A stretch of DNA of 64,000 bases, taken from the NCBI RefSeq assembly GCF_048403405.1, contig NZ_CP183129.1; one strand, written 5' to 3'. Source of the stretch: Escherichia coli (GTDB lineage: Bacteria; Pseudomonadota; Gammaproteobacteria; Enterobacterales; Enterobacteriaceae). Made by a program: the position numbers and the translations under genes. The notes beneath the pieces were generated by a model that saw only the letters and a program-made list of their open reading frames with translations, was not told the origin of the DNA and ran no database searches. Positions 1 through 64,000 of this stretch are shown here, in pieces (within the stretch, counting starts at the first letter, position 1; each line of letters starts with the position of its first letter).

Positions 1-1
1 G

Positions 2-154
2 GATAATTCTGTTATTGGCGCGGGTAGTGTCGTCATAAAAGACATTCCACCAAACGTCGTGGCTGCTGGCGTTCCTTGCCGGGTTATTCGCGAAATAAAC
101 GACCGGGATAAGCACTATTATTACAAAGATTATAAAGTTGAACCTTCAGTTTAA
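2..154 (+). CDS. lacA: Galactoside O-acetyltransferase, C-terminal 50 codons (5' end outside window)
   Basis: Open frame from window edge to TAA at 152-154; translation ...[49 protein letters not shown] matches the LacA tail. Confidence 0.85.
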
Positions 155-171
155 ATTAGCACTGAAATAAA

Positions 172-201
172 TGTCGGATGCGCCATTGGGCACATCCGAC
201 A
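172..201. terminator. Imperfect hairpin between convergent lacA and cynX; part of a 56 bp repeat (see findings)
   Basis: tgtcggatg...catccgaca inverted repeat read directly; no clear U-tract. Confidence 0.45.
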
Positions 202-241
202 ATAATTCACTCTTCCATTATCTGGCGAAACAAGCGTCGCA

Positions 242-1396
242 TCATGCCTCTTTGACCCACAGCTGCGGAAAACGTGCTGGTGCAAAACGCAGGGTTATGA
301 TCATCAGCCCAACGACGCACAGCGCATGAAACGCCCAGTCCATCAAGTAATTGCCACTGATACTACGCAGCACACCAGAAAACCACGGGGCAAGCCCGGC
401 GATGATAAAACCGATCCCCTGCATAAACGCCACCAGTTTGCCAGCAATAGCGGGTTGCGCAGAGTGATCGAGCGCCAGCAGCAAACAGAGCGGAAATGCG
501 CCGCCCAGACCTAACCCACACACCATTGCCCACAATACCGGCAATTGCAGCGGCAGCCAGATAAAGCCGCAGAACCCCACCAGTTGTAACGCCAGCGCCA
601 GCATCAAAAGTTTGCGCCGATCCTGATGGCGAGCCATAGCAGGCATCAGCAATGCCCCTGCTGCTTGCCCAAGCGTCATCAATGCCAGCAAGGAACCGCT
701 GTACTGCGCGCTGGCACCAATCTCAATATAGAAAGCGGGTAACCAGGCAATCAGGCTGGCGTAACCGCCGTTAATCAGACCGAAGTAAACACCCAGCGTC
801 CAGGCGCGGGGAGTAAATACCACGCGAACCGGAGTGGTTGTTGTCTTGTGAGAAGAGGCGACCTCGCGGGCGCTTTGCCACCACCAGGCAAAGAGCGCAA
901 CAACGGCAGGCAGCGCCCACCAGGCGAGTGTTTGATACCAGGTTTCGCTATGTTGAACTAACCATGGCGTCATGGCGGCACCAAGTCCACCGCCGCCCAT
1001 CAGAGCCGCGGACCACAGCCCCATCACCAGTGGCGAGCGCTGCTGAAACCGCCGTTTAATCACCGAAGGCATCACTGCCTGAATGATGCCGATCCCCACT
1101 CCACCAAGCAGTGCGCTGCTAAGCAGCAGCGCACTTTGGGGGTAAAGCTCACGCATCAATGCTCCGACGGCAATCAGTAACAAACTGATGGCGACGCTGC
1201 GACGTTCGCTGACATGCTGATGAAGCCAGCTTCCGGCCAGCGCCAGCCCGCCCATGGTAACCACCGGCAGAGCGGTCAACAGGGCTGCCACGCTAAAGCT
1301 CATTCCACTCGCCTGACGCAATTGCGGTAGCAGTGGTCCGACGGAGGTGAGCAGTGGTCGCATATTAAGACCAATCAGCACCAGAACCAGCAGCAT
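242..1396 (-). CDS. cynX: Cyanate transporter, MFS family
   Basis: ORF track 242..1423; start moved to internal ATG (1394-1396) giving MLLVLVLIGLNMRP..., as recalled for CynX; multi-pass hydrophobic protein. Confidence 0.85.
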   Translation of the reverse strand: MLLVLVLIGLNMRPLLTSVGPLLPQLRQASGMSFSVAALLTALPVVTMGGLALAGSWLHQHVSERRSVAISLLLIAVGALMRELYPQSALLLSSALLGGVGIGIIQAVMPSVIKRRFQQRSPLVMGLWSAALMGGGGLGAAMTPWLVQHSETWYQTLAWWALPAVVALFAWWWQSAREVASSHKTTTTPVRVVFTPRAWTLGVYFGLINGGYASLIAWLPAFYIEIGASAQYSGSLLALMTLGQAAGALLMPAMARHQDRRKLLMLALALQLVGFCGFIWLPLQLPVLWAMVCGLGLGGAFPLCLLLALDHSAQPAIAGKLVAFMQGIGFIIAGLAPWFSGVLRSISGNYLMDWAFHALCVVGLMIITLRFAPARFPQLWVKEA

Positions 1397-1428
1397 CGTG
1401 AACGTCTTTTGATGGTTGCGCATGGCTG

Positions 1429-1917
<489 letters not shown>

Positions 1918-1929
1918 TTAAAAATAAGG

Positions 1930-2589
1930 TTACGCTGCGGTCGGTTGGCGTAGCGGTATGGCACAAACGCGAGGATTAGCGGCCAGTGGCACAAACTGGC
2001 GGGTTGCGCCGTCAAAAGCTGCGATGCTGCCGCTTTCAATGTCGTAGACCCAGCCGTGCAGGGCGATCCGCCCCTCTTCGAGCGCCAGGCGCACCGATGG
2101 ATGCGTTTGCAGATTAGCCAACTGAGCAATGACGTTTTCACGTACCATCGCCGCAGCTTTTGACGGTAAATCGGAATGCGGGCGCGCCTCATTAACGACG
2201 CGGGCTGAATCGGCATAACGCAGCCAGTGGGAGACGGCAGGCATATGGTCCATGCACTGACAGCTGGCAATGGCGGTCATCGCGCCACAGTTGGAATGAC
2301 CACAAATCACAATGTCAGATACCCGAAGCGCAGCGACGGCATACTCCACCGAAGCAGAAACGCCACCGGGTTCCGGCCCGTAGGAAGGGACGATATTGCC
2401 CGCGTTGCGAATAACGAACAGATCGCCAGGCTCACGTTGCGTCACCAGCTCAGGGACCAGACGGCTGTCGGAGCAGGAGATAAAAAGTGTGCGCGGGCTT
2501 TGCTGTGTCGCCAGCTGTTTAAACAAGGCTTCCCGCTTCGGAAATGCCTCGCGCTGGAATTTAAGGAATCCATCAATAATCTCTTTCAC
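1930..2589 (-). CDS. cynT: Beta-class carbonic anhydrase
   Basis: 219 aa ORF; CxDxR...HxxCG zinc-ligand pattern (SCSDSR, HSNCG); GTG start at 2587-2589. Confidence 0.9.
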
Positions 2590-2698
2590 CGTTAACCTCT
2601 GTCTGTCTCTGGAATGAGAGGCAGACTACTCGCCGATTGTCATAAGGTAAAAGTCTCATTTATGATGAGTTCTATTGGATTTATTTATAGGTTGGCGA
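2590..2698. promoter_or_regulatory. Divergent cynR / cynTSX promoter-operator region
   Basis: 109 bp between divergent LysR regulator and its target operon; the arrangement is established for CynR, but no site was mapped here. Confidence 0.45.
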
Positions 2699-3598
2699 AT
2701 GCTCTCTCGACATATCAATTATTTTCTTGCCGTGGCTGAACATGGCAGCTTTACCCGTGCCGCCAGTGCGTTGCACGTCTCCCAGCCTGCGCTTTCCCAG
2801 CAGATTCGCCAGTTAGAGGAAAGTTTGGGCGTGCCGCTGTTTGACCGTAGCGGGCGAACGATTCGTCTCACTGATGCGGGAGAAGTCTGGCGACAGTACG
2901 CCAGCCGGGCGTTACAGGAACTGGGGGCGGGTAAACGGGCGATTCATGATGTTGCCGATCTGACGCGAGGATCGCTGCGTATCGCCGTCACTCCCACCTT
3001 TACAAGCTACTTTATCGGCCCTTTAATGGCGGATTTCTATGCGCGCTACCCCGGCATCACGCTCCAGCTACAGGAAATGTCGCAGGAGAAAATCGAAGAT
3101 CTGCTTTGTCGCGACGAGCTGGACGTTGGGATTGCCTTCGCACCTGTGCATTCGCCGGAGCTGGAGGCAATTCCTTTACTGACAGAAAGTTTAGCGTTAG
3201 TCGTGGCGCAACATCATCCGCTGGCTGCCTGTGAACAGGTGGCGTTGAGTCGCTTGCATGATGAAAAACTGGTCCTGCTCAGCGCGGAATTTGCCACCAG
3301 AGAGCAAATTGACCACTACTGCGAGAAAGCGGGGCTACATCCACAGGTGGTCATTGAGGCGAACTCAATTAGCGCGGTTCTGGAGCTGATTCGCCGCACT
3401 TCCCTTTCCACATTGTTACCAGCAGCGATTGCCACACAACATGACGGGCTTAAAGCGATTTCTCTTGCCCCGCCACTACTGGAGAGAACGGCGGTTTTGT
3501 TGCGGCGGAAAAATAGCTGGCAGACTGCCGCTGCGAAGGCATTTTTGCACATGGCGTTGGAGGAATGTGCGGATGTTGGCGGAAATGAATCGCGGTAA
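2699..3598 (+). CDS. cynR: LysR-family regulator of the cyn operon
   Basis: ORF track 2675..3598 (TTG); ATG at 2699 gives [40 protein letters not shown], an N-terminal LysR HTH. Confidence 0.9.
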
Positions 3599-3612
3599 CC
3601 ACTGACACAATT

Positions 3613-3692
3613 GCCTGATGCGCTACGCTTATCAGGCCTACGAGTTCAGTGCTCTACGTAGGCCGGATAAGGCGTTCACGCCGCATCCGGCA
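3613..3692. repeat. REP/BIME element (two inverted REP units)
   Basis: gcctgatgcgctacgcttatcaggcctac and gtaggccggataaggcgttcacgccgcatccggca match the E. coli REP consensus; sits between cynR and codA 3' ends. Confidence 0.8.
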
Positions 3693-3730
3693 TAAACTAC
3701 GCTCGCTTTGTCAACACACAGCCCAGCCGA

Positions 3731-5014
3731 TCACCGTTTGTAATCGATGGCTTCTGGCTGCTCCAGATATACGGTGGTTTGTGCCGGTTGTGTGCTGGCA
3801 ATCACCTTGCCGCCACGTACCGAATAACGTACCGGAACCTGACGGCGCAGCGCATCAAACCCATTTTCAGCCGGCAGGATAATCAGGTTGGCGCTGTTTC
3901 CGGCGGCAATGCCATAATCCTGCAAATTCAACGTCCTTGCGCTGTGGTGGGTGATTAAATTCAGGCCATCGTTAATCTGCCCGTAGCCCATCAACTGGCA
4001 AACATGCAGCCCCATATGCAGCACTTGCAGCATATTCGCCGTTCCCAGCGGATACCACGGATCGAAGACATCATCGTGACCAAAGCAGACGTTAATGCCG
4101 GACTCCAGCATCTCTTTAACGCGCGTGATGCCGCGACGTTTTGGATACGTATCGAAACGTCCTTGCAGATGAATATTGACCAGCGGGTTGGCGACAAAGT
4201 TAATACCGGACATTTTCAGCAAGCGGAACAGGCGTGAGGTATACGCCCCGTTATAGGAGTGCATTGCCGTGGTGTGGCTGGCGGTGACTCGCGCGCCCAT
4301 GCCTTCACGGTGCGCCAGGGCTGCAACGGTTTCGACAAAGCGCGACTGTTCGTCATCAATCTCATCACAGTGAACGTCGATGAGACGGTCGTATTTTTGC
4401 GACAGGGCGAAGGTTTTATGCAGCGACTCCACGCCGTATTCACGGGTAAATTCAAAATGCGGAATCGCCCCCACTACGTCTGCCCCTAAGCGTAACGCCT
4501 CTTCCAGCAACGCTTCACCGTTGGGATACGACAAAATCCCTTCCTGCGGGAAGGCGACGATTTGCAGATCAATCCACGGCGCGACTTCCTGCTTCACTTC
4601 CAGCATTGCTTTCAGCGCAGTCAGCGTTGCATCCGAAACATCGACATGGGTACGCACATGCTGAATGCCGTTGGCAATCTGCCATTTCAGCGTTTGCCAG
4701 GCGCGTTGTTTCACATCGTCATGGGTTAATAACGCTTTGCGCTCGGCCCAGCGTTCAATGCCTTCAAACAGCGTGCCGGACTGATTCCAGTTCGGTTGTC
4801 CGGCGGTTTGCGTGGTGTCCAGGTGAATATGTGGCTCCACAAACGGCGGTATAACTAAACCTTGTTCGGCATCCAGGCTGTTTTCAGTTATGGGCATCAC
4901 CCCGGATTGCGCATCAATGGCGCTGATTTTTCCGTCCAGCAGATGAATCTGCCACAGCCCCTCTTTGCCGGGTAACCGGGCGTTAATAATTGTCTGTAAA
5001 GCGTTATTCGACAC
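3731..5014 (-). CDS. codA: Cytosine deaminase
   Basis: ORF track 3731..5029; GTG at 5012-5014 gives [16 protein letters not shown]..., 427 aa; amidohydrolase metal motif HIHLD. Confidence 0.9.
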
Positions 5015-6263
5015 TGTTAGCCTCCACATGCGTCATTGCAGCCGTCGTTTTGCGATTCAAAATCGGGTTAAGGATCAGATAGCTCAGCGCGCCACCTAAT
5101 ACCGCGTTGACCGGAACAATTCCCGGTAACCAGTGGCCTGCGGCAATCCCCAAGGCGACCGCCAGAATCGCCACCCAATTGACACTCATCATACGCGTGG
5201 TCGCAAAGTGCTCATAGCGGCGACGGTTCATCAGATAGTCAGCGATGATCACGCCCCCTACCGGAGGAATAGCTGCCGAAAGGAAGGTCAGCCAGCCGAC
5301 AAAATTGTTATACAACCATAATGCGCAGACCGTACCGATAATACCGTTGATTACCGAAAGGGTTTTGCTCGACATCCCGGTAATGTTGGCAAAACCTAAG
5401 CCCGACGCATAGAGCGCGTTATCGTTGGTGGTCCAGATATTCAGCCCCAGCACCACAATCGCAGGCAGCAGCAGACCCTGAGCAATCATCACATCAGAGA
5501 TATCCGCCATCCCCAGTGCCGCCGCGCCCGCTGCACCGAAAATAAACATCAACGAGTTGCCGAGGAAAAAGGCCACCATCGCCACCAGCACCGCCAGTTT
5601 GGCATTACGACCAAACCGGACAAAGTCAGCGGTGAGCGTGCCCGCACTGATAAATGACCCCACAACCAGCGCCAGCGCGACATTGAAATCTAACGGTTGT
5701 GCGGGAACGACCGCTTTTAAGGCGTCCAGGCCGCCCATGCCGTTAACGGCCAACCACACGGAATAACCGCCAAGACAGGCGATAGCCGGAACTGCAATCA
5801 CCGAAAGAACCGTCAGCGCCGAAATGCCAAAGAAGACGGTGACGGTCATCAGTAAACCGGAAACGGCAATCAGCAAATTAATATCCAGCCCAGTTGCCTT
5901 GCCCACCGGAATGGCAAACATCGCCACGCCAACGCCAAACCAGCCAACCTGGGTGCCGCCCAGCAGCAGTGAAGGCAGCCATGAGCCTTTAACACCAAAA
6001 GAGAAGCGAGCAAGAAGATGAGTGGTCAGGCCGGTTTTTGCGCCAATGTAACCAAGAAATGAAGTGTAAATACCGAGGAGAAGATTACCGATGAGGACTG
6101 CGAGGAAGAAATCATGATAGCTAAGACCGGTTCCGAGAGTGCCGCCGGTCCACATACTGGCGGAAAAGAAGGTTAATCCCAGCATGACGAACGTCAATGC
6201 CAATACCCCTTTCCGCGCCGACTGCGGGACTGGCCCCTGGCTAAAGTTGTTATCTTGCGACAC
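5004..6263 (-). CDS. codB: Cytosine permease (NCS1 family)
   Basis: 419 aa polytopic membrane protein; 11 nt overlap with codA start (operon coupling). Confidence 0.9.
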
Positions 6264-6329
6264 GAAATTCCCCCTTTTTGCTGTTTGAAACCCAAAAAAT
6301 CCGCCGCATTCTATTCATCTGAAGATAAA

Positions 6330-6345
6330 AAGCAATCGTTTTCGT
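6330..6345 (-). promoter_or_regulatory. Candidate PurR operator upstream of codBA
   Basis: Minus-strand ACGAAAACGATTGCTT matches the recalled PurR box ACGCAAACGTTTTCTT at 13 of 16 positions; about 70-80 bp upstream of codB. Confidence 0.45.
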
Positions 6346-6465
6346 GGGGAAATATATTTTTTATATGAATGAGTGCAAAAAGGTGGGGGAAAAATTATCG
6401 GTGTAAAAACAGTGGGTAGGCATAATAAGACGCGGTAAGCGTCGCATCTGGCATCGGCGCATGGT

Positions 6466-6493
6466 GTCGGATGCGCCAGACGACGCATCCGAC
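6466..6493. terminator. Perfect 10 bp stem hairpin directly after prpE stop; second copy of the 56 bp repeat
   Basis: gtcggatgcg-ccagacga-cgcatccgac read directly. Confidence 0.5.
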
Positions 6494-6499
6494 AATAAC

Positions 6500-8386
6500 C
6501 TACTCTTCCATCGCCTGGCGGATCTGATCCAACGACGCAGGATCATCAATGGTCGTCAGATCCCCAGGATCGCGTCCTTCACAAATCGCCTGGATCGTGC
6601 GGCGCAGCATTTTTCCGGATCGCGTTTTCGGCAATTGCGAGACAAACCAGACGTGCGCCGGGCGACCAAAGTTGCCAATCTGGCTGTCCACCAGCGCCAT
6701 AATCGCCTTCTCTTGCGAGTGCGCCACCTCACGGTCTTCCAGACTGTCGCTCTCTTTCGGAATAACAAACGCCACCGCCACCTGCCCTTTCAGCGCATCT
6801 TTCACCCCAACCACCGCCACTTCGGCAACGCCCGGATGACTGGAGATACTCTCTTCAATCTCGCGCGTCCCCAGCCGATGCCCGGCAACGTTAATCACAT
6901 CGTCAGTGCGCCCGAGAATAAAGTGATAACCGTCAGCATCGCGGATACCCCAGTCAAAAGTGGCGTACACCGGACGGGAAAACAGCGACCAGTACGTCTT
7001 CACAAAGCGGTCGTCGTCGCCCCAGATGGTCTGAATACACCCCGGCGGCAGCGGCCCTTCCACCACCAGCATCCCTTTCTCGTTGACGCCACACGGTTCG
7101 CCGGTGACTTCATTAAGCAACTGCACGTTATAGCCATACATCGGCACGCCGGGGCTTCCCAGACGCGTCGGCCTGTCGTCCAGACCGCGAGCAATCGCCA
7201 TAATCGGCCAGCCGGATTCGGTCTGCCAGTAGTTGTCGATGACCGGCACATCCAGCGTATTGCTCACCCAACTGGCGGTCGGCTCGTCCAGCGGCTCCCC
7301 CGCCAGATAGAGCACTTCCAGCGACGAGAGATCGTGTTTGCGAATTTCAGCGGTAGGGAATTTTTTCAGCACGCGAATGGCGGTCGGCGCTGAGAACATC
7401 CGGCTAACCTGATATTTCTCGACGATTTTCCACCACACACCGCAGTCCGGCCAGGTCGGCAATCCTTCGTAAACGATAGTCGCCATCCCCGCCAGCAGCG
7501 GCGCGTAGACGATATACGAATGCCCCACCACCCAGCCAATATCCGAAGCACAAAAGAACACACCGCCCGCTTTGCCGCCAAAAATGGTGTCCATCGAGGT
7601 CGCCAGCGCCACCGCATATCCGCCAACGTCACGCTGCACGCCTTTAGGTTTGCCGGTCGTGCCGGAGGTGTAGAGAATGCAGGAGGTTTCGTTGGATTCC
7701 AGCCACGCCACCGGTACCCGCGCGCCGATGTGTTGATGGCGCAACGACGCGAAATCGACATCCCGCCCGCTGACGCGTGCTATTTTCGCCAGCCCGCGAT
7801 CCACCAGCAAAACATGGCGTGGCTGGTGCTGCGCCTGACTTATCGCATCGTCGAGCAATTTTTTATAGGGAATGATTTTGCCACCGCGCGCTCCGGCATC
7901 AGCCGAGACAATCAGCACCGGTTTAGCATCATCAATTCGCGCCGCCACGCTGTGCGAGGCAAATCCCCCAAACACCACCGAGTGAATAGTGCCAATGCGC
8001 GCGCAAGCCAGCAGAGTAATATGTGCTTCGGCAATCATCGGCATATACACCAGCACCCGATCGCCGCGCTGCACACCCAGCGAGCGCAACATTGAGGCCA
8101 CCGCGTTCACTTCGTCATGCAGCTGACGAAAGGTAAAGGTGCGCTCTTCTTCTGTTTCCGAAGAGACGGCAATCAGCGCCAGCGCCTCTGGCTGTTTCTC
8201 CAGCCAGCGGTCGATAGCGTTGTGACACAAGTTGGTTCGGCCTTCACAAAACCAACGGGCAAACGGCGGATTGCTGTGATCGAGCGTTTGCGTAAAGGGC
8301 GTCTGCCAGTCAATACGCCGGGCCTGCTCGGCCCAGAACTGCTCCGGTTCGTTAATCGAACGCTGATAAAATTCGCTAAAAGACAT
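6500..8386 (-). CDS. prpE: Propionyl-CoA synthetase
   Basis: 628 aa; AMP-forming acyl-CoA synthetase motifs (YTSGTTGKPKG); last gene of the prp block. Confidence 0.9.
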   Translation of the reverse strand: MSFSEFYQRSINEPEQFWAEQARRIDWQTPFTQTLDHSNPPFARWFCEGRTNLCHNAIDRWLEKQPEALALIAVSSETEEERTFTFRQLHDEVNAVASMLRSLGVQRGDRVLVYMPMIAEAHITLLACARIGTIHSVVFGGFASHSVAARIDDAKPVLIVSADAGARGGKIIPYKKLLDDAISQAQHQPRHVLLVDRGLAKIARVSGRDVDFASLRHQHIGARVPVAWLESNETSCILYTSGTTGKPKGVQRDVGGYAVALATSMDTIFGGKAGGVFFCASDIGWVVGHSYIVYAPLLAGMATIVYEGLPTWPDCGVWWKIVEKYQVSRMFSAPTAIRVLKKFPTAEIRKHDLSSLEVLYLAGEPLDEPTASWVSNTLDVPVIDNYWQTESGWPIMAIARGLDDRPTRLGSPGVPMYGYNVQLLNEVTGEPCGVNEKGMLVVEGPLPPGCIQTIWGDDDRFVKTYWSLFSRPVYATFDWGIRDADGYHFILGRTDDVINVAGHRLGTREIEESISSHPGVAEVAVVGVKDALKGQVAVAFVIPKESDSLEDREVAHSQEKAIMALVDSQIGNFGRPAHVWFVSQLPKTRSGKMLRRTIQAICEGRDPGDLTTIDDPASLDQIRQAMEE

Positions 8387-8425
8387 AATGCTCTCCTGTT
8401 GAACTTACGCCTTACCGCTGTTTGC

Positions 8426-9877
8426 TTAAATGACGTACAGGTCGAGATACTCATTGACCGGCATCTGTTCCAGGCGAGCTCTGTCGAGAGAAACGTCCAG
8501 AATGCGCTGCTGTTGGCGAGTCGGGAACTGGCGCGCGAGATTGATTTTGAATTTATCGACCAGCTTCGGAATACCATCCTGACGGCGGCGAGCATGACCA
8601 ATTGGGTACTCCACCACCACTTCTTCAAATCGCGTGCCGTCGGTGAACTCAAGGGTTATGGCATTGGCGATGGCACGTTTTTCCGGGTCGTGGTAGTCAG
8701 CGGTAAATGCCGGATCTTCAAAGCAATTGATCTTCTCGCGCAGGGCGTCGATGCGTTTATCTTGCGCCACGTTGTCCTCGTAATCTGCCGCCGTTAAGCG
8801 CCCGAACAGCAGCGGGATCGCCACCATGTACTGAATGCAGTGGTCGCGGTCAGCCGGGTTATTGAGCGGCCCTTTTTTGTCGATGATGCGAATACAGGCT
8901 TCGTGGGTGCGAATGGTCACTTTTTCGATATCCGCCGCCGTTTTGCCTGCGGCCTGCATCTGTTCATAGAGCGTCATCGCCGCTTCAACTGCCGTCTGGG
9001 AGTGGAACTCCGCCGGGAAGGAGATTTTGAACAGCACATTTTCCATCACGTAAGAACCGTACGGACGCTGGAAGCGGAACGACTCACCTTTAAAGGAGAC
9101 GTCGTAGAAGCCCCATACTGGCGCGGTCAGGGCTGACGGATAACCCATTTCGCCCGTTTTCGCCATCAGTGCCAGACGTACCGCGCGGGAAGTGGCATCG
9201 CCCGCCGCCCAGGATTTACGCGTGCCGGTGTTCGGCGCATGGCGATAGGTGCGCAGCGACTGACCGTCCACCCACGCCAGCGAAACAGCGTTGAGGATTT
9301 CCTCGCGGGTCAGGCCGAGCATTTCGGCGACCACGGCGGTGGAAGCCACTTTCACTAACAGAACGTGGTCGAGGCCGACGCGGTTAAAGGAGTTTTCCAG
9401 CGCGATGCAGCCCTGAATTTCATGGGCTTTGATCATTCCGGTCAGCACCTGCTTCATGGTCAACGGCGCTTTGCCGCTAGCGACCGCGTTGCGCGAAAGC
9501 CAGTCCGCCGTTGCCAGAATGCCGCCGAGGTTGTCGGAAGGATGCCCCCACTCCGCCGCCAGCCAGGTATCGTTGAAATCGAGCCAACGGATCATCGCGC
9601 CGATGTTAAATGCCGCCTGGACGGGGTCGAGCTGGAACTGAGTTCCGGGGACGCGCACGCCGTTGGGTACGACGGTGCCAGGGACAATTGGCCCCAGCAG
9701 TTTTTTACAGGCCGGGTATTCGAGAGCTTCAAGACCGCAGCCGAGCGTGTCGAGTAGGCAGTAATGTGCGGTGTCGTAGGCCACTTTAGAGCTGATTTCG
9801 TAGTTCATCACGTAATCGACGATATCAACGATTTCACGATCAAATTCCGGGCGGATGTTGTTGATTTGAGCTGACAT
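8426..9877 (-). CDS. prpD: 2-methylcitrate dehydratase
   Basis: 483 aa MmgE/PrpD-family protein in prpBCDE order. Confidence 0.9.
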
Positions 9878-9910
9878 TGGGTACGTTTCCTTATTGTTAT
9901 TCGTAGAGGT

Positions 9911-11080
9911 TTACTGGCGCTTATCCAGCGCGACAAACTGGCGGTCTTCCGGTCCAACATAATTGGCGGAAGGACGGATAATTTTGTTGTCCTGACGTTG
10001 TTCAATGATGTGCGCCGCCCAGCCGGTGACACGGGCGATGACAAACAGTGGTGTGAACATCTCGGTGGGAACGCCCATCATGTTGTAGGAAACAGCAGAG
10101 AACCAGTCGAGATTGGGGAACATCTTTTTGCTCTCCCACATCACCGTTTCCAGGCGATCGGCGATGTTGTACATCTTCAACGAGCCGCCTTCCTGCGAGA
10201 GCTGCTTCGCCACACGTTTGATCACCTGGTGGCGCGGGTCGGCGATGGTATAAACCGGATGCCCAAAACCAATGACCACTTCTTTGTTTTCCACCCGCTT
10301 ACGGATATCAGCTTCGGCTTCGTCCGGCGTTTCGTAGCGTTGCTGGATCTCCAGCGACACTTCATTCGCCCCGCCGTGTTTCGGCCCGCGCAGTGCGCCA
10401 ATCGCGCCAATAATCGCGGAATACATATCAGAGCCGGTGCCCGCAATCACCCGGCTGGTAAAGGTGGAGGCGTTAAACTCGTGTTCGGCGTACAGCACCA
10501 GCGAAATATGCATCGCCTTTTCCCAGCTTTGCGACGGCTTTTCGCCATGCAGCAGATGCAGGAAGTGACCGCCGATGGAGTCGTCATCGGTTTCCGGCTG
10601 GATGCGTTCGCCGTTGTGGCTGTAGTGATACCAGTAGAGAAGAATCGAGCTAAGTGACGCCAGCAGTTTGTCGGCAATATCCCGCGCACCAGAGACGGTA
10701 TGACCCTCTTTTTCTGGCAGCGTGCAGCCGAGCGCGGAAACGCCGGTGCGCATAACATCCATCGGGTGTGACGCCGCCGGTAAGGCTTCCAGCACGGTAC
10801 GCACGTTAGCCGGTAAACCGCGCAGGGCTTTCAGTTTCGTTTTGTAAGCGGCGAGTTCGTCACGGGTCGGCAGTTTGCCGTGGATCAGCAGATGCGCCAC
10901 TTCTTCAAATTCGCAATGTTCCGCCAGATCAAGAATATCGTAGCCACGGTAATGCAAGTCATTGCCACTTTTACCCACGGTGCAGAGCGCCGTATTGCCC
11001 GCCGGAACGCCAGAAAGCGCCACAGATTTTTTCGGTTTAATGACATGGGTACTGTTTTGCAGGATCGTTGTGTCGCTCAT
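9911..11080 (-). CDS. prpC: 2-methylcitrate synthase
   Basis: 389 aa citrate-synthase-family protein. Confidence 0.9.
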
Positions 11081-11124
11081 ATTGTCCTCGTCATTTGTAG
11101 GGTCGAGATATTTTTCGTTGTGTT

Positions 11125-12015
11125 TTATTTCGCCTGGCTACGGGCAAACAGGTCGTCGAGCTTCTCTTCGTACTGGTAGTAGTTGATGCTTTCGTACAGC
11201 TCGTTGCGGGTCTGCATGGTGTCGATGACGCTTTTCTGCGTCCCTTCCTGACGCAGGACGTTGTAGACATGCTCAGCGGCGCGGTTCATGGCGCGGAACG
11301 CTGAAAGTGGGTACAGCGCCATTGCGACATGGGCGCTGCGTAATTCGTCGGTGGTAAACAGCGGTGTTGCGCCAAATTCGGTGATGTTGGCGAGGATCGG
11401 CACCTGCACCGCATCGGCAAACTGGCGGTACATGGCGAGTTCGGTAATCGCCTCCGGGAACAACATCTCGGCACCCGCTTCAACATAGGCCTGCGCACGC
11501 TCAATCGCCGCATCCAGCCCCTCTACCGCCAGCGCATCGGTGCGCGCCATGATCACAAAATCAGGATCGGTTTTCGCATCCACCGCCGCGCGGATCCGAT
11601 CCACCATCTCCTCTTTCGAGACGATCGCCTTATTTGGGCGATGACCGCAGCGTTTCGCACCAACCTGATCTTCAATATGCAAACCCGCCGCACCGGCTTT
11701 AATCATCGATTTCACGGTGCGGGCAACGTTAAAAGCCGAAGAACCAAAACCGATATCCGCATCCACCAGCAGCGGCAGCGAACAGACGTCAGTGATACGG
11801 CGAATATCTGTCAGCACATCATCAAGGGTAGAAATACCGAGATCCGGCAGCCCCAGCGAACCTGCCGCCACGCCACCACCGGAGAGATAAATTGCCTGAT
11901 ATCCGGCACGCTGCGCCAGCAGCGCATGGTTAGCGTTGATGGTGCCGACAATCTGCAATGGATTTTCTTTAGTCAGTGCAGCGCGAAACGCTTTACCTGG
12001 AGAGTGTAGAGACAT
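11125..12015 (-). CDS. prpB: 2-methylisocitrate lyase
   Basis: 296 aa isocitrate lyase/PEP mutase family; ATG at 12013-12015. Confidence 0.9.
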
Positions 12016-12062
12016 AGCCCATCCTTTGTTATCAACTTGTTATTTGCGTTGATAAACACAAA

Positions 12063-12078
12063 GCAAGGGGTGTGCCAC
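12063..12078 (-). promoter_or_regulatory. sigma54 (-24/-12) promoter of prpBCDE
   Basis: Minus strand reads GTGGCAC-ACCCC-TTGC (TGGCAC-N5-TTGC) about 50-65 bp upstream of prpB; divergent prpR encodes a sigma54 activator. Confidence 0.65.
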
Positions 12079-12253
12079 AATTGCCTTAATAAAATTAAAT
12101 GTTTAATTTCAATTTGTTAGCAATATAGTCATGAAGTAATCCACAAATATGCGTTTCAGTTAACGTTTCAGGCAATGTTTCACCGCGTTTCATTGCAACA
12201 ATTATGAAACAAGACTAAACCCAATATTCGGTTTCTTAACTTTGCAGTGCGCT

Positions 12254-13840
12254 ATGGCACATCCACCACGGCTGAATGACGACAAACCGGTTATCTGGAC
12301 GGTATCTGTAACGCGCCTGTTCGAGCTGTTTCGCGATATCAGCCTCGAGTTTGATCATCTGGCGAACATTACCCCTATCCAGCTTGGCTTTGAAAAAGCG
12401 GTGACCTACATCCGCAAAAAACTGGCAAACGAACGCTGTGACGCCATCATCGCTGCTGGCTCTAACGGCGCGTACCTGAAAAGCCGCCTGTCAGTGCCAG
12501 TTATTTTGATTAAACCGAGCGGCTACGATGTGTTACAGGCACTGGCAAAAGCCGGAAAACTCACCTCTTCTATCGGCGTTGTGACTTATCAGGAAACTAT
12601 TCCGGCGCTAGTGGCGTTTCAAAAAACCTTTAATTTGCGCCTCGACCAACGTAGCTACATTACCGAAGAAGACGCGCGCGGGCAGATTAACGAGCTGAAA
12701 GCTAACGGCACCGAAGCGGTGGTCGGCGCGGGGCTGATTACCGATTTGGCAGAAGAAGCCGGAATGACCGGAATTTTTATCTATTCCGCCGCCACCGTGC
12801 GCCAGGCATTCAGCGATGCGCTGGATATGACGCGCATGTCGTTACGCCATAACACTCACGATGCCACCCGCAACGCCCTGCGTACTCGTTACGTGCTGGG
12901 CGATATGCTCGGTCAATCACCACAGATGGAACAGGTACGGCAGACTATTTTGCTGTATGCCCGCTCCAGTGCGGCGGTGTTGATTGAGGGGGAAACGGGG
13001 ACGGGCAAAGAGCTGGCGGCCCAGGCGATTCATCGGGAATATTTTGCCCGCCACGATGCGCGACAGGGCAAAAAGTCGCATCCGTTTGTTGCCGTCAACT
13101 GCGGGGCGATTGCCGAATCGCTGCTGGAAGCAGAGCTGTTTGGCTATGAGGAAGGGGCGTTCACCGGCTCGCGACGTGGAGGTCGCGCCGGGCTGTTCGA
13201 AATTGCCCACGGCGGTACGCTGTTTCTGGATGAGATTGGCGAAATGCCGCTACCTTTGCAGACTCGCCTGTTACGGGTGCTGGAAGAAAAAGAGGTCACC
13301 CGCGTCGGCGGGCATCAGCCTGTTCCGGTAGATGTGCGGGTCATTAGCGCCACTCACTGCAATCTGGAAGAAGATATGCGGCAAGGGCAGTTTCGCCGTG
13401 ATCTGTTTTATCGGCTGAGTATTTTGCGTCTGCAATTGCCACCACTGCGCGAGCGGGTGACGGATATTCTGCCGCTGGCGGAAAGCTTTTTGAAAGTGTC
13501 TCTGGCGGCGCTCTCCGCCCCGTTTTCTGCCGCATTACGCCAGGGATTACAGGCAAGCGAAACCGTGCTGGTGCACTACGACTGGCCGGGCAATATTCGT
13601 GAACTGCGCAATATGATGGAGCGACTGGCGCTGTTTTTAAGTGTGGAACCGACGCCGGATTTAACGCCGCAGTTTTTGCAGCTGCTACTGCCGGAGCTGG
13701 CGCGCGAGTCAGCGAAAATTCCCTCCCCATCCTTGCTGACACCACAACAGGCACTGGAGAAATTTAATGGCGATAAAACAGCAGCGGCGAATTATTTAGG
13801 TATCAGCCGGACGACGTTCTGGCGGCGGCTGAAAAGCTGA
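12254..13840 (+). CDS. prpR: Sigma54-dependent transcriptional activator of the prp operon
   Basis: ORF track 12242..13840 (TTG); ATG at 12254 gives [15 protein letters not shown]...; AAA+ motifs GETGTGKE and GAFTG, C-terminal HTH. Confidence 0.9.
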
Positions 13841-13940
13841 ACTGCCGAATGCAGCGCGAACGCTTTATCCGGCATAAATTTCAATAGATGATGATCACCG
13901 ATAAACTTACGCATCGGGGATGTTTACATAGGATTCAGAA

Positions 13941-14216
13941 TTACTTCTTCTTATAAATATTTGCCGTGCCGTGAATCTTATTGTCAGTTTGACCAGAGGT
14001 CAGCACCAACACATCAGCCCCTTTTTCATCGGCTTTTTTGATCAAATCTTCTTTCGCATCTGCGGTCGACATTTCATTACTGGTTGAAATATCACCTATT
14101 TTTTCATATTGCGATTCAACCTTTTCAAATTCCGCTTTGGTCATTAATTCTGCGGCATAGACATTGGTAACGGCAAACGCTAATGCACCGACTAACATTT
14201 TAGAGATTATTTTCAT
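13941..14216 (-). CDS. yahO: Small secreted protein of the YahO/DUF1471 family
   Basis: 91 aa; N-terminal signal peptide [21 protein letters not shown]. Confidence 0.8.
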
Positions 14217-14362
14217 ATTACGGCTCCAGAGTTGTTATCACACTATCACCCACCCACATTATTGGGTTGATTAATAATTAGTTCAGTCAGGGCATAAACG
14301 CCAGTAACCGGAAATAAGACACTTTGTGATCTCTCTCGCACCCGATTATTTTTGGTAGAAAT

Positions 14363-15034
14363 ATGATGAAGTTACTTCACTTTTTTATGGATGAAATCAC
14401 TATGGATCCTTTGCACGCCGTTTACCTGACCGTAGGACTGTTCGTGATTACTTTTTTTAATCCGGGAGCCAATCTCTTTGTGGTAGTACAAACCAGCCTG
14501 GCTTCCGGTCGACGCGCAGGGGTGCTGACCGGGCTGGGCGTGGCGCTGGGCGATGCATTTTATTCCGGGTTGGGTTTGTTTGGTCTTGCAACGCTAATTA
14601 CGCAGTGTGAGGAGATTTTTTCGCTTATCAGAATCGTCGGCGGCGCTTATCTCTTATGGTTTGCGTGGTGCAGCATGCGCCGCCAGTCAACACCGCAAAT
14701 GAGCACACTACAACAACCGATTAACGCCCCCTGGTATGTCTTTTTTCGCCGCGGATTAATTACCGATCTCTCTAACCCGCAAACCGTTTTATTTTTTATC
14801 AGTATTTTCTCAGTAACATTAAATGCCGAAACACCAACATGGGCACGTTTAATGGCCTGGGCGGGGATTGTGCTCGCATCAATTATCTGGCGAGTCTTTC
14901 TTAGTCAGGCGTTTTCTTTGCCCGCAGTGCGTCGTGCTTATGGGCGTATGCAACGCGTTGCCAGTCGGGTTATTGGTGCAATTATTGGTGTATTCGCGCT
15001 ACGCCTGATTTACGAAGGGGTGACGCAGCGGTGA
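14363..15034 (+). CDS. yahN: LysE/RhtB-type amino-acid exporter
   Basis: 223 aa hydrophobic protein with LysE-like topology. Confidence 0.8.
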   Translation: MMKLLHFFMDEITMDPLHAVYLTVGLFVITFFNPGANLFVVVQTSLASGRRAGVLTGLGVALGDAFYSGLGLFGLATLITQCEEIFSLIRIVGGAYLLWFAWCSMRRQSTPQMSTLQQPINAPWYVFFRRGLITDLSNPQTVLFFISIFSVTLNAETPTWARLMAWAGIVLASIIWRVFLSQAFSLPAVRRAYGRMQRVASRVIGAIIGVFALRLIYEGVTQR

Positions 15035-15050
15035 GCAGATAATTTACTCT

Positions 15051-15296
15051 CTACGTAATCAACCTGATTTGCCGAATCCCGACCATCGGCGATGATAGCC
15101 CCCGTAATGCGTGGTCCTTATTTCCGATAAGTTTACTTGAGTCTTTAGCTTCCCATTTCAGCCCACTCTCCCCTGTGTGGGCTTTTTTCATTGCTCTGCC
15201 CCGTCCTGAATAGCCAAACAATGGCAATGTTTCACTTTGCAGGGATGATAATAAGGGGATCTGATTCAGAAGAGTTATGAAAAGTTGGACCGCCAT
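15051..15296 (-). CDS. yahM: Hypothetical small protein
   Basis: ORF 15051..15326 with internal ATG at 15294-15296; overlaps the yahN terminator on the opposite strand, so coding status is uncertain. Confidence 0.4.
   Translation of the reverse strand: MAVQLFITLLNQIPLLSSLQSETLPLFGYSGRGRAMKKAHTGESGLKWEAKDSSKLIGNKDHALRGLSSPMVGIRQIRLIT
15161..15188 (+). terminator. Rho-independent terminator downstream of yahN
   Basis: gcccac-tctcccctgt-gtgggc followed by tttttt. Confidence 0.65.
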
Positions 15297-15708
15297 CGAG
15301 GCCTCGAACCCCGTACCATACAACAATCCTGGTTGTCGTCTGCTCTTCCTGATGAGCTAATGGCGGTTTTTGATATGAGCCTTACAGCATATTTTCTGTC
15401 AGGCTTGAGTGCGATGCGTAAGATACAGAAAAGACCCCACACAAACATGATGGAATTATGATTTTTTTCATATGAATGTCAACCCACACATTCACAAAAC
15501 ATCTGCATGAGATCATTTTTTATACACCGTATAGCTGCGAAACCACTGCTGATGCTTTTTTAAGCGAAGCGTCGCCGATCACAACAAAATATCGGCGAAA
15601 AAGGCGGTGGAATGCCATTTGGCATACGGATATACAGATGAAATGATTACCTGCTTTGCGATTCACTCTCTGGTGGAATAACAACTCGCAGGTGGAACCC
15701 TTTCTGAA

Positions 15709-16524
15709 CTAAAGAGTGTAGCGGATTTTAACGTGCTTATTTACAGGATAATATCTGTCACCTAATTCCTGGACTCTATTAGATATCCATTGATTTAATC
15801 GCGCATCATCTCTGTATGTTTTTACGTCCAGAACAGAGAGCAATAACATCACCAGTGATTCAGGAAAAACAGGGTAGATATTTTTTAAGTGTAATAATAA
15901 TCCATGCGCAAGCGCCTGCTTAATGGGCGCGTCGGTCTCCGGGATAGACGACATTTCGCGAAGCCATTTTTCCACATGCATACACTCTTTCCCTTTAGGG
16001 AAAAGTCTCAGCAAAGGCATATGGTGTTCAAGAAGAATACATTTGCAATCTGTTCGCACTGAATCGATAAACTGCACTAATTTCTTAAGCCCGGTAAAGC
16101 GTCCAGCCTGCACATTTGCTTTAATATCAAGAAACGCATCGTCCTGGTCATATACCCAAACTGTCCCTTTTTGATTTTCAAGTATGCGAAAAACAAACTT
16201 AACCGGGTGATCAGGGTAATCCATCCAGTCATAAAACCCAGGGAAATCATTAAACTGCACATTTATGGTGAGTGCGTTATCGTCTGACCACTCACAGTCT
16301 CGTACGGCAGCCATGAGATGAATGAGTTTGTCGTCATCGACTAAATCATCACGACAATCATAAGGATAATCATAATATTGTTTAATCAAAACCTTGAATA
16401 TATCGACACAGGAAACCAGGGAGCTTTTGATATCCTCTGGTAACTGATTGTTTTTAACCGTATTAAGTATGCTTTGTTGCGTATATGGCATCAAATTATT
16501 GTGCGGAGCTTTTAATGATATCAT
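15709..16524 (-). CDS. yahL: Uncharacterized protein
   Basis: 271 aa ORF; AT-rich, no recognisable catalytic motif. Confidence 0.7.
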   Translation of the reverse strand: MISLKAPHNNLMPYTQQSILNTVKNNQLPEDIKSSLVSCVDIFKVLIKQYYDYPYDCRDDLVDDDKLIHLMAAVRDCEWSDDNALTINVQFNDFPGFYDWMDYPDHPVKFVFRILENQKGTVWVYDQDDAFLDIKANVQAGRFTGLKKLVQFIDSVRTDCKCILLEHHMPLLRLFPKGKECMHVEKWLREMSSIPETDAPIKQALAHGLLLHLKNIYPVFPESLVMLLLSVLDVKTYRDDARLNQWISNRVQELGDRYYPVNKHVKIRYTL

Positions 16525-16691
16525 CGCGATCTCTCTTAAATAAAAATAAACGTCGCAGATAATAAAGCTCTGATTAAACCAGGCACTATCAGAAATCGCT
16601 CATAACTAACGTGTGAAGTATTGTGTACTGGAGGGAGTTAATTTAACAATTTGAATTTACGTTATAGGTTTTACTGCTACTTTGATATTAT

Positions 16692-16729
16692 TTCGCTCTC
16701 CTTAACTAAAAAGTTAAGTGGAGAGCGAA
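16692..16729. other. Long inverted repeat (10 + 6 bp arms) immediately 3' of yahK
   Basis: ttcgctctcc-ttaact-aaaa-agttaa-gt-ggagagcgaa; no clear U-tract on either strand. Confidence 0.5.
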
Positions 16730-16766
16730 GTTAATATGTTAAACCACAGGGTATTTATTAATTTTT

Positions 16767-17816
16767 TCAGTCTGTTAGTGTGCGATTATCGATAACAAAA
16801 CGATATTTCACATCTCCTCGCAGCATTCGCTCATAGGCTTCATTAATTTGATCGGCCCGAATCATCTCTATATCAGCCACGATGCCATGTTCGGCGCAAA
16901 AATCGAGCATCTCCTGAGTTTCTGGAATGCCGCCAATCATAGAACCGGCTATCGCACGGCGTTTCATGATCAGGTTGAAAACTTCCGGCGATTTATGCGG
17001 TGTCGCAGGCGCACCAACCAGCGTCATGGTGCCATCACGCTTCAGCAAGGTGGTAAAATCGTCGAGATTATGTGGCGCAGCTACTGTATTCAAAATGAAA
17101 TCGAAACTCTTGAGATGAGCCGCCATCTCATCGGCATTGCGTGAGTTAACAACTTCATCGGCCCCCAGGGCTTTTGCCGCTTCGCGTTTTGACTCAGAAG
17201 TGGTAAATGCCACCACATGCGCCCCCATCGCGTGGGCCAGCTTAATCCCCATATGTCCCAGACCGCCGATGCCGACCACGCCCACTTTTTTACCCGGACC
17301 GACCTGCCAGTGACGTAGCGGCGAATACGTGGTGATCCCTGCACACAACAAAGGTGCCACCGCCGCCAGCTGCTCTTGCGGGTGACGAATACGCAGAACA
17401 TATCGCTCATGAACGACGATCTGTTGTGAGTAGCCGCCCAGAGTATGGCCCGGTTCGTCCGGCGTCGGCGAGTTATAGGTGCCGGTCATGTGATCACAGT
17501 AGTTTTCCAGCCCGTCTTCACACTCTTCGCAATGTTTACAACTGTCGACAATACAGCCGACACCGACCAGATCGCCCGGCGCATATTTTTCTACCTGATC
17601 ACCAACAGCTACCACGCGCCCTACAATTTCATGGCCCGGCACGCAGGGATAAACCGTCCCCGCCCACTCGGAACGGACCTGGTGGATATCGGAATGGCAG
17701 ACGCCACAGTAAGCGATTTCAATTTTGACATCATGCGGTCCCGGTTCACGCCGGGTGATATCCATCGATTCAAGTGGTTGTTTAGCGGAATATGCACCAA
17801 CAGCTTTGATCTTCAT
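16767..17816 (-). CDS. yahK: Zn-dependent alcohol dehydrogenase-family aldehyde reductase
   Basis: 349 aa; zinc-ADH motifs (GHEIVG; structural-zinc cysteine cluster CxxCxxC); Rossmann GVVGIGGLG. Confidence 0.85.
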   Translation of the reverse strand: MKIKAVGAYSAKQPLESMDITRREPGPHDVKIEIAYCGVCHSDIHQVRSEWAGTVYPCVPGHEIVGRVVAVGDQVEKYAPGDLVGVGCIVDSCKHCEECEDGLENYCDHMTGTYNSPTPDEPGHTLGGYSQQIVVHERYVLRIRHPQEQLAAVAPLLCAGITTYSPLRHWQVGPGKKVGVVGIGGLGHMGIKLAHAMGAHVVAFTTSESKREAAKALGADEVVNSRNADEMAAHLKSFDFILNTVAAPHNLDDFTTLLKRDGTMTLVGAPATPHKSPEVFNLIMKRRAIAGSMIGGIPETQEMLDFCAEHGIVADIEMIRADQINEAYERMLRGDVKYRFVIDNRTLTD

Positions 17817-17902
17817 TGTGTTTACTCCTGATTAGCTATGTGTATTTGGCGATGCCTGATATGTCATCGCGGCAAAACGCGTCCATTGAATATAGCCAAT
17901 AT

Positions 17903-18889
17903 TTAAACCACCCGATCCAGCCCCAACATGCCGCGAGCCTGAATGAAACAGAGCAGCAACGTTCCCCATAAGGCCATCGTCAGGTAGGGGCTTATACCGA
18001 GAATATTGAAGCCGCTTTCAATAATTTGCAGAAGAAACAGCGCCAGCACCATACCAATTATCCGCCCGCTGCCGCCGTCCGGATTAACCCCGCCGAGTAC
18101 TGCCGCGAGGATTGACACCAGCAAGTACGATTCGCCATAAGAGGCCTTAGCCGAGTTGAGTTTCGACATCATCAAAAATGCCGCTACCGCACAAAGCAAG
18201 GCGGAAATAACATACACCCATATCAGCACCCGACGAGTGTTAATACCGGAGTAAAGTGTTGCTCGTTCGTTAGAACCAATCAGATAAATGGCTTTACCGA
18301 GCGGCGTTTTCTCCAGCAATATCCACAGCCCCAGCGCCACTGCGGTAAACAACCACATCGGTAGCGGAATACCGAACCACTGTGCATGATTCAACCACAG
18401 CACCCATGAGGGATAATTGGCAATGGCGCTACCGCCTGTCACCAGAATATTTACCCCTTTGAGCAACGTCATCATCCCAAGCGTTGCAAGAATTGGCGAC
18501 ACTCGAATACCAGCAATCAATACGCCGTTACATAAACCGATTATCACCGCCGCGCCAGCGCCCGCCAGCAGCGTAGCGACAACCGTAGCAATACCCGGTG
18601 GATACTGAGTCGCCACCCACGCCATCACCAGTGAACAGGCGTTAGCAGTGGCTATAATTGACAAGTTAATGCCACCGCAAAGCATGGTCACCGCCATAGC
18701 CAACGCCAGAATGCCCAGCACGGGCATTTGCGAAGCGACGGACTGGAAATTACTTATCGACCAGAAAATCTCCGGCATAGTAATGCTGAACGCGGCAACA
18801 GTTAGCACCAGCAGGCCGATCAAGTAAAACTCAACGTTATTACGCCACGATTTTTTCATAGCAGACTCCGGTTCTGATGCTGACTCCAC
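17903..18889 (-). CDS. ABC transporter permease (sugar/CUT2-type)
   Basis: 328 aa polytopic membrane protein, second of two tandem permeases. Confidence 0.75.
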   Translation of the reverse strand: MESASEPESAMKKSWRNNVEFYLIGLLVLTVAAFSITMPEIFWSISNFQSVASQMPVLGILALAMAVTMLCGGINLSIIATANACSLVMAWVATQYPPGIATVVATLLAGAGAAVIIGLCNGVLIAGIRVSPILATLGMMTLLKGVNILVTGGSAIANYPSWVLWLNHAQWFGIPLPMWLFTAVALGLWILLEKTPLGKAIYLIGSNERATLYSGINTRRVLIWVYVISALLCAVAAFLMMSKLNSAKASYGESYLLVSILAAVLGGVNPDGGSGRIIGMVLALFLLQIIESGFNILGISPYLTMALWGTLLLCFIQARGMLGLDRVV

Positions 18890-19827
18890 GCCGTGGCGCT
18901 AATGCTGGCAACGATGATGATGCCGGTGATCAATGTTTGCCAGTAAGACGAGACTCCCAATAAATTTAGCCCGTTTTGCATCACTGCCAACAACACCACG
19001 CCGAGCAAAGTACCGGTTAACGTGCCGCGCCCGCCGAGCAAACTAGTGCCGCCAAGCACCACCGCAGCCAGTACTGTCAGCTCATAACCCAGAAGAGAAT
19101 CGGGGGCGACAGTCATCACCGTCCACGACTGCACTACACCCGCAGCACCAGACATCAATCCCATATAGCCATAGACGAAAAGTTGCAGTTTCAGCACGCT
19201 AAAGCCGATGCGACTGGCGGATTCACGGTTCCCGCCAAGGGCATAAATTTTGCGCCCTACACTGGTGAAATTCATGATAAACGCTGTTAGCAGCACCACC
19301 GTAATCATGGCGATCAGCGGCAGACCAAGGCCATAGTCATAGCCATCAGCATCGGTGTACTTGAACAACATTACCCCCTGCTCAAACCACGGCGGAAAGT
19401 CGTACAGCCACACACCTTTACTCAACCATAACAGCAGGCCATAGAAAATATTCAGCGTCGAAATGGTGATGATGATAGAAGGCACCCGTAGGCGATTAAC
19501 CAGTAAGGCGTTTATTAAGCCAAGTAAAATGCCGATGCCGCCCGCCAGGGCAAACGCGACAGCAAAGTTGCCACCAATTTTTTGCAGCAACAGCACCATG
19601 CCGTATTGCGCAATGATGGTCATTGCCGGAAACGAAATATCAATCCCACCGGAAATTAACACCACAAACAAACCACAGGCGAGAATAGTCAACATGGCAT
19701 AGTTATTGGCGAGATCGTACAAATTACCGAATGTCAGAAACTCGTCGCTGCGCCAGGCAAGGCCAACAAACAGCACCACAATCAGTAATGCCAGCCAGAA
19801 TTCATGGCGTTTTTTCAGTTCAGCCAT
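18856..19827 (-). CDS. ABC transporter permease (sugar/CUT2-type)
   Basis: 323 aa polytopic membrane protein; 8 nt overlap with ATPase gene end. Confidence 0.75.
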   Translation of the reverse strand: MAELKKRHEFWLALLIVVLFVGLAWRSDEFLTFGNLYDLANNYAMLTILACGLFVVLISGGIDISFPAMTIIAQYGMVLLLQKIGGNFAVAFALAGGIGILLGLINALLVNRLRVPSIIITISTLNIFYGLLLWLSKGVWLYDFPPWFEQGVMLFKYTDADGYDYGLGLPLIAMITVVLLTAFIMNFTSVGRKIYALGGNRESASRIGFSVLKLQLFVYGYMGLMSGAAGVVQSWTVMTVAPDSLLGYELTVLAAVVLGGTSLLGGRGTLTGTLLGVVLLAVMQNGLNLLGVSSYWQTLITGIIIVASISATAWSQHQNRSLL

Positions 19828-21319
19828 TTACCACCTCCGCAATCCTGGCCTGAGAACTGCTGTCAGGCAGGAAGCTATGGGTGATCTGACCTTTTTGCAT
19901 TACCAAAATCCGGTGGCTTTGATACCACGCTTCTTCAATTTCATCGCAGATCATCAATACCGCAATGCCATGAGCCGCCAGATCGCTGATAATGCCGTAT
20001 ATTCCTGCTTTGTTGGCGATATCAACACCGACAGTCGGGCTATCGAGAATCAACAGTCGTGGCCCAATCGCCAGCCATTTGGCGATCGATACTCGCTGCG
20101 CGTTACCCCCAGAAAGCGTATTCACCGGGAGATGTGGGTCAGAGACTTTGATGGTCAATGCCTTGATTAGCCTGTCCACCAGGTCACGCACTTTAGCTTC
20201 ACTCAGAAAGCCGAAGCGATCTTTTACCTTGTGAAAAACAGTGCTAATGATGTTGTCTTCAATAGATTGCGCCATCACCAAACCGCGCGACATGCGATCT
20301 TCCGAAACATAACCAATACCGTGGCGGATGGCGTCCTGGTTACTATGCAGTGTAACCGGCTGACCGTTGATGAGGATCTCACCAGCATCCGGTCGGGTCA
20401 TACCAAACAGACTCAGACATAATTCCGTGCGCCCCGCACCAAGCAGGCCAACAATCGACACCACTTCGCCCGCTTCCACCCGCAAGTTAATATTTTGATA
20501 TTCCCCATGACGACTTAAATTACGCACCTCTAGCACTGGGATGCTGGATTTTCCCTGCCACAACTCTCGCACCTGATATTCAAACTCCTGGCCGGTCATC
20601 AGGAAACCGAGTTGTTTTGTGGTCATCTCTGCAGCCGGAAAGGTCCCGACCAGCTCACCATCTTTCAACACTGAAATACGGTCGGAAACTTCCATCACCT
20701 CTTCCAGACGATGACTGACGAAGACCACGCAGATCCCGCGTTCCCGCAATTGATGCACCACCTGTAATAACCCTTGCACTTCCTGATGGGTCAGCGAAGC
20801 GGTTGGTTCATCCATCACGATCAACCGTGCGTCCTGCGCCAGTGCACGGCAAATTGCCACCAGCTGACAGCGGGCAATTGAAAGCTCAGAAACGAGCGTA
20901 TCCAGTGGCAATGTGACGTTAATACTGGTCATTGCCGCCTGCGCCACCTCACGCAGACGACGGCGGTTAACAAACAGACCGTGGTGATAGTGATTCACGG
21001 CGATATTCTCCCAGACACTCAGGTTAGGAAATAAAGAGAGGTCCTGATAAATCACCTGAATCCCCTGCGCCACCGAAGCGGCGGGTGTCAGCTTTGACCA
21101 GTTTTTCCCACCAAGCGTAATTTCCGCCCCCTCATCCGGGCGATAAACACCGGACATAATTTTAATCAACGTCGATTTACCACAGCCGTTTTGCCCGGCA
21201 AGGCAGTGCACTTCACCCGACATAAAGTCGAGAGAAACATCGCGCAGCGCTCGCGTGGCATGAAACGTTTTGTTGATATGACGAAGGGAAAGGAAGGTTT
21301 CCATAGCATCCCCTGGCAA
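19820..21319 (-). CDS. ABC transporter ATP-binding protein, duplicated ABC domains
   Basis: 499 aa; Walker A GQNGCGKST, signature LSGG in the second half; two-domain architecture typical of RbsA/LsrA-like ATPases. Confidence 0.8.
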   Translation of the reverse strand: MPGDAMETFLSLRHINKTFHATRALRDVSLDFMSGEVHCLAGQNGCGKSTLIKIMSGVYRPDEGAEITLGGKNWSKLTPAASVAQGIQVIYQDLSLFPNLSVWENIAVNHYHHGLFVNRRRLREVAQAAMTSINVTLPLDTLVSELSIARCQLVAICRALAQDARLIVMDEPTASLTHQEVQGLLQVVHQLRERGICVVFVSHRLEEVMEVSDRISVLKDGELVGTFPAAEMTTKQLGFLMTGQEFEYQVRELWQGKSSIPVLEVRNLSRHGEYQNINLRVEAGEVVSIVGLLGAGRTELCLSLFGMTRPDAGEILINGQPVTLHSNQDAIRHGIGYVSEDRMSRGLVMAQSIEDNIISTVFHKVKDRFGFLSEAKVRDLVDRLIKALTIKVSDPHLPVNTLSGGNAQRVSIAKWLAIGPRLLILDSPTVGVDIANKAGIYGIISDLAAHGIAVLMICDEIEEAWYQSHRILVMQKGQITHSFLPDSSSQARIAEVVNG

Positions 21320-21352
21320 TAAGAATCGGGGCTTTCGCCCCGAAGAAATGGA

Positions 21353-22339
21353 TTAATAAAGTGAGTCGATATTGTCTTTGTTGACCAGTAATACCTTATG
21401 GAAACGGATAATTCGCTTATCCATATCTACATCGGCCTTACCGAGATTCTCCATTTCTAATCCAGGTTTGATCTCTTCACCCTTCAGCAACGTGCTGGCG
21501 ACGGCCGCGAGTGCGTAACCTGCAGAGGCCGGATCGTAAGTAATCCCTTCGGTGATATCACCACTTTTAATCAGTGATGCCGCCTGTGAAGGGATCATCA
21601 TGCCATAGACTGCGACTTTATTTTTCGCCCGTTTCTCTTTCACTGCACGTCCCGCGCCAATCGGACCGTTTGAACCAAAGGAGACAACCGCTTTCAAGTC
21701 AGGATAGGTTTTCATCAGGTCCAGTGTGGTACGACGTGAGTCATCCACACTCTCGGCAACCGGCATGCGGCGGGTAACTTCATGCATATCCGGGTAATGC
21801 TCTTTCTGGTATTTCACCAGCAAGTCAGCCCATAAGTTATGCTGCGGCACGGTCAAACTACCCACGTAAATCACATAGCCGCCCTTGCCACCCATGCGTT
21901 TCGCCATATGCTCAACATATTCAGCGGCAAATTTTTCGTTATCAATGATTTCGATATCCCAGTTAGCACTTGGCTGACCGGGAGATTCGTTGGTCAGAAC
22001 CACAATCCCGGCATCTCGCGCTTTTTTGAATACCGGTTCCAGCACGTTGGCATCGTTTGGCACGATAGTAATTGCATTAACCTTACGGGCGATTAAATCC
22101 TCAATAATTTTAACCTGTTGCGGAGCATCAGTACTTGAAGGTCCCACCTGTGAGGCATTAACACCAAAGGCTTTACCCGCCTCGACCACACCTTCGCCCA
22201 TGCGATTAAACCACGGCATACCATCGACTTTAGAGATATTCACCACGACTTTTTCCGCTGCCTGGAGCGGCGCAGAAATTAGCGCAGCGCCTAATAACAG
22301 CGAAGACACCATATTGATAACAAAACGTTTATTCATCAT
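21353..22339 (-). CDS. Periplasmic substrate-binding protein, LsrB/RhaS-like
   Basis: 328 aa with Sec signal peptide; C-terminal ...KTYPDLKAVVSFGSNGP...VLLVNKDNIDSLY resembles LsrB ...KAYPDLDAIIAPDANAL...VIFNKDNIDKYDF as I recall it. Confidence 0.7.
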   Translation of the reverse strand: MMNKRFVINMVSSLLLGAALISAPLQAAEKVVVNISKVDGMPWFNRMGEGVVEAGKAFGVNASQVGPSSTDAPQQVKIIEDLIARKVNAITIVPNDANVLEPVFKKARDAGIVVLTNESPGQPSANWDIEIIDNEKFAAEYVEHMAKRMGGKGGYVIYVGSLTVPQHNLWADLLVKYQKEHYPDMHEVTRRMPVAESVDDSRRTTLDLMKTYPDLKAVVSFGSNGPIGAGRAVKEKRAKNKVAVYGMMIPSQAASLIKSGDITEGITYDPASAGYALAAVASTLLKGEEIKPGLEMENLGKADVDMDKRIIRFHKVLLVNKDNIDSLY

Positions 22340-22589
22340 TTCAGCCTCATTGCAGGGTAGTCAGGAAGTGTTCGCCCAAATTAGCGCGCTGGAGAGAATA
22401 AGAATTTTCGAATATTTTTATGCAGAATAAACAGCCCTATTTCAGGCAGCTATTAAAAATTTGGTTATAAATATGGACAAAACGGGCAGCAATAATAAGT
22501 GTGACATTCATCACGTAAAAAATAGCAAAATAAACAAAATTAGCGATATTTTATGTTTGTGAGCTTATTTCGCGTAGAAAAATAGTTAT

Positions 22590-23033
22590 CTACACAACGT
22601 CAATAAGGGCATATTCTTCAAAGATAACGTCCATTTCGGGTGAATAGCATCCTTCTGCCTGGAAAAAACGACGGTGTTCATTACGCCAATATTCAAGACT
22701 GAGGTCACCTTCACCTTCCTTACGGGCAAGCTCCGCGGTGACATCAGAAAAGCGCAGTAAATGCAGGCCAATCACTCTGATAACACAGACAGGCTCACCA
22801 CGGCTATTTTCTACAATCTTATACTCACCAATCATCGGAAATGCGTTGTCTTCAATACATCCCGCCAGCGAACCACAGGAAGCTGTTTTAACACCTGTCG
22901 CAATCAACGTTGCGAGGTGATCGGCCAACGCTGCTGAATCGCCAAAAGTACAAAAGGAAGCATGGGGATATTTTTGTGAGATTTTTTCTTTTATGGTCAT
23001 GAGAATATTTTCGCGATTACGGAAAAAAATCAC
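22590..23033 (-). CDS. Small hypothetical protein, possibly ASCH/PUA-like
   Basis: 147 aa ORF (likely shorter, from MTIKEK...); G-V-K-T motif faintly ASCH-like; weak support. Confidence 0.35.
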   Translation of the reverse strand: MIFFRNRENILMTIKEKISQKYPHASFCTFGDSAALADHLATLIATGVKTASCGSLAGCIEDNAFPMIGEYKIVENSRGEPVCVIRVIGLHLLRFSDVTAELARKEGEGDLSLEYWRNEHRRFFQAEGCYSPEMDVIFEEYALIDVV

Positions 23034-23297
23034 ATCTTAATTACTGTTGATAACCATCAGCAAGAGGATCATTGGTTTTTCTATGTTTAATCTTTTTTAT
23101 CCGAAGCCGGTCACATTTATGGCTTGATAAATACCTTTGTTAAAACTCACTTTTGTGTATTTCTCTCAAATAATCCCCTGGAAATTATGCCGGGAGATTA
23201 TAAAGTTCAGGATCATTCATTAGCAAACCATTGCTGCCCCACTCCCTGGGGCTTTAAATCTCTTACGATTCACCATTGCAGGCGTTTCAAATGCGTA

Positions 23298-24680
23298 TCA
23301 ACCTGCCACACTCCCCCACACCAGTTGCCCTTTATGGAACGTCGCCGTTCTCGGCGAGATACGCGCCACCGCCTCGGCGGAACAGGAGGCGTCCACCAGC
23401 ACAAAGCTGGCGTCATCCTGCGCTTTGGGCCAGACGCGCTCGCCTTTTTCATTGAGCGGCAATACATCGCCAGTGGCTAAAAACAGCGAACGGGAGAGGT
23501 TCTGTTCGTTAGGGCGAATATAGAGCTGCGCGTACAGATTGGCTTTTTCCAGCATGTCGCCCAGGCCGTAAGGCGACCAGTGGTCGATAACGCTGTCGGT
23601 GCCAGTCATCACTTTTACGCCTTTGTCGTGCAACTGTTTGAGCGGCATATGCAACGTGCCAATCGGCACCGTCGAGGCGATAGAAATTTGCTGCGCCGCC
23701 ATCCGGTGCGCCAGTTCATCTACCTGTTGCTCATTGAGCGTTGCCAGCGCAAAGGCGTGGCTGATGGTCAGCTTGCCCTTCAGTTGCGGCGTTTTCTCTA
23801 CCGTTTCAACCATATAATTGATGGCTGCCACGCCTGCCGGAGTGGTTTCGTGCAGGTGAATATCGACGCCTTTGTCGTAGTCCAGCGCAATCTGGAACAT
23901 GGTGTCGAGGGATTTTTCCATCGCGCCATCAACACTGGTTGGGTCCAGCCCGCCGACGTAATGCGCCCCTGCCTGCATCGCTTCGCGCATTAAGGGTTCC
24001 GATTTCGACAGCAGCAAACCGTGCTGCGGGAAGGCGACAATTTCACACTCGAAGCCCGCCTGACGTCGCGCCAGCACCGCCTGCAAATTTTGCAGATTTT
24101 TCAGGCCGGAAACCGGTTCGATATTGCAGTGGCTGCGGGCAATGGTAGTGCCTTTCGACTGCAATAAATCGATCAGTTTTTCCGCTCGTTCCTGCGAGTA
24201 CGGTTGCAGCTCCGGCAGCATTTTCTGCTCGAGTTTGATCATGTCCTGGATGGTGGTGCCTGCCGGACGATTGAGCGAGCGCCACGGCCCGCCGTAAAAG
24301 GTTTTGTCGAGATGAATATGCATGTCGCGGGTAGTGGGCAGCATCAGCTTACCGCCAGCGTCATAGTGCGGCAGCGTGGCGTCCGGATGCTGCTTGTTCT
24401 CGCGCAGGGCAACAATTTTGCCGTTCTGAATCTCTACGGTCTGGTGCGCCGTGCGGGTCTGTACTGCCACACCGTTTTCGTAGTCAAAACCGGTTTCCAG
24501 CAGCACGTTGTCGAGATAGTAGTGCGGGTCAGTGATTTTCATGGTGTTATTCGCGTCGCAATGGATTGTGCCAGAGACTGCCGCATGGGCGAGCGGCACA
24601 GAGGTACCAAACAGCGCGGCGGCGGTGACCATCTTACCGCTCTGGCTCAGAAACTCACGGCGGCTATTGCTTTCTTTCAT
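23298..24680 (-). CDS. yahJ: Amidohydrolase-superfamily deaminase with twin-arginine signal peptide
   Basis: 460 aa; N-terminus SRREFLSQSGKMVTAAALFGTSVPLAHA-AV is a Tat signal; metal-binding HIHLD motif. Confidence 0.85.
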   Translation of the reverse strand: MKESNSRREFLSQSGKMVTAAALFGTSVPLAHAAVSGTIHCDANNTMKITDPHYYLDNVLLETGFDYENGVAVQTRTAHQTVEIQNGKIVALRENKQHPDATLPHYDAGGKLMLPTTRDMHIHLDKTFYGGPWRSLNRPAGTTIQDMIKLEQKMLPELQPYSQERAEKLIDLLQSKGTTIARSHCNIEPVSGLKNLQNLQAVLARRQAGFECEIVAFPQHGLLLSKSEPLMREAMQAGAHYVGGLDPTSVDGAMEKSLDTMFQIALDYDKGVDIHLHETTPAGVAAINYMVETVEKTPQLKGKLTISHAFALATLNEQQVDELAHRMAAQQISIASTVPIGTLHMPLKQLHDKGVKVMTGTDSVIDHWSPYGLGDMLEKANLYAQLYIRPNEQNLSRSLFLATGDVLPLNEKGERVWPKAQDDASFVLVDASCSAEAVARISPRTATFHKGQLVWGSVAG

Positions 24681-24689
24681 CTTACGTCC

Positions 24690-25640
24690 TTACGTTTTAA
24701 TAATATGGGTGCCCGTTTCACCGCGCAGCGCCGCAGGCAGGCATTCCGGCGTGGTGATAATCACTTCTTTGCCGCCCTGTTCCAGGAACGTCAGGCTGGC
24801 GATGATTTTTGGCAACATGCTGCCAGGCGGAAAATGCCCTTCCTGCATATAGCGGGTCATGGTGGCAATATCCACCCGATCCAGCGCCTGCTGCTGCGGT
24901 TTGCCAAAGTGAATACACACTTTTTCGACGCCAGTGGTGATCACCAGAATGTCGGCGTGAATTTCACGGGCCAATAGCGCGGTAGAGAGATCTTTGTCGA
25001 TAACCGCGTCCACGCTTTGGTAATCCCCCGCTTCACTGCACACCACCGGAATTCCGCCACCGCCCGCGCCAATCACCACAAAGCCTTGTTGGATCAGCGC
25101 CTTAATGGCAGGTGCTTCTACAATACGTTGCGGTTCCGGCGAGGCGACCACGCGGCGATAGCCCCGTCCGGCATCTTCAACAAAACGCCAGTCAGGGTTT
25201 GCCTTTTGTAATTCGTCACGCTGGCTTTCACTAAAGAATGCGCCGATGGGCTTGGTGGGATGGGCAAACCCCGGATCGTTTTTATCCACTTCCACCTGAG
25301 TCACCACGGTGACGGCTTTTTTCTCACCGTGACGCGCCAGTCGGTTATTCAGCGCCTGTTGGATCAGATAGCCAATGCCGCCTTGCGTATCCGCCACACA
25401 GTTCGCCAGCGGCGTTAAGGGCAGCCCTTCGCGCTCGTGGGCTATCTCCGCGCGGCGTAAATCCAGACCGACCTGCGGCCCGTTGCCGTGGGTCAGCACA
25501 ATGTCGTAATCGGAAGCCAGCATTTCCAGCACCGTATCGGCCACGGCTTTCACCGCCTCCGCCTGATGCTCAATCGACTGGCTGGCGTTATCTTTGATAA
25601 TGCTGTTGCCACCAATGGCAACGACCACAAGTTCTTTCAT
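24690..25640 (-). CDS. yahI: Carbamate kinase
   Basis: ORF track extends to 25814; ATG at 25638-25640 gives MKELVVVAIGGNS..., 316 aa; 9 bp upstream of yahJ. Confidence 0.85.
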   Translation of the reverse strand: MKELVVVAIGGNSIIKDNASQSIEHQAEAVKAVADTVLEMLASDYDIVLTHGNGPQVGLDLRRAEIAHEREGLPLTPLANCVADTQGGIGYLIQQALNNRLARHGEKKAVTVVTQVEVDKNDPGFAHPTKPIGAFFSESQRDELQKANPDWRFVEDAGRGYRRVVASPEPQRIVEAPAIKALIQQGFVVIGAGGGGIPVVCSEAGDYQSVDAVIDKDLSTALLAREIHADILVITTGVEKVCIHFGKPQQQALDRVDIATMTRYMQEGHFPPGSMLPKIIASLTFLEQGGKEVIITTPECLPAALRGETGTHIIKT

Positions 25641-25734
25641 GTTGTTATGTCCGCTACAGAGGGTGATGGGGTTATGAGAGTGAGGTTGCCCCTCTCCCCA
25701 GAAGGGAGAAGGGATCGTAAGGTGCGTTTGCAGG

Positions 25735-27153
25735 TCAGACGCCGTAACGTTCGCACCAGCCAAGAATGGCTTTCTCGAAGCAGGCGAATGGTGGATGCAC
25801 AATGCCCGCGCCAATCATGCCGACGCCCGCATCTTTATGGGCGATGGCGGTGTTGATCACCGGCAGAATGCCGCTGCTGCCCACGCGGGTGATGTCGATT
25901 GCCGACGGCACGCCCATAAAACCGAGCAGCGGAATGGTGACGTTGGGGTTTTCACCGAGAGTGATTTCACGCATCTGGCGGGAGAAATCGATAGCCTCTT
26001 CCACCGTGCCGCCCACCAGCGCGACGATCGCGGGCGCGGTCGCCATAGCAAATCCGCCAATGCCGTAGGTTTCGGTGATGGCGCTGTCGCCGATATCCAG
26101 CCCCGAATCTTCCGGCTTATAACCGGCAAACATCGGGCCGATCACCTGCTGCGCCGGACCGGTAAACCATTGCCCCGGTAATCCGCTGACCCGCAGACCG
26201 AACTCGACGCCGTTACGCGCCATCGTGGTCACCACGGTGCTGTATTCGATGCCGTGCGCCGCATCCATCGCCGCTTTACACATCGCCATCCACGTCGGGC
26301 CGGAGAAGTAGTCGCTGCTGGCGACAAACTCAAACACTTCGCGCTGTTGTTCAATGGAATAACCTGCCTGAATAATCCCTGGCGTCAGCGCCTGAATCAG
26401 CAGCGTCGTCCCGGCGTTATTGCGGTTATGGCATTCATCGCCCATATGCAGCGCTTGCGCCAGCATTAAGCGCAGATCGATTTCGCCGATAATTTTCATC
26501 GCGTCGCGCAGCATGGGCCCCTGCACATCGCGCATCCAGTTGAGGCGGTCAATCACGCTCTGGTCGTTAGCGCCCATACGCAAAATCTTCGCCATCTGCT
26601 CGCTCATATTGGTGTAAGCGATGTTGCCGTAGGTTTTGTTTTTTACGATGTGCATAAACATCGAGGCCGAGGTAACACCCGCCATCGATCCCACGCAGTC
26701 ATGTTCGTGGCACGGCGAGAAGGTGATCTCCCCGGAGGCCGCCAGGTCAGCCGCCTCGTCGAGATCTTTCGCCAGCCCTTCGAACACCAGCGCCCCGGTG
26801 ACCGCGCCTTTCATTGCGCCGCACATTTTTTCCCAGGTCACTGGCGGCCCGGCGTGAAGAATGGTTTTCGGCGTCATTCCCGGCACCACGTTAATCGCCT
26901 GATCAAAACCAATCAGCACCGGATGCGACTGGATAATGCGCTCCAGCGCCTGCTGGTTAGCGGCGGCGATTTTGTCTGCCAGCGGCGAATCGGCAATGTT
27001 ATCCAGCGCCTGCACCACCTGCATATTGCCCTGCCCCGGCGGCGTCCAGTCGAGTTGGGTCACTTCTACATGCTGCTTTTTCAGATCATCGCTAAACATG
27101 GCGATGCCGACGTTAATAACGTTCAACGGTTGGCTAAACAGTGACGGGCTCAT
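25735..27153 (-). CDS. yahG: DUF1116-family protein (YlbE-like)
   Basis: 472 aa; ATG overlaps yahF stop by 1 nt (ATGA); strong SD GGGGAGGAAG upstream. Confidence 0.8.
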   Translation of the reverse strand: MSPSLFSQPLNVINVGIAMFSDDLKKQHVEVTQLDWTPPGQGNMQVVQALDNIADSPLADKIAAANQQALERIIQSHPVLIGFDQAINVVPGMTPKTILHAGPPVTWEKMCGAMKGAVTGALVFEGLAKDLDEAADLAASGEITFSPCHEHDCVGSMAGVTSASMFMHIVKNKTYGNIAYTNMSEQMAKILRMGANDQSVIDRLNWMRDVQGPMLRDAMKIIGEIDLRLMLAQALHMGDECHNRNNAGTTLLIQALTPGIIQAGYSIEQQREVFEFVASSDYFSGPTWMAMCKAAMDAAHGIEYSTVVTTMARNGVEFGLRVSGLPGQWFTGPAQQVIGPMFAGYKPEDSGLDIGDSAITETYGIGGFAMATAPAIVALVGGTVEEAIDFSRQMREITLGENPNVTIPLLGFMGVPSAIDITRVGSSGILPVINTAIAHKDAGVGMIGAGIVHPPFACFEKAILGWCERYGV

Positions 27154-28700
27154 CAGGCTTCCTCCCCTTTGCAGATAAATTCACGCGCCAGCAATCCGGT
27201 ATTGGTGCTGCTGCTGGCCAGAATCACTCCGGCATCAAGCAGCATCTGGCTTTGTTGTTCTAATGATGGCGTATCAAGATCGGTACCCAGCACATAGGCG
27301 AGAATGATCAACTCACGTCCTTCGGCAGCGGCGATCGCTTTCGCCTCTTTGATCGCCTCGATGGTGGAACCGACCGGATCTTCATGCGATCCAAACCCGA
27401 GCACAAAATCCATCACGATCACCGCCACTTCTGGATCGCGCGCCTCTTCGATCAAGCGGCTGATACGGTTGGTGGGGTCAATCATTGGATGCGGCTTGCC
27501 GTTGGTGAAGTCGTCATCGCCAAAGTCGAGGAAGGTGTGTTTGATGCTGCGGTTGATATCTTGCAGGCGGAATTCAGGATCGGGCTGAATGTTGCTGTAG
27601 ACATCGCCATGTTTTTCCATCACCGCAAACATGGTTTCGTCACACAGCGTGCCGCCGCAGAACAGGCCACGAATGTATTTCTGCTGCGGTTGCAGACGCG
27701 CACGCACATCCGCAATCAACGGCTGGTTCAGGGTATGCAGATCGAGATGTTCCTGTTTCACGCCGGAGAGCATTACCGCTTTCAGCGCCGCTTCTTTGCT
27801 GCCGCGAGCAAACTGTAGCCCCTGCTCATCCACCGGCGTTTCAACGCGACCGAGGAAGCAGACCACCACCGGCTTGCGGCAGGCACGTGCGCGTTCCAGC
27901 ACTTTACGGGCCACCGCAGGCGCAGGCGGTTTGGAGATAAGCACAATGATTTCAGTTTGCGGATCGTTTTCCAGCATCCCGATGGCGTCGAGCATCATCA
28001 GGCCGCCGATTTTCTCGCTCAGGTCGCGCCCGCCGGTGCCAATCAGTTGCGAAACGCCGCCGCCAAATTCATGAATGCGGACGCTCAGCTCCTGGCTGCC
28101 GGTGCCGGATGCACCAACAATACCGATGTTGCCGCGACGCACGGCGTTACCAAAGCAGAGCGCCGCGCCGTTGATAATCGCCGTACCGCAGTCTGGCCCC
28201 ATCATCAGCAGCCCTTTTTCGTGGGCCAACTGTTTGAGCGCCAGTTCATCTTCAACTGAGACGTTATCGGAAAACAGCATCACGTTAAGATCGTTTTGCA
28301 GCGCCTGACGCGCTTCGCGAGCGGCAAACAGACCGTTGACCGAAATCACCGCCAGGTTACTTTCCGGGATATGCTTTTTGGCGCTGGCAATAGTGGCATA
28401 GCGTGCTTCATGTGAACCAGTTTGAGCTTTGGTGTTGAACAGTTCTTCAATCTCCACCAGCAACTGCTCGTTGTCCGCCCCCGATTTACCATTGATGACA
28501 ATCATCAGGTCGCCGTTTTTCGCCTGTTCCAGCTCCGGCGTCAGCAGTCCTAAATTTTTCAGCACACCTTTGTTCATTTCGGTCGCCATCGCCACAAATG
28601 CCTGCTCGACGCCGTCGAGTTTATTTGCACGCGTGGAGATAGACATCAGCGAGACAGAATCAAAATAGGTATTCGGTTTAATGACTATTTTAACTGACAT
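27153..28700 (-). CDS. yahF: FdrA-like protein with acyl-CoA synthetase (NDP-forming) / succinyl-CoA-synthetase-like CoA-binding fold
   Basis: 515 aa; glycine-rich nucleotide/CoA loops (GIVGASGTGSQ, GGGVSQLIGTGGRD). Confidence 0.8.
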   Translation of the reverse strand: MSVKIVIKPNTYFDSVSLMSISTRANKLDGVEQAFVAMATEMNKGVLKNLGLLTPELEQAKNGDLMIVINGKSGADNEQLLVEIEELFNTKAQTGSHEARYATIASAKKHIPESNLAVISVNGLFAAREARQALQNDLNVMLFSDNVSVEDELALKQLAHEKGLLMMGPDCGTAIINGAALCFGNAVRRGNIGIVGASGTGSQELSVRIHEFGGGVSQLIGTGGRDLSEKIGGLMMLDAIGMLENDPQTEIIVLISKPPAPAVARKVLERARACRKPVVVCFLGRVETPVDEQGLQFARGSKEAALKAVMLSGVKQEHLDLHTLNQPLIADVRARLQPQQKYIRGLFCGGTLCDETMFAVMEKHGDVYSNIQPDPEFRLQDINRSIKHTFLDFGDDDFTNGKPHPMIDPTNRISRLIEEARDPEVAVIVMDFVLGFGSHEDPVGSTIEAIKEAKAIAAAEGRELIILAYVLGTDLDTPSLEQQSQMLLDAGVILASSSTNTGLLAREFICKGEEA

Positions 28701-29553
28701 AATTCCCTCCGTAGGTTTGGCTCAGCGCACAACCATCGGCCATGCCATACAGCATGTCGCAGCCGGAACTGGAGCCAATATGTTTAATTTTTTCTATTGC
28801 CTGAGTTGCGTTCCCAGGGATGTCATAAATAATGTTGTGAATAAAACGATGAATATTTTCCCGGCAGCGTTGTTGTAATGCGGCTTCCAGCGTTATGGCA
28901 CTTAATAACGTGGTATTATTTCTGCCGCGTTGCAGACCGAGATAAAATTCCTCTTTGTATTTTTCCGCCGGATGTCCGGAAATAAATAAAATAAGCGCCA
29001 GACCTGTTAAATAATCGTCGGCTGATGGCGTAAGGCCAATCCCTAAGCCCATCATACTGGCGACTGCTGAGGCGATATTTTGTTTATCGTTTACGGCCTG
29101 AATAACTGCCCGTCGTTTACTATGTAATTCTTTATTTAACGCCTGATAAAACGGATTATCGCCGCAATAATTAAACAGGGTTTCATTTTCCCCCAGGTGC
29201 TGATGAATAATGTCATGCCACTGTTGCCAGGCGATAAGGTGAAAATTCACAGCGGTCATTTGCAAGGTTGGGGACAGCCAACGCCGACAACGACTCATCT
29301 CTATATGAAGATGTTGACCAACCGTAATGCCTTGATCGTCAAACTGAACCTTATCACCATGCCGGAACAGACCATCAAAGTGAGTGAGTGCCAACCGACA
29401 ACTGTTTGGCGCATTGTCGTACTCTTCACAAAGCAGCGTCAGCAACTGCTGGCGGGCCGGAAGTGCGATATTTACCGCTCTGGCAAAGACCTGTTCAACC
29501 TGTCCTTGCCCCCGCTGCGCCAGAAAATCAGCATCCGCAGTTAGCGCCCACAC
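28690..29553 (-). CDS. yahE: DUF2877-family protein (YlbF-like)
   Basis: 287 aa; 11 nt overlap with yahF. Confidence 0.75.
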   Translation of the reverse strand: MWALTADADFLAQRGQGQVEQVFARAVNIALPARQQLLTLLCEEYDNAPNSCRLALTHFDGLFRHGDKVQFDDQGITVGQHLHIEMSRCRRWLSPTLQMTAVNFHLIAWQQWHDIIHQHLGENETLFNYCGDNPFYQALNKELHSKRRAVIQAVNDKQNIASAVASMMGLGIGLTPSADDYLTGLALILFISGHPAEKYKEEFYLGLQRGRNNTTLLSAITLEAALQQRCRENIHRFIHNIIYDIPGNATQAIEKIKHIGSSSGCDMLYGMADGCALSQTYGGNYVS

Positions 29554-29592
29554 ACACCGTCTTTCTGGTGTGTTGATAGCAAGCCTCCCGGT

Positions 29593-30198
29593 TTATGCAC
29601 CTGCGGCAATCAGTAACTGCGCAATCTCTTCAAAGCCTCGTTCCCGCGCCAGTTCCAGCGGCGTTTTGCCATATTTATCCGTCATGTGCGGGCTGGCACC
29701 GTGTTCAAGCAATAACTGGACAATCGCCTGCTGTTTAATCCCGCCATCATTAAGCACAATTGCTTCCAGTAGCGGCGTCCAGCCAACATGGTTGGTCTGG
29801 TTAACGTTAATCTCCGTATGCGCCAAAAGCTCTTTTACAATACTTAAATGGCCTTTTTCACAGGCAGGCGTCAGGCCGACACCGCCAAAACGGGTGACGC
29901 AATTAAGATCAGGTTTAGCCGGTAAAATAATCCGTAACAGGGTTAAATCGCCGGTCAGGCAGCTAATTAAAAAAGGATTTGAACATATTTGATCTTGCTT
30001 ATTAATATCCGCTCCGGCATCAATTAATGCCTGAACGCAAGCATATTGCTGATATAAACTTGCCAGCGTAATTGCCGTTTTCCCCTGACGATCGCAGGTA
30101 TTAATATCGACACCCAGCGCAAGGCAGGTTTTTACTTTATCGATATCACCCTGTTGCGCAGCCAATAAATAGTCGGCAGGTAGATTTTTTATAGTCAT
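29593..30198 (-). CDS. yahD: Ankyrin-repeat protein
   Basis: 201 aa with tandem ankyrin-like repeats (G-TPL--A...LL--GA). Confidence 0.8.
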   Translation of the reverse strand: MTIKNLPADYLLAAQQGDIDKVKTCLALGVDINTCDRQGKTAITLASLYQQYACVQALIDAGADINKQDQICSNPFLISCLTGDLTLLRIILPAKPDLNCVTRFGGVGLTPACEKGHLSIVKELLAHTEINVNQTNHVGWTPLLEAIVLNDGGIKQQAIVQLLLEHGASPHMTDKYGKTPLELARERGFEEIAQLLIAAGA

Positions 30199-30455
30199 TC
30201 ACATTCCCCTGGTTTTTGTGGCTGTTTTCGATGAATTGAGAATAGCAACGATAATCTGATAAAAGAACCCGCTTAAATTTAATTCGCCGTATTTCGCCTT
30301 TTTGTTGAATGATGTTCAACAATCTTTTCGCAGTGTGCGGTAGTGCAATATTTGTTTCTTTGACCCGATACCCTTTCACTCAATCAGGTTTTATTTCTCT
30401 ATAGTCTGCACATGTAAGAGTAGCTTTTGTCCATGTCTAACCAGAGGGGAACAAG

Positions 30456-30953
30456 ATGAACGGACTCACGGCAACGGGTGTCACCGTCGGTATTTGTGCA
30501 GGGCTTTGGCAGTTAGTGTCTTCACATGTCGGGCTCTCTCAGGGATGGGAATTATTAGGAACCATTGGCTTCGTCGCCTTTTGCAGTTTTTATGCCGCAG
30601 GCGGCGGTAAATCGGGGTTTATCAGAAGTCTGGCGGTTAATTATTCCGGGATGGTGTGGGCATTTTTCGCCGCGCTGGCTGCCGGTTGGCTGGCCTCGGT
30701 GAGTGGGATTTCTGGGTTCTGGGCGAGCGTGATTACTACCGTGCCTTTCTCAGCGGTAGTGGTCTGGCAAGGACGTTTCGGTTTATTGTCTTTTATTCCC
30801 GGAGGCTTTCTCGGCATGACGCTATTTTTTGCCAGCGGGATGAACTGGACGGTGACATTACTGGGTTTTCTGGCGGGTAACTGCGTGGGGATAATTTCAG
30901 AATATGGCGGACAAAAATTAAGCGAAGCGACGACTAAACGCGACGGGTATTAA
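30456..30953 (+). CDS. yahC: Small inner-membrane protein
   Basis: 165 aa, 4-5 predicted transmembrane helices. Confidence 0.7.
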   Translation: MNGLTATGVTVGICAGLWQLVSSHVGLSQGWELLGTIGFVAFCSFYAAGGGKSGFIRSLAVNYSGMVWAFFAALAAGWLASVSGISGFWASVITTVPFSAVVVWQGRFGLLSFIPGGFLGMTLFFASGMNWTVTLLGFLAGNCVGIISEYGGQKLSEATTKRDGY

Positions 30954-31044
30954 AAGTTATTCAAAAATGATTATCTATCTTTAACCGATACCTCTACAGT
31001 CATGGCTGGAGAAATTCATATTCGATAATGGCGGGAATGGTTTA

Positions 31045-31977
31045 ATGAACTCAATTTTTACCGAAGAGAATCTGTTGGCATTTACTACCGCTGCGCGTTT
31101 TGGCAGTTTCAGTAAAGCCGCAGAAGAGTTGGGTTTAACCACTTCCGCCATTAGCTACACCATCAAGCGAATGGAAACAGGGCTGGATGTGGTGCTGTTC
31201 ACTCGCAGTACCCGAAGCATTGAGTTAACGGAGTCCGGGCGTTATTTTTTCCGCAAAGCTACCGACCTGCTGAATGATTTTCACGCCATCAAACGCAGCA
31301 TCGATACTATTTCGCAGGGTATAGAAGCACGGGTGCGCATTTGTATTAACCAACTGCTTTATACGCCCAAACACACCGCACGCTTATTACAGGTACTTAA
31401 AAAGCAGTTTCCAACCTGCCAGATTACCGTGACGACCGAAGTGTATAACGGCGTCTGGGATGCGATTATTAATAATCAGGCGAATATTGCTATCGGCGCA
31501 CCCGACACACTGCTGGACGGCGGCGGCATTGATTACACGGAGATTGGCGCAATTCGCTGGGCTTTTGCTATCGCCCCGGATCACCCATTAGCCTTTGTGC
31601 CGGAGCCGATCGCCGAAAGCCAGCTGCGTCTTTACCCCAATATCATGGTGGAGGACACCGCGCATACGATTAATAAAAAAGTGGGCTGGTTGCTGCATGG
31701 GCAAGAGTCGATTCTGGTGCCAGATTTCAACACCAAATGTCAGTGCCAGATTTTAGGTGAAGGGATTGGTTTTTTGCCGGATTACATGGTCCGTGAGGCG
31801 ATGGCGCAATCCCTGCTGGTTACCCGACAAATCCATAATCCGCGCCAGGATTCACGCATGTTACTCGCAACTCAGCATTCTGCTACGGGTCAGGTGACGC
31901 AGTGGATTAAAAAACAATTTTCGCCAAATGGCATATTAACGGGGATCTATCAGGATTTACTGCATCGGGAGAATTAA
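31045..31977 (+). CDS. yahB: LysR-family transcriptional regulator
   Basis: 310 aa; N-terminal HTH ...FTTAARFGSFSKAAEELGLTTSAISYTIKRMETGL. Confidence 0.85.
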   Translation: MNSIFTEENLLAFTTAARFGSFSKAAEELGLTTSAISYTIKRMETGLDVVLFTRSTRSIELTESGRYFFRKATDLLNDFHAIKRSIDTISQGIEARVRICINQLLYTPKHTARLLQVLKKQFPTCQITVTTEVYNGVWDAIINNQANIAIGAPDTLLDGGGIDYTEIGAIRWAFAIAPDHPLAFVPEPIAESQLRLYPNIMVEDTAHTINKKVGWLLHGQESILVPDFNTKCQCQILGEGIGFLPDYMVREAMAQSLLVTRQIHNPRQDSRMLLATQHSATGQVTQWIKKQFSPNGILTGIYQDLLHREN

Positions 31978-32018
31978 TCGCTGCCAACCTCCCGATGCGC
32001 TGTGAATAGCGGTTTACA

Positions 32019-33107
32019 TCAACCACCTGCTTTCATTACCCATTCAGAGATAAATTTATTACCCGGTACTGGCGGAGAGTACAAATAGCCCTGCAAAAAG
32101 TGAACGCCTTTGCCGATCATTAAATCCGCCTGCTCCTGGGTTTCTACCCCTTCCGCCACGATACTCAGACCAGGCTTACGCGCCAGTTCGACAATATTGT
32201 CCACAATATGACCGGATATTTCGTCCACGCTCGCCATTTGCACAAATGACTTATCGATCTTAATAAAATCGACCGGGAACGCCTGCAAGTAACGATAGGT
32301 CGCATAACCCGTACCAAAGTCATCCAGCGCAAAGGTAATGTTGTGCTGATGAAGGCTGTCAAATATCGCTCTGGCTTCTGGCGTTACCGGAATAGGGTTA
32401 CGTTCCGTTAGCTCGAGAACCAGTTTGATTTTATCGTTTCCTAATTTCTTGACCAGGTTCAGGCATTCTTTTTCAAATCCCGCGGCCAAAAAACAACCCG
32501 CCGAGACGTTGATGCCAATATGGAAATTATCCGGCAGCAAATGTTTTACCGGCATCAGAATATCCGCAGTCTGTTTCATCAACTGGCGAGTCATTATGAC
32601 GATAAGACCAGATGACTCCGCCAGAGGAATAAACTGATCCGGTGGGATAATTCCCGTTTGTGGATGTTCCCAGCGGACAAGCACCTCACAGCCCGTCAGT
32701 ACCCCAGTCTGCGCGCAGAAAACCGGTTGGATCCACGGTTTAAATTCATGGTTTTCCAACGCCAGACTGATGGCTTCAGGCGTGACGATATGGTGATAGT
32801 GATTATCATTAATATATTTGTGACTATTATTACCCGTGGCGGATATGATCTCCGGATTGTACTGAAAGAAAATATCCCGCCAGAAAGTAATATCGCTCTG
32901 AATCCCCAGTTTCTCAAAGAGCTGTTTCTTTTGATGTGAAATGGTCTTTGCACTGCGATTTCTGTACTGTGATATTTCTGTTACAGACATTCCCTGCATC
33001 AGCAGCTTGAGTAGCAGTCGTTCTTTCTCGGATACGCTACCAGGCAATGACAAATGAACCGTTGTACCGAACTCTTGCAGAAAAACACGAAAATCACATG
33101 AATTCAT
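32019..33107 (-). CDS. pdeL: c-di-GMP phosphodiesterase with LuxR-type HTH and EAL domain
   Basis: ORF track 32019..33113; start at second ATG gives MNSCDFRVFLQEF..., 362 aa; EAL-domain motifs (ELTE, DDFGTGYA). Confidence 0.85.
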   Translation of the reverse strand: MNSCDFRVFLQEFGTTVHLSLPGSVSEKERLLLKLLMQGMSVTEISQYRNRSAKTISHQKKQLFEKLGIQSDITFWRDIFFQYNPEIISATGNNSHKYINDNHYHHIVTPEAISLALENHEFKPWIQPVFCAQTGVLTGCEVLVRWEHPQTGIIPPDQFIPLAESSGLIVIMTRQLMKQTADILMPVKHLLPDNFHIGINVSAGCFLAAGFEKECLNLVKKLGNDKIKLVLELTERNPIPVTPEARAIFDSLHQHNITFALDDFGTGYATYRYLQAFPVDFIKIDKSFVQMASVDEISGHIVDNIVELARKPGLSIVAEGVETQEQADLMIGKGVHFLQGYLYSPPVPGNKFISEWVMKAGG

Positions 33108-33940
33108 GAACACACCTTTTATCTTTTATCGCTGTTCAGTATGAGTGATTACCTGTGGATTCCTGAGCACACATAAGGGGTAACCATAAACATCAGCGAT
33201 GCCATACGCATAACATCCCACATCACTATCAAAAAGATTATCTTTACCTCTGATGCTCGCTCAAAAACAGTTACGCTAAATACCTTAAAAAGGTAATCAC
33301 AAGTCAAACTCAGGAGATAATCACGCAAGAATGCAATATTAAAATTCAGATACTCATTTTTGGTAATAAAGAAGTAGTTGGACTATTTCAATATTTATAA
33401 TTTCCCACTACGTATTGACGCCCATTCATGAGTAAAGGCGCATTATATGAATTTAACAATCCAGATCAACTGAAAATACCTCAACCTCATAAACACATAG
33501 CGTCAACATTCAATGACATAATGAGTAAAGATGTTGGTTATGCATACACGTCATTACTCTATGCCTATCCCTTAACAACCTGCTTTTTAAGGCTGAATCC
33601 ATTCAGCAATAGATAACCAACATTATAACAATGACAATAAAAACAATATTTAAAACAATCAATAAAATATCAGACACAGACAATTAAACCTTAAACAACA
33701 AACAGTTACATTGATTTTAGTTGATTTGCGCTACGCGTTTCCCATGAATAAAGCGTCATTTCAAATTAGCACCAATATTTACATTAAATAAGACTAAGCT
33801 TATTGAACATTCACAACAGTCCAAGCGTAGGTTTTGGGCTTCAATAGTTCTTTTCTTTTTTATTATCTGTTGCCTGGCAATCATCAATCGATACTAAGGG
33901 CTTAACTGTACACAGATATAACGTATCAAGAGGTAAGAGA
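33108..33940. promoter_or_regulatory. Unusually long AT-rich intergenic region upstream of pdeL
   Basis: About 830 bp with no credible ORF, strongly AT-biased; typical of nucleoid-protein-bound regulatory DNA. Confidence 0.4.
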
Positions 33941-33970
33941 AACCGCGCCATATGCAGACATGGCGCGGTT
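33941..33970 (-). terminator. Rho-independent terminator of betT (bidirectional hairpin)
   Basis: Perfect 11 bp stem aaccgcgccat / atggcgcggtt, loop atgcagac, T-rich flank on the betT strand; 15 bp after betT stop. Confidence 0.7.
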
Positions 33971-33984
33971 TTATGCAATAACAA

Positions 33985-36018
33985 TCACGCGTCCGGGAAC
34001 ATCACGCTATGGCCCGGCGCTTCACGATGGAGATGGATAAAGTTAAGGTGTCGCTCGTACTGGTCGAGAATATCGGTGATCACCTGCTCTTTGCTGTAGT
34101 CCATCAGGTCGTTGCCCTGGCTGCCTTCTAACAGGAAGGTTTCCAGCCGGTAGTAGGTCGATTTCCCGCTACGTGCGCGGTAGGTAAAGCCCGGCACCGA
34201 ATATTGCTGCGGCCAAATCTGATAGACAAAGTTTTGCTCTTCGCCCATATGCACCAACAAATCCAGATGCCCCAACTGTTGCCCCTCTTCCGGCGGCAGG
34301 CTTTTTAGCTCCACGTACGCGCCGCGCAACCGCAGCTCCTGCGCCACTTCTTCCATTGCCGGGTAACAGACCGTCTCCATCATCTGTTTAGTGTAACGCG
34401 TGCCCGGATAATTCATCAGGCGCGAGAGACGTTTTTTCCAGCTCAGGCGATCCTGAAGCCCCAGCGGTCGCGGCGCGGTATCACGGTTGGCACTTTCACG
34501 GCGGTAATCTTCTACCTTCAGAGATTTATACAACCCCGCCATCACGAAGAAAATCACAAAGCTGAACGGCAGCCCCATGATTACCGTGGTGTTTTGCAGC
34601 GCGGATATCCCGTTGGTCATCAGCATGCCGAGCGTCAGCAGGCCAATCGCCACCGACCAGAAGACGCGCAGCCAGCCGGGGGCGTCGCTGTTGATATCTT
34701 TAAGCTGCGAGGTGAAATTCCCCAGCACCAGCGCCCCGGAGTCCGCCGAGGTCACATAAAACAGCAGGCCAGTAATGGTGGCGACGGAGGCGCTAAAGGT
34801 AAACGCCGGATACTGCGCCAGCAGGCTGTAGAAGCCGCGCTCCGGATGGACCATCGCTTCCTCGGCAAATGCCGCGCCGCCGTGGATGATTTCATACAGC
34901 GCGCTATTGCCGAACACCGAGAGCCATAACAGCGTGAAGGTAAACGGAATAATCAACGTGCCCAGCACGAACTGGCGAATGGTACGCCCGCGCGAGATAC
35001 GCGCCAGAAACAGGCCGACAAACGGCGACCATGCCACCCACCATGCCCAGAAGAAGAGCGTCCAGTTATTCATCCACTCAACCGGACGGTCGAAGGCAAA
35101 ACTGTTGAGCGTCATGCCCATAAAGCGATTCACATAGTCGCCAACGTTCAGCACCAGCGCATTAAGCAGGAACGAGGTGTCACCCATAAACAGCACGAAA
35201 AGGATCAATCCCAGCGCCAGCGCAACGTTAAGTTCCGATAACACACGAATGCCCTTATCGACACCGGAGGTGACAGAGATCGTGGCGATGATCACCGACA
35301 AGGCGATCAGTGCCGCTTTCGCCGCCATTGAATCGGGAATATCAAACAGTACGCTCAAGCCATAGTTAAGCTGCACCACACCGATACCGAGCGTAGTGGC
35401 AATACCGAAGATGGTGCCGATTACCGCTGCAATATCCACTGAATGACCAATCGGCCCGTTAATCCGTTTACCGAAGATCGGGTACAGCGCCGAGCGGATG
35501 GTGAGCGGCAAATTATAACGATAGCTAAAGTATCCGAGCGCCATGCCCATCAGCGCATACATCGACCAGCCGGTTAAGCCGTAGTGAAACAGCGTCCAGA
35601 CCATCGCCTGACGCGCGGCCTCAATCGTCTGACCCGCGCCTTCCGGCGGCTGCATATACTGCGTTACCGGTTCGGCTACGGAGAAGAACATCAGGTCGAT
35701 ACCGATCCCGGCAGCAAACAGCATCGCCGCCCAGCTCAGCAGGCTGAATTCCGGTTTGGATTGTTCTGGCCCGAGCTTCACCGAACCAAAACGCGAACAA
35801 GCAATACAGACCACAAAGACAATATAGAGCGTTGCCGCCAGCAGATAGTACCAACCGAAGGTTTTAGAAACCCAGTCCAGCGTGCGGCCAATCCACAGGG
35901 CCGAGAAGTCGCGAAACAGGATCGTTGTCAGGGAAAACAACAAAATCAGTCCGGCGGAAGTGTAAAACACCACCGGATTGATTTTGTCCTTTTCCCTGCT
36001 GTGTGAAAGGTCTGTCAT
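33985..36018 (-). CDS. betT: Choline transporter (BCCT family)
   Basis: 677 aa polytopic membrane protein, recognised BetT. Confidence 0.9.
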   Translation of the reverse strand: MTDLSHSREKDKINPVVFYTSAGLILLFSLTTILFRDFSALWIGRTLDWVSKTFGWYYLLAATLYIVFVVCIACSRFGSVKLGPEQSKPEFSLLSWAAMLFAAGIGIDLMFFSVAEPVTQYMQPPEGAGQTIEAARQAMVWTLFHYGLTGWSMYALMGMALGYFSYRYNLPLTIRSALYPIFGKRINGPIGHSVDIAAVIGTIFGIATTLGIGVVQLNYGLSVLFDIPDSMAAKAALIALSVIIATISVTSGVDKGIRVLSELNVALALGLILFVLFMGDTSFLLNALVLNVGDYVNRFMGMTLNSFAFDRPVEWMNNWTLFFWAWWVAWSPFVGLFLARISRGRTIRQFVLGTLIIPFTFTLLWLSVFGNSALYEIIHGGAAFAEEAMVHPERGFYSLLAQYPAFTFSASVATITGLLFYVTSADSGALVLGNFTSQLKDINSDAPGWLRVFWSVAIGLLTLGMLMTNGISALQNTTVIMGLPFSFVIFFVMAGLYKSLKVEDYRRESANRDTAPRPLGLQDRLSWKKRLSRLMNYPGTRYTKQMMETVCYPAMEEVAQELRLRGAYVELKSLPPEEGQQLGHLDLLVHMGEEQNFVYQIWPQQYSVPGFTYRARSGKSTYYRLETFLLEGSQGNDLMDYSKEQVITDILDQYERHLNFIHLHREAPGHSVMFPDA

Positions 36019-36146
36019 CCAGTATCCCCACTGTTATTGTTACCATTTAAAATCAAATTCGTAACAATTAAGACACATTTTATATTGAACGTCCAATCAA
36101 TAACCGCTTTAATAGATAAACAACGCTGATGAATGGAGTGGCGAAA
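36019..36146. promoter_or_regulatory. Divergent betT / betIBA promoter-operator region
   Basis: 128 bp between divergent genes; BetI operator is expected here from established knowledge, not mapped. Confidence 0.45.
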
Positions 36147-36734
36147 ATGCCCAAATTGGGGATGCAGTCGATCCGGCGCAGACAACTGATCGACGCCACG
36201 CTGGAAGCAATAAATGAAGTGGGCATGCACGATGCAACGATCGCGCAGATCGCCCGCCGTGCAGGCGTTTCTACGGGGATCATCAGCCACTATTTCAGGG
36301 ACAAAAATGGTCTGTTGGAAGCAACCATGCGCGATATCACCAGTCAGCTGCGTGACGCGGTTTTGAATCGATTACATGCACTTCCGCAGGGCAGTGCAGA
36401 GCAGCGATTACAGGCGATTGTTGACGGGAATTTCGATGAATCGCAGGTCAGTAATGCTGCGATGAAAGCCTGGTTGGCGTTTTGGGCCAGCAGTATGCAT
36501 CAGCCGATGCTTTACCGTTTGCAGCAGGTGAGCAGCCGCCGCTTGTTGTCGAATCTGGTGAGCGAATTTCACCGCGAGTTACCGCGCCAACAGGCACAGG
36601 AAGCGGGCTACGGCCTTGCCGCGCTGATTGACGGATTATGGCTGCGCGCGGCACTGAGCGGCAAACCGCTGGATAAACCTCTCGCACACTCGCTGACCCG
36701 TCACTTTATTACTCAGCATTTACCCACCGATTAA
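36147..36734 (+). CDS. betI: TetR-family repressor of the bet regulon
   Basis: ORF track 36129..36734; second ATG gives [26 protein letters not shown]..., 195 aa. Confidence 0.9.
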
Positions 36735-36747
36735 CCGAGGAGACGTG

Positions 36748-38220
36748 ATGTCCCGAATGGCAGAACAGCAGCTTTATATACATGGTGGTTATACCTCCGC
36801 CACCAGCGGTCGCACCTTCGAGACCATTAACCCGGCCAACGGTAACGTGCTGGCGACCGTGCAGGCCGCCGGGCGTGAGGATGTCGATCGCGCCGTGAAG
36901 AGTGCCCAACAGGGGCAAAAAATCTGGGCGGCGATGACCGCTATGGAACGCTCGCGTATTCTGCATCGAGCCGTTGATATTCTGCGTGAACGCAATGACG
37001 AACTCGCAAAACTGGAAACCCTCGACACCGGAAAAGCGTATTCGGAAACCTCAACCGTCGATATCGTTACCGGCGCGGACGTGCTCGAGTACTACGCCGG
37101 GCTGATCCCGTCGCTGGAAGGCAGCCAGATCCCATTGCGTGAGACGTCATTTGTCTATACCCGCCGCGAACCGCTGGGCGTAGTGGCAGGGGTTGGCGCA
37201 TGGAACTACCCGATCCAGATTGCCCTGTGGAAATCCGCCCCGGCGCTGGCGGCAGGCAATGCAATGATGTTCAAACCGAGTGAAGTCACCCCGCTTACCG
37301 CGTTAAAGCTGGCTGAAATTTACAGCGAAGCGGGCCTGCCGGACGGCGTATTTAACGTGCTGCCGGGCGTAGGTGCGGAAACCGGGCAGTATCTGACCGA
37401 GCATCCGGGCATTGCCAAAGTGTCATTTACCGGCGGTGTCGCCAGCGGCAAAAAAGTGATGGCTAACTCGGCGGCTTCCTCCCTGAAAGAAGTGACCATG
37501 GAGCTGGGCGGTAAATCACCGCTGATCGTTTTCGACGATGCGGATCTCGATCTCGCCGCTGATATCGCCATGATGGCGAACTTCTTCAGCTCCGGTCAGG
37601 TGTGTACCAACGGCACCCGCGTGTTTATTCCGGCGAAATGCAAAGCCGCATTTGAACAAAAGATTCTGGCTCGCGTTGAGCGCATTCGCGCGGGCGACGT
37701 TTTCGATCCGCAAACTAACTTTGGCCCGCTGGTCAGCTTCCCGCATCGCGATAACGTGCTGCGTTACATCGCCAAAGGCAAAGAGGAAGGCGCGCGCGTA
37801 CTGTGCGGCGGCGATGTACTGAAAGGCGATGGCTTCGATAACGGCGCATGGGTTGCACCGACCGTGTTCACCGATTGCCGCGACGAAATGACCATCGTGC
37901 GCGAAGAGATCTTCGGTCCGGTGATGTCGCTTCTCACTTATGAATCTGAGGACGAAGTGATTCGCCGCGCCAATGATACCGACTACGGCCTGGCGGCGGG
38001 CATCGTGACGGCGGACCTGAACCGCGCGCATCGCGTCATTCATCAGCTGGAAGCGGGTATTTGCTGGATCAACACCTGGGGCGAATCCCCTGCTGAGATG
38101 CCCGTTGGCGGCTACAAACACTCCGGCATTGGTCGCGAGAACGGCGTGATGACGCTCCAGAGTTACACCCAGGTGAAGTCCATCCAGGTTGAGATGGCTA
38201 AATTCCAGTCCATATTCTAA
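36748..38220 (+). CDS. betB: Betaine aldehyde dehydrogenase
   Basis: 490 aa from ATG 36748 (SD gaggag 6 nt upstream); aldehyde dehydrogenase family. Confidence 0.9.
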
Positions 38221-38233
38221 CCAGGAGGTTTAT

Positions 38234-39922
38234 TTGCAATTTGACTACATCATTATTGGTGCCGGCTCAGCCGGCAACGTTCTCGCTACCCGTCTGACTG
38301 AAGATCCGAACACAACCGTGCTGCTGCTTGAAGCAGGCGGCCCGGACTATCGCTTTGACTTCCGCACCCAGATGCCCGCCGCGCTGGCGTTCCCGTTACA
38401 GGGTAAACGCTATAACTGGGCCTATGAGACGGAACCGGAACCGTTTATGAACAACCGTCGCATGGAGTGCGGACGCGGTAAGGGGCTTGGCGGGTCATCA
38501 CTGATCAACGGCATGTGTTACATCCGTGGTAACGCGCTGGATCTCGACAACTGGGCGCAAGAACCTGGCCTGGAGAACTGGAGTTATCTCGACTGCCTGC
38601 CCTACTACCGCAAGGCCGAGACTCGCGACGTGGGCGAGAACGACTACCACGGCGGTGATGGCCCGGTGAGCGTCACCACCTCCAAACCCGGCGTCAATCC
38701 GCTGTTTGAAGCGATGATTGAAGCGGGCGTGCAGGCGGGCTACCCGCGCACGGACGATCTCAACGGCTATCAGCAGGAAGGTTTTGGCCCGATGGATCGC
38801 ACCGTCACGCCGCATGGCCGTCGCGCCAGCACCGCGCGTGGCTATCTCGATCAGGCCAAATCGCGCCCTAACCTGACCATTCGAACTCACGCCATGACCG
38901 ATCACATCATTTTTGACGGCAAACGCGCGGTGGGCGTCGAGTGGCTGGAAGGCGACAGCACCATTCCGACCCGCGCGGCGGCGAATAAAGAGGTGCTGTT
39001 ATGTGCAGGCGCGATTGCCTCACCGCAGATCCTGCAACGTTCCGGCGTGGGTAGCGCTGAACTGCTGGCGGAGTTTGATATTCCGCTAGTGCATGATTTA
39101 CCCGGCGTCGGCGAAAATCTTCAGGATCACCTGGAGATGTATCTGCAATATGAGTGCAAAGAACCGGTTTCCCTCTACCCTGCCCTGCAGTGGTGGAATC
39201 AGCCGAAAATCGGTGCGGAGTGGCTGTTTGGCGGCACCGGCGTTGGTGCCAGCAACCACTTTGAAGCAGGCGGATTTATTCGCAGCCGTGAGGAATTTAC
39301 GTGGCCGAATATTCAGTACCATTTCCTGCCAGTGGCGATTAACTATAACGGCTCGAACGCAGTGAAAGAGCACGGCTTCCAGTGCCACGTCGGATCGATG
39401 CGCTCGCCAAGCCGTGGGCATGTGCGGATTAAATCCCGCGACCCGCACCAGCATCCGGGAATTCTGTTTAACTACATGTCGCACGAGCAGGACTGGCAGG
39501 AGTTCCGCGACGCAATTCGCATCACCCGGGAGATCATGCATCAACCGGCGCTGGATCAGTATCGTGGCCGCGAAATCAGCCCCGGTGTCGAATGCCAGAC
39601 GGATGAGCAGCTCGATGAGTTCGTGCGTAACCACGCCGAAACCGCCTTCCACCCGTGCGGTACCTGCAAAATGGGTTATGACGAGATGGCAGTGGTTGAC
39701 GCCGAAGGCCGCGTACACGGGCTGGAAGGCCTGCGCGTGGTGGATGCGTCAATTATGCCGCAGATTATCACCGGCAATTTGAACGCCACGACGATTATGA
39801 TTGGCGAGAAAATGGCGGATATGATTCGCGGGAAGGATGCGTTGCCGAGGAGCACGGCGGGATATTATGTGGCAAATGGGATGCCGGTGAGAGCGAAAAA
39901 AATGAGTCGTGATTTGAACTGA
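38234..39922 (+). CDS. betA: Choline dehydrogenase (GMC oxidoreductase)
   Basis: ORF track 38189..39922; TTG at 38234 with SD aggagg gives [15 protein letters not shown] (FAD-binding GxGxxG); C-terminus appears 6 aa longer than I recall for K-12. Confidence 0.85.
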
Positions 39923-40115
39923 CTCAGGAACCTATCAGATTGAGAGTTACCGTTCTACTATGAGGACCGAATCCTTATATAAAACACTGAGGTAACTCTC
40001 ATGCTTCATATCCAGTATTCATGATGCTGGTTTTTTGCTGATATTTAACCCGAACACTCCTGATACAGCCTATTAATTCATTTATCTGCGGCAGATTTTA
40101 TTTTCTGGATATATT

Positions 40116-40784
40116 ATGAGTGAACAAATCAAACAGGATATCGATCTGATTGAGATTTTATTTTATCTGAAGAAAAAGATTCGTATTATCCTTTTTATTA
40201 TAACTATCTGTATGGCAATGGTGCTGTTGTTTCTGTATATCAATAAAGATAATATAAAAGTGAGTTACAGCCTAAAAATAAACCAGACAACACCAGGCAT
40301 ACTTGTTAGCTGTGATAGCAATAATAACTTTGCCTGTCAGACCACAATGACTGAAGATGTTATTCAGCGAATTACTACATTTTTTCAGACCAGCCCAGAT
40401 GTCAAGAACAGAGAAATAAAGCTGGAATGGTCAGGAGATAAGAGAGATTTACCAACTGCTGAAGCGGAAATATCTCGCGTGCAGGCGTCTATTATCAAAT
40501 GGTATGCGTCAGAATATCATAATGGCAGGCAAGTTCTCGATGAGATACAAACACCTTCAGCAATTAACAGTGAGCTTTATACAAAAATGATATACCTGAC
40601 CAGGAACTGGTCATTGTATCCGAACGGTGATGGCTGTGTAACTATAAGCTCACCAGAAATAAAAAATAAATACCCTGATGCCATTTGCCTGGCTCTGGGA
40701 TTTTTTATAAGCATTGTAATTTCTGTAATGTTTTGCCTTGTCAAAAAAATGGTAGATGGATACCAACAAAACTCTGGGCAGTAA
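40116..40784 (+). CDS. ykgH: Uncharacterized membrane protein
   Basis: 222 aa, AT-rich codon usage, N-terminal and C-terminal hydrophobic segments. Confidence 0.7.
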   Translation: MSEQIKQDIDLIEILFYLKKKIRIILFIITICMAMVLLFLYINKDNIKVSYSLKINQTTPGILVSCDSNNNFACQTTMTEDVIQRITTFFQTSPDVKNREIKLEWSGDKRDLPTAEAEISRVQASIIKWYASEYHNGRQVLDEIQTPSAINSELYTKMIYLTRNWSLYPNGDGCVTISSPEIKNKYPDAICLALGFFISIVISVMFCLVKKMVDGYQQNSGQ

Positions 40785-41026
40785 TAAACAGCATTCTGAC
40801 AGAGAGTGCCTGTATAAAACTATAGTAACAATGACCGGGAAGGGAGCCCGTCTTCAGGAATGGATTCCTGTCTTTTTCACTGTAAATATCCTGGCATTAT
40901 TAATGTCAGGATATTTACAGAAGAGCAGCATAACCATGACGGAACGGGGTTAAGTCAGGTTGTCCTTAACGCTATTCACAACCTCGTATGCCGCCTTCAG
41001 GTTTATGTCCAGACTTCATATCTCTC

Positions 41027-41722
41027 TCAGCAATCCTCAATAATCAGATACACCGCTTTCACCGGGCCATGAACCCCGACGACTTTGATAAGCTCAATAT
41101 CCGCCGTTGAACTAGGGCCGCTAATGATGTTAATGCAGGACGGCATTCGTTCACCGGCCTGCGCTTTCTGATGCAATTTTTCTGCGAGTTGCGCTACACG
41201 CGGCAGGATAGTGCTTTTACGCAGGATAAAAAGAGAAGATTCCGGGAGCAGGCTCAATGAACGCCCGCGCCCGGCGGCGGAAAAAAGAACCACGCCTCCC
41301 GATTCGGTTAAACCATATTCAGCATACACTACGCCAACTTTAGCCTGCTCTGCCTGCGAGATATTCTCGGCACCTTTCGCCGGATCCCAAACAACGGCAT
41401 TGCATTCCTGCTGCAAACGTTCGCTAATCCCCAATTCCTCCAGCCTCGTGTCACCGCTAATCACGATCGACTGATCTCCCAGCTCTTTACACAGACGTAT
41501 TGCAGCTTCTGCGGCCTGCGCCTCGCTGGTCAGTTCACAGCGCGTCAACATAACATCGCTGGCAAACTGGATAAACGCGTCACAACGCTGCTGTTGGTTA
41601 AGTTGGGTAAGCCGCTCGTTAGCATAGTTGTTAAGCGGCGCATCTTCTGCTTGCGGTTCAAGTCGCAGCGGGCGACCCAGTGCCTGAGCAACGTTATTCA
41701 AAAATTCGCTCCGATTATCCAT
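41027..41722 (-). CDS. ykgG: LutC-like lactate utilization protein
   Basis: ORF track 41027..41875; internal ATG at 41720-41722 gives MDNRSEFLNNVAQALGR..., 231 aa; 8 nt overlap with ykgF. Confidence 0.8.
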   Translation of the reverse strand: MDNRSEFLNNVAQALGRPLRLEPQAEDAPLNNYANERLTQLNQQQRCDAFIQFASDVMLTRCELTSEAQAAEAAIRLCKELGDQSIVISGDTRLEELGISERLQQECNAVVWDPAKGAENISQAEQAKVGVVYAEYGLTESGGVVLFSAAGRGRSLSLLPESSLFILRKSTILPRVAQLAEKLHQKAQAGERMPSCINIISGPSSTADIELIKVVGVHGPVKAVYLIIEDC

Positions 41723-43142
41723 TCTTTTTCTCCTGCGCCTGATGTTTCTTAAACCAACTACGGAAACTCTCTCCGTCAGCTTCAGGAAGATCGCGTGCTT
41801 CCATCCAGTCGCTAATCGCGCCAAATTTGAGTGGTGTTTTGCCGCCATTGATAAACCAGCTTGCCGCATGAGCACCGGCCATCATCCCGACTTTCCACAA
41901 TCCTGGATGACTATTGGCATAAGCGAACATTTTTATCGCCCGTTGCTCTGCTTTTGCGGTGATCCCTTTTTCAGCCATCACCCGACGATGACGCAAAATC
42001 AGTTTTGACAGCGGAATACGCACCGGACACACGCTGTCACAAGCAGTGCATAAAGAGCAGGCGTAGGGTAAATCTTTAAAATCTTTATAGCCGCCAAGTA
42101 GCGGAGAAATCACCGCACCAATTGGCCCTGGATAAATAGAGCCATATCCATGACCGCCAATATGGCGATATGCCGGACAAGTATTCATACAAGCCCCGCA
42201 GCGAATACAGCGCAGCACATCCCGAAATTCAGAGGCCAGCACCTCAGAACGCCCGTTATCGACAATAACCAGATGAAACTCTTCAGGACCATCAACGTGC
42301 CCCGCTTCGCGCGGTCCTGTCAGCCAGGTGTTGTATCCCGTCAAACGTGCACCAACGGCACTGCGCGCCAGCATGGTGATCAATACATCTACCTCGGCAA
42401 ACGTGGGGGCAATACGCTCCATTCCCATCACTGCAATATGCGTTTTAGGCAGCGTGGTACACATTCGCGCATTACCTTCATTGGTCACCAGGCATACCGA
42501 ACCGGTCTCTGCCACCGCGAAATTACAGCCGGTAATACCTATTTCAGCACTGAGGAAATCTTCGCGGATTTTTTGCCGGATGAATAAGGTCATTGCTTCA
42601 GGCGTTTCCGACCCCTCATAGCCCAGACGTTCGTGTAGCACCCGACGGATCTGATGGCGATCTTTATGAATTGCCGGGACCACAACATGAGAGGGCGGAT
42701 CTTGATCCAGCTGGAGAATGTATTCACCCAGATCGGTTTCAATCACCTGAATGCCAGCATCCTGCAACACATGATTGACACCAATCTCTTCGGTCACCAT
42801 CGATTTAGATTTCACCACCTTCCGGGCATTTTTGCGTTGGGCAACCTGTAAAATGTAGCGAGTGGCGTCTTCTTTAGTTTTTGCAAAATAGACGTGACCG
42901 CCGTTTTGCGTCACTTTTTCTGAGAGCTGGTACAGATAAGCGTCGAGATTACTCAGAACATGATCACGTATCTGGGCGGCCCGATCGCGCCACTCCTCCC
43001 AGTGCCCCAATTCATCGACCATTTTTTGCCGATTTGCCCCGATACGCTGCTGCGCGTTTGCCACCGCTTTGCGCATGATCGGATCTTCAATTTGCTGACG
43101 GATGCGTGTCTTAAAATCTGTATTACTGGTTTTGATCGACAT
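41715..43142 (-). CDS. ykgF: LutB-like iron-sulfur oxidoreductase
   Basis: 475 aa with 4Fe-4S ferredoxin cysteine clusters (CIRCGACMNTCP, CSLCTACDSVCP). Confidence 0.85.
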   Translation of the reverse strand: MSIKTSNTDFKTRIRQQIEDPIMRKAVANAQQRIGANRQKMVDELGHWEEWRDRAAQIRDHVLSNLDAYLYQLSEKVTQNGGHVYFAKTKEDATRYILQVAQRKNARKVVKSKSMVTEEIGVNHVLQDAGIQVIETDLGEYILQLDQDPPSHVVVPAIHKDRHQIRRVLHERLGYEGSETPEAMTLFIRQKIREDFLSAEIGITGCNFAVAETGSVCLVTNEGNARMCTTLPKTHIAVMGMERIAPTFAEVDVLITMLARSAVGARLTGYNTWLTGPREAGHVDGPEEFHLVIVDNGRSEVLASEFRDVLRCIRCGACMNTCPAYRHIGGHGYGSIYPGPIGAVISPLLGGYKDFKDLPYACSLCTACDSVCPVRIPLSKLILRHRRVMAEKGITAKAEQRAIKMFAYANSHPGLWKVGMMAGAHAASWFINGGKTPLKFGAISDWMEARDLPEADGESFRSWFKKHQAQEKKNG

Positions 43143-43152
43143 CTTTATATCC

Positions 43153-43872
43153 TCAGCGGCTCATCAGCACTTCAGCAATATGCATTACTTTGACTTTCTG
43201 CCCTTCCCGTTGTAATCGCCCACTGATGTTCAGCAGGCAACTCACGTCAGCACCAATTAAATACTCAGGGCGGACTTCCATCAGGTGCGCAACCTTTTCT
43301 TTCACCATCTCGCCGGATATTTCGGCCATTTTGACCGAGAACGTGCCGCCAAATCCGCAGCAGGTATCCTGTTCAGCAAAGGTCAACAGCTCCAGTCCAC
43401 GCACATTTTTCAGCAGCATAAGTGGCTCGTCCTTCACCCCCAGCTTACGGGCCAGGCTACAAGATGGGTGATACACCGCTCTCCCTTGCAAACTGGCACC
43501 TACATCGACTACCCCTAATGTATTAACAATAAAAGAGGTGAGATCCTGCATACGCGCGGCAACCTTTTCGGCTCGTGATGCCCATTCAGGCTCATCCGCC
43601 AGATACGTTGGGTAACTTTTTACGGCATAGGTACAGGAGCCAGCCGGTGAAATAATGGGATCGTCGTTATCCTCCAGTGCGGCGATCAGATTTTTCATCC
43701 CTGGAATCGCTTCTTTGATATAACCACTATTGATCGCAGGCTGACCGCAGCATCCCTGTTTCTCCGGGAAATTTACGCGACAGCCGAGTTTTTCCAGTAG
43801 CAGCACGGAGTCTCGTGCCATTCTTGATTTCAGGGCGTCACCAATACAGGTGACAAAGAAATTGACATTCAC
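43153..43872 (-). CDS. ykgE: LutA-like cysteine-rich (CCG-domain) oxidoreductase subunit
   Basis: 239 aa, Cys-rich, first gene of ykgEFG. Confidence 0.85.
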   Translation of the reverse strand: MNVNFFVTCIGDALKSRMARDSVLLLEKLGCRVNFPEKQGCCGQPAINSGYIKEAIPGMKNLIAALEDNDDPIISPAGSCTYAVKSYPTYLADEPEWASRAEKVAARMQDLTSFIVNTLGVVDVGASLQGRAVYHPSCSLARKLGVKDEPLMLLKNVRGLELLTFAEQDTCCGFGGTFSVKMAEISGEMVKEKVAHLMEVRPEYLIGADVSCLLNISGRLQREGQKVKVMHIAEVLMSR

Positions 43873-44398
43873 AACTAATACTCCATTACTTCATGCCCAT
43901 TTATGCCCGATGGTTCCCCCCTTCCGGGGGATCAATCATCAATAAATATGGCGTTCTTTTTTAATTGGCTAGCAACATACCACCCCTCATTTGTATGACA
44001 AATGATAATCTTTCATCCAAACTTCAAATGCAATAACTAATTTTATTTCTTTCGGCATCGCTCACATTTTATGGGGAAATCGACGTTCATTTTTGGCATA
44101 AGAAATCCATTTAAAAATGGCTACATCCCTTATACCTATTCAGAGCTACTTATTCAGGGGTTATTGAGATATACACTGATGGTGTACAAAAAATCACCAA
44201 CAATAATCACGTATCAAGTAATAGTCGGCATTTTATTTAATTGAAGCAATTTAGTTTGCATTTTTATTTAAAAACTGAGCTAGAGTCCATCAGAAAAAAA
44301 TATATAAAGCCCAAACCACCGTTGGAAATAGAAATAGTTGAAAGGCTCACAACTCCCGGAATGCGGATTATCTTTGACCTGATTTCTGGCGGTTTTAT

Positions 44399-45253
44399 TC
44401 AGGGTGCAAGCTGTCTGACCCTTTCCCGATATTCTCCCGGAGTACAACCAAACTCGCGGACAAACGCCTTGTGAAAAGATGATTCACTGGCATAGCCTAC
44501 TGACTCAGCGATCACCACAACAGGGAGCATTTCCCGGGAAAACATCTGGGCCGCTATTTGTAGACGCAACTTTGTTAATACAGCTAGCGGCGTGGTTCCG
44601 GAAACATCACGGAAAAGCTGGGCAAAACTTGCCCGGGACATGTGGGCGATGCTGGCCAGCGATTCGACGGTCCAGGCGTGTCCTGGCATTTCCAGCATTT
44701 GCTGTATTACCGCACCAAGACGTGGATGCAGAAGCAAACTGAGAATGTTTTTCTCTGTATTAACCTGTGCAATCCACTCACGCACCGCGAGGGTAAAGAA
44801 TGTAGCGCAGATCTGGCTACACAGAGCATCCACTCCCGGCATTGCCGATCTGGATTCCTGTTGTAAAAACGGGATCGCCTCCCTCAGCCAGTTATATTCC
44901 ACGCTATGGTTCACTGGTGCTACAAACAGCGTTTCCGGCAAAGACGTTAAAAAATAACGCGCCGAATGTTGCAGCCGAAGAGTGCCACAGACAATACAGG
45001 TCGATTCATTATCGACATGACTCAGGCGATGAGCTGAATTTTGTGGTAGCAGGACCACATTTCCCGGGCGTAATGTAAAAATCTCTCCCGTCGGCATTTC
45101 CAGCTTCGCCGCTCCTTGCGTTAACGCATGCCAACGAATAACCGACAATTCCCCGGCACCATGTGGAAGTTGCCAGTCACTTCCTAACACGCAATTCTTA
45201 TCGATCGTTCCTTGTGGAGCGTTAAGCATCAACAAACGGCTAAGAGCATCCAT
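44399..45253 (-). CDS. rclR: AraC-family redox-sensing activator of the rcl operon
   Basis: ORF track 44399..45304 (TTG); ATG at 45251-45253 gives MDALSRLLMLNAPQG..., 284 aa; C-terminal AraC HTH. Confidence 0.85.
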   Translation of the reverse strand: MDALSRLLMLNAPQGTIDKNCVLGSDWQLPHGAGELSVIRWHALTQGAAKLEMPTGEIFTLRPGNVVLLPQNSAHRLSHVDNESTCIVCGTLRLQHSARYFLTSLPETLFVAPVNHSVEYNWLREAIPFLQQESRSAMPGVDALCSQICATFFTLAVREWIAQVNTEKNILSLLLHPRLGAVIQQMLEMPGHAWTVESLASIAHMSRASFAQLFRDVSGTTPLAVLTKLRLQIAAQMFSREMLPVVVIAESVGYASESSFHKAFVREFGCTPGEYRERVRQLAP

Positions 45254-45479
45254 ATCAGACTCCTGAGTAGTTTTTTGATTACAAACACCAACTATCTTAG
45301 TCAATAATTAATCTAATACCATCAAATAGTTAATCATGATTTTTGTTTTGTGATTCTGATTAAGAAAAAGAAAATACCAGACGATAAGACAAAATATCAA
45401 GCGTTGTGAAGAAATGTTATTTGCTCTTTTGCGTCTATAGTCATGATGTCAAATGAACGCGTTTCGACAGGAAATCATC

Positions 45480-46805
45480 ATGAATAAATATCAGGCAGTT
45501 ATTATTGGTTTTGGCAAGGCTGGAAAAACATTAGCCGTCACGCTGGCAAAAGCAGGTTGGCGTGTGGCTCTCATCGAACAATCAAATGCAATGTATGGCG
45601 GGACCTGTATTAATATCGGCTGTATCCCAACCAAAACATTGGTTCATGACGCACAGCAGCACACAGATTTTGTCCGTGCCATACAGCGTAAAAATGAAGT
45701 GGTTAATTTTTTACGTAATAAGAATTTTCATAATCTTGCGGATATGCCCAATATCGACGTGATCGACGGCCAGGCGGAGTTTATCAATAATCATAGCCTG
45801 CGTGTTCATCGGCCTGAGGGAAATCTGGAAATTCATGGCGAGAAAATTTTTATTAATACCGGTGCACAAACCGTGGTTCCGCCAATTCCTGGAATTACCA
45901 CCACGCCAGGAGTATATGACAGCACCGGATTACTTAATCTAAAAGAATTGCCTGGGCATTTAGGTATTTTAGGCGGCGGATATATTGGCGTTGAGTTCGC
46001 CTCTATGTTCGCTAATTTTGGCAGCAAGGTAACCATTTTAGAAGCAGCTTCGCTGTTTTTGCCTCGGGAAGATCGGGATATTGCTGATAATATCGCGACG
46101 ATTTTACGCGATCAGGGCGTCGATATTATCCTCAATGCCCATGTGGAGCGAATCAGTCACCATGAAAATCAAGTGCAAGTGCATAGCGAGCACGCCCAAC
46201 TGGCGGTGGATGCACTGTTAATAGCTTCCGGTCGTCAACCGGCTACCGCTTCGTTACATCCAGAAAATGCCGGTATCGCAGTCAACGAGCGCGGGGCAAT
46301 TGTCGTTGACAAGCGATTACATACCACCGCAGACAATATTTGGGCGATGGGAGATGTTACCGGCGGGCTGCAATTTACTTATATTTCACTGGATGATTAC
46401 CGCATTGTACGTGATGAGTTACTGGGTGAAGGCAAACGTAGTACTGATGATCGGAAAAATGTGCCTTATTCCGTATTTATGACACCGCCCCTGTCCAGGG
46501 TTGGTATGACAGAAGAACAAGCCAGAGAGAGTGGTGCTGATATTCAGGTGGTGACATTGCCTGTAGCTGCAATTCCGCGCGCCAGAGTGATGAACGATAC
46601 CCGTGGGGTATTAAAAGCGATTGTTGATAATAAAACCCAACGTATATTAGGGGCATCACTGCTGTGTGTTGACTCCCACGAGATGATTAATATAGTGAAA
46701 ATGGTGATGGATGCCGGGCTGCCTTATAGCATATTACGCGATCAGATATTTACTCATCCGTCGATGAGCGAATCACTCAATGATCTATTTTCATTAGTCA
46801 AATAA
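45480..46805 (+). CDS. rclA: Flavoprotein disulfide reductase (reactive-chlorine resistance)
   Basis: ATG 45480 gives MNKYQAVIIGFGKAGK (FAD fold), redox-active CINIGC motif; 441 aa. Confidence 0.85.
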   Translation: MNKYQAVIIGFGKAGKTLAVTLAKAGWRVALIEQSNAMYGGTCINIGCIPTKTLVHDAQQHTDFVRAIQRKNEVVNFLRNKNFHNLADMPNIDVIDGQAEFINNHSLRVHRPEGNLEIHGEKIFINTGAQTVVPPIPGITTTPGVYDSTGLLNLKELPGHLGILGGGYIGVEFASMFANFGSKVTILEAASLFLPREDRDIADNIATILRDQGVDIILNAHVERISHHENQVQVHSEHAQLAVDALLIASGRQPATASLHPENAGIAVNERGAIVVDKRLHTTADNIWAMGDVTGGLQFTYISLDDYRIVRDELLGEGKRSTDDRKNVPYSVFMTPPLSRVGMTEEQARESGADIQVVTLPVAAIPRARVMNDTRGVLKAIVDNKTQRILGASLLCVDSHEMINIVKMVMDAGLPYSILRDQIFTHPSMSESLNDLFSLVK

Positions 46806-46913
46806 ACTCAAAATCAGACGCCAGAACAAATATTCTGGCGTCTCAGAGAAAAGAATCTTATTAATTCTCTGTTACTCTATAACTTCTTAATCACTTCATT
46901 GATGGTATTTTAT

Positions 46914-47150
46914 ATGTTTAAAAAATCTGTTTTATTTGCAACACTATTATCTGGCGTTATGGCATTTTCCACCAATGCAGATGATAAAATAATTCTGAAA
47001 CATATCAGCGTCTCGTCAGTATCAGCATCACCGACAGTTCTGGAGGATGCCATTGCTGATATAGCCAGAAAATATAATGCTTCATCCTGGAAAGTCACAT
47101 CGATGCGAATTGATAATAATTCAACCGCAACAGCAGTATTGTATAAATAA
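46914..47150 (+). CDS. rclB: Small periplasmic protein (DUF1471)
   Basis: 78 aa with signal peptide MFKKSVLFATLLSGVMAFSTNA. Confidence 0.8.
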   Translation: MFKKSVLFATLLSGVMAFSTNADDKIILKHISVSSVSASPTVLEDAIADIARKYNASSWKVTSMRIDNNSTATAVLYK

Positions 47151-47161
47151 GGATGTTCACA

Positions 47162-47755
47162 ATGGAAAAATACCTTCACCTGTTAAGTCGGGGAGATAAA
47201 ATTGGCCTGACATTGATTCGTCTGAGTATTGCGATTGTTTTTATGTGGATTGGGTTATTAAAGTTTGTCCCTTACGAGGCAGACAGCATTACACCATTCG
47301 TCGCAAACAGTCCACTAATGTCGTTCTTTTATGAACACCCGGAAGACTATAAACAGTATCTGACTCACGAAGGCGAATACAAACCAGAAGCAAGGGCATG
47401 GCAATCGGCCAATAATACCTATGGTTTTTCCAACGGTCTTGGCGTCGTGGAGGTGATTATTGCTCTGCTGGTTTTGGCTAATCCTGTCAATCGCTGGTTA
47501 GGTTTATTGGGAGGGCTGATGGCATTTACCACACCGTTGGTAACACTCTCATTTTTAATCACCACCCCGGAGGCATGGGTACCCGCATTGGGTGACGCTC
47601 ATCATGGTTTCCCTTATTTATCTGGTGCTGGTCGCCTGGTATTGAAAGATACTCTGATGCTGGCAGGTGCTGTCATGATAATGGCAGATTCGGCGCGGGA
47701 AATTCTTAAACAACGCAGTAATGAATCCAGTTCAACGTTAAAAACTGAATATTGA
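47162..47755 (+). CDS. rclC: DoxX-like inner-membrane protein
   Basis: 197 aa, four hydrophobic segments; 12 bp after rclB. Confidence 0.8.
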   Translation: MEKYLHLLSRGDKIGLTLIRLSIAIVFMWIGLLKFVPYEADSITPFVANSPLMSFFYEHPEDYKQYLTHEGEYKPEARAWQSANNTYGFSNGLGVVEVIIALLVLANPVNRWLGLLGGLMAFTTPLVTLSFLITTPEAWVPALGDAHHGFPYLSGAGRLVLKDTLMLAGAVMIMADSAREILKQRSNESSSTLKTEY

Positions 47756-47788
47756 TAATCCGAACACTGTCTGTTGTTCACTTTTTCA

Positions 47789-47826
47789 GGCGTCAGGCCC
47801 CCTTTCTGATGATGAAGCCTGACGCC
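47789..47826. other. 10 bp inverted repeat between convergent rclC and the aldo-keto reductase gene
   Basis: ggcgtcaggc...gcctgacgcc with 18 nt loop; no canonical U-tract. Confidence 0.4.
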
Positions 47827-47914
47827 ATATTACCGGAGATATGACAGAGTGAAGATCAATATCACTCCCCTGTTAAAAGATCCTTGTCGTCTCAGGTAAA
47901 ATACATGATTAATA

Positions 47915-48784
47915 TCAATCATGTATTTTTACAGCAAGACAACCACGAACAAATTCAGGATTAAAATGTTTTACCGACTCCCCAACATAACCCAAATCAA
48001 GCGAACTAATTTGTGCCATTTCTTTCTCTGTCAGTGAGAAATCCCAGATAGCAAAATTTTCTTCGATACGCTGTTGATGTGTCGATTTCGGAATAACGAC
48101 CACTCCCCGTTGAATATTCCAACGCAGAATGACTTGAGAAATCGATTTTTGATGGGCATCTGCAATACTCTGAAGCAGATTATTTTCAAAGGGTTTATGT
48201 CGTCCACCACCTAACGGAGCCCATGCTTCAGGCTGCACGTTATAATACTTCATGGTTGCCAGCGCCTCTGGTTGGGCAAAATAGGGATGCAACTCGACCT
48301 GGTTGACCATCGGTTTAACTCTTACCGTTTCACAAAAGTTCGCCAGAACATGAGGATAGAAATTGGAAACCCCAATTGCTTTTAATTTGCCCTCTTCATA
48401 GGCATCTTCGAGTGCACGCCACGCACTGAAATAATCGCGCATAGCCTGGTGCAATAAATAGAGGTCGAAGTATTCTAGTCCCGATTTTTTTAATGATGCT
48501 TCAATACCTGCTTTTGCCGTATCCTGATTCAACATATCCTGCACCCACAATTTAGACGTTATAAATAACTCATCTCGGGTACATAAACCTTCAGATATGG
48601 CTTCACGAACGGCTTCACCGACGGCATCTTCATTACCGTATACCGCTGCAGTGTCGATGAGTCGATAACCCGTGCGGATAGCATTCAACACTGACTGTTT
48701 GCACACGTCTTTATCGGTAACCTGAAAAACACCAAATCCCATCATCGGCATTTTCAGATTGTTACTTAATACGTAAAATTCCAC
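47915..48784 (-). CDS. Aldo-keto reductase, DkgA-like
   Basis: ORF track 47915..48799; I favour GTG at 48782-48784 because a GGAGGG SD lies 7 nt upstream and the N-terminus then aligns with the paralog at 54828; AKR motifs (LIDTAAVYGNE, IGVSNF). Confidence 0.8.
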   Translation of the reverse strand: MEFYVLSNNLKMPMMGFGVFQVTDKDVCKQSVLNAIRTGYRLIDTAAVYGNEDAVGEAVREAISEGLCTRDELFITSKLWVQDMLNQDTAKAGIEASLKKSGLEYFDLYLLHQAMRDYFSAWRALEDAYEEGKLKAIGVSNFYPHVLANFCETVRVKPMVNQVELHPYFAQPEALATMKYYNVQPEAWAPLGGGRHKPFENNLLQSIADAHQKSISQVILRWNIQRGVVVIPKSTHQQRIEENFAIWDFSLTEKEMAQISSLDLGYVGESVKHFNPEFVRGCLAVKIHD

Positions 48785-49031
48785 TGTCAGTCCCTCCATT
48801 AGGTATGAACAATGAGTCTACGTTAAAACGTAACCTCAAATTAGTATGTGGATTTTGATATCACTTATGCAAAAAATTCATTAATAATGTAGGACTGAAA
48901 CCTCTCTATTTTTGGGGCAATGAAGCAGACGCTATCAGTGCTTTTGCCTTGGGACTTGCTGTTTTTGATACACTTAAGGCCCAGGACATAACGAAAATGT
49001 GCGATATGACAAAGAATTAACGGAGAATGTG

Positions 49032-49889
49032 ATGATCAGGCAGAAGATTCTACAGCAGCTCCTGGAGTGGATTGAGTGCAATCTTGAGCACCCTATTTCA
49101 ATCGAAGATATCGCACAGAAATCTGGCTACAGCAGACGCAACATCCAGCTTCTGTTCCGAAATTTCATGCATGTGCCTTTGGGAGAATACATTCGCAAAC
49201 GAAGGCTTTGTCGTGCCGCCATTCTTGTCCGACTCACCGCGAAATCTATGCTTGATATTGCACTCTCTTTACATTTTGACTCACAGCAGTCATTCAGCCG
49301 CGAATTTAAAAAGTTATTCGGCTGCTCTCCCCGTGAATACCGCCACCGTGATTATTGGGATCTCGCAAATATCTTCCCTTCTTTTTTAATACGTCAACAG
49401 CAAAAGACGGAGTGTAGATTAGTCAACTTTCCTGAGACACCTATTTTTGGCAATTCATTTAAATATGATATTGAAGTATCGAATAAATCACCGGATGAAG
49501 AAGTCAAACTGCGACGTCATCATTTAGCCAGATGTATGAAGAATTTTAAGACGGATATCTATTTCGTCTCCACATTCGAACCGTCAACAAAATCGGTCGA
49601 TTTGCTCACAGTTGAAACTTTTTCCGGTACGGTATGCAAACAAACCGATTCAGAGATGTCGAAAGAGTGGACAATTAACCGAGGACTGTATGCCTCTTTC
49701 CGCTATGAAGGTGAGTGGGAGCACTACCCTGAATGGGCGCGAAACCTCTATCTGATGGAATTACCTGCCAGGGGGTTAGCCAGAGTGAACGGCAGTGATA
49801 TTGAGCGATTTTATTACAATGAAAACTTCGTCGAAATTGATAGCAATAACATTGTTTGCGAAATTTTTATCCCCGTTCGCCCGGTTTAG
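49032..49889 (+). CDS. ykgA: AraC/XylS-family regulator with C-terminal GyrI-like effector domain (intact)
   Basis: ATG 49032 with GGAG SD 6 nt upstream; N-terminal HTH (IEDIAQKSGYSRRNIQLLF), C-terminal Rob-like domain. Confidence 0.8.
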   Translation: MIRQKILQQLLEWIECNLEHPISIEDIAQKSGYSRRNIQLLFRNFMHVPLGEYIRKRRLCRAAILVRLTAKSMLDIALSLHFDSQQSFSREFKKLFGCSPREYRHRDYWDLANIFPSFLIRQQQKTECRLVNFPETPIFGNSFKYDIEVSNKSPDEEVKLRRHHLARCMKNFKTDIYFVSTFEPSTKSVDLLTVETFSGTVCKQTDSEMSKEWTINRGLYASFRYEGEWEHYPEWARNLYLMELPARGLARVNGSDIERFYYNENFVEIDSNNIVCEIFIPVRPV

Positions 49890-49943
49890 CTGTAGCGATG
49901 TTTACATGAATTTATAACGAGACTACTGTCAGGCAATTCAATA

Positions 49944-49976
49944 AATAATGGCGTTGAAGATGTCAACGCCATTATT
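49944..49976. terminator. Bidirectional rho-independent terminator between convergent ykgA and fdeC
   Basis: Perfect 14 bp stem aataatggcgttga / tcaacgccattatt, 5 nt loop, T-rich flanks on both strands. Confidence 0.75.
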
Positions 49977-50009
49977 GTTTATTAGAATGTTACTTTCATA
50001 TTCTTAATA

Positions 50010-53000
50010 TTACTTCATCGCCTCCTCGCCCTTTGCCGTATCGGCATCCACCGCGGTTATGGTCACCGTCACTGGCTTCATTTCGTACCCGCCATAGGTC
50101 AGGGCGTTAAATGTGAACGTATAGACACCAGGCTTGCTGGTACTAAATGTACGCGTGATTTTTCCGCTCACGAAATGGTCATTTTTCGACGGCAGGAATT
50201 GATAATCCTTCTCCGTCACTCCTTCCGGAGCCTCAATGTCGACCCACACATTCCCCCCAACAGGGTTATTTGCCGAGAACAGGGTAACCTCCAGCTTCGC
50301 AGTCGATTTCCCATCCGCCACCAGCGATTGCACATCAGATGATGCGGTGAGCTCCGCGTTTTTATCATCCGCGACGAATTTAGATTCGGCAGTTTTCGTT
50401 GATACCTGACCGTTGGTCTGACTCACTTGCGCCTTGAGTGTGTATGTCGCCGCAACAGTAGTGGTAGCGGTGAAAATAGCCTGCCCTTGCTCATTCGTTG
50501 TCGCAGTGCCATTCGGTTCCAGGTTTAACGAAGCCGGGCTGGCAGTCAGCGTCACGTCGCTATCTTTCAACAGGTTGTTATTGGCATCAGTCACCGTAAC
50601 TTTATACGTCTGTTTGGCTTTGCCGTCCGCCAGTGCATAGATGCCAATCACCTCAATACTGGAAACGGTTGCGGTAGCCTTATCGGCTACAAACGTTATA
50701 GTCTGCGCATCTGAAGGCTGGTCATTTCCTGCCGACGCCGTGATCTCATAGGTTCCGGCAGTCACGGAAACCACCTGCAACTCTGCTTTCCCCTCATCGT
50801 TGGCTTTCACCCAGACATTATCGCCAGTAAGCGGCTTGACACCCCGGGGCAGATTAAAGGTCACCAGAGTGCCTGGAACAGGGTTACCGTTTTTATCCTC
50901 AACGGTCGCCGTCAGCGTAAAGGCATCTTTGCCGTTTGCCACTTTTTGAACGGCGGTGTCTACCTGCAGGTTTGCCTGACCGGTGCTGGCATCCGCGTTG
51001 AATTTCACCGTGACCGTCTTCTGAGAGTTTTTCACCGCGGCCGCGATTTCAAGTTCCCCTGCAACGGTTGATATCAACTCAATATCCGCTTTACCTGCCG
51101 CATTGGTTGTTACTGTATTCCCCGTCTTGCTAGTCACACCCTGCGGTAAAGTCAGCGTAACTTCTTGCCCCTGCAACGGGTTACCATAGCTGTCCACGAC
51201 GGTCAGGGTTACCTGGTTAGCAGACTGTCCATTTGCCAGTTGGTTATTCACCTTCACCGCCATATCACTGATCACTGCCCGGGAAGCGTCGCCTGCAACA
51301 TTCAGCACCAGTGGCTGAGCAACGGCATTTTGGCCGTTCACTCGCGGCATCACAGACAACTGACCCGCGGCAGATCCCAGCGTTAAGGTCGCCACGTAGA
51401 CCCCATTACCTTTCTCTGTCCAGTTTCCTGCTGAAGGACGCTCACTCCCCGTGCTGGCGGCACCGCTAAACACTGGTGCATCTGGCTTCAGCCCGGTGAC
51501 CGAGTTCCCATACGCATCCTTCACGGTGAAGGTGAGTTCCGTCGTCGTTTTGACGGTCGGAGCCTTATTGTCCGCAACAAGCGTAGAGTTCGCTGATGAC
51601 ATCTCTCCGGCGATGACCGTCAACTGTGCGGCTTCGGTGGCTGCTGGCTGGCCGTTGAAGAGCGGCATGACGCGAAGCTCGCCCGTCTTTCCGCCTGTAG
51701 TCAACGTAGCAACATAGGAACCGTCACCTTTTTCGGTCCAACTGGAAACGGTCGCCCCTTCAGAGGCGGTCCCCGTCAAACTTGCCGACAACGAAAGACC
51801 ACTGATAGCGTTGCCATGTGCATCTTTCGCCACCAACGTCACGGTTGTGCTTTCGCCGGCTTTTACGTGATCTTCCGCGACAGAGACTTTCGACTGGTTT
51901 GAAGATAACGCATCAGCCACCACGGTTACTTTTGCCGCATTTGCTGCCGCATCCTGTCCATTTAGCTTCGGCATAACTTCTAATTCACCCGCCGTAGAGC
52001 CGAGAGTAATCTGCGCAGTCCACGTCCCATCACCATTATTTGTCCAGCCAGATGCCGTAGAACCAACAGCAGCGGCACCCGCTAATGACGGCGCTTCCGG
52101 CGTGAGGCTGGTCACAGGGTTGTCATTGGCATCTTTTGTCGACCAGATTGCCGTAAGCGTACCGCCGACCACCGGTTTATCAGGATTCAGGGTGATGGAC
52201 GAATGTGCTGCATCAAGCGGCCCGGCAACAAACTTCAGCGTTTGTTGTAATGTGCCCAGCTGATACTGCTCGCTGAAGGCGCGCAAAACAACGTTTCCGG
52301 CACGGGTCGAAGAAACCGTGGCGCTGTAAACCCCTGGTTTTATTTCCGAAATGGCACCAACGGTAACACCATTAGTGTCTTGCGGAACAAGTCGCAGGCG
52401 GCTGGCTTCTCCCGTCACCGGATTACCCTCGGAGTCCACCGCAGTCAGCGTCAGCGTGTAGGCTTGCTGACCATCAGCAACCACGTCACCTGACGGCTCG
52501 TTAGCGCTCAGGGTGGAGTTTGCCACATCCATCATCGTGGCCCGCAGTTCTGCAGTGACGGTTTTGCTCATGCCATCAACGCTAACAGTAATCGTTGCCT
52601 CACCTGACTGCGTTCCGGTCGTAAAGACAGACTGATACACCCCTGCTTCAGTTTCGGTGAACTCACCCAGTGTTGGCTTTGCCTGTGATTTAGTGGCCTT
52701 CAGGGAACGAGTCACAATATTTCCAGCCGGTTTGAAGGTTAGTTCAGTCTTGATCTGCTCCTTCATGCCCGTGACTGGCTGGCCCTCGGCGTCGCGCAGA
52801 GACAGCACCAGCGGCTTTTGCTCATTACCGTTAGCAAGCATTTGAATACGGCTCTGACCGTCAAGCGTTAACGCCGTGCGATCGGCGCTCATACCAGCTC
52901 CGGTAATAACCACTTCTGTCTGCACACGTTTCGAGGCATTACCTTTGTTATCGTAGGCAACTGCTGAAATCGCATAATAATTGTCTTTGCCTGGACGGTA

Positions 53001-54263
53001 AGCCGGGAGCGTTACTTGCCACTGACTACCCTGACCGGTAATTTTGCCACCTTCAGCCAGTAATGACGGCGCTTCCCATTGCACATTTTTCAGTCCGTGA
53101 GTTGCTTTGCTGACCACAAGCCCCAGGGAAAGTGTCTGACCGCCCTTGCCTTCAATACGCTCAGGCAGAGCAATACGAATCACTTCAGATTTGCGGTACT
53201 CAAGAACGATGTTGTTATTACGCTCAACCAGGTCATAGCGGCTGCCTGCCAGCATTCGACGCTCGCGAATGCTGTCTGTATCGAGTTGTTTTTCCAGAGG
53301 TTCGCCAATCCGATAATTAACTTCCAGGCCAAAGCGAGTGTCATTCTCACCACTCTTGCCCTGCTTATGCCCGGCACTCAGGGTCAGAAGAGGCACTGGC
53401 GTGTAATTCACTTCAGCGGTAATCGCATGTGGATCTTTCTGGCGTTTATCTTTACCAAACAGCCCGACTTCATCGCCATAATACTGTTCATACATCAGGC
53501 TTGCGCCAAGCTGCGGCCAGGCAGGTAAATAGCCCTCAGCACGAATATCCCAGCCATTCGCCGGGCGTTCCTGATAATCCTCAACATCCGGTGATTTTTT
53601 CCAGCCAGAAGCCCGGATATAACCATTGGCGCTCAGTTTCAAATAATCACGCCAGTATTCCGCACCAACACCAATGCGGGTATGACTACGGGATAAATCA
53701 TGATCGATAAAAGTATTCACCCCCGCCATCCAGTCATTTCCTGAAAAATGACGCCAGCCAAAACCAATATTTGACTGAGTACGATCGTCGGTACGATGTA
53801 TTGCCCCCTGAGTGAACAACATATTTGTCGGCGTATCATAAATAGGATAAAGCATTTCCAGCGAAGAATCCTTCAGCGAGAAATCTTTATCGACATTCAG
53901 TTTGACGCGCGCTGTACCATATTTTCCGAGCCACTCCTGTATTTCCTGGTTAGCTTTAGCGGTGGCTATTCCGGTAATAAAATTACGTGTCGCATCGCTA
54001 TCTGGCTGACTGCTTAAAAATGTCCCGGCATTTGCGGCAAACGACGCGACATTTTTCTCCACGTTATTATCACCAGTTACCGTAGTATTTCCCATGCTCA
54101 ACCGTGGCTGAACCGCATGCTGCGCACGTGCCGCCATTACTGGGGTAAAGGTGACAGCGAGTGGAAAAAGAACCTGAACAGAGATATTTGCCCACGCCAC
54201 GCAGCGGGCCAGAACTGAATAACGAAATCGTGGTTGTTTATGACCTGTTTTATAACGTGACAT
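50010..54263 (-). CDS. fdeC: Intimin/invasin-family inverse autotransporter adhesin with multiple Big (Ig-like) domains, intact
   Basis: 1417 aa; N-terminal signal and beta-barrel-like region followed by many approx. 100 aa Ig-like repeats (recurring ...TAVDSEGNPV.../...TVTDANGNP...-type segments). Confidence 0.85.
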   Translation of the reverse strand: MSRYKTGHKQPRFRYSVLARCVAWANISVQVLFPLAVTFTPVMAARAQHAVQPRLSMGNTTVTGDNNVEKNVASFAANAGTFLSSQPDSDATRNFITGIATAKANQEIQEWLGKYGTARVKLNVDKDFSLKDSSLEMLYPIYDTPTNMLFTQGAIHRTDDRTQSNIGFGWRHFSGNDWMAGVNTFIDHDLSRSHTRIGVGAEYWRDYLKLSANGYIRASGWKKSPDVEDYQERPANGWDIRAEGYLPAWPQLGASLMYEQYYGDEVGLFGKDKRQKDPHAITAEVNYTPVPLLTLSAGHKQGKSGENDTRFGLEVNYRIGEPLEKQLDTDSIRERRMLAGSRYDLVERNNNIVLEYRKSEVIRIALPERIEGKGGQTLSLGLVVSKATHGLKNVQWEAPSLLAEGGKITGQGSQWQVTLPAYRPGKDNYYAISAVAYDNKGNASKRVQTEVVITGAGMSADRTALTLDGQSRIQMLANGNEQKPLVLSLRDAEGQPVTGMKEQIKTELTFKPAGNIVTRSLKATKSQAKPTLGEFTETEAGVYQSVFTTGTQSGEATITVSVDGMSKTVTAELRATMMDVANSTLSANEPSGDVVADGQQAYTLTLTAVDSEGNPVTGEASRLRLVPQDTNGVTVGAISEIKPGVYSATVSSTRAGNVVLRAFSEQYQLGTLQQTLKFVAGPLDAAHSSITLNPDKPVVGGTLTAIWSTKDANDNPVTSLTPEAPSLAGAAAVGSTASGWTNNGDGTWTAQITLGSTAGELEVMPKLNGQDAAANAAKVTVVADALSSNQSKVSVAEDHVKAGESTTVTLVAKDAHGNAISGLSLSASLTGTASEGATVSSWTEKGDGSYVATLTTGGKTGELRVMPLFNGQPAATEAAQLTVIAGEMSSANSTLVADNKAPTVKTTTELTFTVKDAYGNSVTGLKPDAPVFSGAASTGSERPSAGNWTEKGNGVYVATLTLGSAAGQLSVMPRVNGQNAVAQPLVLNVAGDASRAVISDMAVKVNNQLANGQSANQVTLTVVDSYGNPLQGQEVTLTLPQGVTSKTGNTVTTNAAGKADIELISTVAGELEIAAAVKNSQKTVTVKFNADASTGQANLQVDTAVQKVANGKDAFTLTATVEDKNGNPVPGTLVTFNLPRGVKPLTGDNVWVKANDEGKAELQVVSVTAGTYEITASAGNDQPSDAQTITFVADKATATVSSIEVIGIYALADGKAKQTYKVTVTDANNNLLKDSDVTLTASPASLNLEPNGTATTNEQGQAIFTATTTVAATYTLKAQVSQTNGQVSTKTAESKFVADDKNAELTASSDVQSLVADGKSTAKLEVTLFSANNPVGGNVWVDIEAPEGVTEKDYQFLPSKNDHFVSGKITRTFSTSKPGVYTFTFNALTYGGYEMKPVTVTITAVDADTAKGEEAMK

Positions 54264-54539
54264 TGAGATAATTTCCTGATGAACGAATTAACGAACATAG
54301 GCAGACACAAATAGTGGCGTCTGCTTGTCAGAAAAACCGGGAAATCCCCGATTTCCTTTTCCGCAGAAAAGGAAATACCTTTATGTAAGAAAGTACACCG
54401 CCACCTAATATATCCAGTGTCTGTAGCCACTCATCAGGTGGTTGGGCGCGGGATTATATTTTTATTTATGGGTAAAAATTTAGCTTTTTGTGCAAGTTAT
54501 TAAATAGATACCTAAGTTATATTTTTACTCTGCGGACAG

Positions 54540-54568
54540 TGAATAATTCATTATTCAGAGTGAATAAT
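54540..54568. promoter_or_regulatory. Perfect palindrome TGAATAAT-tc-ATTATTCA plus a third TGAATAAT half-site
   Basis: Read directly in the divergent fdeC / AKR intergenic region; binding factor unknown. Confidence 0.4.
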
Positions 54569-54812
54569 AATGGCCTGCCTTTAATTAACAACTATTGGAA
54601 ATACGTCGAAGTAGGTATATACGCCAGGATAAACCGATATATTTTTTATGGATATTCATTTTCCTTTATCGGACTGTAAATTGCGGGGATATCGAACTTG
54701 CACTACTCATCGCAACACTCAAACAGATTTATGAATTTCGTTCATAACCCCTGACAAATCCTGCCGTCTAATCGAGCTCTTCTCTTTACGTTATGCTTCT
54801 CATGAACGATAA

Positions 54813-57679
<2,867 letters not shown>

Positions 57680-57819
57680 CTATTATTTTAACCACATTAT
57701 TAGTAACAATGATAATCTGGCTGTATCGAAAATAATTCTAAACTTTCAGGAGATTTATTATGAATAAACGTATCCTCACGATTGCGCCATTCTTCTTACC
57801 GATATTCTGACACACATCA

Positions 57820-58746
57820 TTAACTTTCTATTTTTACTCTTTTCTCCACCATAAAATCAATAAAAGCACGAACTTTAGAGGGCATTCTCACCCGTGATGA
57901 AACATATATATAAAATCCAGGAAATGAAACGGCCCAATCCTCAAGAATCGGCTGTAACTTGCCCGCATTGATATGTTCAGCGATTGCAAAATCCAGATGT
58001 TGAATGATACCCGTTCCATTCAGCGCCATTCGTATCATGCTTTCGTCATCATTAGAAATATACTTACCTGAAACCTCTATTTCGAACTCTTCATTACCCC
58101 CCACAACATTAGAAAACTCCCATGCAGAGAGTGCACCGCTACTTTTATGCCGCAACCGAAGGCAATTATGGTTACTCAGTTCCTGAGGCGTTTCAGGAAT
58201 ACCGTGTTCTTTTAAATAATCTGGCGATGCCACAGTAACCAGTTTAATAAGCGGAGAAACAGGAACGGCAGTCATATGCTCATCCAGTCCTTGCTCAAGA
58301 CGTATGCCCACATCACAGCCGTCCGCAATAATGTTAGATAAACCGTCATCCATAATGAGTTCTATCTTTGTTTTGGGGTAACGAGTAAGAAACTCGCCAA
58401 TATGAGGCTCAACAAGCATCCGTGCTGCAACACGGGAGGAATTTATTCTCAACAGGCCTGTAGGTTCAAGTTGGGTATCACCAACATCTTTCAAAGCATC
58501 ATCAATTTGCCCCAAAGCCGACACCAGCACTTCATACAGACGCTGTCCTTCCTCAGTAAGCGACATATTGCGGGTCGTACGGTATATCAGCTTGGTGTTA
58601 AGACGTTCCTCAAGAGATTTTAAATTCTGGGACAATGCGGCCCGTGTAATACCCATTTCAGAAGCGGCTCTGGAAAAACTGCCGGCACGAACAATAAGCG
58701 CAAACCAGGCAAGAGAAGGCAAAATTGAAGGCTCTATTTTCATCAT
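57820..58746 (-). CDS. LysR-family transcriptional regulator, divergent from hydrolase/OYE genes
   Basis: ORF track 57820..58809; ATG at 58744-58746 gives MMKIEPSILPSLAWFALIVRAGSFSRAASEMGITRAALSQNLKSLE. Confidence 0.8.
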   Translation of the reverse strand: MMKIEPSILPSLAWFALIVRAGSFSRAASEMGITRAALSQNLKSLEERLNTKLIYRTTRNMSLTEEGQRLYEVLVSALGQIDDALKDVGDTQLEPTGLLRINSSRVAARMLVEPHIGEFLTRYPKTKIELIMDDGLSNIIADGCDVGIRLEQGLDEHMTAVPVSPLIKLVTVASPDYLKEHGIPETPQELSNHNCLRLRHKSSGALSAWEFSNVVGGNEEFEIEVSGKYISNDDESMIRMALNGTGIIQHLDFAIAEHINAGKLQPILEDWAVSFPGFYIYVSSRVRMPSKVRAFIDFMVEKRVKIES

Positions 58747-58902
58747 TGTAAACCTTAACTTAACACTGTGATAGATATTAGACCATTGATGATAACCAAT
58801 ACAAGTCATACTATTACGCCGTTCTCGATATGAACACGAATGCCAGTTGCGGATAATAGAAATGATATTTAAATCTGTTTAGGCAAATCCCCGGAGCTTG
58901 AA

Positions 58903-59823
58903 ATGAAAACTGTTTCGATAAAACATACTTACTGGGATATAGCTGCTGATATCTATTTCCCTGACGATTTTAATAGTGAAAAAAAGTATCCTGCCATTAT
59001 CAGCGCCCATCCAATTGGAAGCTGCAAAGAACAGACATCGGGCAGTGTGTATGGTGCCGCCCTGGCAAAAGCTGGCTTTATCGTCATTGCTTTTGATGCC
59101 AGTTTTCAGGGAAGCAGCGGTGGAGAACCGCGTTATCTGGAAGATCCAACAATGCGAGTAAAAGACTTCAGCATTGTCGTTGATTACCTTACCACCTTAC
59201 CTTACGTTGATGCCGGGCGTATTGGTGTACTGGGTATTTGTGGTGGAGGTGGATATGCCATTAATGCCGCAATGACAGAACGTCGAATTAAAGCTATTGG
59301 TACTGTCACGGGTGCAAACTACGGGCGTCTTATGCGTGAGGGATTTACAGCGTTTAATCCTATCGGAGCACTCGAAGCGATGGCGCAACAAAGAACAGAC
59401 GAAGCTAACGGCGCAAAACTTCGCGTAGATGATTTACTCCCCTCTTCTCCGGATGCAGCTCTTGAAGCGGGATTAACAGAAATAGACCTTTTTGAAGCCA
59501 CAGAATATTATCGTTCGCCACGAGGCTGTGCACCTAATGGGGTAAATCGTTCGCTATTCTCACATCAGACTGTTGCCGTGGGTTGGGATGCATTTCATCT
59601 TGCAGAAGTCCTGTTAACTCAACCAATAATGGTTGTGGTGGGCGATAGAGTGGGCGCATTTGGTGCCTACCGTGACGGCTGCGAAATTATTGGCCGCGCT
59701 GCCTCAAAACATAAAGAGCTGGTCGTGGTTGAAGGTTATTCACATTACGACCTGTATGATAAGCCAGAACCTGTGAAACAGGCACTCGAAAAATTAATTC
59801 CTTTTTATAAAACACATTTGTAA
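58903..59823 (+). CDS. Alpha/beta hydrolase, dienelactone-hydrolase-like with Cys nucleophile
   Basis: 306 aa; nucleophile elbow GICGGGGY with Cys in place of the usual Ser, as in dienelactone hydrolases. Confidence 0.7.
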   Translation: MKTVSIKHTYWDIAADIYFPDDFNSEKKYPAIISAHPIGSCKEQTSGSVYGAALAKAGFIVIAFDASFQGSSGGEPRYLEDPTMRVKDFSIVVDYLTTLPYVDAGRIGVLGICGGGGYAINAAMTERRIKAIGTVTGANYGRLMREGFTAFNPIGALEAMAQQRTDEANGAKLRVDDLLPSSPDAALEAGLTEIDLFEATEYYRSPRGCAPNGVNRSLFSHQTVAVGWDAFHLAEVLLTQPIMVVVGDRVGAFGAYRDGCEIIGRAASKHKELVVVEGYSHYDLYDKPEPVKQALEKLIPFYKTHL

Positions 59824-59831
59824 TAATCTTA

Positions 59832-59865
59832 CAGGGAGATTCCTTATCTCCCTGACATTTATCCT
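59832..59865 (+). terminator. Rho-independent terminator after the hydrolase gene
   Basis: cagggagat-tcctt-atctccctg followed by a T-rich tract. Confidence 0.6.
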
Positions 59866-59995
59866 TTATTGACTACACAACAATAATAAAATTACTCAAA
59901 AAGAATTCTATTAAAGGAAAAAAGCATCAAAAAGTAGCAACTCAACTTATTAAGATTATACGCATTAAAATCAGATAAACATTTGAGGTATTGTT

Positions 59996-61138
59996 ATGAC
60001 AAATAAACACCCATCATTGTTTTCTCCTTTTATGCTGACAGAAAAAATAAAGCTACGTAATCGTATCGTTATGGCCCCTATGACGACCTGGTCAGCGAAT
60101 CCTGATGGAACCATCTCTGAGCAAGAACTCGAATTTTATAAACGCCGCTCACAAAATGTTGGTTTAGTAATAACAGGATGTACCTATGTCACGCCAAGCG
60201 GCATTGGGTTTACTCATGAATTTGCCGCGTATGACGACCGTTTCATTAACAGCCTTGAAAAGTTAGCAGCGGCAGCCAAAAGTGGCGGTGCTCCGGCTAT
60301 TTTGCAGATTTTCCACGCCGGTAATAAAGCCATCCCGGAGCTTGTGCCAAATAACGATGTTATTAGTGCCAGCGCATCAAGCGTAAAATCTGGTGACTTT
60401 ATGAAGAGAGTGGTACAAAGCAGGGAAATGACTGAAAACGAAATTCAGGAAACCATTAGAGCATTCGGAGATGTCACAAAAAGGGCGATTAAAGCAGGTT
60501 TTGATGGCGTTGAACTTCATGGTGCGCACGGATTCCTTCTGCAGAATTTCTTCTCCCCTCTATTTAACCAGCGTAATGACCGATGGGGAGGAGATCTTGA
60601 AGGACGTATGCGCTTCCCGCTGGCCGTATTACAGGAAGTAAAAAATGTAGTCTATGAATATGCGACAAAGCGCTTTGCTATCGGTTACAGAATATCTCCT
60701 GAAGAATCTGTAACAGGGGGGCTGCGGATAGAGGATACTTATAAACTCCTTGATCGACTCATTTCATCCGGTATTTCGTATATACATACCTCGCTGGTCA
60801 GTATTAACGATAGCTACCCTGTTGAGTCGCCAAATGGCCCCCGAACTATTGAATTGATTTTAAATCATATTGCAGGCAGAGTGCCGGTAATCGCTGCAGG
60901 TAAAATACGCACACCGTCTCAGGCTCAAGAAGCAATTTCCGCTGGCCTGCCACTTGTTGCGATCGGTAAAGGGCTGGTGATAAATCCAGAATGGGTGACT
61001 TTAGCTGAATCAGGTAGAAGCCATGAAATTCAAACAACCCTTAATCCACAACTTGTTCCTGAATTAACCATTCCGGATAAACTATGGGATCAAATTCAGG
61101 CATCGAAAGGAACTGGCTGGTTTCCGTTAATGGATTAA
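59996..61138 (+). CDS. NADH:flavin oxidoreductase, Old Yellow Enzyme family
   Basis: 380 aa; OYE active-site signature ELHGAHGFLLQNFFSP and TIM-barrel FMN motifs. Confidence 0.85.
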   Translation: MTNKHPSLFSPFMLTEKIKLRNRIVMAPMTTWSANPDGTISEQELEFYKRRSQNVGLVITGCTYVTPSGIGFTHEFAAYDDRFINSLEKLAAAAKSGGAPAILQIFHAGNKAIPELVPNNDVISASASSVKSGDFMKRVVQSREMTENEIQETIRAFGDVTKRAIKAGFDGVELHGAHGFLLQNFFSPLFNQRNDRWGGDLEGRMRFPLAVLQEVKNVVYEYATKRFAIGYRISPEESVTGGLRIEDTYKLLDRLISSGISYIHTSLVSINDSYPVESPNGPRTIELILNHIAGRVPVIAAGKIRTPSQAQEAISAGLPLVAIGKGLVINPEWVTLAESGRSHEIQTTLNPQLVPELTIPDKLWDQIQASKGTGWFPLMD

Positions 61139-61568
61139 ATATCTATTACTCTCCCGAGAGTAAAACTATTAAACCAATGAGTAACCGATACAGCCTCGCA
61201 AATTCTTTCAGATAATTAACTCGTCACTGCGGCACGTTCTCTCGTAAGGCGTGCCTGCTGTGTAATCCAGTATGTATCCGGCATAGTTGACGGTTTAATA
61301 GAACTCAATTCCTCTCCCAGGTCACCAACAACGATATCTTGTATAACACCCCAGGAGATACGACATTATGATGAGATGCGATATGCTCCTCAGCGCCAAT
61401 CAACGCCCGGGCTGGGCCAGTTTTGAGATCAGACTCATTCCCGGACTGACTTCAGGCGACATATATCAATGACGTTGGGGCAATAAAAGATAGCCGATGT
61501 AATACATCTATTCAAATTTGTGATACATGTCAAAAAATTGGTTGACCAAACTCGTTATTTATATAAGG

Positions 61569-61593
61569 GCACTTACGAAGTGCACTCTTTTTT
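61569..61593 (+). terminator. Small terminator-like hairpin with T6 tract just upstream of ykgR
   Basis: gcactt-acg-aagtgc-actc-tttttt. Confidence 0.45.
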
Positions 61594-61610
61594 AAAGCGA
61601 GGAAGTACCA

Positions 61611-61712
61611 ATGAAAGAGAATAAAGTACAACAAATCAGTCATAAACTGATTAATATCGTTGTTTTTGTCGCAATTGTAGAATACGCCTATTTATTTCTC
61701 CATTTCTATTAA
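61611..61712 (+). CDS. ykgR: Small hydrophobic protein (33 aa)
   Basis: ATG 61611 with SD gaggaag; MKENKVQQISHKLINIVVFVAIVEYAYLFLHFY; not in the supplied ORF track (too short), found by hand. Confidence 0.6.
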   Translation: MKENKVQQISHKLINIVVFVAIVEYAYLFLHFY

Positions 61713-62037
61713 TAACGGCAATAAACTGTTCACTTCAGTGATATTAAAAAATATGCATCCTCTCCCTTTTTTGTAAGTAATTATTATATCCGTGGGAGAG
61801 GAATACACGCTGTCCGGCAATCAAACTGCGATAAATCATCGGCCAGTAAAATGGAGATAGCCTCCATTCTCGAAAAATTCATACTCTCAGCGAAACCATC
61901 ACTCATCAAGGCGTTTATGGGAGCGTCGCCAATGGCTGCTAACAATGCCAGACTTCCCCGTTACCGAAATTCCACATACCACAAATGGTCACAGGGATTG
62001 GGTGTTGAAATGATCCGGATGAGCATGTATCTTTATG

Positions 62038-62055
62038 GTTATGTTATAACATAAC
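62038..62055. promoter_or_regulatory. Zur box (zinc uptake regulator operator) upstream of ykgM
   Basis: Perfect palindrome GTTATGTTATAACATAAC, 12 bp before ykgM; matches the known Zur consensus core. Confidence 0.75.
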
Positions 62056-62066
62056 AGGTAAAAATG

Positions 62067-62330
62067 ATGAAGCCCAATATCCATCCTGAGTATCGTACTG
62101 TGGTGTTCCATGACACCAGTGTTGATGAGTACTTTAAAATCGGCTCGACTATCAAAACAGACCGTGAGATTGAGCTGGATGGCGTAACGTATCCGTACGT
62201 GACAATTGATGTCTCTTCTAAATCGCACCCGTTCTATACAGGGAAGCTGAGAACAGTGGCATCAGAAGGAAATGTTGCACGATTCACCCAACGTTTTGGT
62301 CGTTTTGTTAGCACGAAAAAGGGGGCATGA
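62067..62330 (+). CDS. ykgM: Ribosomal protein L31 paralog (type B, zinc-independent)
   Basis: 87 aa [23 protein letters not shown]..., lacking the CxxC zinc ribbon. Confidence 0.9.
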
Positions 62331-62470
62331 TGAAAGTCCTTAACTCTCTGCGTACCGCAAAAGAACGCCATCCAGACTGTCAGATTGTGAAGCGAAAAGG
62401 ACGGCTATATGTGATTTGTAAATCTAATCCACGTTTTAAGGCCGTTCAGGGTCGTAAGAAAAAACGTTGA
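62330..62470 (+). CDS. ykgO: Ribosomal protein L36 paralog (zinc-independent)
   Basis: 46 aa [46 protein letters not shown]; ATGA overlap with ykgM stop; not in ORF track, found by hand. Confidence 0.85.
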
Positions 62471-62527
62471 TTCAAAATTCGACGAATTAACGATATTTGT
62501 CTGATTAATAATCAGACCGGATTAATG

Positions 62528-62558
62528 TTGGTGTATTTATTACACCAGCATTAATTTT
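62528..62558 (+). terminator. Terminator-like hairpin downstream of ykgMO
   Basis: ttggtgta-tttat-tacaccag followed by cattaatttt. Confidence 0.5.
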
Positions 62559-62876
62559 CCTGGGGATGTATCTTCCTGTTCATTTAAGGTCAACTGCCTG
62601 ACGTTTCTCTCCGAATATTCCATTATATTAATGTTGACTTGTTGACCAGGTGCGCCCTGTATGCTGGCATCAACTCTCTTTTAGACTGAACACGCCACTC
62701 AGTTTCCTCCCTTTGCGACGCAGCCTGCATTTACACTCAAACGGTTAAGATGATAAATGTGGTAAATCTGTTGGTACTGACATAAAAACGTTTACGCCAC
62801 AGGAACGGCCTGATCCACCGGTAACCCCATCGCCGACGTTCGAGTGCCAGTTAGAGTAACGCGCACAGATGACTGA

Positions 62877-63101
62877 ATGCAGTGCCCTGGCAAAGAGGCC
62901 ATCGTTCCTGTGACAACTGGCAGTCTTCGTTTAACTTCACTTAATTTGGCTCTTAGGGGGCTTACCGGACAGATGACGTACTTACACCTGTTTAATTTTT
63001 CATCACTTATTGGGATGAACACCCATAACCATTTTGTGCGGCATGTTAATCCATTAAAACACCTTACTGATTGGCAAATCATCTTTAATTATGACTCATG
63101 A
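62877..63101 (+). CDS. Small hypothetical ORF at the position of ykgL; strand ambiguous (overlapping 96 aa ORF on minus strand at 62792..63082)
   Basis: 74 aa ORF; I cannot confirm which strand corresponds to annotated ykgL. Confidence 0.25.
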   Translation: MQCPGKEAIVPVTTGSLRLTSLNLALRGLTGQMTYLHLFNFSSLIGMNTHNHFVRHVNPLKHLTDWQIIFNYDS

Positions 63102-63484
63102 TAGTTTTATATTCTATTTCTTATCATTTAAACTTGTTTTTTTACTAGTCCATTACACAACACATTAAGACTATTCCTAACACCTCAGGGCAAAGTTCCT
63201 GGCTAATATAAAATGCAAGTAAGAATTGAACGTTATATTGCCAATAACCTTATGAAACTGAATGTCTTTTTCTTCTTATCAAAAAAGCAATATTTTCATT
63301 TTTTGTAAATATTGACTTAACCATGGAATTCCTTTTCTGTTCACATATTGACACTCATCAGGAAAAAAACATAAATTTAAACCTAATCGAAATAATTAAA
63401 ACTTAATCTCGTTTAATCTATATTGATATGTGCTACGTATCTTATTTACTTCCGATTTACTAAAGAAACTGAATGTACCTGTAA

Positions 63485-64000
<516 letters not shown>

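Follow-up and report, generated by a model that had tools for sequence, protein, structure and literature searches.

The AT-rich gap between betT and pdeL in a non-K-12 haplotype of Escherichia coli: a pdeL control region that includes the small-protein gene yahV

The window analysed here is a stretch of 64,000 nucleotides of Escherichia coli DNA, of which a long gap between two genes on the minus strand was studied. A megablast search against 5426 complete E. coli genomes placed the sequence between betT and pdeL, and annotation was transferred from strain TUM14771, which is 100% identical over 33000-34100 and in which betT and pdeL are annotated alike. The ORF list alone would stretch pdeL to a GTG at 33113; the start of the RefSeq coding sequence (1089 nt) was used instead. 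Together with the betT open reading frame of the ORF list (33985..36018, minus strand), this defines a gap of 877 bp from 33108 to 33984, which is exactly the interval that an earlier, sequence-only reading had delimited as an AT-rich region upstream of pdeL. The GC content across the gap is 0.28-0.38 in 200-nt windows, compared with 0.50-0.60 in the flanking genes, and its 824-bp segment 33119-33942 has a GC content of 0.337 versus 0.497 for the whole window. Its length, which the same reading had called uncommon, indeed exceeds that of every other among the 44 CDS-to-CDS gaps of the 50 kb around it, the runners-up measuring 564 and 526 bp. The features of the gap, in the direction of transcription from betT to pdeL, are as follows.

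33940..33971, minus strand: betT terminator hairpin, a perfect 12-bp stem with an 8-nt loop, followed by UUUCUCUU
33784..33807, minus strand: distal PdeL box (CIB), TTCAATAAGCTTAGTCTTATTTAA, with the half-sites TTCAATAAG-N6-CTTATTTAA matching exactly
33603..33677, minus strand: yahV ortholog, GTG start, 24 codons and a stop, VSDILLIVLNIVFIVIVIMLVIYC, at the position aligned with 'protein YahV' of K-12
33592..33607, strandless: Cra (FruR) operator, a perfect 16-bp palindrome, GCTGAATGGATTCAGC
33579..33591, minus strand: Cra-dependent PdeL box (CDB), located with K-12 oligonucleotides and the scrambling primer for strain AB2402
33442..33469, minus strand: sigma-70 promoter P1, with -35 TTGATC at 33464-33469, a 16-nt spacer and -10 TATAAT at 33442-33447
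33436, minus strand: main pdeL transcription start, by orthology from the K-12 Cappable-seq site
33108..33435, minus strand: pdeL leader, 329 nt counting the start base 33436
32019..33107, minus strand: pdeL coding sequence, with LuxR-type HTH and EAL domains (PF00196 and PF00563 are present in pdeL homologs)

The hairpin behind betT is built from perfect inverted-repeat arms of 12 bp (AAACCGCGCCAT/ATGGCGCGGTTT), and its RNA on the betT strand folds with -25 kcal/mol (z = -3.8). In the tail the U tract is interrupted, and the first three U residues pair with the upstream AAA. A simple terminator scan made no call at this hairpin, nor at any site inside the gap. Of the strong betT terminator that had been claimed, the GC-rich hairpin is thus present, and a strong terminator is plausible.

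The positions of the regulatory elements were taken from the oligonucleotide tables in the supplement of the preprint of Reinders et al. 2021 (10.1101/2021.10.01.462762). The Cra box GCTGAATCCATTCAGC has a single mismatch to the consensus GCTGAAWCGWTTCAGC (GCTGAATCGATTCAGC) and is the sole such site in the 64 kb. It overlaps yahV in the stop codon and the sense codon before it, and is identical in 15 of 16 bases to the K-12 'CB CDB' EMSA oligonucleotide, the K-12 palindrome having one mismatch. The adjacent CDB lies at the same position as in K-12 and differs from it at four of 13 positions (CTTAAAAAGCAGG in the window versus CTTAATGAGTGGG), so that PdeL autoregulation may be weaker or altered in the haplotype of the window. 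The limits of the CIB were derived from K-12 primers and from a fragment said to hold 10 bp upstream and 33 bp downstream; within these limits a single spacer base distinguishes the window from K-12. A perfect 11-nt inverted repeat at 33531-33541/33613-33623 (ATGTTGGTTAT / ATAACCAACAT, with 71 nt between the arms) flanks the Cra box and the proximal PdeL box, and K-12 keeps 10 of its 11 positions.

The binding of Cra, PdeL and H-NS and the derepression in an hns mutant are known from experiments in K-12, and are carried over to the window by analogy. At the proximal site of K-12, Cra binds with a Kd of 49 nM, and PdeL binds with a Kd of 76 nM provided that Cra is present; at the CIB, PdeL binds alone with a Kd of 573 nM (10.1101/2021.10.01.462762). 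An H-NS site overlaps the CIB, where H-NS competes with PdeL, and pdeL is derepressed in an hns mutant (10.1101/2021.10.01.462762). Scrambling of the Cra box or of either PdeL box resulted in lower transcription or lost cooperativity, and a scrambled CIB abolished both the cooperativity and the hysteresis of pdeL expression (10.1101/2021.10.01.462762). The same work cites IHF and Fis sites between both PdeL boxes, and its PpdeL lacZ reporter fragment took in all of the gap, running from the terminator into the first codons of pdeL (10.1101/2021.10.01.462762). A supporting statement for this biochemistry and genetics of pdeL control in K-12 is found in the preprint of Yilmaz and Schnetz. For the window, H-NS silencing of the gap would rest on its AT-richness together with these K-12 data. 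Two sites in the gap resemble the high-affinity H-NS motif (TCGATAAATT-like) with 2 mismatches each, and the window-wide count of such sites is not above that of shuffled sequences.

Promoter P1 scores 10 out of 12 in a promoter scan and is the best promoter-like site on its strand; taken as a class, sites of this kind show no enrichment in the region, with 3 sites as against 4.3 expected. Its -35 and -10 hexamers are identical in K-12, where the 'RNAP interaction' fragment extends from the Cra box to just beyond the -10 hexamer of P1. The published map of transcription starts, which the sequence-only reading had named as a check, contains a start that fits this promoter. In MG1655, Cappable-seq (Ettwiller et al. 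2016, PMC4782308, U00096.2) identified a start at 331267 (+) with a score of 8.9, the strongest in the gap, and two minor starts on the same strand at 331353 (4.8) and 331503 (3.6); the same-strand list contains no start between the betT stop and yahV. With the pdeL ATG at 331595 in U00096.2, as derived from the yahV coordinates and a K-12-type record, the main start precedes the ATG by 328 nt and follows the TATAAT of the identical K-12 promoter by 6 nt. The minor starts project to about 33350 and about 33200, both inside the leader. The leader ends in a Shine-Dalgarno AAGG at about 33115-33118, and the fold of a 347-nt leader sequence is unremarkable compared with shuffles (z = -1.5).

The sole GATC (Dam site) of the 877-bp gap, 33464-33467, is located within the -35 hexamer TTGATC. 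The corresponding hexamer of the ehaA allele described below and of the sister species is TTGATT. In a dam mutant, pdeL was the second most down-regulated gene, with a log2 value of -3.08 (preprint, PMC11741368).

A known gene for a small protein runs into the Cra box. RefSeq records of the K-12 type contain a 75-nt CDS for 'protein YahV' in the gap, and its counterpart in the window has an AAGG 9-12 nt upstream of the GTG start. The gene is intact in seven of seven haplotypes, in all of which the frame is open and the product hydrophobic. YahV, described as a 24-residue single-pass membrane protein (PMC9976479), was detected in MG1655 with a chromosomal SPA tag and immunoblotting (VanOrsdel et al. 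2018, PMC6001520); synthesis in the haplotype of the window is expected by analogy with K-12. The suggestion that the gap could hide a small protein was therefore right, albeit for a protein already known, and the description of its ORFs as only short and unsupported was wrong in this one case. In strain TUM14771 and in other strains with the same haplotype yahV lacks an annotation. Six of the 24 residues differ between the window and K-12, and YahV is represented by no model in NCBIfam or Pfam; these six changes likely escape the match made by the annotation pipeline. The restriction of yahV to phylogroups A, B1 and C that has been claimed in the literature is probably a product of this missing annotation. 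No purifying selection on yahV was detected, since one of its nine variable sites per 75 nt is synonymous and eight are non-synonymous, and the density of variable sites equals that of the surrounding non-coding DNA.

Two further reading frames were considered and rejected as coding. A 13-codon uORF on the minus strand (ATG 33429, TGA 33388) begins 7 nt past the main transcription start, and of the five positions at which it departs from K-12 four are third codon positions; the chance of such a bias was estimated at about 0.14, the stop is lost in two haplotypes, and the pattern is probably fortuitous. On the plus strand, ORF 33711-33791 has 14 variable sites, nine of them at third positions; in the comparison with K-12, however, two of these third-position changes alter an amino acid.

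The yahV-type control region, found in about 3750 genomes, was grouped into haplotypes according to identity to the window over the 271 nt from the CIB to the Cra box:

Window-like group, at least 95% identity to the window: 1721 genomes, no yahV annotation in RefSeq
Mosaic group, 90-95% identity to the window: 354 genomes, yahV annotated in RefSeq as 'hypothetical protein'
K-12-like group, about 87% identity to the window: 1678 genomes, annotated in RefSeq as 'protein YahV'

The two main haplotypes are about 13% apart over these 271 nt (33560-33830), far above the divergence of the flanking genes. Between the window and K-12, divergence is distributed as follows:

Terminator to yahV: 11.8%
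yahV: 9.3%
Cra box to start: 7.2%
Leader: 3.0%
Flanking coding sequence: 0-2.6%

Strains resembling MY203L1 are mosaic, being window-like upstream of yahV and K-12-like downstream of it, which indicates a recombination breakpoint near yahV. In two isolates, strains Z22-2 and 510016, an IS1 element has entered the control region. One of them carries IS1 at 33547-33555, where it lies between the -35 hexamer and the proximal box and so separates the promoter from the boxes for Cra and PdeL. In the other, a deletion of 33497-33893 linked to IS1 has taken away the CIB, yahV and the Cra box, and betT is frameshifted.

Most of the gap belongs to a segment that is specific to one type of allele:

33119..33942, minus strand: allele-specific AT-rich segment of 824 bp; elsewhere the 4.64-kb ehaA island OI-15 (1357-6000 of L004, the ehaA-carrying locus)

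This segment is one of three deeply diverged E. coli alleles. The ehaA allele is present in 1403 of the 5426 genomes, and a blastn comparison with a strain that carries it gave matches only outside 33119-33942. O-island 15 of O157:H7 measures 4643 bp (PMC8565820). It occupies the same site as the segment in the window, from the betT terminator stem to the ribosome-binding site of pdeL, the junctions of the alleles lying right after the stem and at that ribosome-binding site. In place of 824 bp with yahV, however, it holds 4.64 kb with a gene for a 1327-residue adhesin, and it has neither the CIB nor the CDB nor yahV. The pdeL gene of ehaA strains is just 92.7% identical. A 5.1-kb contig labelled as a metagenome-assembled genome of Collinsella sp. 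(JAIJJM010000200.1) shares 97.7% identity with the ehaA-pdeL region of E. coli; given this identity, it represents E. coli DNA misbinned into that assembly.

A global alignment of both alleles is meaningless past the terminator, and a tblastn search of EhaA against the gap and a relaxed blastn comparison found nothing beyond the Cra box. Despite this otherwise unalignable DNA, the ehaA allele has the Cra box in common with the window and, at the same spacing from it, a core promoter homologous to that of the window:

Core promoter of the window (module 33430-33610): TATTTTCAGTTGATCTGGATTGTTAAATTCATATAATGCGC
Core promoter of the ehaA allele (module 5712-5874 of L004): TATTTTGAGTTGATTTGAGTTCCCGGATACATATAATGCGC

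The same module was recognised in two sister species, whose loci were found via PdeL homologs. In E. albertii (L013 6788-6951) it is followed by remnants of EhaA-coding sequence and then by pdeL, and in E. fergusonii (L014 6617-6785), where ehaA is absent, it is located about 315 nt upstream of pdeL. The spacing between the Cra box and the -35 hexamer is 135-141 nt in all four cases. The alignment score of the Cra box was matched by 0-3 of 500 dinucleotide shuffles, and that of the promoter block alone by 0 or 1 of 500. In the same test the distal part and the leader scored like shuffles, and a comparison of these parts with the ehaA allele, E. albertii and E. fergusonii by nhmmer and shuffle tests detected no homology. 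The conservation of the Cra-box/promoter module across alleles and species, amid DNA that cannot be aligned, argues for functional constraint. To judge from these alignments, the module predates the alleles, and the remainder of the gap is allele-specific. In the E. albertii locus (L013 6264-8000) pdeL is not situated beside the bet operon, and the 1.7 kb upstream of it contain fragments corresponding to EhaA residues 351-399, 1039-1116 and 1214-1327, i.e. a decayed ehaA.

We tentatively suggest, at somewhat less than even odds, that this module of ~180 bp, consisting of the Cra box, 135-141 nt and TTGAT(C/T)-16-TATAAT, is the sole ancient part of the control region, that the CIB, the CDB, yahV and the present leader, by which pdeL becomes a bistable switch in K-12, are lineage-specific additions, and that the ehaA promoter of EHEC is Cra-dependent. 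In open-access text, we found no discussion of a module common to ehaA and pdeL.

Taken together, the gap is the already-studied pdeL control region of K-12 plus the known small-protein gene yahV. With a probability of roughly 0.85, we consider it to function as the pdeL regulatory region behind the betT terminator, governed by an H-NS/Cra/PdeL circuit of the K-12 type. The extended, nucleoid-protein-controlled pdeL promoter predicted by the sequence-only reading is supported both by the Cra, PdeL and H-NS data of K-12 and by the matching boxes and the -35 and -10 hexamers in the window. The outcome that would have spoken against it, a region devoid of transcription starts, protein occupancy and translation, is contradicted on all three counts by K-12 data.

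We propose that on the minus strand betT transcription stops at, or partly passes, the hairpin 33940-33971, downstream of which H-NS would coat and silence the AT-rich DNA. Transcription of pdeL would begin at about 33436 from the single well-formed sigma-70 promoter, TTGATC-16-TATAAT. Cra on its palindrome, the centre of which precedes the start by about 164 bp, would permit PdeL to bind at the adjacent box, and a PdeL tetramer would bridge this proximal box and the CIB, about 200 bp farther upstream, displacing H-NS and recruiting RNA polymerase to P1. c-di-GMP would break the PdeL tetramer apart, resulting in a switch-like positive feedback, and the 329-nt leader would take the message to the ribosome-binding site of pdeL. 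The yahV gene, translated in K-12, would be embedded in this circuit, as it sits between the two PdeL boxes and ends within the Cra box. On the diverged haplotype of the window we infer the same circuit, of which the proximal box would be the weakest link.

A different view of the gap would be that it is mostly evolutionary debris of island turnover, with ehaA present or absent, and that only the ~180-bp module of Cra box and promoter is functional, the distal part, yahV and the leader being neutral filler. Several observations fit this: neither for the distal part nor for the leader could a homolog be detected in E. albertii, E. fergusonii or the ehaA allele, the distal part is about 12-13% diverged between E. 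coli haplotypes, the substitutions in YahV are nearly all non-synonymous, and natural isolates tolerate the IS1 insertion or the IS1-linked deletion of 33497-33893. However, the CIB belongs to this supposed filler, and it is conserved in the window bar one spacer base and is needed in K-12 for the cooperativity and hysteresis of pdeL expression. The leader, moreover, is far better conserved between haplotypes (3%) than the part upstream of it. We therefore regard the debris explanation as unlikely.

Less probable still is an independent small RNA gene, which the sequence-only reading had also allowed for, whose transcript would begin at a minor start (about 33350 or about 33200) or come from the betT 3' UTR. 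The two extra same-strand starts in the leader of K-12 and the imperfect U tract of the terminator, which could permit read-through, would be compatible with such a gene. However, AT-rich, H-NS-bound DNA has many weak spurious promoters, the gap interior is devoid of terminator-like sites, and the leader does not fold better than shuffles. Rfam gave no match at E <= 1 (32500-34500) nor at the gathering score (30000-38000), and no small RNA was found. The least probable candidate, which we consider very improbable, is a real protein from the plus-strand ORF 33428-33616 (62 aa), the example given in the sequence-only reading, or from another unannotated frame. This ORF is open in all seven haplotypes, being one codon shorter in the four that are of the K-12 type in this portion of the gap, where its stop is shifted. 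It lacks a Shine-Dalgarno sequence and a significant Pfam match, its changes from K-12 comprise one synonymous and eight non-synonymous ones, and the conservation of its N-terminal half is simply that of the promoter on the opposite strand. Among all ORFs of at least 12 codons on both strands in the seven haplotypes, none displays a coding-like substitution pattern. The pdeL control circuit of the K-12 type remains the preferred reading of the gap.

Long control regions silenced by H-NS and addressed by multiple factors, with activation mediated by IS elements, are known in E. coli from flhDC, bgl and csgD. The pdeL region resembles these in being AT-rich over hundreds of bp, in its silencing by H-NS and in counter-silencing by specific activators; IS insertions in the regulatory region are also seen in isolates at the pdeL locus. 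It differs from them in that pdeL encodes its own activator, which is at the same time a c-di-GMP-sensing enzyme. The closest known system is the pdeL (yahA) promoter of K-12, investigated in the Jenal and Schnetz laboratories, which represents the same locus with the same order of elements: betT terminator, CIB, yahV, Cra box with CDB, P1, long leader and pdeL. The Cra box, the half-sites of the CIB, the -35 and -10 hexamers and the context of the start are conserved between both. In contrast, the haplotypes are 7-12% diverged upstream of the start, and K-12 carries a second GATC next to the CIB that is absent from the window.

Since both the pdeL region and YahV have been described before, the finding is real but ordinary. 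What is added here is bookkeeping: the coordinates of the elements on a non-K-12 haplotype, the annotation gap of yahV in about 1700 complete genomes, and the three versions of the control region with only the Cra-box/promoter core in common. The allele structure and the common Cra-promoter core are minor additions, perhaps of use to specialists of c-di-GMP or of EHEC adhesins. PdeL is both a phosphodiesterase and a transcription factor, and reportedly converts graded c-di-GMP levels into an on/off state, which reportedly affects motility, biofilm formation and sensitivity to phage N4. Its control region is therefore of physiological interest, though already dissected in K-12. If the ~180-bp module is indeed the sole ancient part, a Cra-dependent promoter free of PdeL feedback would drive ehaA in EHEC-type strains, and perhaps also pdeL, which lies behind it. 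The existence of three versions of the control region could thus matter when the PdeL switch of K-12 is extrapolated to B2 or EHEC strains.

Follow-up and report, generated by a model that had tools for sequence, protein, structure and literature searches.

An undisrupted fdeC locus in Escherichia coli and the separate lesions that set K-12 apart from it

A 64,000-nucleotide stretch of Escherichia coli DNA (hereafter the window) carries the adhesin gene fdeC beside a regulator and a reductase gene, and a first-pass annotation proposed that it preserves the ancestral state of a locus that K-12 lost, which raises the question of what K-12 lost, by which events, and how widely the intact state is kept. 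Positions 46000-56000 are 100% identical to a record of E. coli MS 69-1 from the human gut (NZ_CP146675.1), and the comparison was made by aligning K-12 MG1655 to the window and inspecting junction sequences. Results indicate that the window very probably holds the complete, undisrupted E. coli fdeC locus, of which K-12 has a version decayed through at least four independent events. The make-up of the locus and its disruption in K-12 are already known, having been published in 2012, when up to three regulators and five reductases or hydrolases were described, along with the presence of only an N-terminal fdeC pseudogene in K-12 strains (Nesta et al. 2012, PMC3324786). As an adhesin FdeC has already been characterised, and it is a vaccine candidate; its intact gene carries little weight as a discovery.

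The locus is bounded by the rclABC operon and ykgR. Starting at rclC, the gene order is a DkgA-like aldo-keto reductase, a divergent Rob-like ykgA and fdeC convergent to ykgA, followed beyond fdeC by two reductases, two LysR regulators, a hydrolase and a flavin oxidoreductase. The part of the locus from the end of rclC to the region upstream of fdeC contains the following features:

47789-47826: GC-rich hairpin with a 10-bp stem and an 18-nt loop, between convergent rclC and reductase genes
47915-48784, minus strand: AKR1, an aldo-keto reductase and DkgA-like paralogue, 289 aa (RefSeq CDS WP_001445689.1; Pfam)
48785-49031: divergent intergenic region between AKR1 and ykgA (from gene orientation), kept in K-12 at 94.7% identity
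49032-49889, plus strand: ykgA, a Rob-like regulator, 285 aa (RefSeq helix-turn-helix protein; Pfam)
49944-49976: hairpin with a perfect 14-bp stem, a 5-nt loop and A/T-rich flanks, between convergent ykgA and fdeC
50010-54263, minus strand: fdeC (eaeH), an inverse autotransporter (type Ve) adhesin, 1417 aa (RefSeq WP_000092628.1)
54264-54827: AT-rich region upstream of fdeC (GC 0.38 in 54200-54599)

Gene starts follow the RefSeq annotation of NZ_CP146675.1 (the 100% match), and two of them give genes shorter than the longest open reading frames (ORFs), which an ORF scan placed at 47915-48799 (minus strand), 48999-49889 (plus strand) and 50010-54263 (minus strand, 1417 aa). AKR1 can also be read from an ATG further upstream, at 48799. 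Translation and RefSeq gave zero internal stops and zero pseudogene flags for the reductase, ykgA and fdeC, and no transposase-sized ORF or IS element was detected by an ORF scan of 47915-54263. The adhesin, regulator and reductase genes had been described as intact and free of an IS element, a description that these uninterrupted ORFs, all of them RefSeq CDSs, bear out.

The reductase belongs to the same fold family as the DkgA and DkgB 2,5-didehydrogluconate reductases (Aldo_ket_red, PF00248, Pfam E 2.8e-43). It is a separate paralogue, scoring 235.6 bits against the NCBIfam DkgA model NF008598, well under the equivalog-level cut-off of 425; the earlier label of a full "DkgA-like" reductase is therefore fair for this 289-aa ORF, and "DkgA" would not be. 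Its closest solved relatives are 1VP5 and 4MHB, with E. coli DkgA (1MZR) at 200 bits. Alignment to 1VP5 showed conservation of the active-site motifs LIDTA, AxxYxNE, SKLW and LxxxHQ, carried in AKR1 by the stretches LIDTAAVYGNE, TSKLW and LYLLHQ. We take these motifs to represent the Asp-Tyr-Lys-His tetrad of the family.

YkgA combines an N-terminal AraC-type double helix-turn-helix (HTH_18/HTH_AraC; HTH_18 at residues 27-106) with a C-terminal GyrI-like ligand-binding domain (residues 127-283, profile positions 2-155 of 155), as had been noted from the ORF. This is the architecture of Rob, which with MarA and SoxS belongs to the AraC-family stress regulators, and YkgA aligns end to end with the NCBIfam RobA model NF012228. 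The score (195.1 bits) lies below the cut-off of 380, hence YkgA, judged by its sequence, is a paralogue of Rob and not Rob itself. The gene has been described as a SoxS/MarA/Rob homologue with targets unknown as of 2007 (PMC2064960), and a full-text literature search for ykgA returned no studies of YkgA targets. One speculative reading makes the gene neighbourhood functional and not accidental: YkgA may use its GyrI-like domain to sense a small electrophile or xenobiotic, and control both the divergent reductase and FdeC display. We consider this very improbable; if true, it would tie adhesion to an oxidant and electrophile defence cluster extending from rclRABC across the reductase and LysR genes to the flavin oxidoreductase.

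The product of fdeC has a signal region and a beta-barrel, and its long passenger is built from Ig-like domains in tandem. Pfam matched the barrel to IAT_beta at residues 76-350 (profile positions 3-279 of 279, E 3.6e-110) and the passenger to nine Invasin_D3 and four Big_1 stretches. Residues 113-357 match the barrels of invasin and intimin (4E1T and 4E1S; E 4e-72 to 9e-84), and the FdeC crystal fragment 4E9L aligns to residues 595-1008 (E 1.1e-245). RefSeq names the identical protein "inverse autotransporter adhesin FdeC". The NCBIfam search gave no match above cut-off for FdeC and only other inverse-autotransporter models below theirs, and orthology thus rests on synteny, sequence identity and the 4E9L match. 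Synteny is illustrated by FdeC of the extraintestinal pathogenic strains IHE3034 (ECOK1_0290) and CFT073, also known as EaeH of enterotoxigenic H10407: in CFT073 the chromosomal position and neighbours are the same as in the window, and the protein has 1416 rather than 1417 aa and the same barrel and Ig-repeat architecture. Amino acid identity is 92.0% to CFT073 FdeC and 95.3% to O157 FdeC. The distal ~400 aa of the passenger are only 61-89% identical to those of CFT073, making the window protein an allelic variant.

The 1417-aa protein had been called an intimin-family adhesin, which holds in the sense of the broad superfamily (IAT_beta barrel and Ig-like passenger) and fails in the narrow one, as the curated intimin model NF033627 (intimin_all) gave 387.1 bits, well short of its cut-off of 1400, and covered only residues 59-466. 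Intimin (Eae) and Yersinia invasin share a homologous beta-barrel and tandem Ig-like passengers with FdeC, whereas the FdeC passenger is much longer and the protein has no LysM or lectin-type domain according to Pfam. FdeC-type adhesins have been treated as a subfamily apart from intimin and invasin, and shown to consist of a barrel plus a passenger and to be assembled with the help of TAM (Heinz et al. 2016, PMC4943183). FdeC has been demonstrated to mediate adhesion and aggregation and to bind collagen, and surface display and adhesion were shown in IHE3034 and in K-12 W3110 expressing fdeC (Nesta et al. 2012, mBio, PMC3324786). Like these characterised orthologues, the window protein would insert its N-terminal beta-barrel in the outer membrane and export a rod of Ig-like domains, which would be expected to bind host cells and collagen and to promote aggregation. 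Expression and adhesin activity in MS 69-1 are likewise predicted from an intact ORF with the right domains.

The genes had further been described as separated by "clean terminators", including a perfect 14-bp stem at 49944-49976. That stem is an exact inverted repeat, with arms AATAATGGCGTTGA (49944-49957) and TCAACGCCATTATT (49963-49976) around the loop AGATG, and its fold is stable (-21.1 kcal/mol on the plus strand, z = -6.5; -19.2 on the minus strand, z = -6.2), with 0/200 shuffles folding as well on each strand. It ranked first among the terminator-like sites in the scan and has T-rich runs on both sides, and is probably a bidirectional intrinsic terminator for ykgA and fdeC. O157 and SA31-1 have the stem unchanged, BL21 has it with mismatches, and in CFT073 it is reduced to ~10 bp. 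The description fits this gap, where the hairpin is of the classic kind, but not the gap between the reductase and ykgA, which is a presumed divergent promoter region and not a terminator; 48785-49031 presumably holds the promoters of both AKR1 and ykgA. At the rclC side, the inverted repeat GGCGTCAGGC/GCCTGACGCC folds at -21.2 kcal/mol (plus) and -25.2 (minus), with z about -5 to -6, and lacks a clear T tract; its role as a terminator is putative. Upstream of fdeC, 54264-54827 is presumed to be the promoter and regulatory region of the adhesin gene, and a perfect 11-bp hairpin lies at 54351-54376.

Four separate lesions distinguish MG1655 from the window, namely two deletions in AKR1, a replacement by IS3 and a 6.2-kb deletion. 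The first three affect these segments (alignment and junctions):

48044-48143: first AKR1 segment deleted in K-12, 100 bp, between 9-bp direct repeats TGAGAAATC
48184-48768: second AKR1 segment deleted in K-12, about 585 bp
49691-53387: segment replaced by IS3 in K-12

K-12 was described in the first-pass annotation as having truncated eaeH and ykgA around an IS3 copy, with a dehydrogenase pseudogene nearby, and MG1655 has exactly this arrangement, the pseudogene being that of the reductase: the eaeH'-IS3-ykgA' pseudogene cluster occupies the same locus with flanks 95-99% identical, and contains an IS3 transposase and fragments in place of the intact genes. About 685 nt of AKR1 are gone; what is left is its last 129 nt (a C-terminal pseudogene), an island of 49 nt and a few codons at the start. 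The IS3 replacement cost ykgA its final ~199 nt and fdeC 3378 nt from its 3' end, and the terminator between them is gone as well. The codons of ykgA are kept to about window position 49690, where IS3 sequence begins, and the fdeC/eaeH remnant is an 876-nt N-terminal fragment (292 aa).

The IS3 copy in MG1655 at this site spans nt 315229-316483, 1255 bp (XL1-Blue paper, PMC11148124). Its right inverted repeat (TGATCCTACCC...) is intact, and its left end begins TCTTACCC..., with the first 3 nt (TGA) missing. The junction sequences contain no target duplication flanking the element and include a 4-bp TCTT microhomology. An independent IS3 in SA31-1, by comparison, has both full TGATC... ends, an AAC duplication and a length of about 1258 bp between the full ends. 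A simple insertion, or an adjacent deletion made by the transposase, was rejected as the origin of the K-12 lesion because the junction falls within the element, 3 nt in from its end. The left end without TGA and the lack of a target duplication instead point to insertion followed by deletion, and we infer that a 3.7-kb deletion followed the insertion of IS3, truncating ykgA at its 3' end, erasing the terminator and most of fdeC, and trimming 3 nt from the tip of IS3. Two microhomology deletions within AKR1 and a separate 6.2-kb deletion of the downstream cluster would complete the series. Because the outer 3 nt are missing at one end, the K-12 copy should be unable to transpose normally, as predicted from its sequence; a statement that these nucleotides are missing in K-12 was not found in the literature examined.

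The 6.2-kb deletion adjoins fdeC and is absent from the first-pass annotation. The region it affects comprises:

54814-61046: segment absent from K-12, 6.2 kb, six genes (alignment, junctions, RefSeq)
54828-55679 and 55706-56695: aldo-keto reductases
58903-59823: alpha/beta hydrolase
59996-61138: NADH-dependent flavin oxidoreductase, most of it inside the segment

The segment also encodes two LysR regulators, and K-12 retains 92 nt from the end of the flavin oxidoreductase gene as a pseudogene.

Each of these lesions leaves a gene fragment collinear with the intact window gene, at 95-99% identity; the K-12 state is therefore derived, and K-12 descends from a genome with intact genes. No observation ran against these structural conclusions. 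Nothing was found to favour the opposite view, in which K-12 is the older state and the intact genes were assembled or inserted later in other lineages. Against it, K-12 has truncated pieces of four genes (the 3' end of AKR1, ykgA without its 3' end, the 5' end of fdeC and the end of the oxidoreductase), all collinear with the complete genes. With one junction lying inside the IS3 end and the full downstream cluster present in outgroup Escherichia genomes, that alternative is almost certainly wrong, and was refuted by the collinear remnants. Outgroups were sought by scanning genome contigs with a degenerate barrel motif, which yielded three loci, all of them ending before ykgA and AKR1. Escherichia sp. 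E1V33 is collinear with window positions 51837-61814 at 91% identity and has the six downstream genes intact, and E. whittamii has the 5' part of fdeC and the next genes. The proposal of a preserved ancestral state is thus upheld by the collinear K-12 remnants and by non-coli Escherichia that carry fdeC and the downstream cluster. For AKR1 and ykgA, ancestry beyond E. coli would have to be argued from the K-12 remnants and from the presence of both genes in the divergent E. coli lineages CFT073 and O157:H7, the former with the full arrangement as in the window. The third locus, in E. coli E69, matched only window positions 52673-54496 (86%) and has different upstream neighbours.

Descent from an intact ancestor does not settle how this particular allele arose. 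The 3' third of fdeC is 87% identical to CFT073 at the nucleotide level, against 98% for its flanks (92% to O157, with flanking genes at 97-99%), and this divergence suggests that the fdeC allele may have come by recombination rather than by strictly vertical descent. A rival reading extends this to the intact state itself, which would then have been re-acquired, or have received its allele from another E. coli lineage through homologous recombination. In keeping with that reading, besides the mosaic divergence, records of at least 99% identity number 13 for fdeC versus 317 for the reductase-ykgA region. Nonetheless, the edges show no mobile-element scars or break in composition, the same gene order is found in CFT073, O157 and another Escherichia species, and we regard recombination as quite unlikely to account for the intact state. 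Allele exchange would in any case leave unchanged the conclusion that the K-12 state is derived. A different objection is that fdeC is intact but cryptic in this commensal strain, being permanently silenced (e.g., by H-NS on the AT-rich upstream region) and of no use to the cell, in which case "functional adhesin gene" would be overstated. The low GC content upstream of the gene is compatible with this, and fdeC is reportedly regulated by H-NS and temperature, both of which figure in the title of a 2014 study by Easton et al. Surface expression is also said to be triggered by host-cell contact, in a statement that PMC4943183 makes in citing Nesta et al. Taken together, the contact trigger and the H-NS and temperature regulation mean that an intact ORF need not imply that the adhesin is made under ordinary conditions. 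However, a full-length ORF is kept in most genomes, commensals included (counts below), with HS and SE11 as commensal examples (Nesta et al. 2012, PMC3324786), and protein identity in the barrel region is 94-100% across lineages. Such wide retention points to purifying selection, and hence to a gene that is used in at least some circumstances, so that permanent silencing is on balance unlikely.

The undisrupted locus, as a reading of the window, was set against 5426 complete genomes, in which presence was defined as at least 80% coverage and lesions were counted from K-12-type junction sequences. Full-length fdeC was present in 4585/5426; its intact state is common among E. coli and not special to the window. 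The region of the reductase and ykgA was covered in 2929 genomes and the 6.2-kb segment in 1785 (about a third), and the whole window arrangement is estimated to occur in about a third of genomes. The K-12 IS3/fdeC junction was found in 301 of the 5426, compared with 2091 for the K-12-type AKR1 double-deletion junction and 2831 for the K-12-type 6.2-kb deletion junction. Only the IS3 lesion is therefore specific to the K-12 lineage, and the AKR1 and 6.2-kb deletions are widespread natural alleles. The phrase "a locus that K-12 lost" accordingly stands in that K-12 carries remnants, but it sums at least four events of which IS3 alone is K-12-specific. For the fdeC region K-12 makes a poor reference, as does BL21 independently, and the per-event counts separate a laboratory-lineage lesion (IS3) from alleles that are common in nature (the AKR1 and 6.2-kb deletions).

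A 10-kb query (window 46000-56000) was 100% identical to the chromosome of E. coli MS 69-1 (NZ_CP146675.1), a human colon isolate, and the window corresponds to positions 3973106-4037105 of that record, spanning lacA/cyn through prp, yah, bet, ykgEFG and rclRABC to ecpRAB. An ORF scan recovered the three ORFs where the first-pass annotation had placed them, and all are ordinary, unflagged RefSeq coding sequences in the identical record:

47915-48784, minus strand, aldo/keto reductase
49032-49889, plus strand, helix-turn-helix protein (ykgA)
50010-54263, minus strand, "inverse autotransporter adhesin FdeC"

Upstream start codons explain the slightly longer reductase and ykgA ORFs reported at first, leaving unaffected the claim that the genes are intact. 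The reductase, YkgA and FdeC contain no internal stops, match the lengths of their CFT073 and O157:H7 orthologues to within one residue, and have complete domain architectures (Pfam). Elsewhere in the window, ykgL (about 62505-62730), which is intact in K-12, is frameshifted according to the MS 69-1 annotation. The autotransporter genes hyxR-hyxA-hyxB, located just before ykgH in CFT073 and O157:H7, were not seen between betA and the ykgH-like gene (39923-40784), nor were they seen in K-12.

YkgA comprises an AraC-type helix-turn-helix pair and a full GyrI-like domain (Pfam). It aligns with Rob end to end, yet scores below the RobA cut-off; the literature groups the ykgA product with SoxS, MarA and Rob as a homologue and gives its targets as unknown (PMC2064960). 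In the reductase, Pfam finds a full-length Aldo_ket_red domain, and the conserved active-site motifs of its family are present; it scores below the DkgA cut-off and is a DkgA-like paralogue. The divergent arrangement of the two genes suggests a putative regulator-target pair.

The arrangement described for K-12, with truncated genes flanking an IS3 copy, agrees with both the MG1655 record and its alignment to the window. The record contains a 129-nt reductase remnant, a ykgA lacking its C-terminus, the IS3 transposase and an 876-nt N-terminal fdeC fragment (292 codons, ending within the beta-barrel). The alignment resolved four lesions, the last of them absent from the first-pass annotation:

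48044-48143, 100-bp deletion in the reductase gene, between 9-bp direct repeats (TGAGAAATC)
48184-48768, second deletion in the reductase gene, about 585 bp
49691-53387, replaced by IS3, with loss of the final ~199 nt of ykgA, the terminator and 3378 nt from the 3' end of fdeC
54814-61046, 6.2-kb deletion

The 6.2-kb deletion takes two more aldo-keto reductases, two LysR regulators and an alpha/beta hydrolase, and cuts an NADH-dependent flavin oxidoreductase gene down to its final 92 nt. Judged from sequence, the K-12 state is the derived one, because each of the four lesions leaves a fragment collinear with an intact gene of the window (95-99% identity). A further K-12 deletion lies within the same window: a segment of ~5.2 kb between yahK and yahJ (17975-23234), encoding four ABC-transporter genes (one for an "autoinducer 2" type substrate-binding protein) and an ASCH-domain gene, is missing in K-12 save for a 70-nt match at 22568-22637, and a 75-nt pseudogene remnant is annotated there.

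The K-12 IS3 copy lies between the ykgA and eaeH (fdeC) remnants (8999-10253 of the extracted MG1655 locus, corresponding to window 49691-53387). Its right inverted repeat (TGATCCTACCC...) is intact and abuts ykgA, and its left inverted repeat starts at TCTTACCC..., without the first 3 nt (TGA). A search of the flanks for a 3-bp target duplication found none, and four bases (TCTT) are common to fdeC and the IS end at the junction. The short left end and absent duplication rule out a plain IS3 insertion. Strain SA31-1, by comparison, carries an independent IS3 elsewhere in the same locus, with both ends full, an AAC duplication and about 1258 bp between the ends, versus 1255 bp in MG1655 (coordinates 315229-316483; PMC11148124). 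In the simplest history for K-12, IS3 would first have inserted, and a microhomology deletion would then have removed 3.7 kb of chromosome together with the IS tip. Normal transposition of the truncated copy is unlikely.

The lesions differ in their frequencies among complete E. coli genomes:

Occurrence among 5426 complete E. coli genomes
fdeC covered at least 80%: 4585/5426
Reductase-ykgA region covered at least 80%: 2929/5426
6.2-kb segment present: 1785/5426
K-12 IS3/fdeC junction: 301/5426
K-12-type reductase deletion junction: 2091/5426
K-12-type 6.2-kb deletion junction: 2831/5426

Intact fdeC is thus the majority state, and the whole window arrangement occurs in about a third of genomes, an estimate resting on the count for the 6.2-kb segment (1785 genomes) and on the proportion of similarity-search rows with full coverage. 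Among the matches listed, the IS3/fdeC junction was carried by laboratory or K-12-related strains (e.g., ER1709 and HB101); hence, of the K-12 lesions, only the IS3 event is a K-12-lineage feature. The reductase and 6.2-kb deletions are widespread natural alleles. CFT073 has the whole window arrangement, and O157:H7 has the downstream segment in an intermediate form. E. coli B/BL21 retains a full ykgA and also has the K-12-type reductase and 6.2-kb deletions, but most of its fdeC was lost through a different, IS-free internal deletion (9814-10770 of the locus from a BL21 derivative), so that 957 nt at the 5' end and about 270 nt at the 3' end survive. Both classic laboratory lineages therefore lack FdeC, for different reasons.

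In the 1417-aa FdeC, Pfam places a complete inverse-autotransporter beta-barrel at residues 76-350 (E 3.6e-110); C-terminal to it, nine stretches match Invasin_D3 and four match Big_1. This architecture is intimin-family in the broad superfamily sense. The barrel is matched by invasin and intimin barrel structures, and residues 595-1008 match the crystallised FdeC fragment 4E9L (E 1.1e-245). By orthology, the protein would be a type Ve (inverse autotransporter) adhesin, with its N-terminal barrel in the outer membrane and an Ig-domain passenger exported through it, as in the barrel/passenger topology and TAM-assisted assembly demonstrated for CFT073 FdeC (Heinz et al. 2016, PMC4943183). Nesta et al. 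2012 (PMC3324786) demonstrated that FdeC mediates epithelial-cell adhesion and aggregation, binds collagen and gives protection in a model of urinary-tract infection. The variable part is the distal third of the passenger, with 61-89% protein identity to CFT073 per 100 residues, versus 94-100% in the barrel, as expected for an exposed adhesin tip. At the DNA level, the 3' third of fdeC (50010-51500) is 87% identical to CFT073 and 92% to O157, and flanking genes are 97-99% identical (98% to CFT073). Subtypes of FdeC at 60-95% identity have already been described (PMC4943183).

The region upstream of fdeC is AT-rich and, ~90 nt upstream of the start codon, contains a perfect 11-bp inverted repeat (ATTTCCTTTTC/GAAAAGGAAAT, 4-nt loop, 54351-54376), which may be a regulatory site. 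Going by the title of a 2014 paper from Easton et al., fdeC is reportedly controlled by H-NS and temperature.

The first-pass annotation described clean terminators between the genes, including a perfect 14-bp stem at 49944-49976. That stem is exact, with a 5-nt loop, and folds stably (-21 kcal/mol on one strand, -19 on the other; z about -6 versus shuffled controls). Its position between convergent ykgA and fdeC, with A/T-rich runs on either side, fits a predicted bidirectional intrinsic terminator. In O157 and SA31-1 the stem is likewise exact; in BL21 it is mismatched and in CFT073 shortened to ~10 bp. The plural holds only in part: between the reductase gene and ykgA lies a presumed divergent promoter region, and the GC-rich hairpin that separates rclC from the reductase gene combines a large loop with the lack of a clear T tract. 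A near-perfect 16-nt palindrome (AAAATACATGATTAAT/ATCAATCATGTATTTT, 47898-47929) spans the stop codon of the first reductase gene.

The locus has three regulators plus five genes for reductases or hydrolases, which matches the gene content stated by Nesta et al. for fdeC (PMC3324786); the same paper states that in K-12 strains fdeC is reduced to an N-terminal pseudogene. The contrast with K-12 is therefore correct and already known. The additions here are incremental: per-event breakpoints, the IS3 end truncation, lesion-by-lesion population counts and the independent loss in BL21. The observation is thus confirmed, and its interpretation as an ancestral state is supported with refinements. 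A degenerate FdeC-barrel motif, run in a single scan against species-representative genomes, returned three loci. Over window 51837-61814 the locus of Escherichia sp. E1V33 is collinear (91% identity), with all six downstream genes intact ORFs, and that of E. whittamii comprises the 5' part of fdeC and then the first downstream genes. Both support ancestry of the full downstream cluster in the genus; the comparison beyond E. coli covered fdeC and the genes downstream, the loci stopping short of ykgA and the first reductase gene. The third, from E. coli E69 (CP089930.1; 7066-8878 of the extracted locus), a separate species representative, matches only the fdeC 5' region (52673-54496, 86%) and has upstream neighbours unrelated to those of the window. 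Only a distant FdeC homologue (27.6% identity) is reported for E. albertii (PMC11420993). Other strains show repeated IS insertions at various points of the locus (47800-61300): IS1203 in O157 strains, IS5 in 118UI, IS3 in SA31-1 and 21AH007, IS2 in GmM062 and ISVsa5 in Br_112_kylling.

Follow-up and report, generated by a model that had tools for sequence, protein, structure and literature searches.

The Zur-controlled ykgMO operon and its Escherichia-specific neighbour ykgR on an Escherichia coli chromosome

In other bacteria, Zur boxes are located at the promoters of genes whose products are zinc-free paralogues of ribosomal proteins with a zinc ribbon. The closest known systems include the following: the ykgMO (L31p/L36p) system of E. 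coli K-12, which is said to go back to Panina 2003; the ykgM-rpmJ2 operon of Y. pestis; ytiA of B. subtilis; and the mycobacterial altRP operon. All of these are Zur-regulated genes or operons for C- ribosomal paralogues. Among such operons, the L31B-L36B pair and the position of the operator are common to the Enterobacterales and Vibrio loci examined in our study. Outside the gamma-proteobacteria, the operators have other sequences and the paralogues involved are not the same. The ykgMO/Zur switch described below is already known and is a standard case of zinc-sparing ribosome remodelling. The additions made here are twofold: the distance between the operator and ykgM is nearly fixed over about 80 species; and ykgR, which adjoins the operon in Escherichia alone and possesses a conserved control region of its own as well as a mapped 3' end, should be excluded from the Zur regulon.

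The DNA analysed was a stretch of 64,000 nt, hereafter the window. The 1.6 kb around ykgR-ykgM-ykgO shares 100% identity with E. coli TUM14771, which identifies the window as E. coli chromosome, and this same 1.6 kb has matches in 5090 of 5426 complete E. coli genomes. The RefSeq annotation of strain TUM14771 was transferred to window coordinates. The RefSeq coordinates of ykgR, ykgM, and ykgO are exactly those read from the sequence, and the span of 61611-62470 reported in an initial sequence-only reading runs precisely from the start of ykgR to the stop of ykgO. The RefSeq annotation also placed a gene for an NADH-dependent flavin oxidoreductase (59996-61138) upstream of ykgR; ykgL (62505-62730), which is convergent to ykgO and frameshifted here; and, farther downstream, ecpR. 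A survey of positions 60900-63300 on both strands against Rfam at a permissive threshold gave zero matches.

The comparison with E. coli K-12 revealed the same order of genes, ykgR-ykgM-ykgO-ykgL-matA(ecpR), as in the window. The gene set and order of ykgMO are identical, and the coding DNA of ykgM and ykgO is 99% identical in the two strains. Differences from K-12 are strain-level substitutions located only outside functional elements, together with the frameshift of ykgL in the window strain. The region upstream of ykgR differs as well: an intact cluster of LysR, alpha-beta hydrolase, and flavin-oxidoreductase genes is present in the window, while K-12 has ykgP, a remnant of the oxidoreductase, and eaeH/IS3.

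With a probability of about 93%, this stretch is made up of two independent transcription units, namely ykgMO, which is repressed by Zur, and ykgR, which is free of Zur control. In the first unit, a sigma-70 promoter would be followed by a Zur operator that spans the predicted transcription start and reaches up to the Shine-Dalgarno sequence. At sufficient zinc, two Zn-loaded Zur dimers would occupy about 30 bp and prevent transcription; when the cell is starved of zinc, Zur would leave and the operon would be upregulated several hundred- to thousand-fold. The expected products are a cysteine-free L31 from ykgM and, from ykgO, an L36 that lacks two of the four zinc ligands, the latter being presumably translated from a start that overlaps the ykgM stop, with a Shine-Dalgarno sequence inside the end of ykgM. 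In the ribosome, L31B and L36B would take the place of the zinc-binding L31 and L36, and L31B would also repress rpmE, so that zinc would be spared or released. The second unit, ykgR, would have its own conserved upstream block of 115 nt, and its transcript would end at about 61807. The parts of this scheme concerning Zur binding, repression, the zinc response, ribosome incorporation, and the ykgR 3' end come from published experiments with K-12, while the exact ykgM start, translational coupling, the ykgMO terminator, and the ykgR promoter were deduced here from the sequence.

The gene ykgR (61611-61712, plus strand) encodes a small inner-membrane protein of 33 amino acids, as annotated in RefSeq and by the NCBIfam equivalog NF041474 (78.1 bits, with a cutoff of 40). 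Its Shine-Dalgarno sequence, GAGGA (61599-61603, plus strand), is located 7 nt before the ATG and is invariant in the Escherichia alignment. The sequence-only reading had already recognized this 33-aa frame and its own Shine-Dalgarno sequence, and the detection of the YkgR peptide, which it had proposed as a check, is published for K-12. Residues 13-31 display a mean Kyte-Doolittle hydropathy of +2.0 and follow a polar, basic N-terminus, as in a protein with a single hydrophobic helix. In the Escherichia comparison, the species differ from each other by conservative substitutions only, and none of these affects the last 11 residues. According to published work on E. coli, YkgR contacts SRP post-translationally and is a substrate for cleavage by RseP; its induction in stationary phase is stated in reviews. 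YkgR is a member of the Hemm/Storz set of small stress-associated membrane proteins of E. coli, which includes YohP, YshB, and AzuC. Within this comparison, YkgR is distinguished by being Escherichia-only in the loci examined, and no tie to zinc was found for it. The tblastn search detected ykgR in Escherichia loci only, and about 78 other ykgMO loci have no ykgR within 2.5 kb. No second copy of ykgR is present in the 64-kb window. Among the additional ykgR matches in other genomes, the one in strain UTME-3 is a 5'-truncated remnant.

The survey of the DNA upstream of ykgR revealed a conserved block (61496-61610, plus strand), which is delimited by the onset of conservation and represents the putative ykgR promoter and leader. 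Across E. coli, E. albertii, and cryptic Escherichia, conservation sets in abruptly some 115 nt ahead of the ykgR ATG. The genes located beyond this border are variable in the three Escherichia lineages: the oxidoreductase gene; an oppositely oriented ORF of 362 aa, which may encode an OTU-type protease judging from its sequence; and a LysR gene, likewise in the opposite orientation. Among Escherichia species, the block shares 85-93% identity with the window, a range similar to those of the coding regions of ykgR (89-91%) and ykgM/ykgO (86-91%). No canonical -10 hexamer for ykgR was evident in the upstream sequence. The SMRT-Cappable-seq supplement has no entry for a ykgR transcription start, and the Cappable-seq GTF has no coordinates in this range. 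The Reg-Seq preprint includes the ykgR promoter among its targets.

The block includes a weak stem-loop (61569-61583) and a run of six T residues (61588-61593), both on the plus strand, which together have a terminator-like form. The stem ends 27 nt and the T6 run 17 nt before the ykgR ATG. One explanation of this element is that it represents a working intrinsic terminator, which halts read-through from the flavin-oxidoreductase operon and insulates ykgR. The consensus form is indeed present, with an A-rich 5' side and a T-run on the 3' side that give the element a bidirectional look. The T6 run is invariant, and the pairing is kept or even extended in E. albertii (-14.1 kcal/mol) despite substitutions in the stem. 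In E. coli, however, the stem is very weak: it comprises 6 bp with a 3-nt loop, and its centroid energy of -6.2 kcal/mol corresponds to a z of only -0.9 against shuffled sequences. The terminator scan of a 2-kb region detected one site, as compared to 1.7 expected in shuffles. The element is also conserved in species that possess no gene on the same strand upstream, and K-12 Term-seq data list no 3' end at 61569-61593, although K-12 is devoid of the upstream operon. Finally, a gap of 27 nt between the stem and the ATG is too short for a promoter, so the hairpin is not an insulator ahead of a ykgR promoter; it must belong to the ykgR leader or border on it, or else share sequence with the promoter, and a functional terminator in this position would also stop the transcript of ykgR itself. 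Taken together, insulation of ykgR by this hairpin appears rather doubtful.

The same block contains a CRP-like motif, TGTGATACATGTCAAA (61519-61534, plus strand), which has one mismatch to TGTGA-N6-TCACA and should be regarded as a lead only. The half-sites TGTGA and TCAAA are kept in three Escherichia species and changes are confined to the N6 spacer, but the number of matches to this pattern in the window (4, with 1.74 expected) is not significant. Combination of these features with the 3' end described below yields a speculative picture of ykgR regulation, which we consider improbable as a whole. Namely, ykgR might be controlled through its conserved 115-nt leader, with the CRP-like box responding to catabolite or growth-phase signals and the 5' stem-loop with the U-run acting as an attenuator or stabiliser, while the non-canonical 3' end at 61807, set by a hairpin, would perhaps delimit a stable 3'-UTR fragment. 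If true, this would mean that ykgR has a regulation of its own that is unrelated to zinc.

A defined 3' end of the ykgR transcript was found in the K-12 Term-seq data (Adams 2021, supplementary file 1). This 'orphan' end at 313047(-) is represented by 48,378 reads in LB at OD 0.4 and by 59,236 reads in LB at OD 2.0. It is listed in the LB sheets and is absent from the M63-glucose sheet (Adams 2021); with regard to the CRP-like motif, this absence is at most suggestive. An identical 51-mer at 61757-61807 assigns K-12 position 313047(-) to position 61807 of the window. The ykgM promoter lies some 200 nt beyond this ykgR-sense 3' end. The end itself is located 5-6 nt past a long-loop hairpin (61758-61802, plus strand), which has a fold z of -3.6 and is closed by the arms CCTCTCCC (61759-61766) and GGGAGAGG (61794-61801). 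In cryptic Escherichia, the complementarity of these arms is held by means of a G-U pair. Since a U-tract is missing, the end at 61807 could be a processed, Rho-trimmed, or Rho-dependent end. For this reason, some read-through from ykgR into ykgM is conceivable.

Between this end and the ykgM promoter there is a poorly conserved spacer (61808-62004), which shares 86% identity with K-12 and only 49-61% identity with other Escherichia. It contains indels of about 87 nt relative to E. albertii and the cryptic clade, and of 7 nt relative to K-12. The spacer region is marked as H-NS bound by Shimada 2014 (PMC3946193). A 67-aa ORF that extends from the spacer into the operator (61851-62054) was considered as a gene and rejected; it has no family match, and its frame is broken by the 7-nt K-12 indel.

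These data bear on the view that ykgR, ykgM, and ykgO form a single three-gene zinc-starvation module, which is co-transcribed or co-regulated under the control of Zur. This view agrees with the location of all three genes on the same strand, their adjacency (the gap between ykgR and ykgM is 354 nt), the presence of ykgR and of ykgMO each in about 93% of complete E. coli genomes, and the fact that the scan detected no canonical intrinsic terminator between ykgR and ykgM. However, the strong ykgR-sense 3' end at 61807 occurs in the growth conditions of Term-seq, in which ykgMO is repressed or silent. The Zur operator is located 3' of ykgR, and the position weight matrix (PWM) scan detected no Zur-like site upstream of ykgR, where the best score was -5.8 bits. 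About 78 ykgMO loci outside Escherichia retain the operator but possess no ykgR, and no other segment of the whole region is as poorly conserved as the spacer. In addition, ykgR and ykgMO are treated as separate units in PMC3946193. A common Zur-controlled module is therefore highly improbable, and the grouping made in the title of the sequence-only reading reflects nothing but position. The same reading had also considered ykgR a possible unit of its own. This conclusion holds, since the 3' end, the lack of a Zur box, the gene's own upstream block, and its absence from other genera identify ykgR as a separate, Zur-independent, Escherichia-specific unit; the hairpin in front of ykgR, on which, together with the Shine-Dalgarno sequence, the suggestion had been based, is a weak argument for it given the weak stem and the lack of room for a promoter.

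The Zur operator of ykgMO is a perfect 18-bp palindrome, GTTATGTTATAACATAAC (62038-62055), which was identified by its fit to the motif, by PWM score, and by conservation. The symmetry ends at 18 bp with no further extension. The palindrome had been placed 12 bp before ykgM in the sequence-only reading, and it is present there, with 11 nt between the two elements and the ATG starting 12 nt after the palindrome. It satisfies all constrained positions of RxxxYRxxR*YxxYRxxxY, the 18-bp E. coli Zur motif of Gilston 2014 (PMC4219657), and the variable positions are fully palindromic too. It is also the sole gapless perfect palindrome of at least 16 bp in the 64-kb window. In the scan with a PWM built from the operators of orthologous ykgM loci, the site at 62035-62058 scored 34.3 bits, as compared to 5.9 bits for the runner-up, and no second Zur box was detected in the vicinity of ykgR or in the rest of the 64-kb window.

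The consensus scan identified a sigma-70 promoter for ykgMO (62005-62033, plus strand), composed of TTGAAA, a 17-nt spacer, and TATCTT. The -10 hexamer occupies positions 62028-62033, and the operator begins 5 nt later, over the predicted transcription start of ykgM, as expected for a Zur box. Identical hexamers are given for ykgMO in the list of RpoD constitutive promoters (Shimada 2014; PMC3946193). A role of the transcribed palindrome as a regulatory RNA hairpin was considered and rejected, as the predicted start falls inside the left arm and at most 4-6 AU pairs remain.

Conservation of the operator was assessed by sampling ykgM orthologs with YkgM as a query and one genome per species, which yielded 80 loci ranging from Escherichia to Serratia, Photorhabdus, Brenneria, and Vibrio. 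An 18-mer with no more than four mismatches to the palindrome was present within 150 nt before ykgM in 81 of 81 loci, while the chance rate for such a match is, by our own calculation, about one locus in 2000. The distance from the end of the 18-mer to the ykgM ATG is 10-14 nt in 75 of these 81 loci; within the 18-mer, positions 4 and 8-10 never vary. Within E. coli, the 67-nt promoter-operator region is identical in 2985 of 5061 records, and sampled variants differ solely outside the operator 18-mer. From the -35 hexamer through the ykgM ATG, the window shows no difference from K-12.

The function of this operator has been well characterized in K-12. It is the most palindromic operator of the E. 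coli Zur regulon and the one with the tightest Kd (Gilston 2014; PMC4219657). Zur produces a footprint of about 30 bp on the K-12 L31p operator and represses it 560-fold in vivo (PMC4219657). A ykgM-lacZ fusion that includes the operator is silent in a zur+ background and is upregulated about 1000-fold with zur::kan or TPEN (Aseev 2020; PMC7297116). Comparison with published Zur regulon data and a zinc-limitation reporter assay, both named as checks in the sequence-only reading, are thereby answered by work already published for K-12. By virtue of sequence identity, Zur binding, repression, and the zinc response may be carried over from K-12 to the window strain. The annotation, the family models, the orthologous loci, and the published K-12 experiments all agree with the earlier description of ykgMO as a known, well-preserved system under the control of Zur.

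The idea that an AT-rich inverted repeat arose here by chance, or that the palindrome is a site for a regulator other than Zur, such as Fur, can draw on the fact that, by composition alone, one perfect 18-bp case per 64 kb is not very improbable (one palindrome of at least 18 bp was seen, with 0.32 expected from composition-matched shuffles), but the exact fit to the Zur motif, the constant placement before ykgM across Enterobacterales and Vibrio, and the published footprint and 560- to 1000-fold Zur/zinc dependence on the identical K-12 sequence, for which this idea is refuted, leave it practically no probability. Taken alone, the palindrome is just slightly out of the ordinary; the case against chance comes from its placement and its conservation.

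The gene ykgM (62067-62330, plus strand) encodes the type B (zinc-free) ribosomal protein L31. Its Shine-Dalgarno sequence, AGGT (62056-62059, plus strand), abuts the operator, and the AGG is kept in Escherichia. An alternative in-frame ATG at 62064, located 8 nt from the palindrome, is missing in E. albertii, cryptic Escherichia, and E. coli HCM-28C-2, and ykgM therefore starts at 62067. YkgM matched the NCBIfam model for type-B L31, NF002462, with 122.9 bits (cutoff 86) and Pfam PF01197 with 87 bits, while its scores for the type-A L31 models NF000612 and NF001809 were under their cutoffs. The protein has zero cysteines: residues C16, C18, C37, and C40 of K-12 RpmE align to T, V, S, and S, respectively. 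YkgM also carries a 12-residue insertion relative to K-12 RpmE. Residues 1-68 of YkgM are fully identical to chain D7, 'L31 type B', of the E. coli ribosome structure PDB 6i7v over the 68 residues of this chain; by its identity to a solved chain, YkgM is assigned to the L31 site of the ribosome. L31p has been shown to repress rpmE via the rpmE leader (Rasmussen 2022; PMC9825181).

The second gene of the operon, ykgO (62330-62470, plus strand), encodes the type B ribosomal protein L36. YkgO scored 91 bits with the NCBIfam type-B L36 model NF002021 (cutoff 70), the Pfam result concurs, and the protein is identical over the resolved residues to chain C5, 'L36 2', of PDB 6i7v. Relative to RpmJ, two of the four zinc ligands are lost in YkgO (C11 is replaced by H14 and H33 by F36), which leaves the Cys3His set incomplete, while C14 and C27 of RpmJ are retained. 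H14, C17, and C30 remain as possible ligands, and the zinc-free state of YkgO is not proven by sequence alone.

The two genes are tightly linked. The TGA of ykgM (62328-62330) overlaps the ATG of ykgO (62330-62332) by 1 nt (TGATG) within GCATGATGAAA, and the Shine-Dalgarno sequence of ykgO, AAGGGGG (62319-62325), is located inside the 3' end of the ykgM ORF. The E. albertii junction has one ATG only, with an ATGA overlap, which confirms MKVL as the beginning of the ykgO product. In nearly all of the 80 orthologous loci, ykgO lies immediately 3' of ykgM with an overlap or a gap of 0-8 nt. Of the earlier claim that the two paralogues are translationally coupled at an ATGATG junction, the sequence itself, the overlap of stop and start, and the Shine-Dalgarno sequence inside ykgM were all found as described; the coupling of ykgM and ykgO is probable from this arrangement.

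Downstream of ykgO, two stem-loops are present, one at 62499-62517 and one with a 17-bp stem at 62519-62557, which form a putative bidirectional terminator shared with the convergent ykgL. The fold of the region 62465-62570 has an energy of -38.1 kcal/mol (z = -5.8), and transcription of ykgMO probably ends at the hairpins in 62499-62557. Since the tail of the large hairpin (62519-62557) is only 4 U long, it may be an inefficient intrinsic terminator. The only 3' end that the K-12 Term-seq data (Adams 2021) show here is on the opposite strand, at 312325(+); it falls within the ykgL ORF as annotated, at the foot of the large hairpin.

The 3' end of the ykgR-sense transcript mapped in K-12 by Term-seq (313047, minus strand) corresponds to window position 61807. 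It lies immediately 3' of a long-loop hairpin (61758-61807, including the 3' end), which consists of a GC-rich stem of 8-9 bp and an AU-rich loop of approximately 27 nt and lacks a U-tract. In the source data this end is assigned to the class 'orphan' and its LB read counts are high. It may represent the end of the ykgR mRNA, either Rho-trimmed or processed, or else a stable 3'-UTR fragment. The ykgR-sense end was present in the LB Term-seq sheets and absent from the M63-glucose sheet. A CRP-like site, TGTGATACATGTCAAA, is located at 61519-61534 within the conserved block upstream of ykgR; its two half-sites are kept in three Escherichia species.

The convergent ykgL ORF (62505-62730, minus strand) carries a frameshift according to this strain's annotation. 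In K-12, Term-seq places the ykgL-sense 3' end (312325) 14 nt ahead of the ykgL stop codon, at the base of the 17-bp hairpin. The ORF as annotated thus reads across its own terminator, and it is therefore doubtful that ykgL is a genuine gene. In addition, supplementary file 2 of Adams 2021 has an entry at K-12 312466 (+) for a region of Rho-dependent termination on the strand antisense to ykgO and ykgM; this corresponds to the minus strand of the window inside ykgO/ykgM. Accordingly, transcription entering from the ykgL side appears to be halted by Rho within the ykgMO operon.

The genes for a LysR regulator, an alpha/beta hydrolase, and an OYE-family NADH flavin oxidoreductase (59996-61138), which precede ykgR at about 57900-61138, are all intact in the window. 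In K-12, by contrast, the pseudogene ykgP, which consists of the final 90 nt of the oxidoreductase gene, is all that is left of it, and eaeH and IS3 come next. The E. albertii locus (L003) carries upstream of ykgR an ORF of 362 aa (91-1179, minus strand). Its proline-rich repeats and the DGNCLYHA motif at the C-terminal end suggest that it encodes a cysteine protease of OTU-like type, which might be a secreted effector.

The ykgR-ykgM spacer (61808-62004) and its counterparts in other Escherichia (L003 and L004) evolve rapidly. An indel of approximately 87 nt distinguishes E. coli from E. albertii or the cryptic Escherichia, and a 7-nt indel of the CATCATCA type separates this strain from K-12. 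A suppressor that was reported to give a ydgH deletion mutant of BW25113 resistance to detergent is a point mutation within this spacer (PMC11705850).

Of the complete E. coli genomes, about 7% have neither ykgR nor ykgMO. In strain UTME-3, all that is left is a 5'-truncated ykgR remnant adjoining a LysR gene. The places matched by a 315-nt ykgR query in the complete E. coli genomes exceed the records by approximately 850; part of the query is therefore repeated in some genomes. Besides the Zur operator, the sole perfect palindrome of at least 14 bp within the 64-kb window is GATTATTAATAATC (31464-31477).
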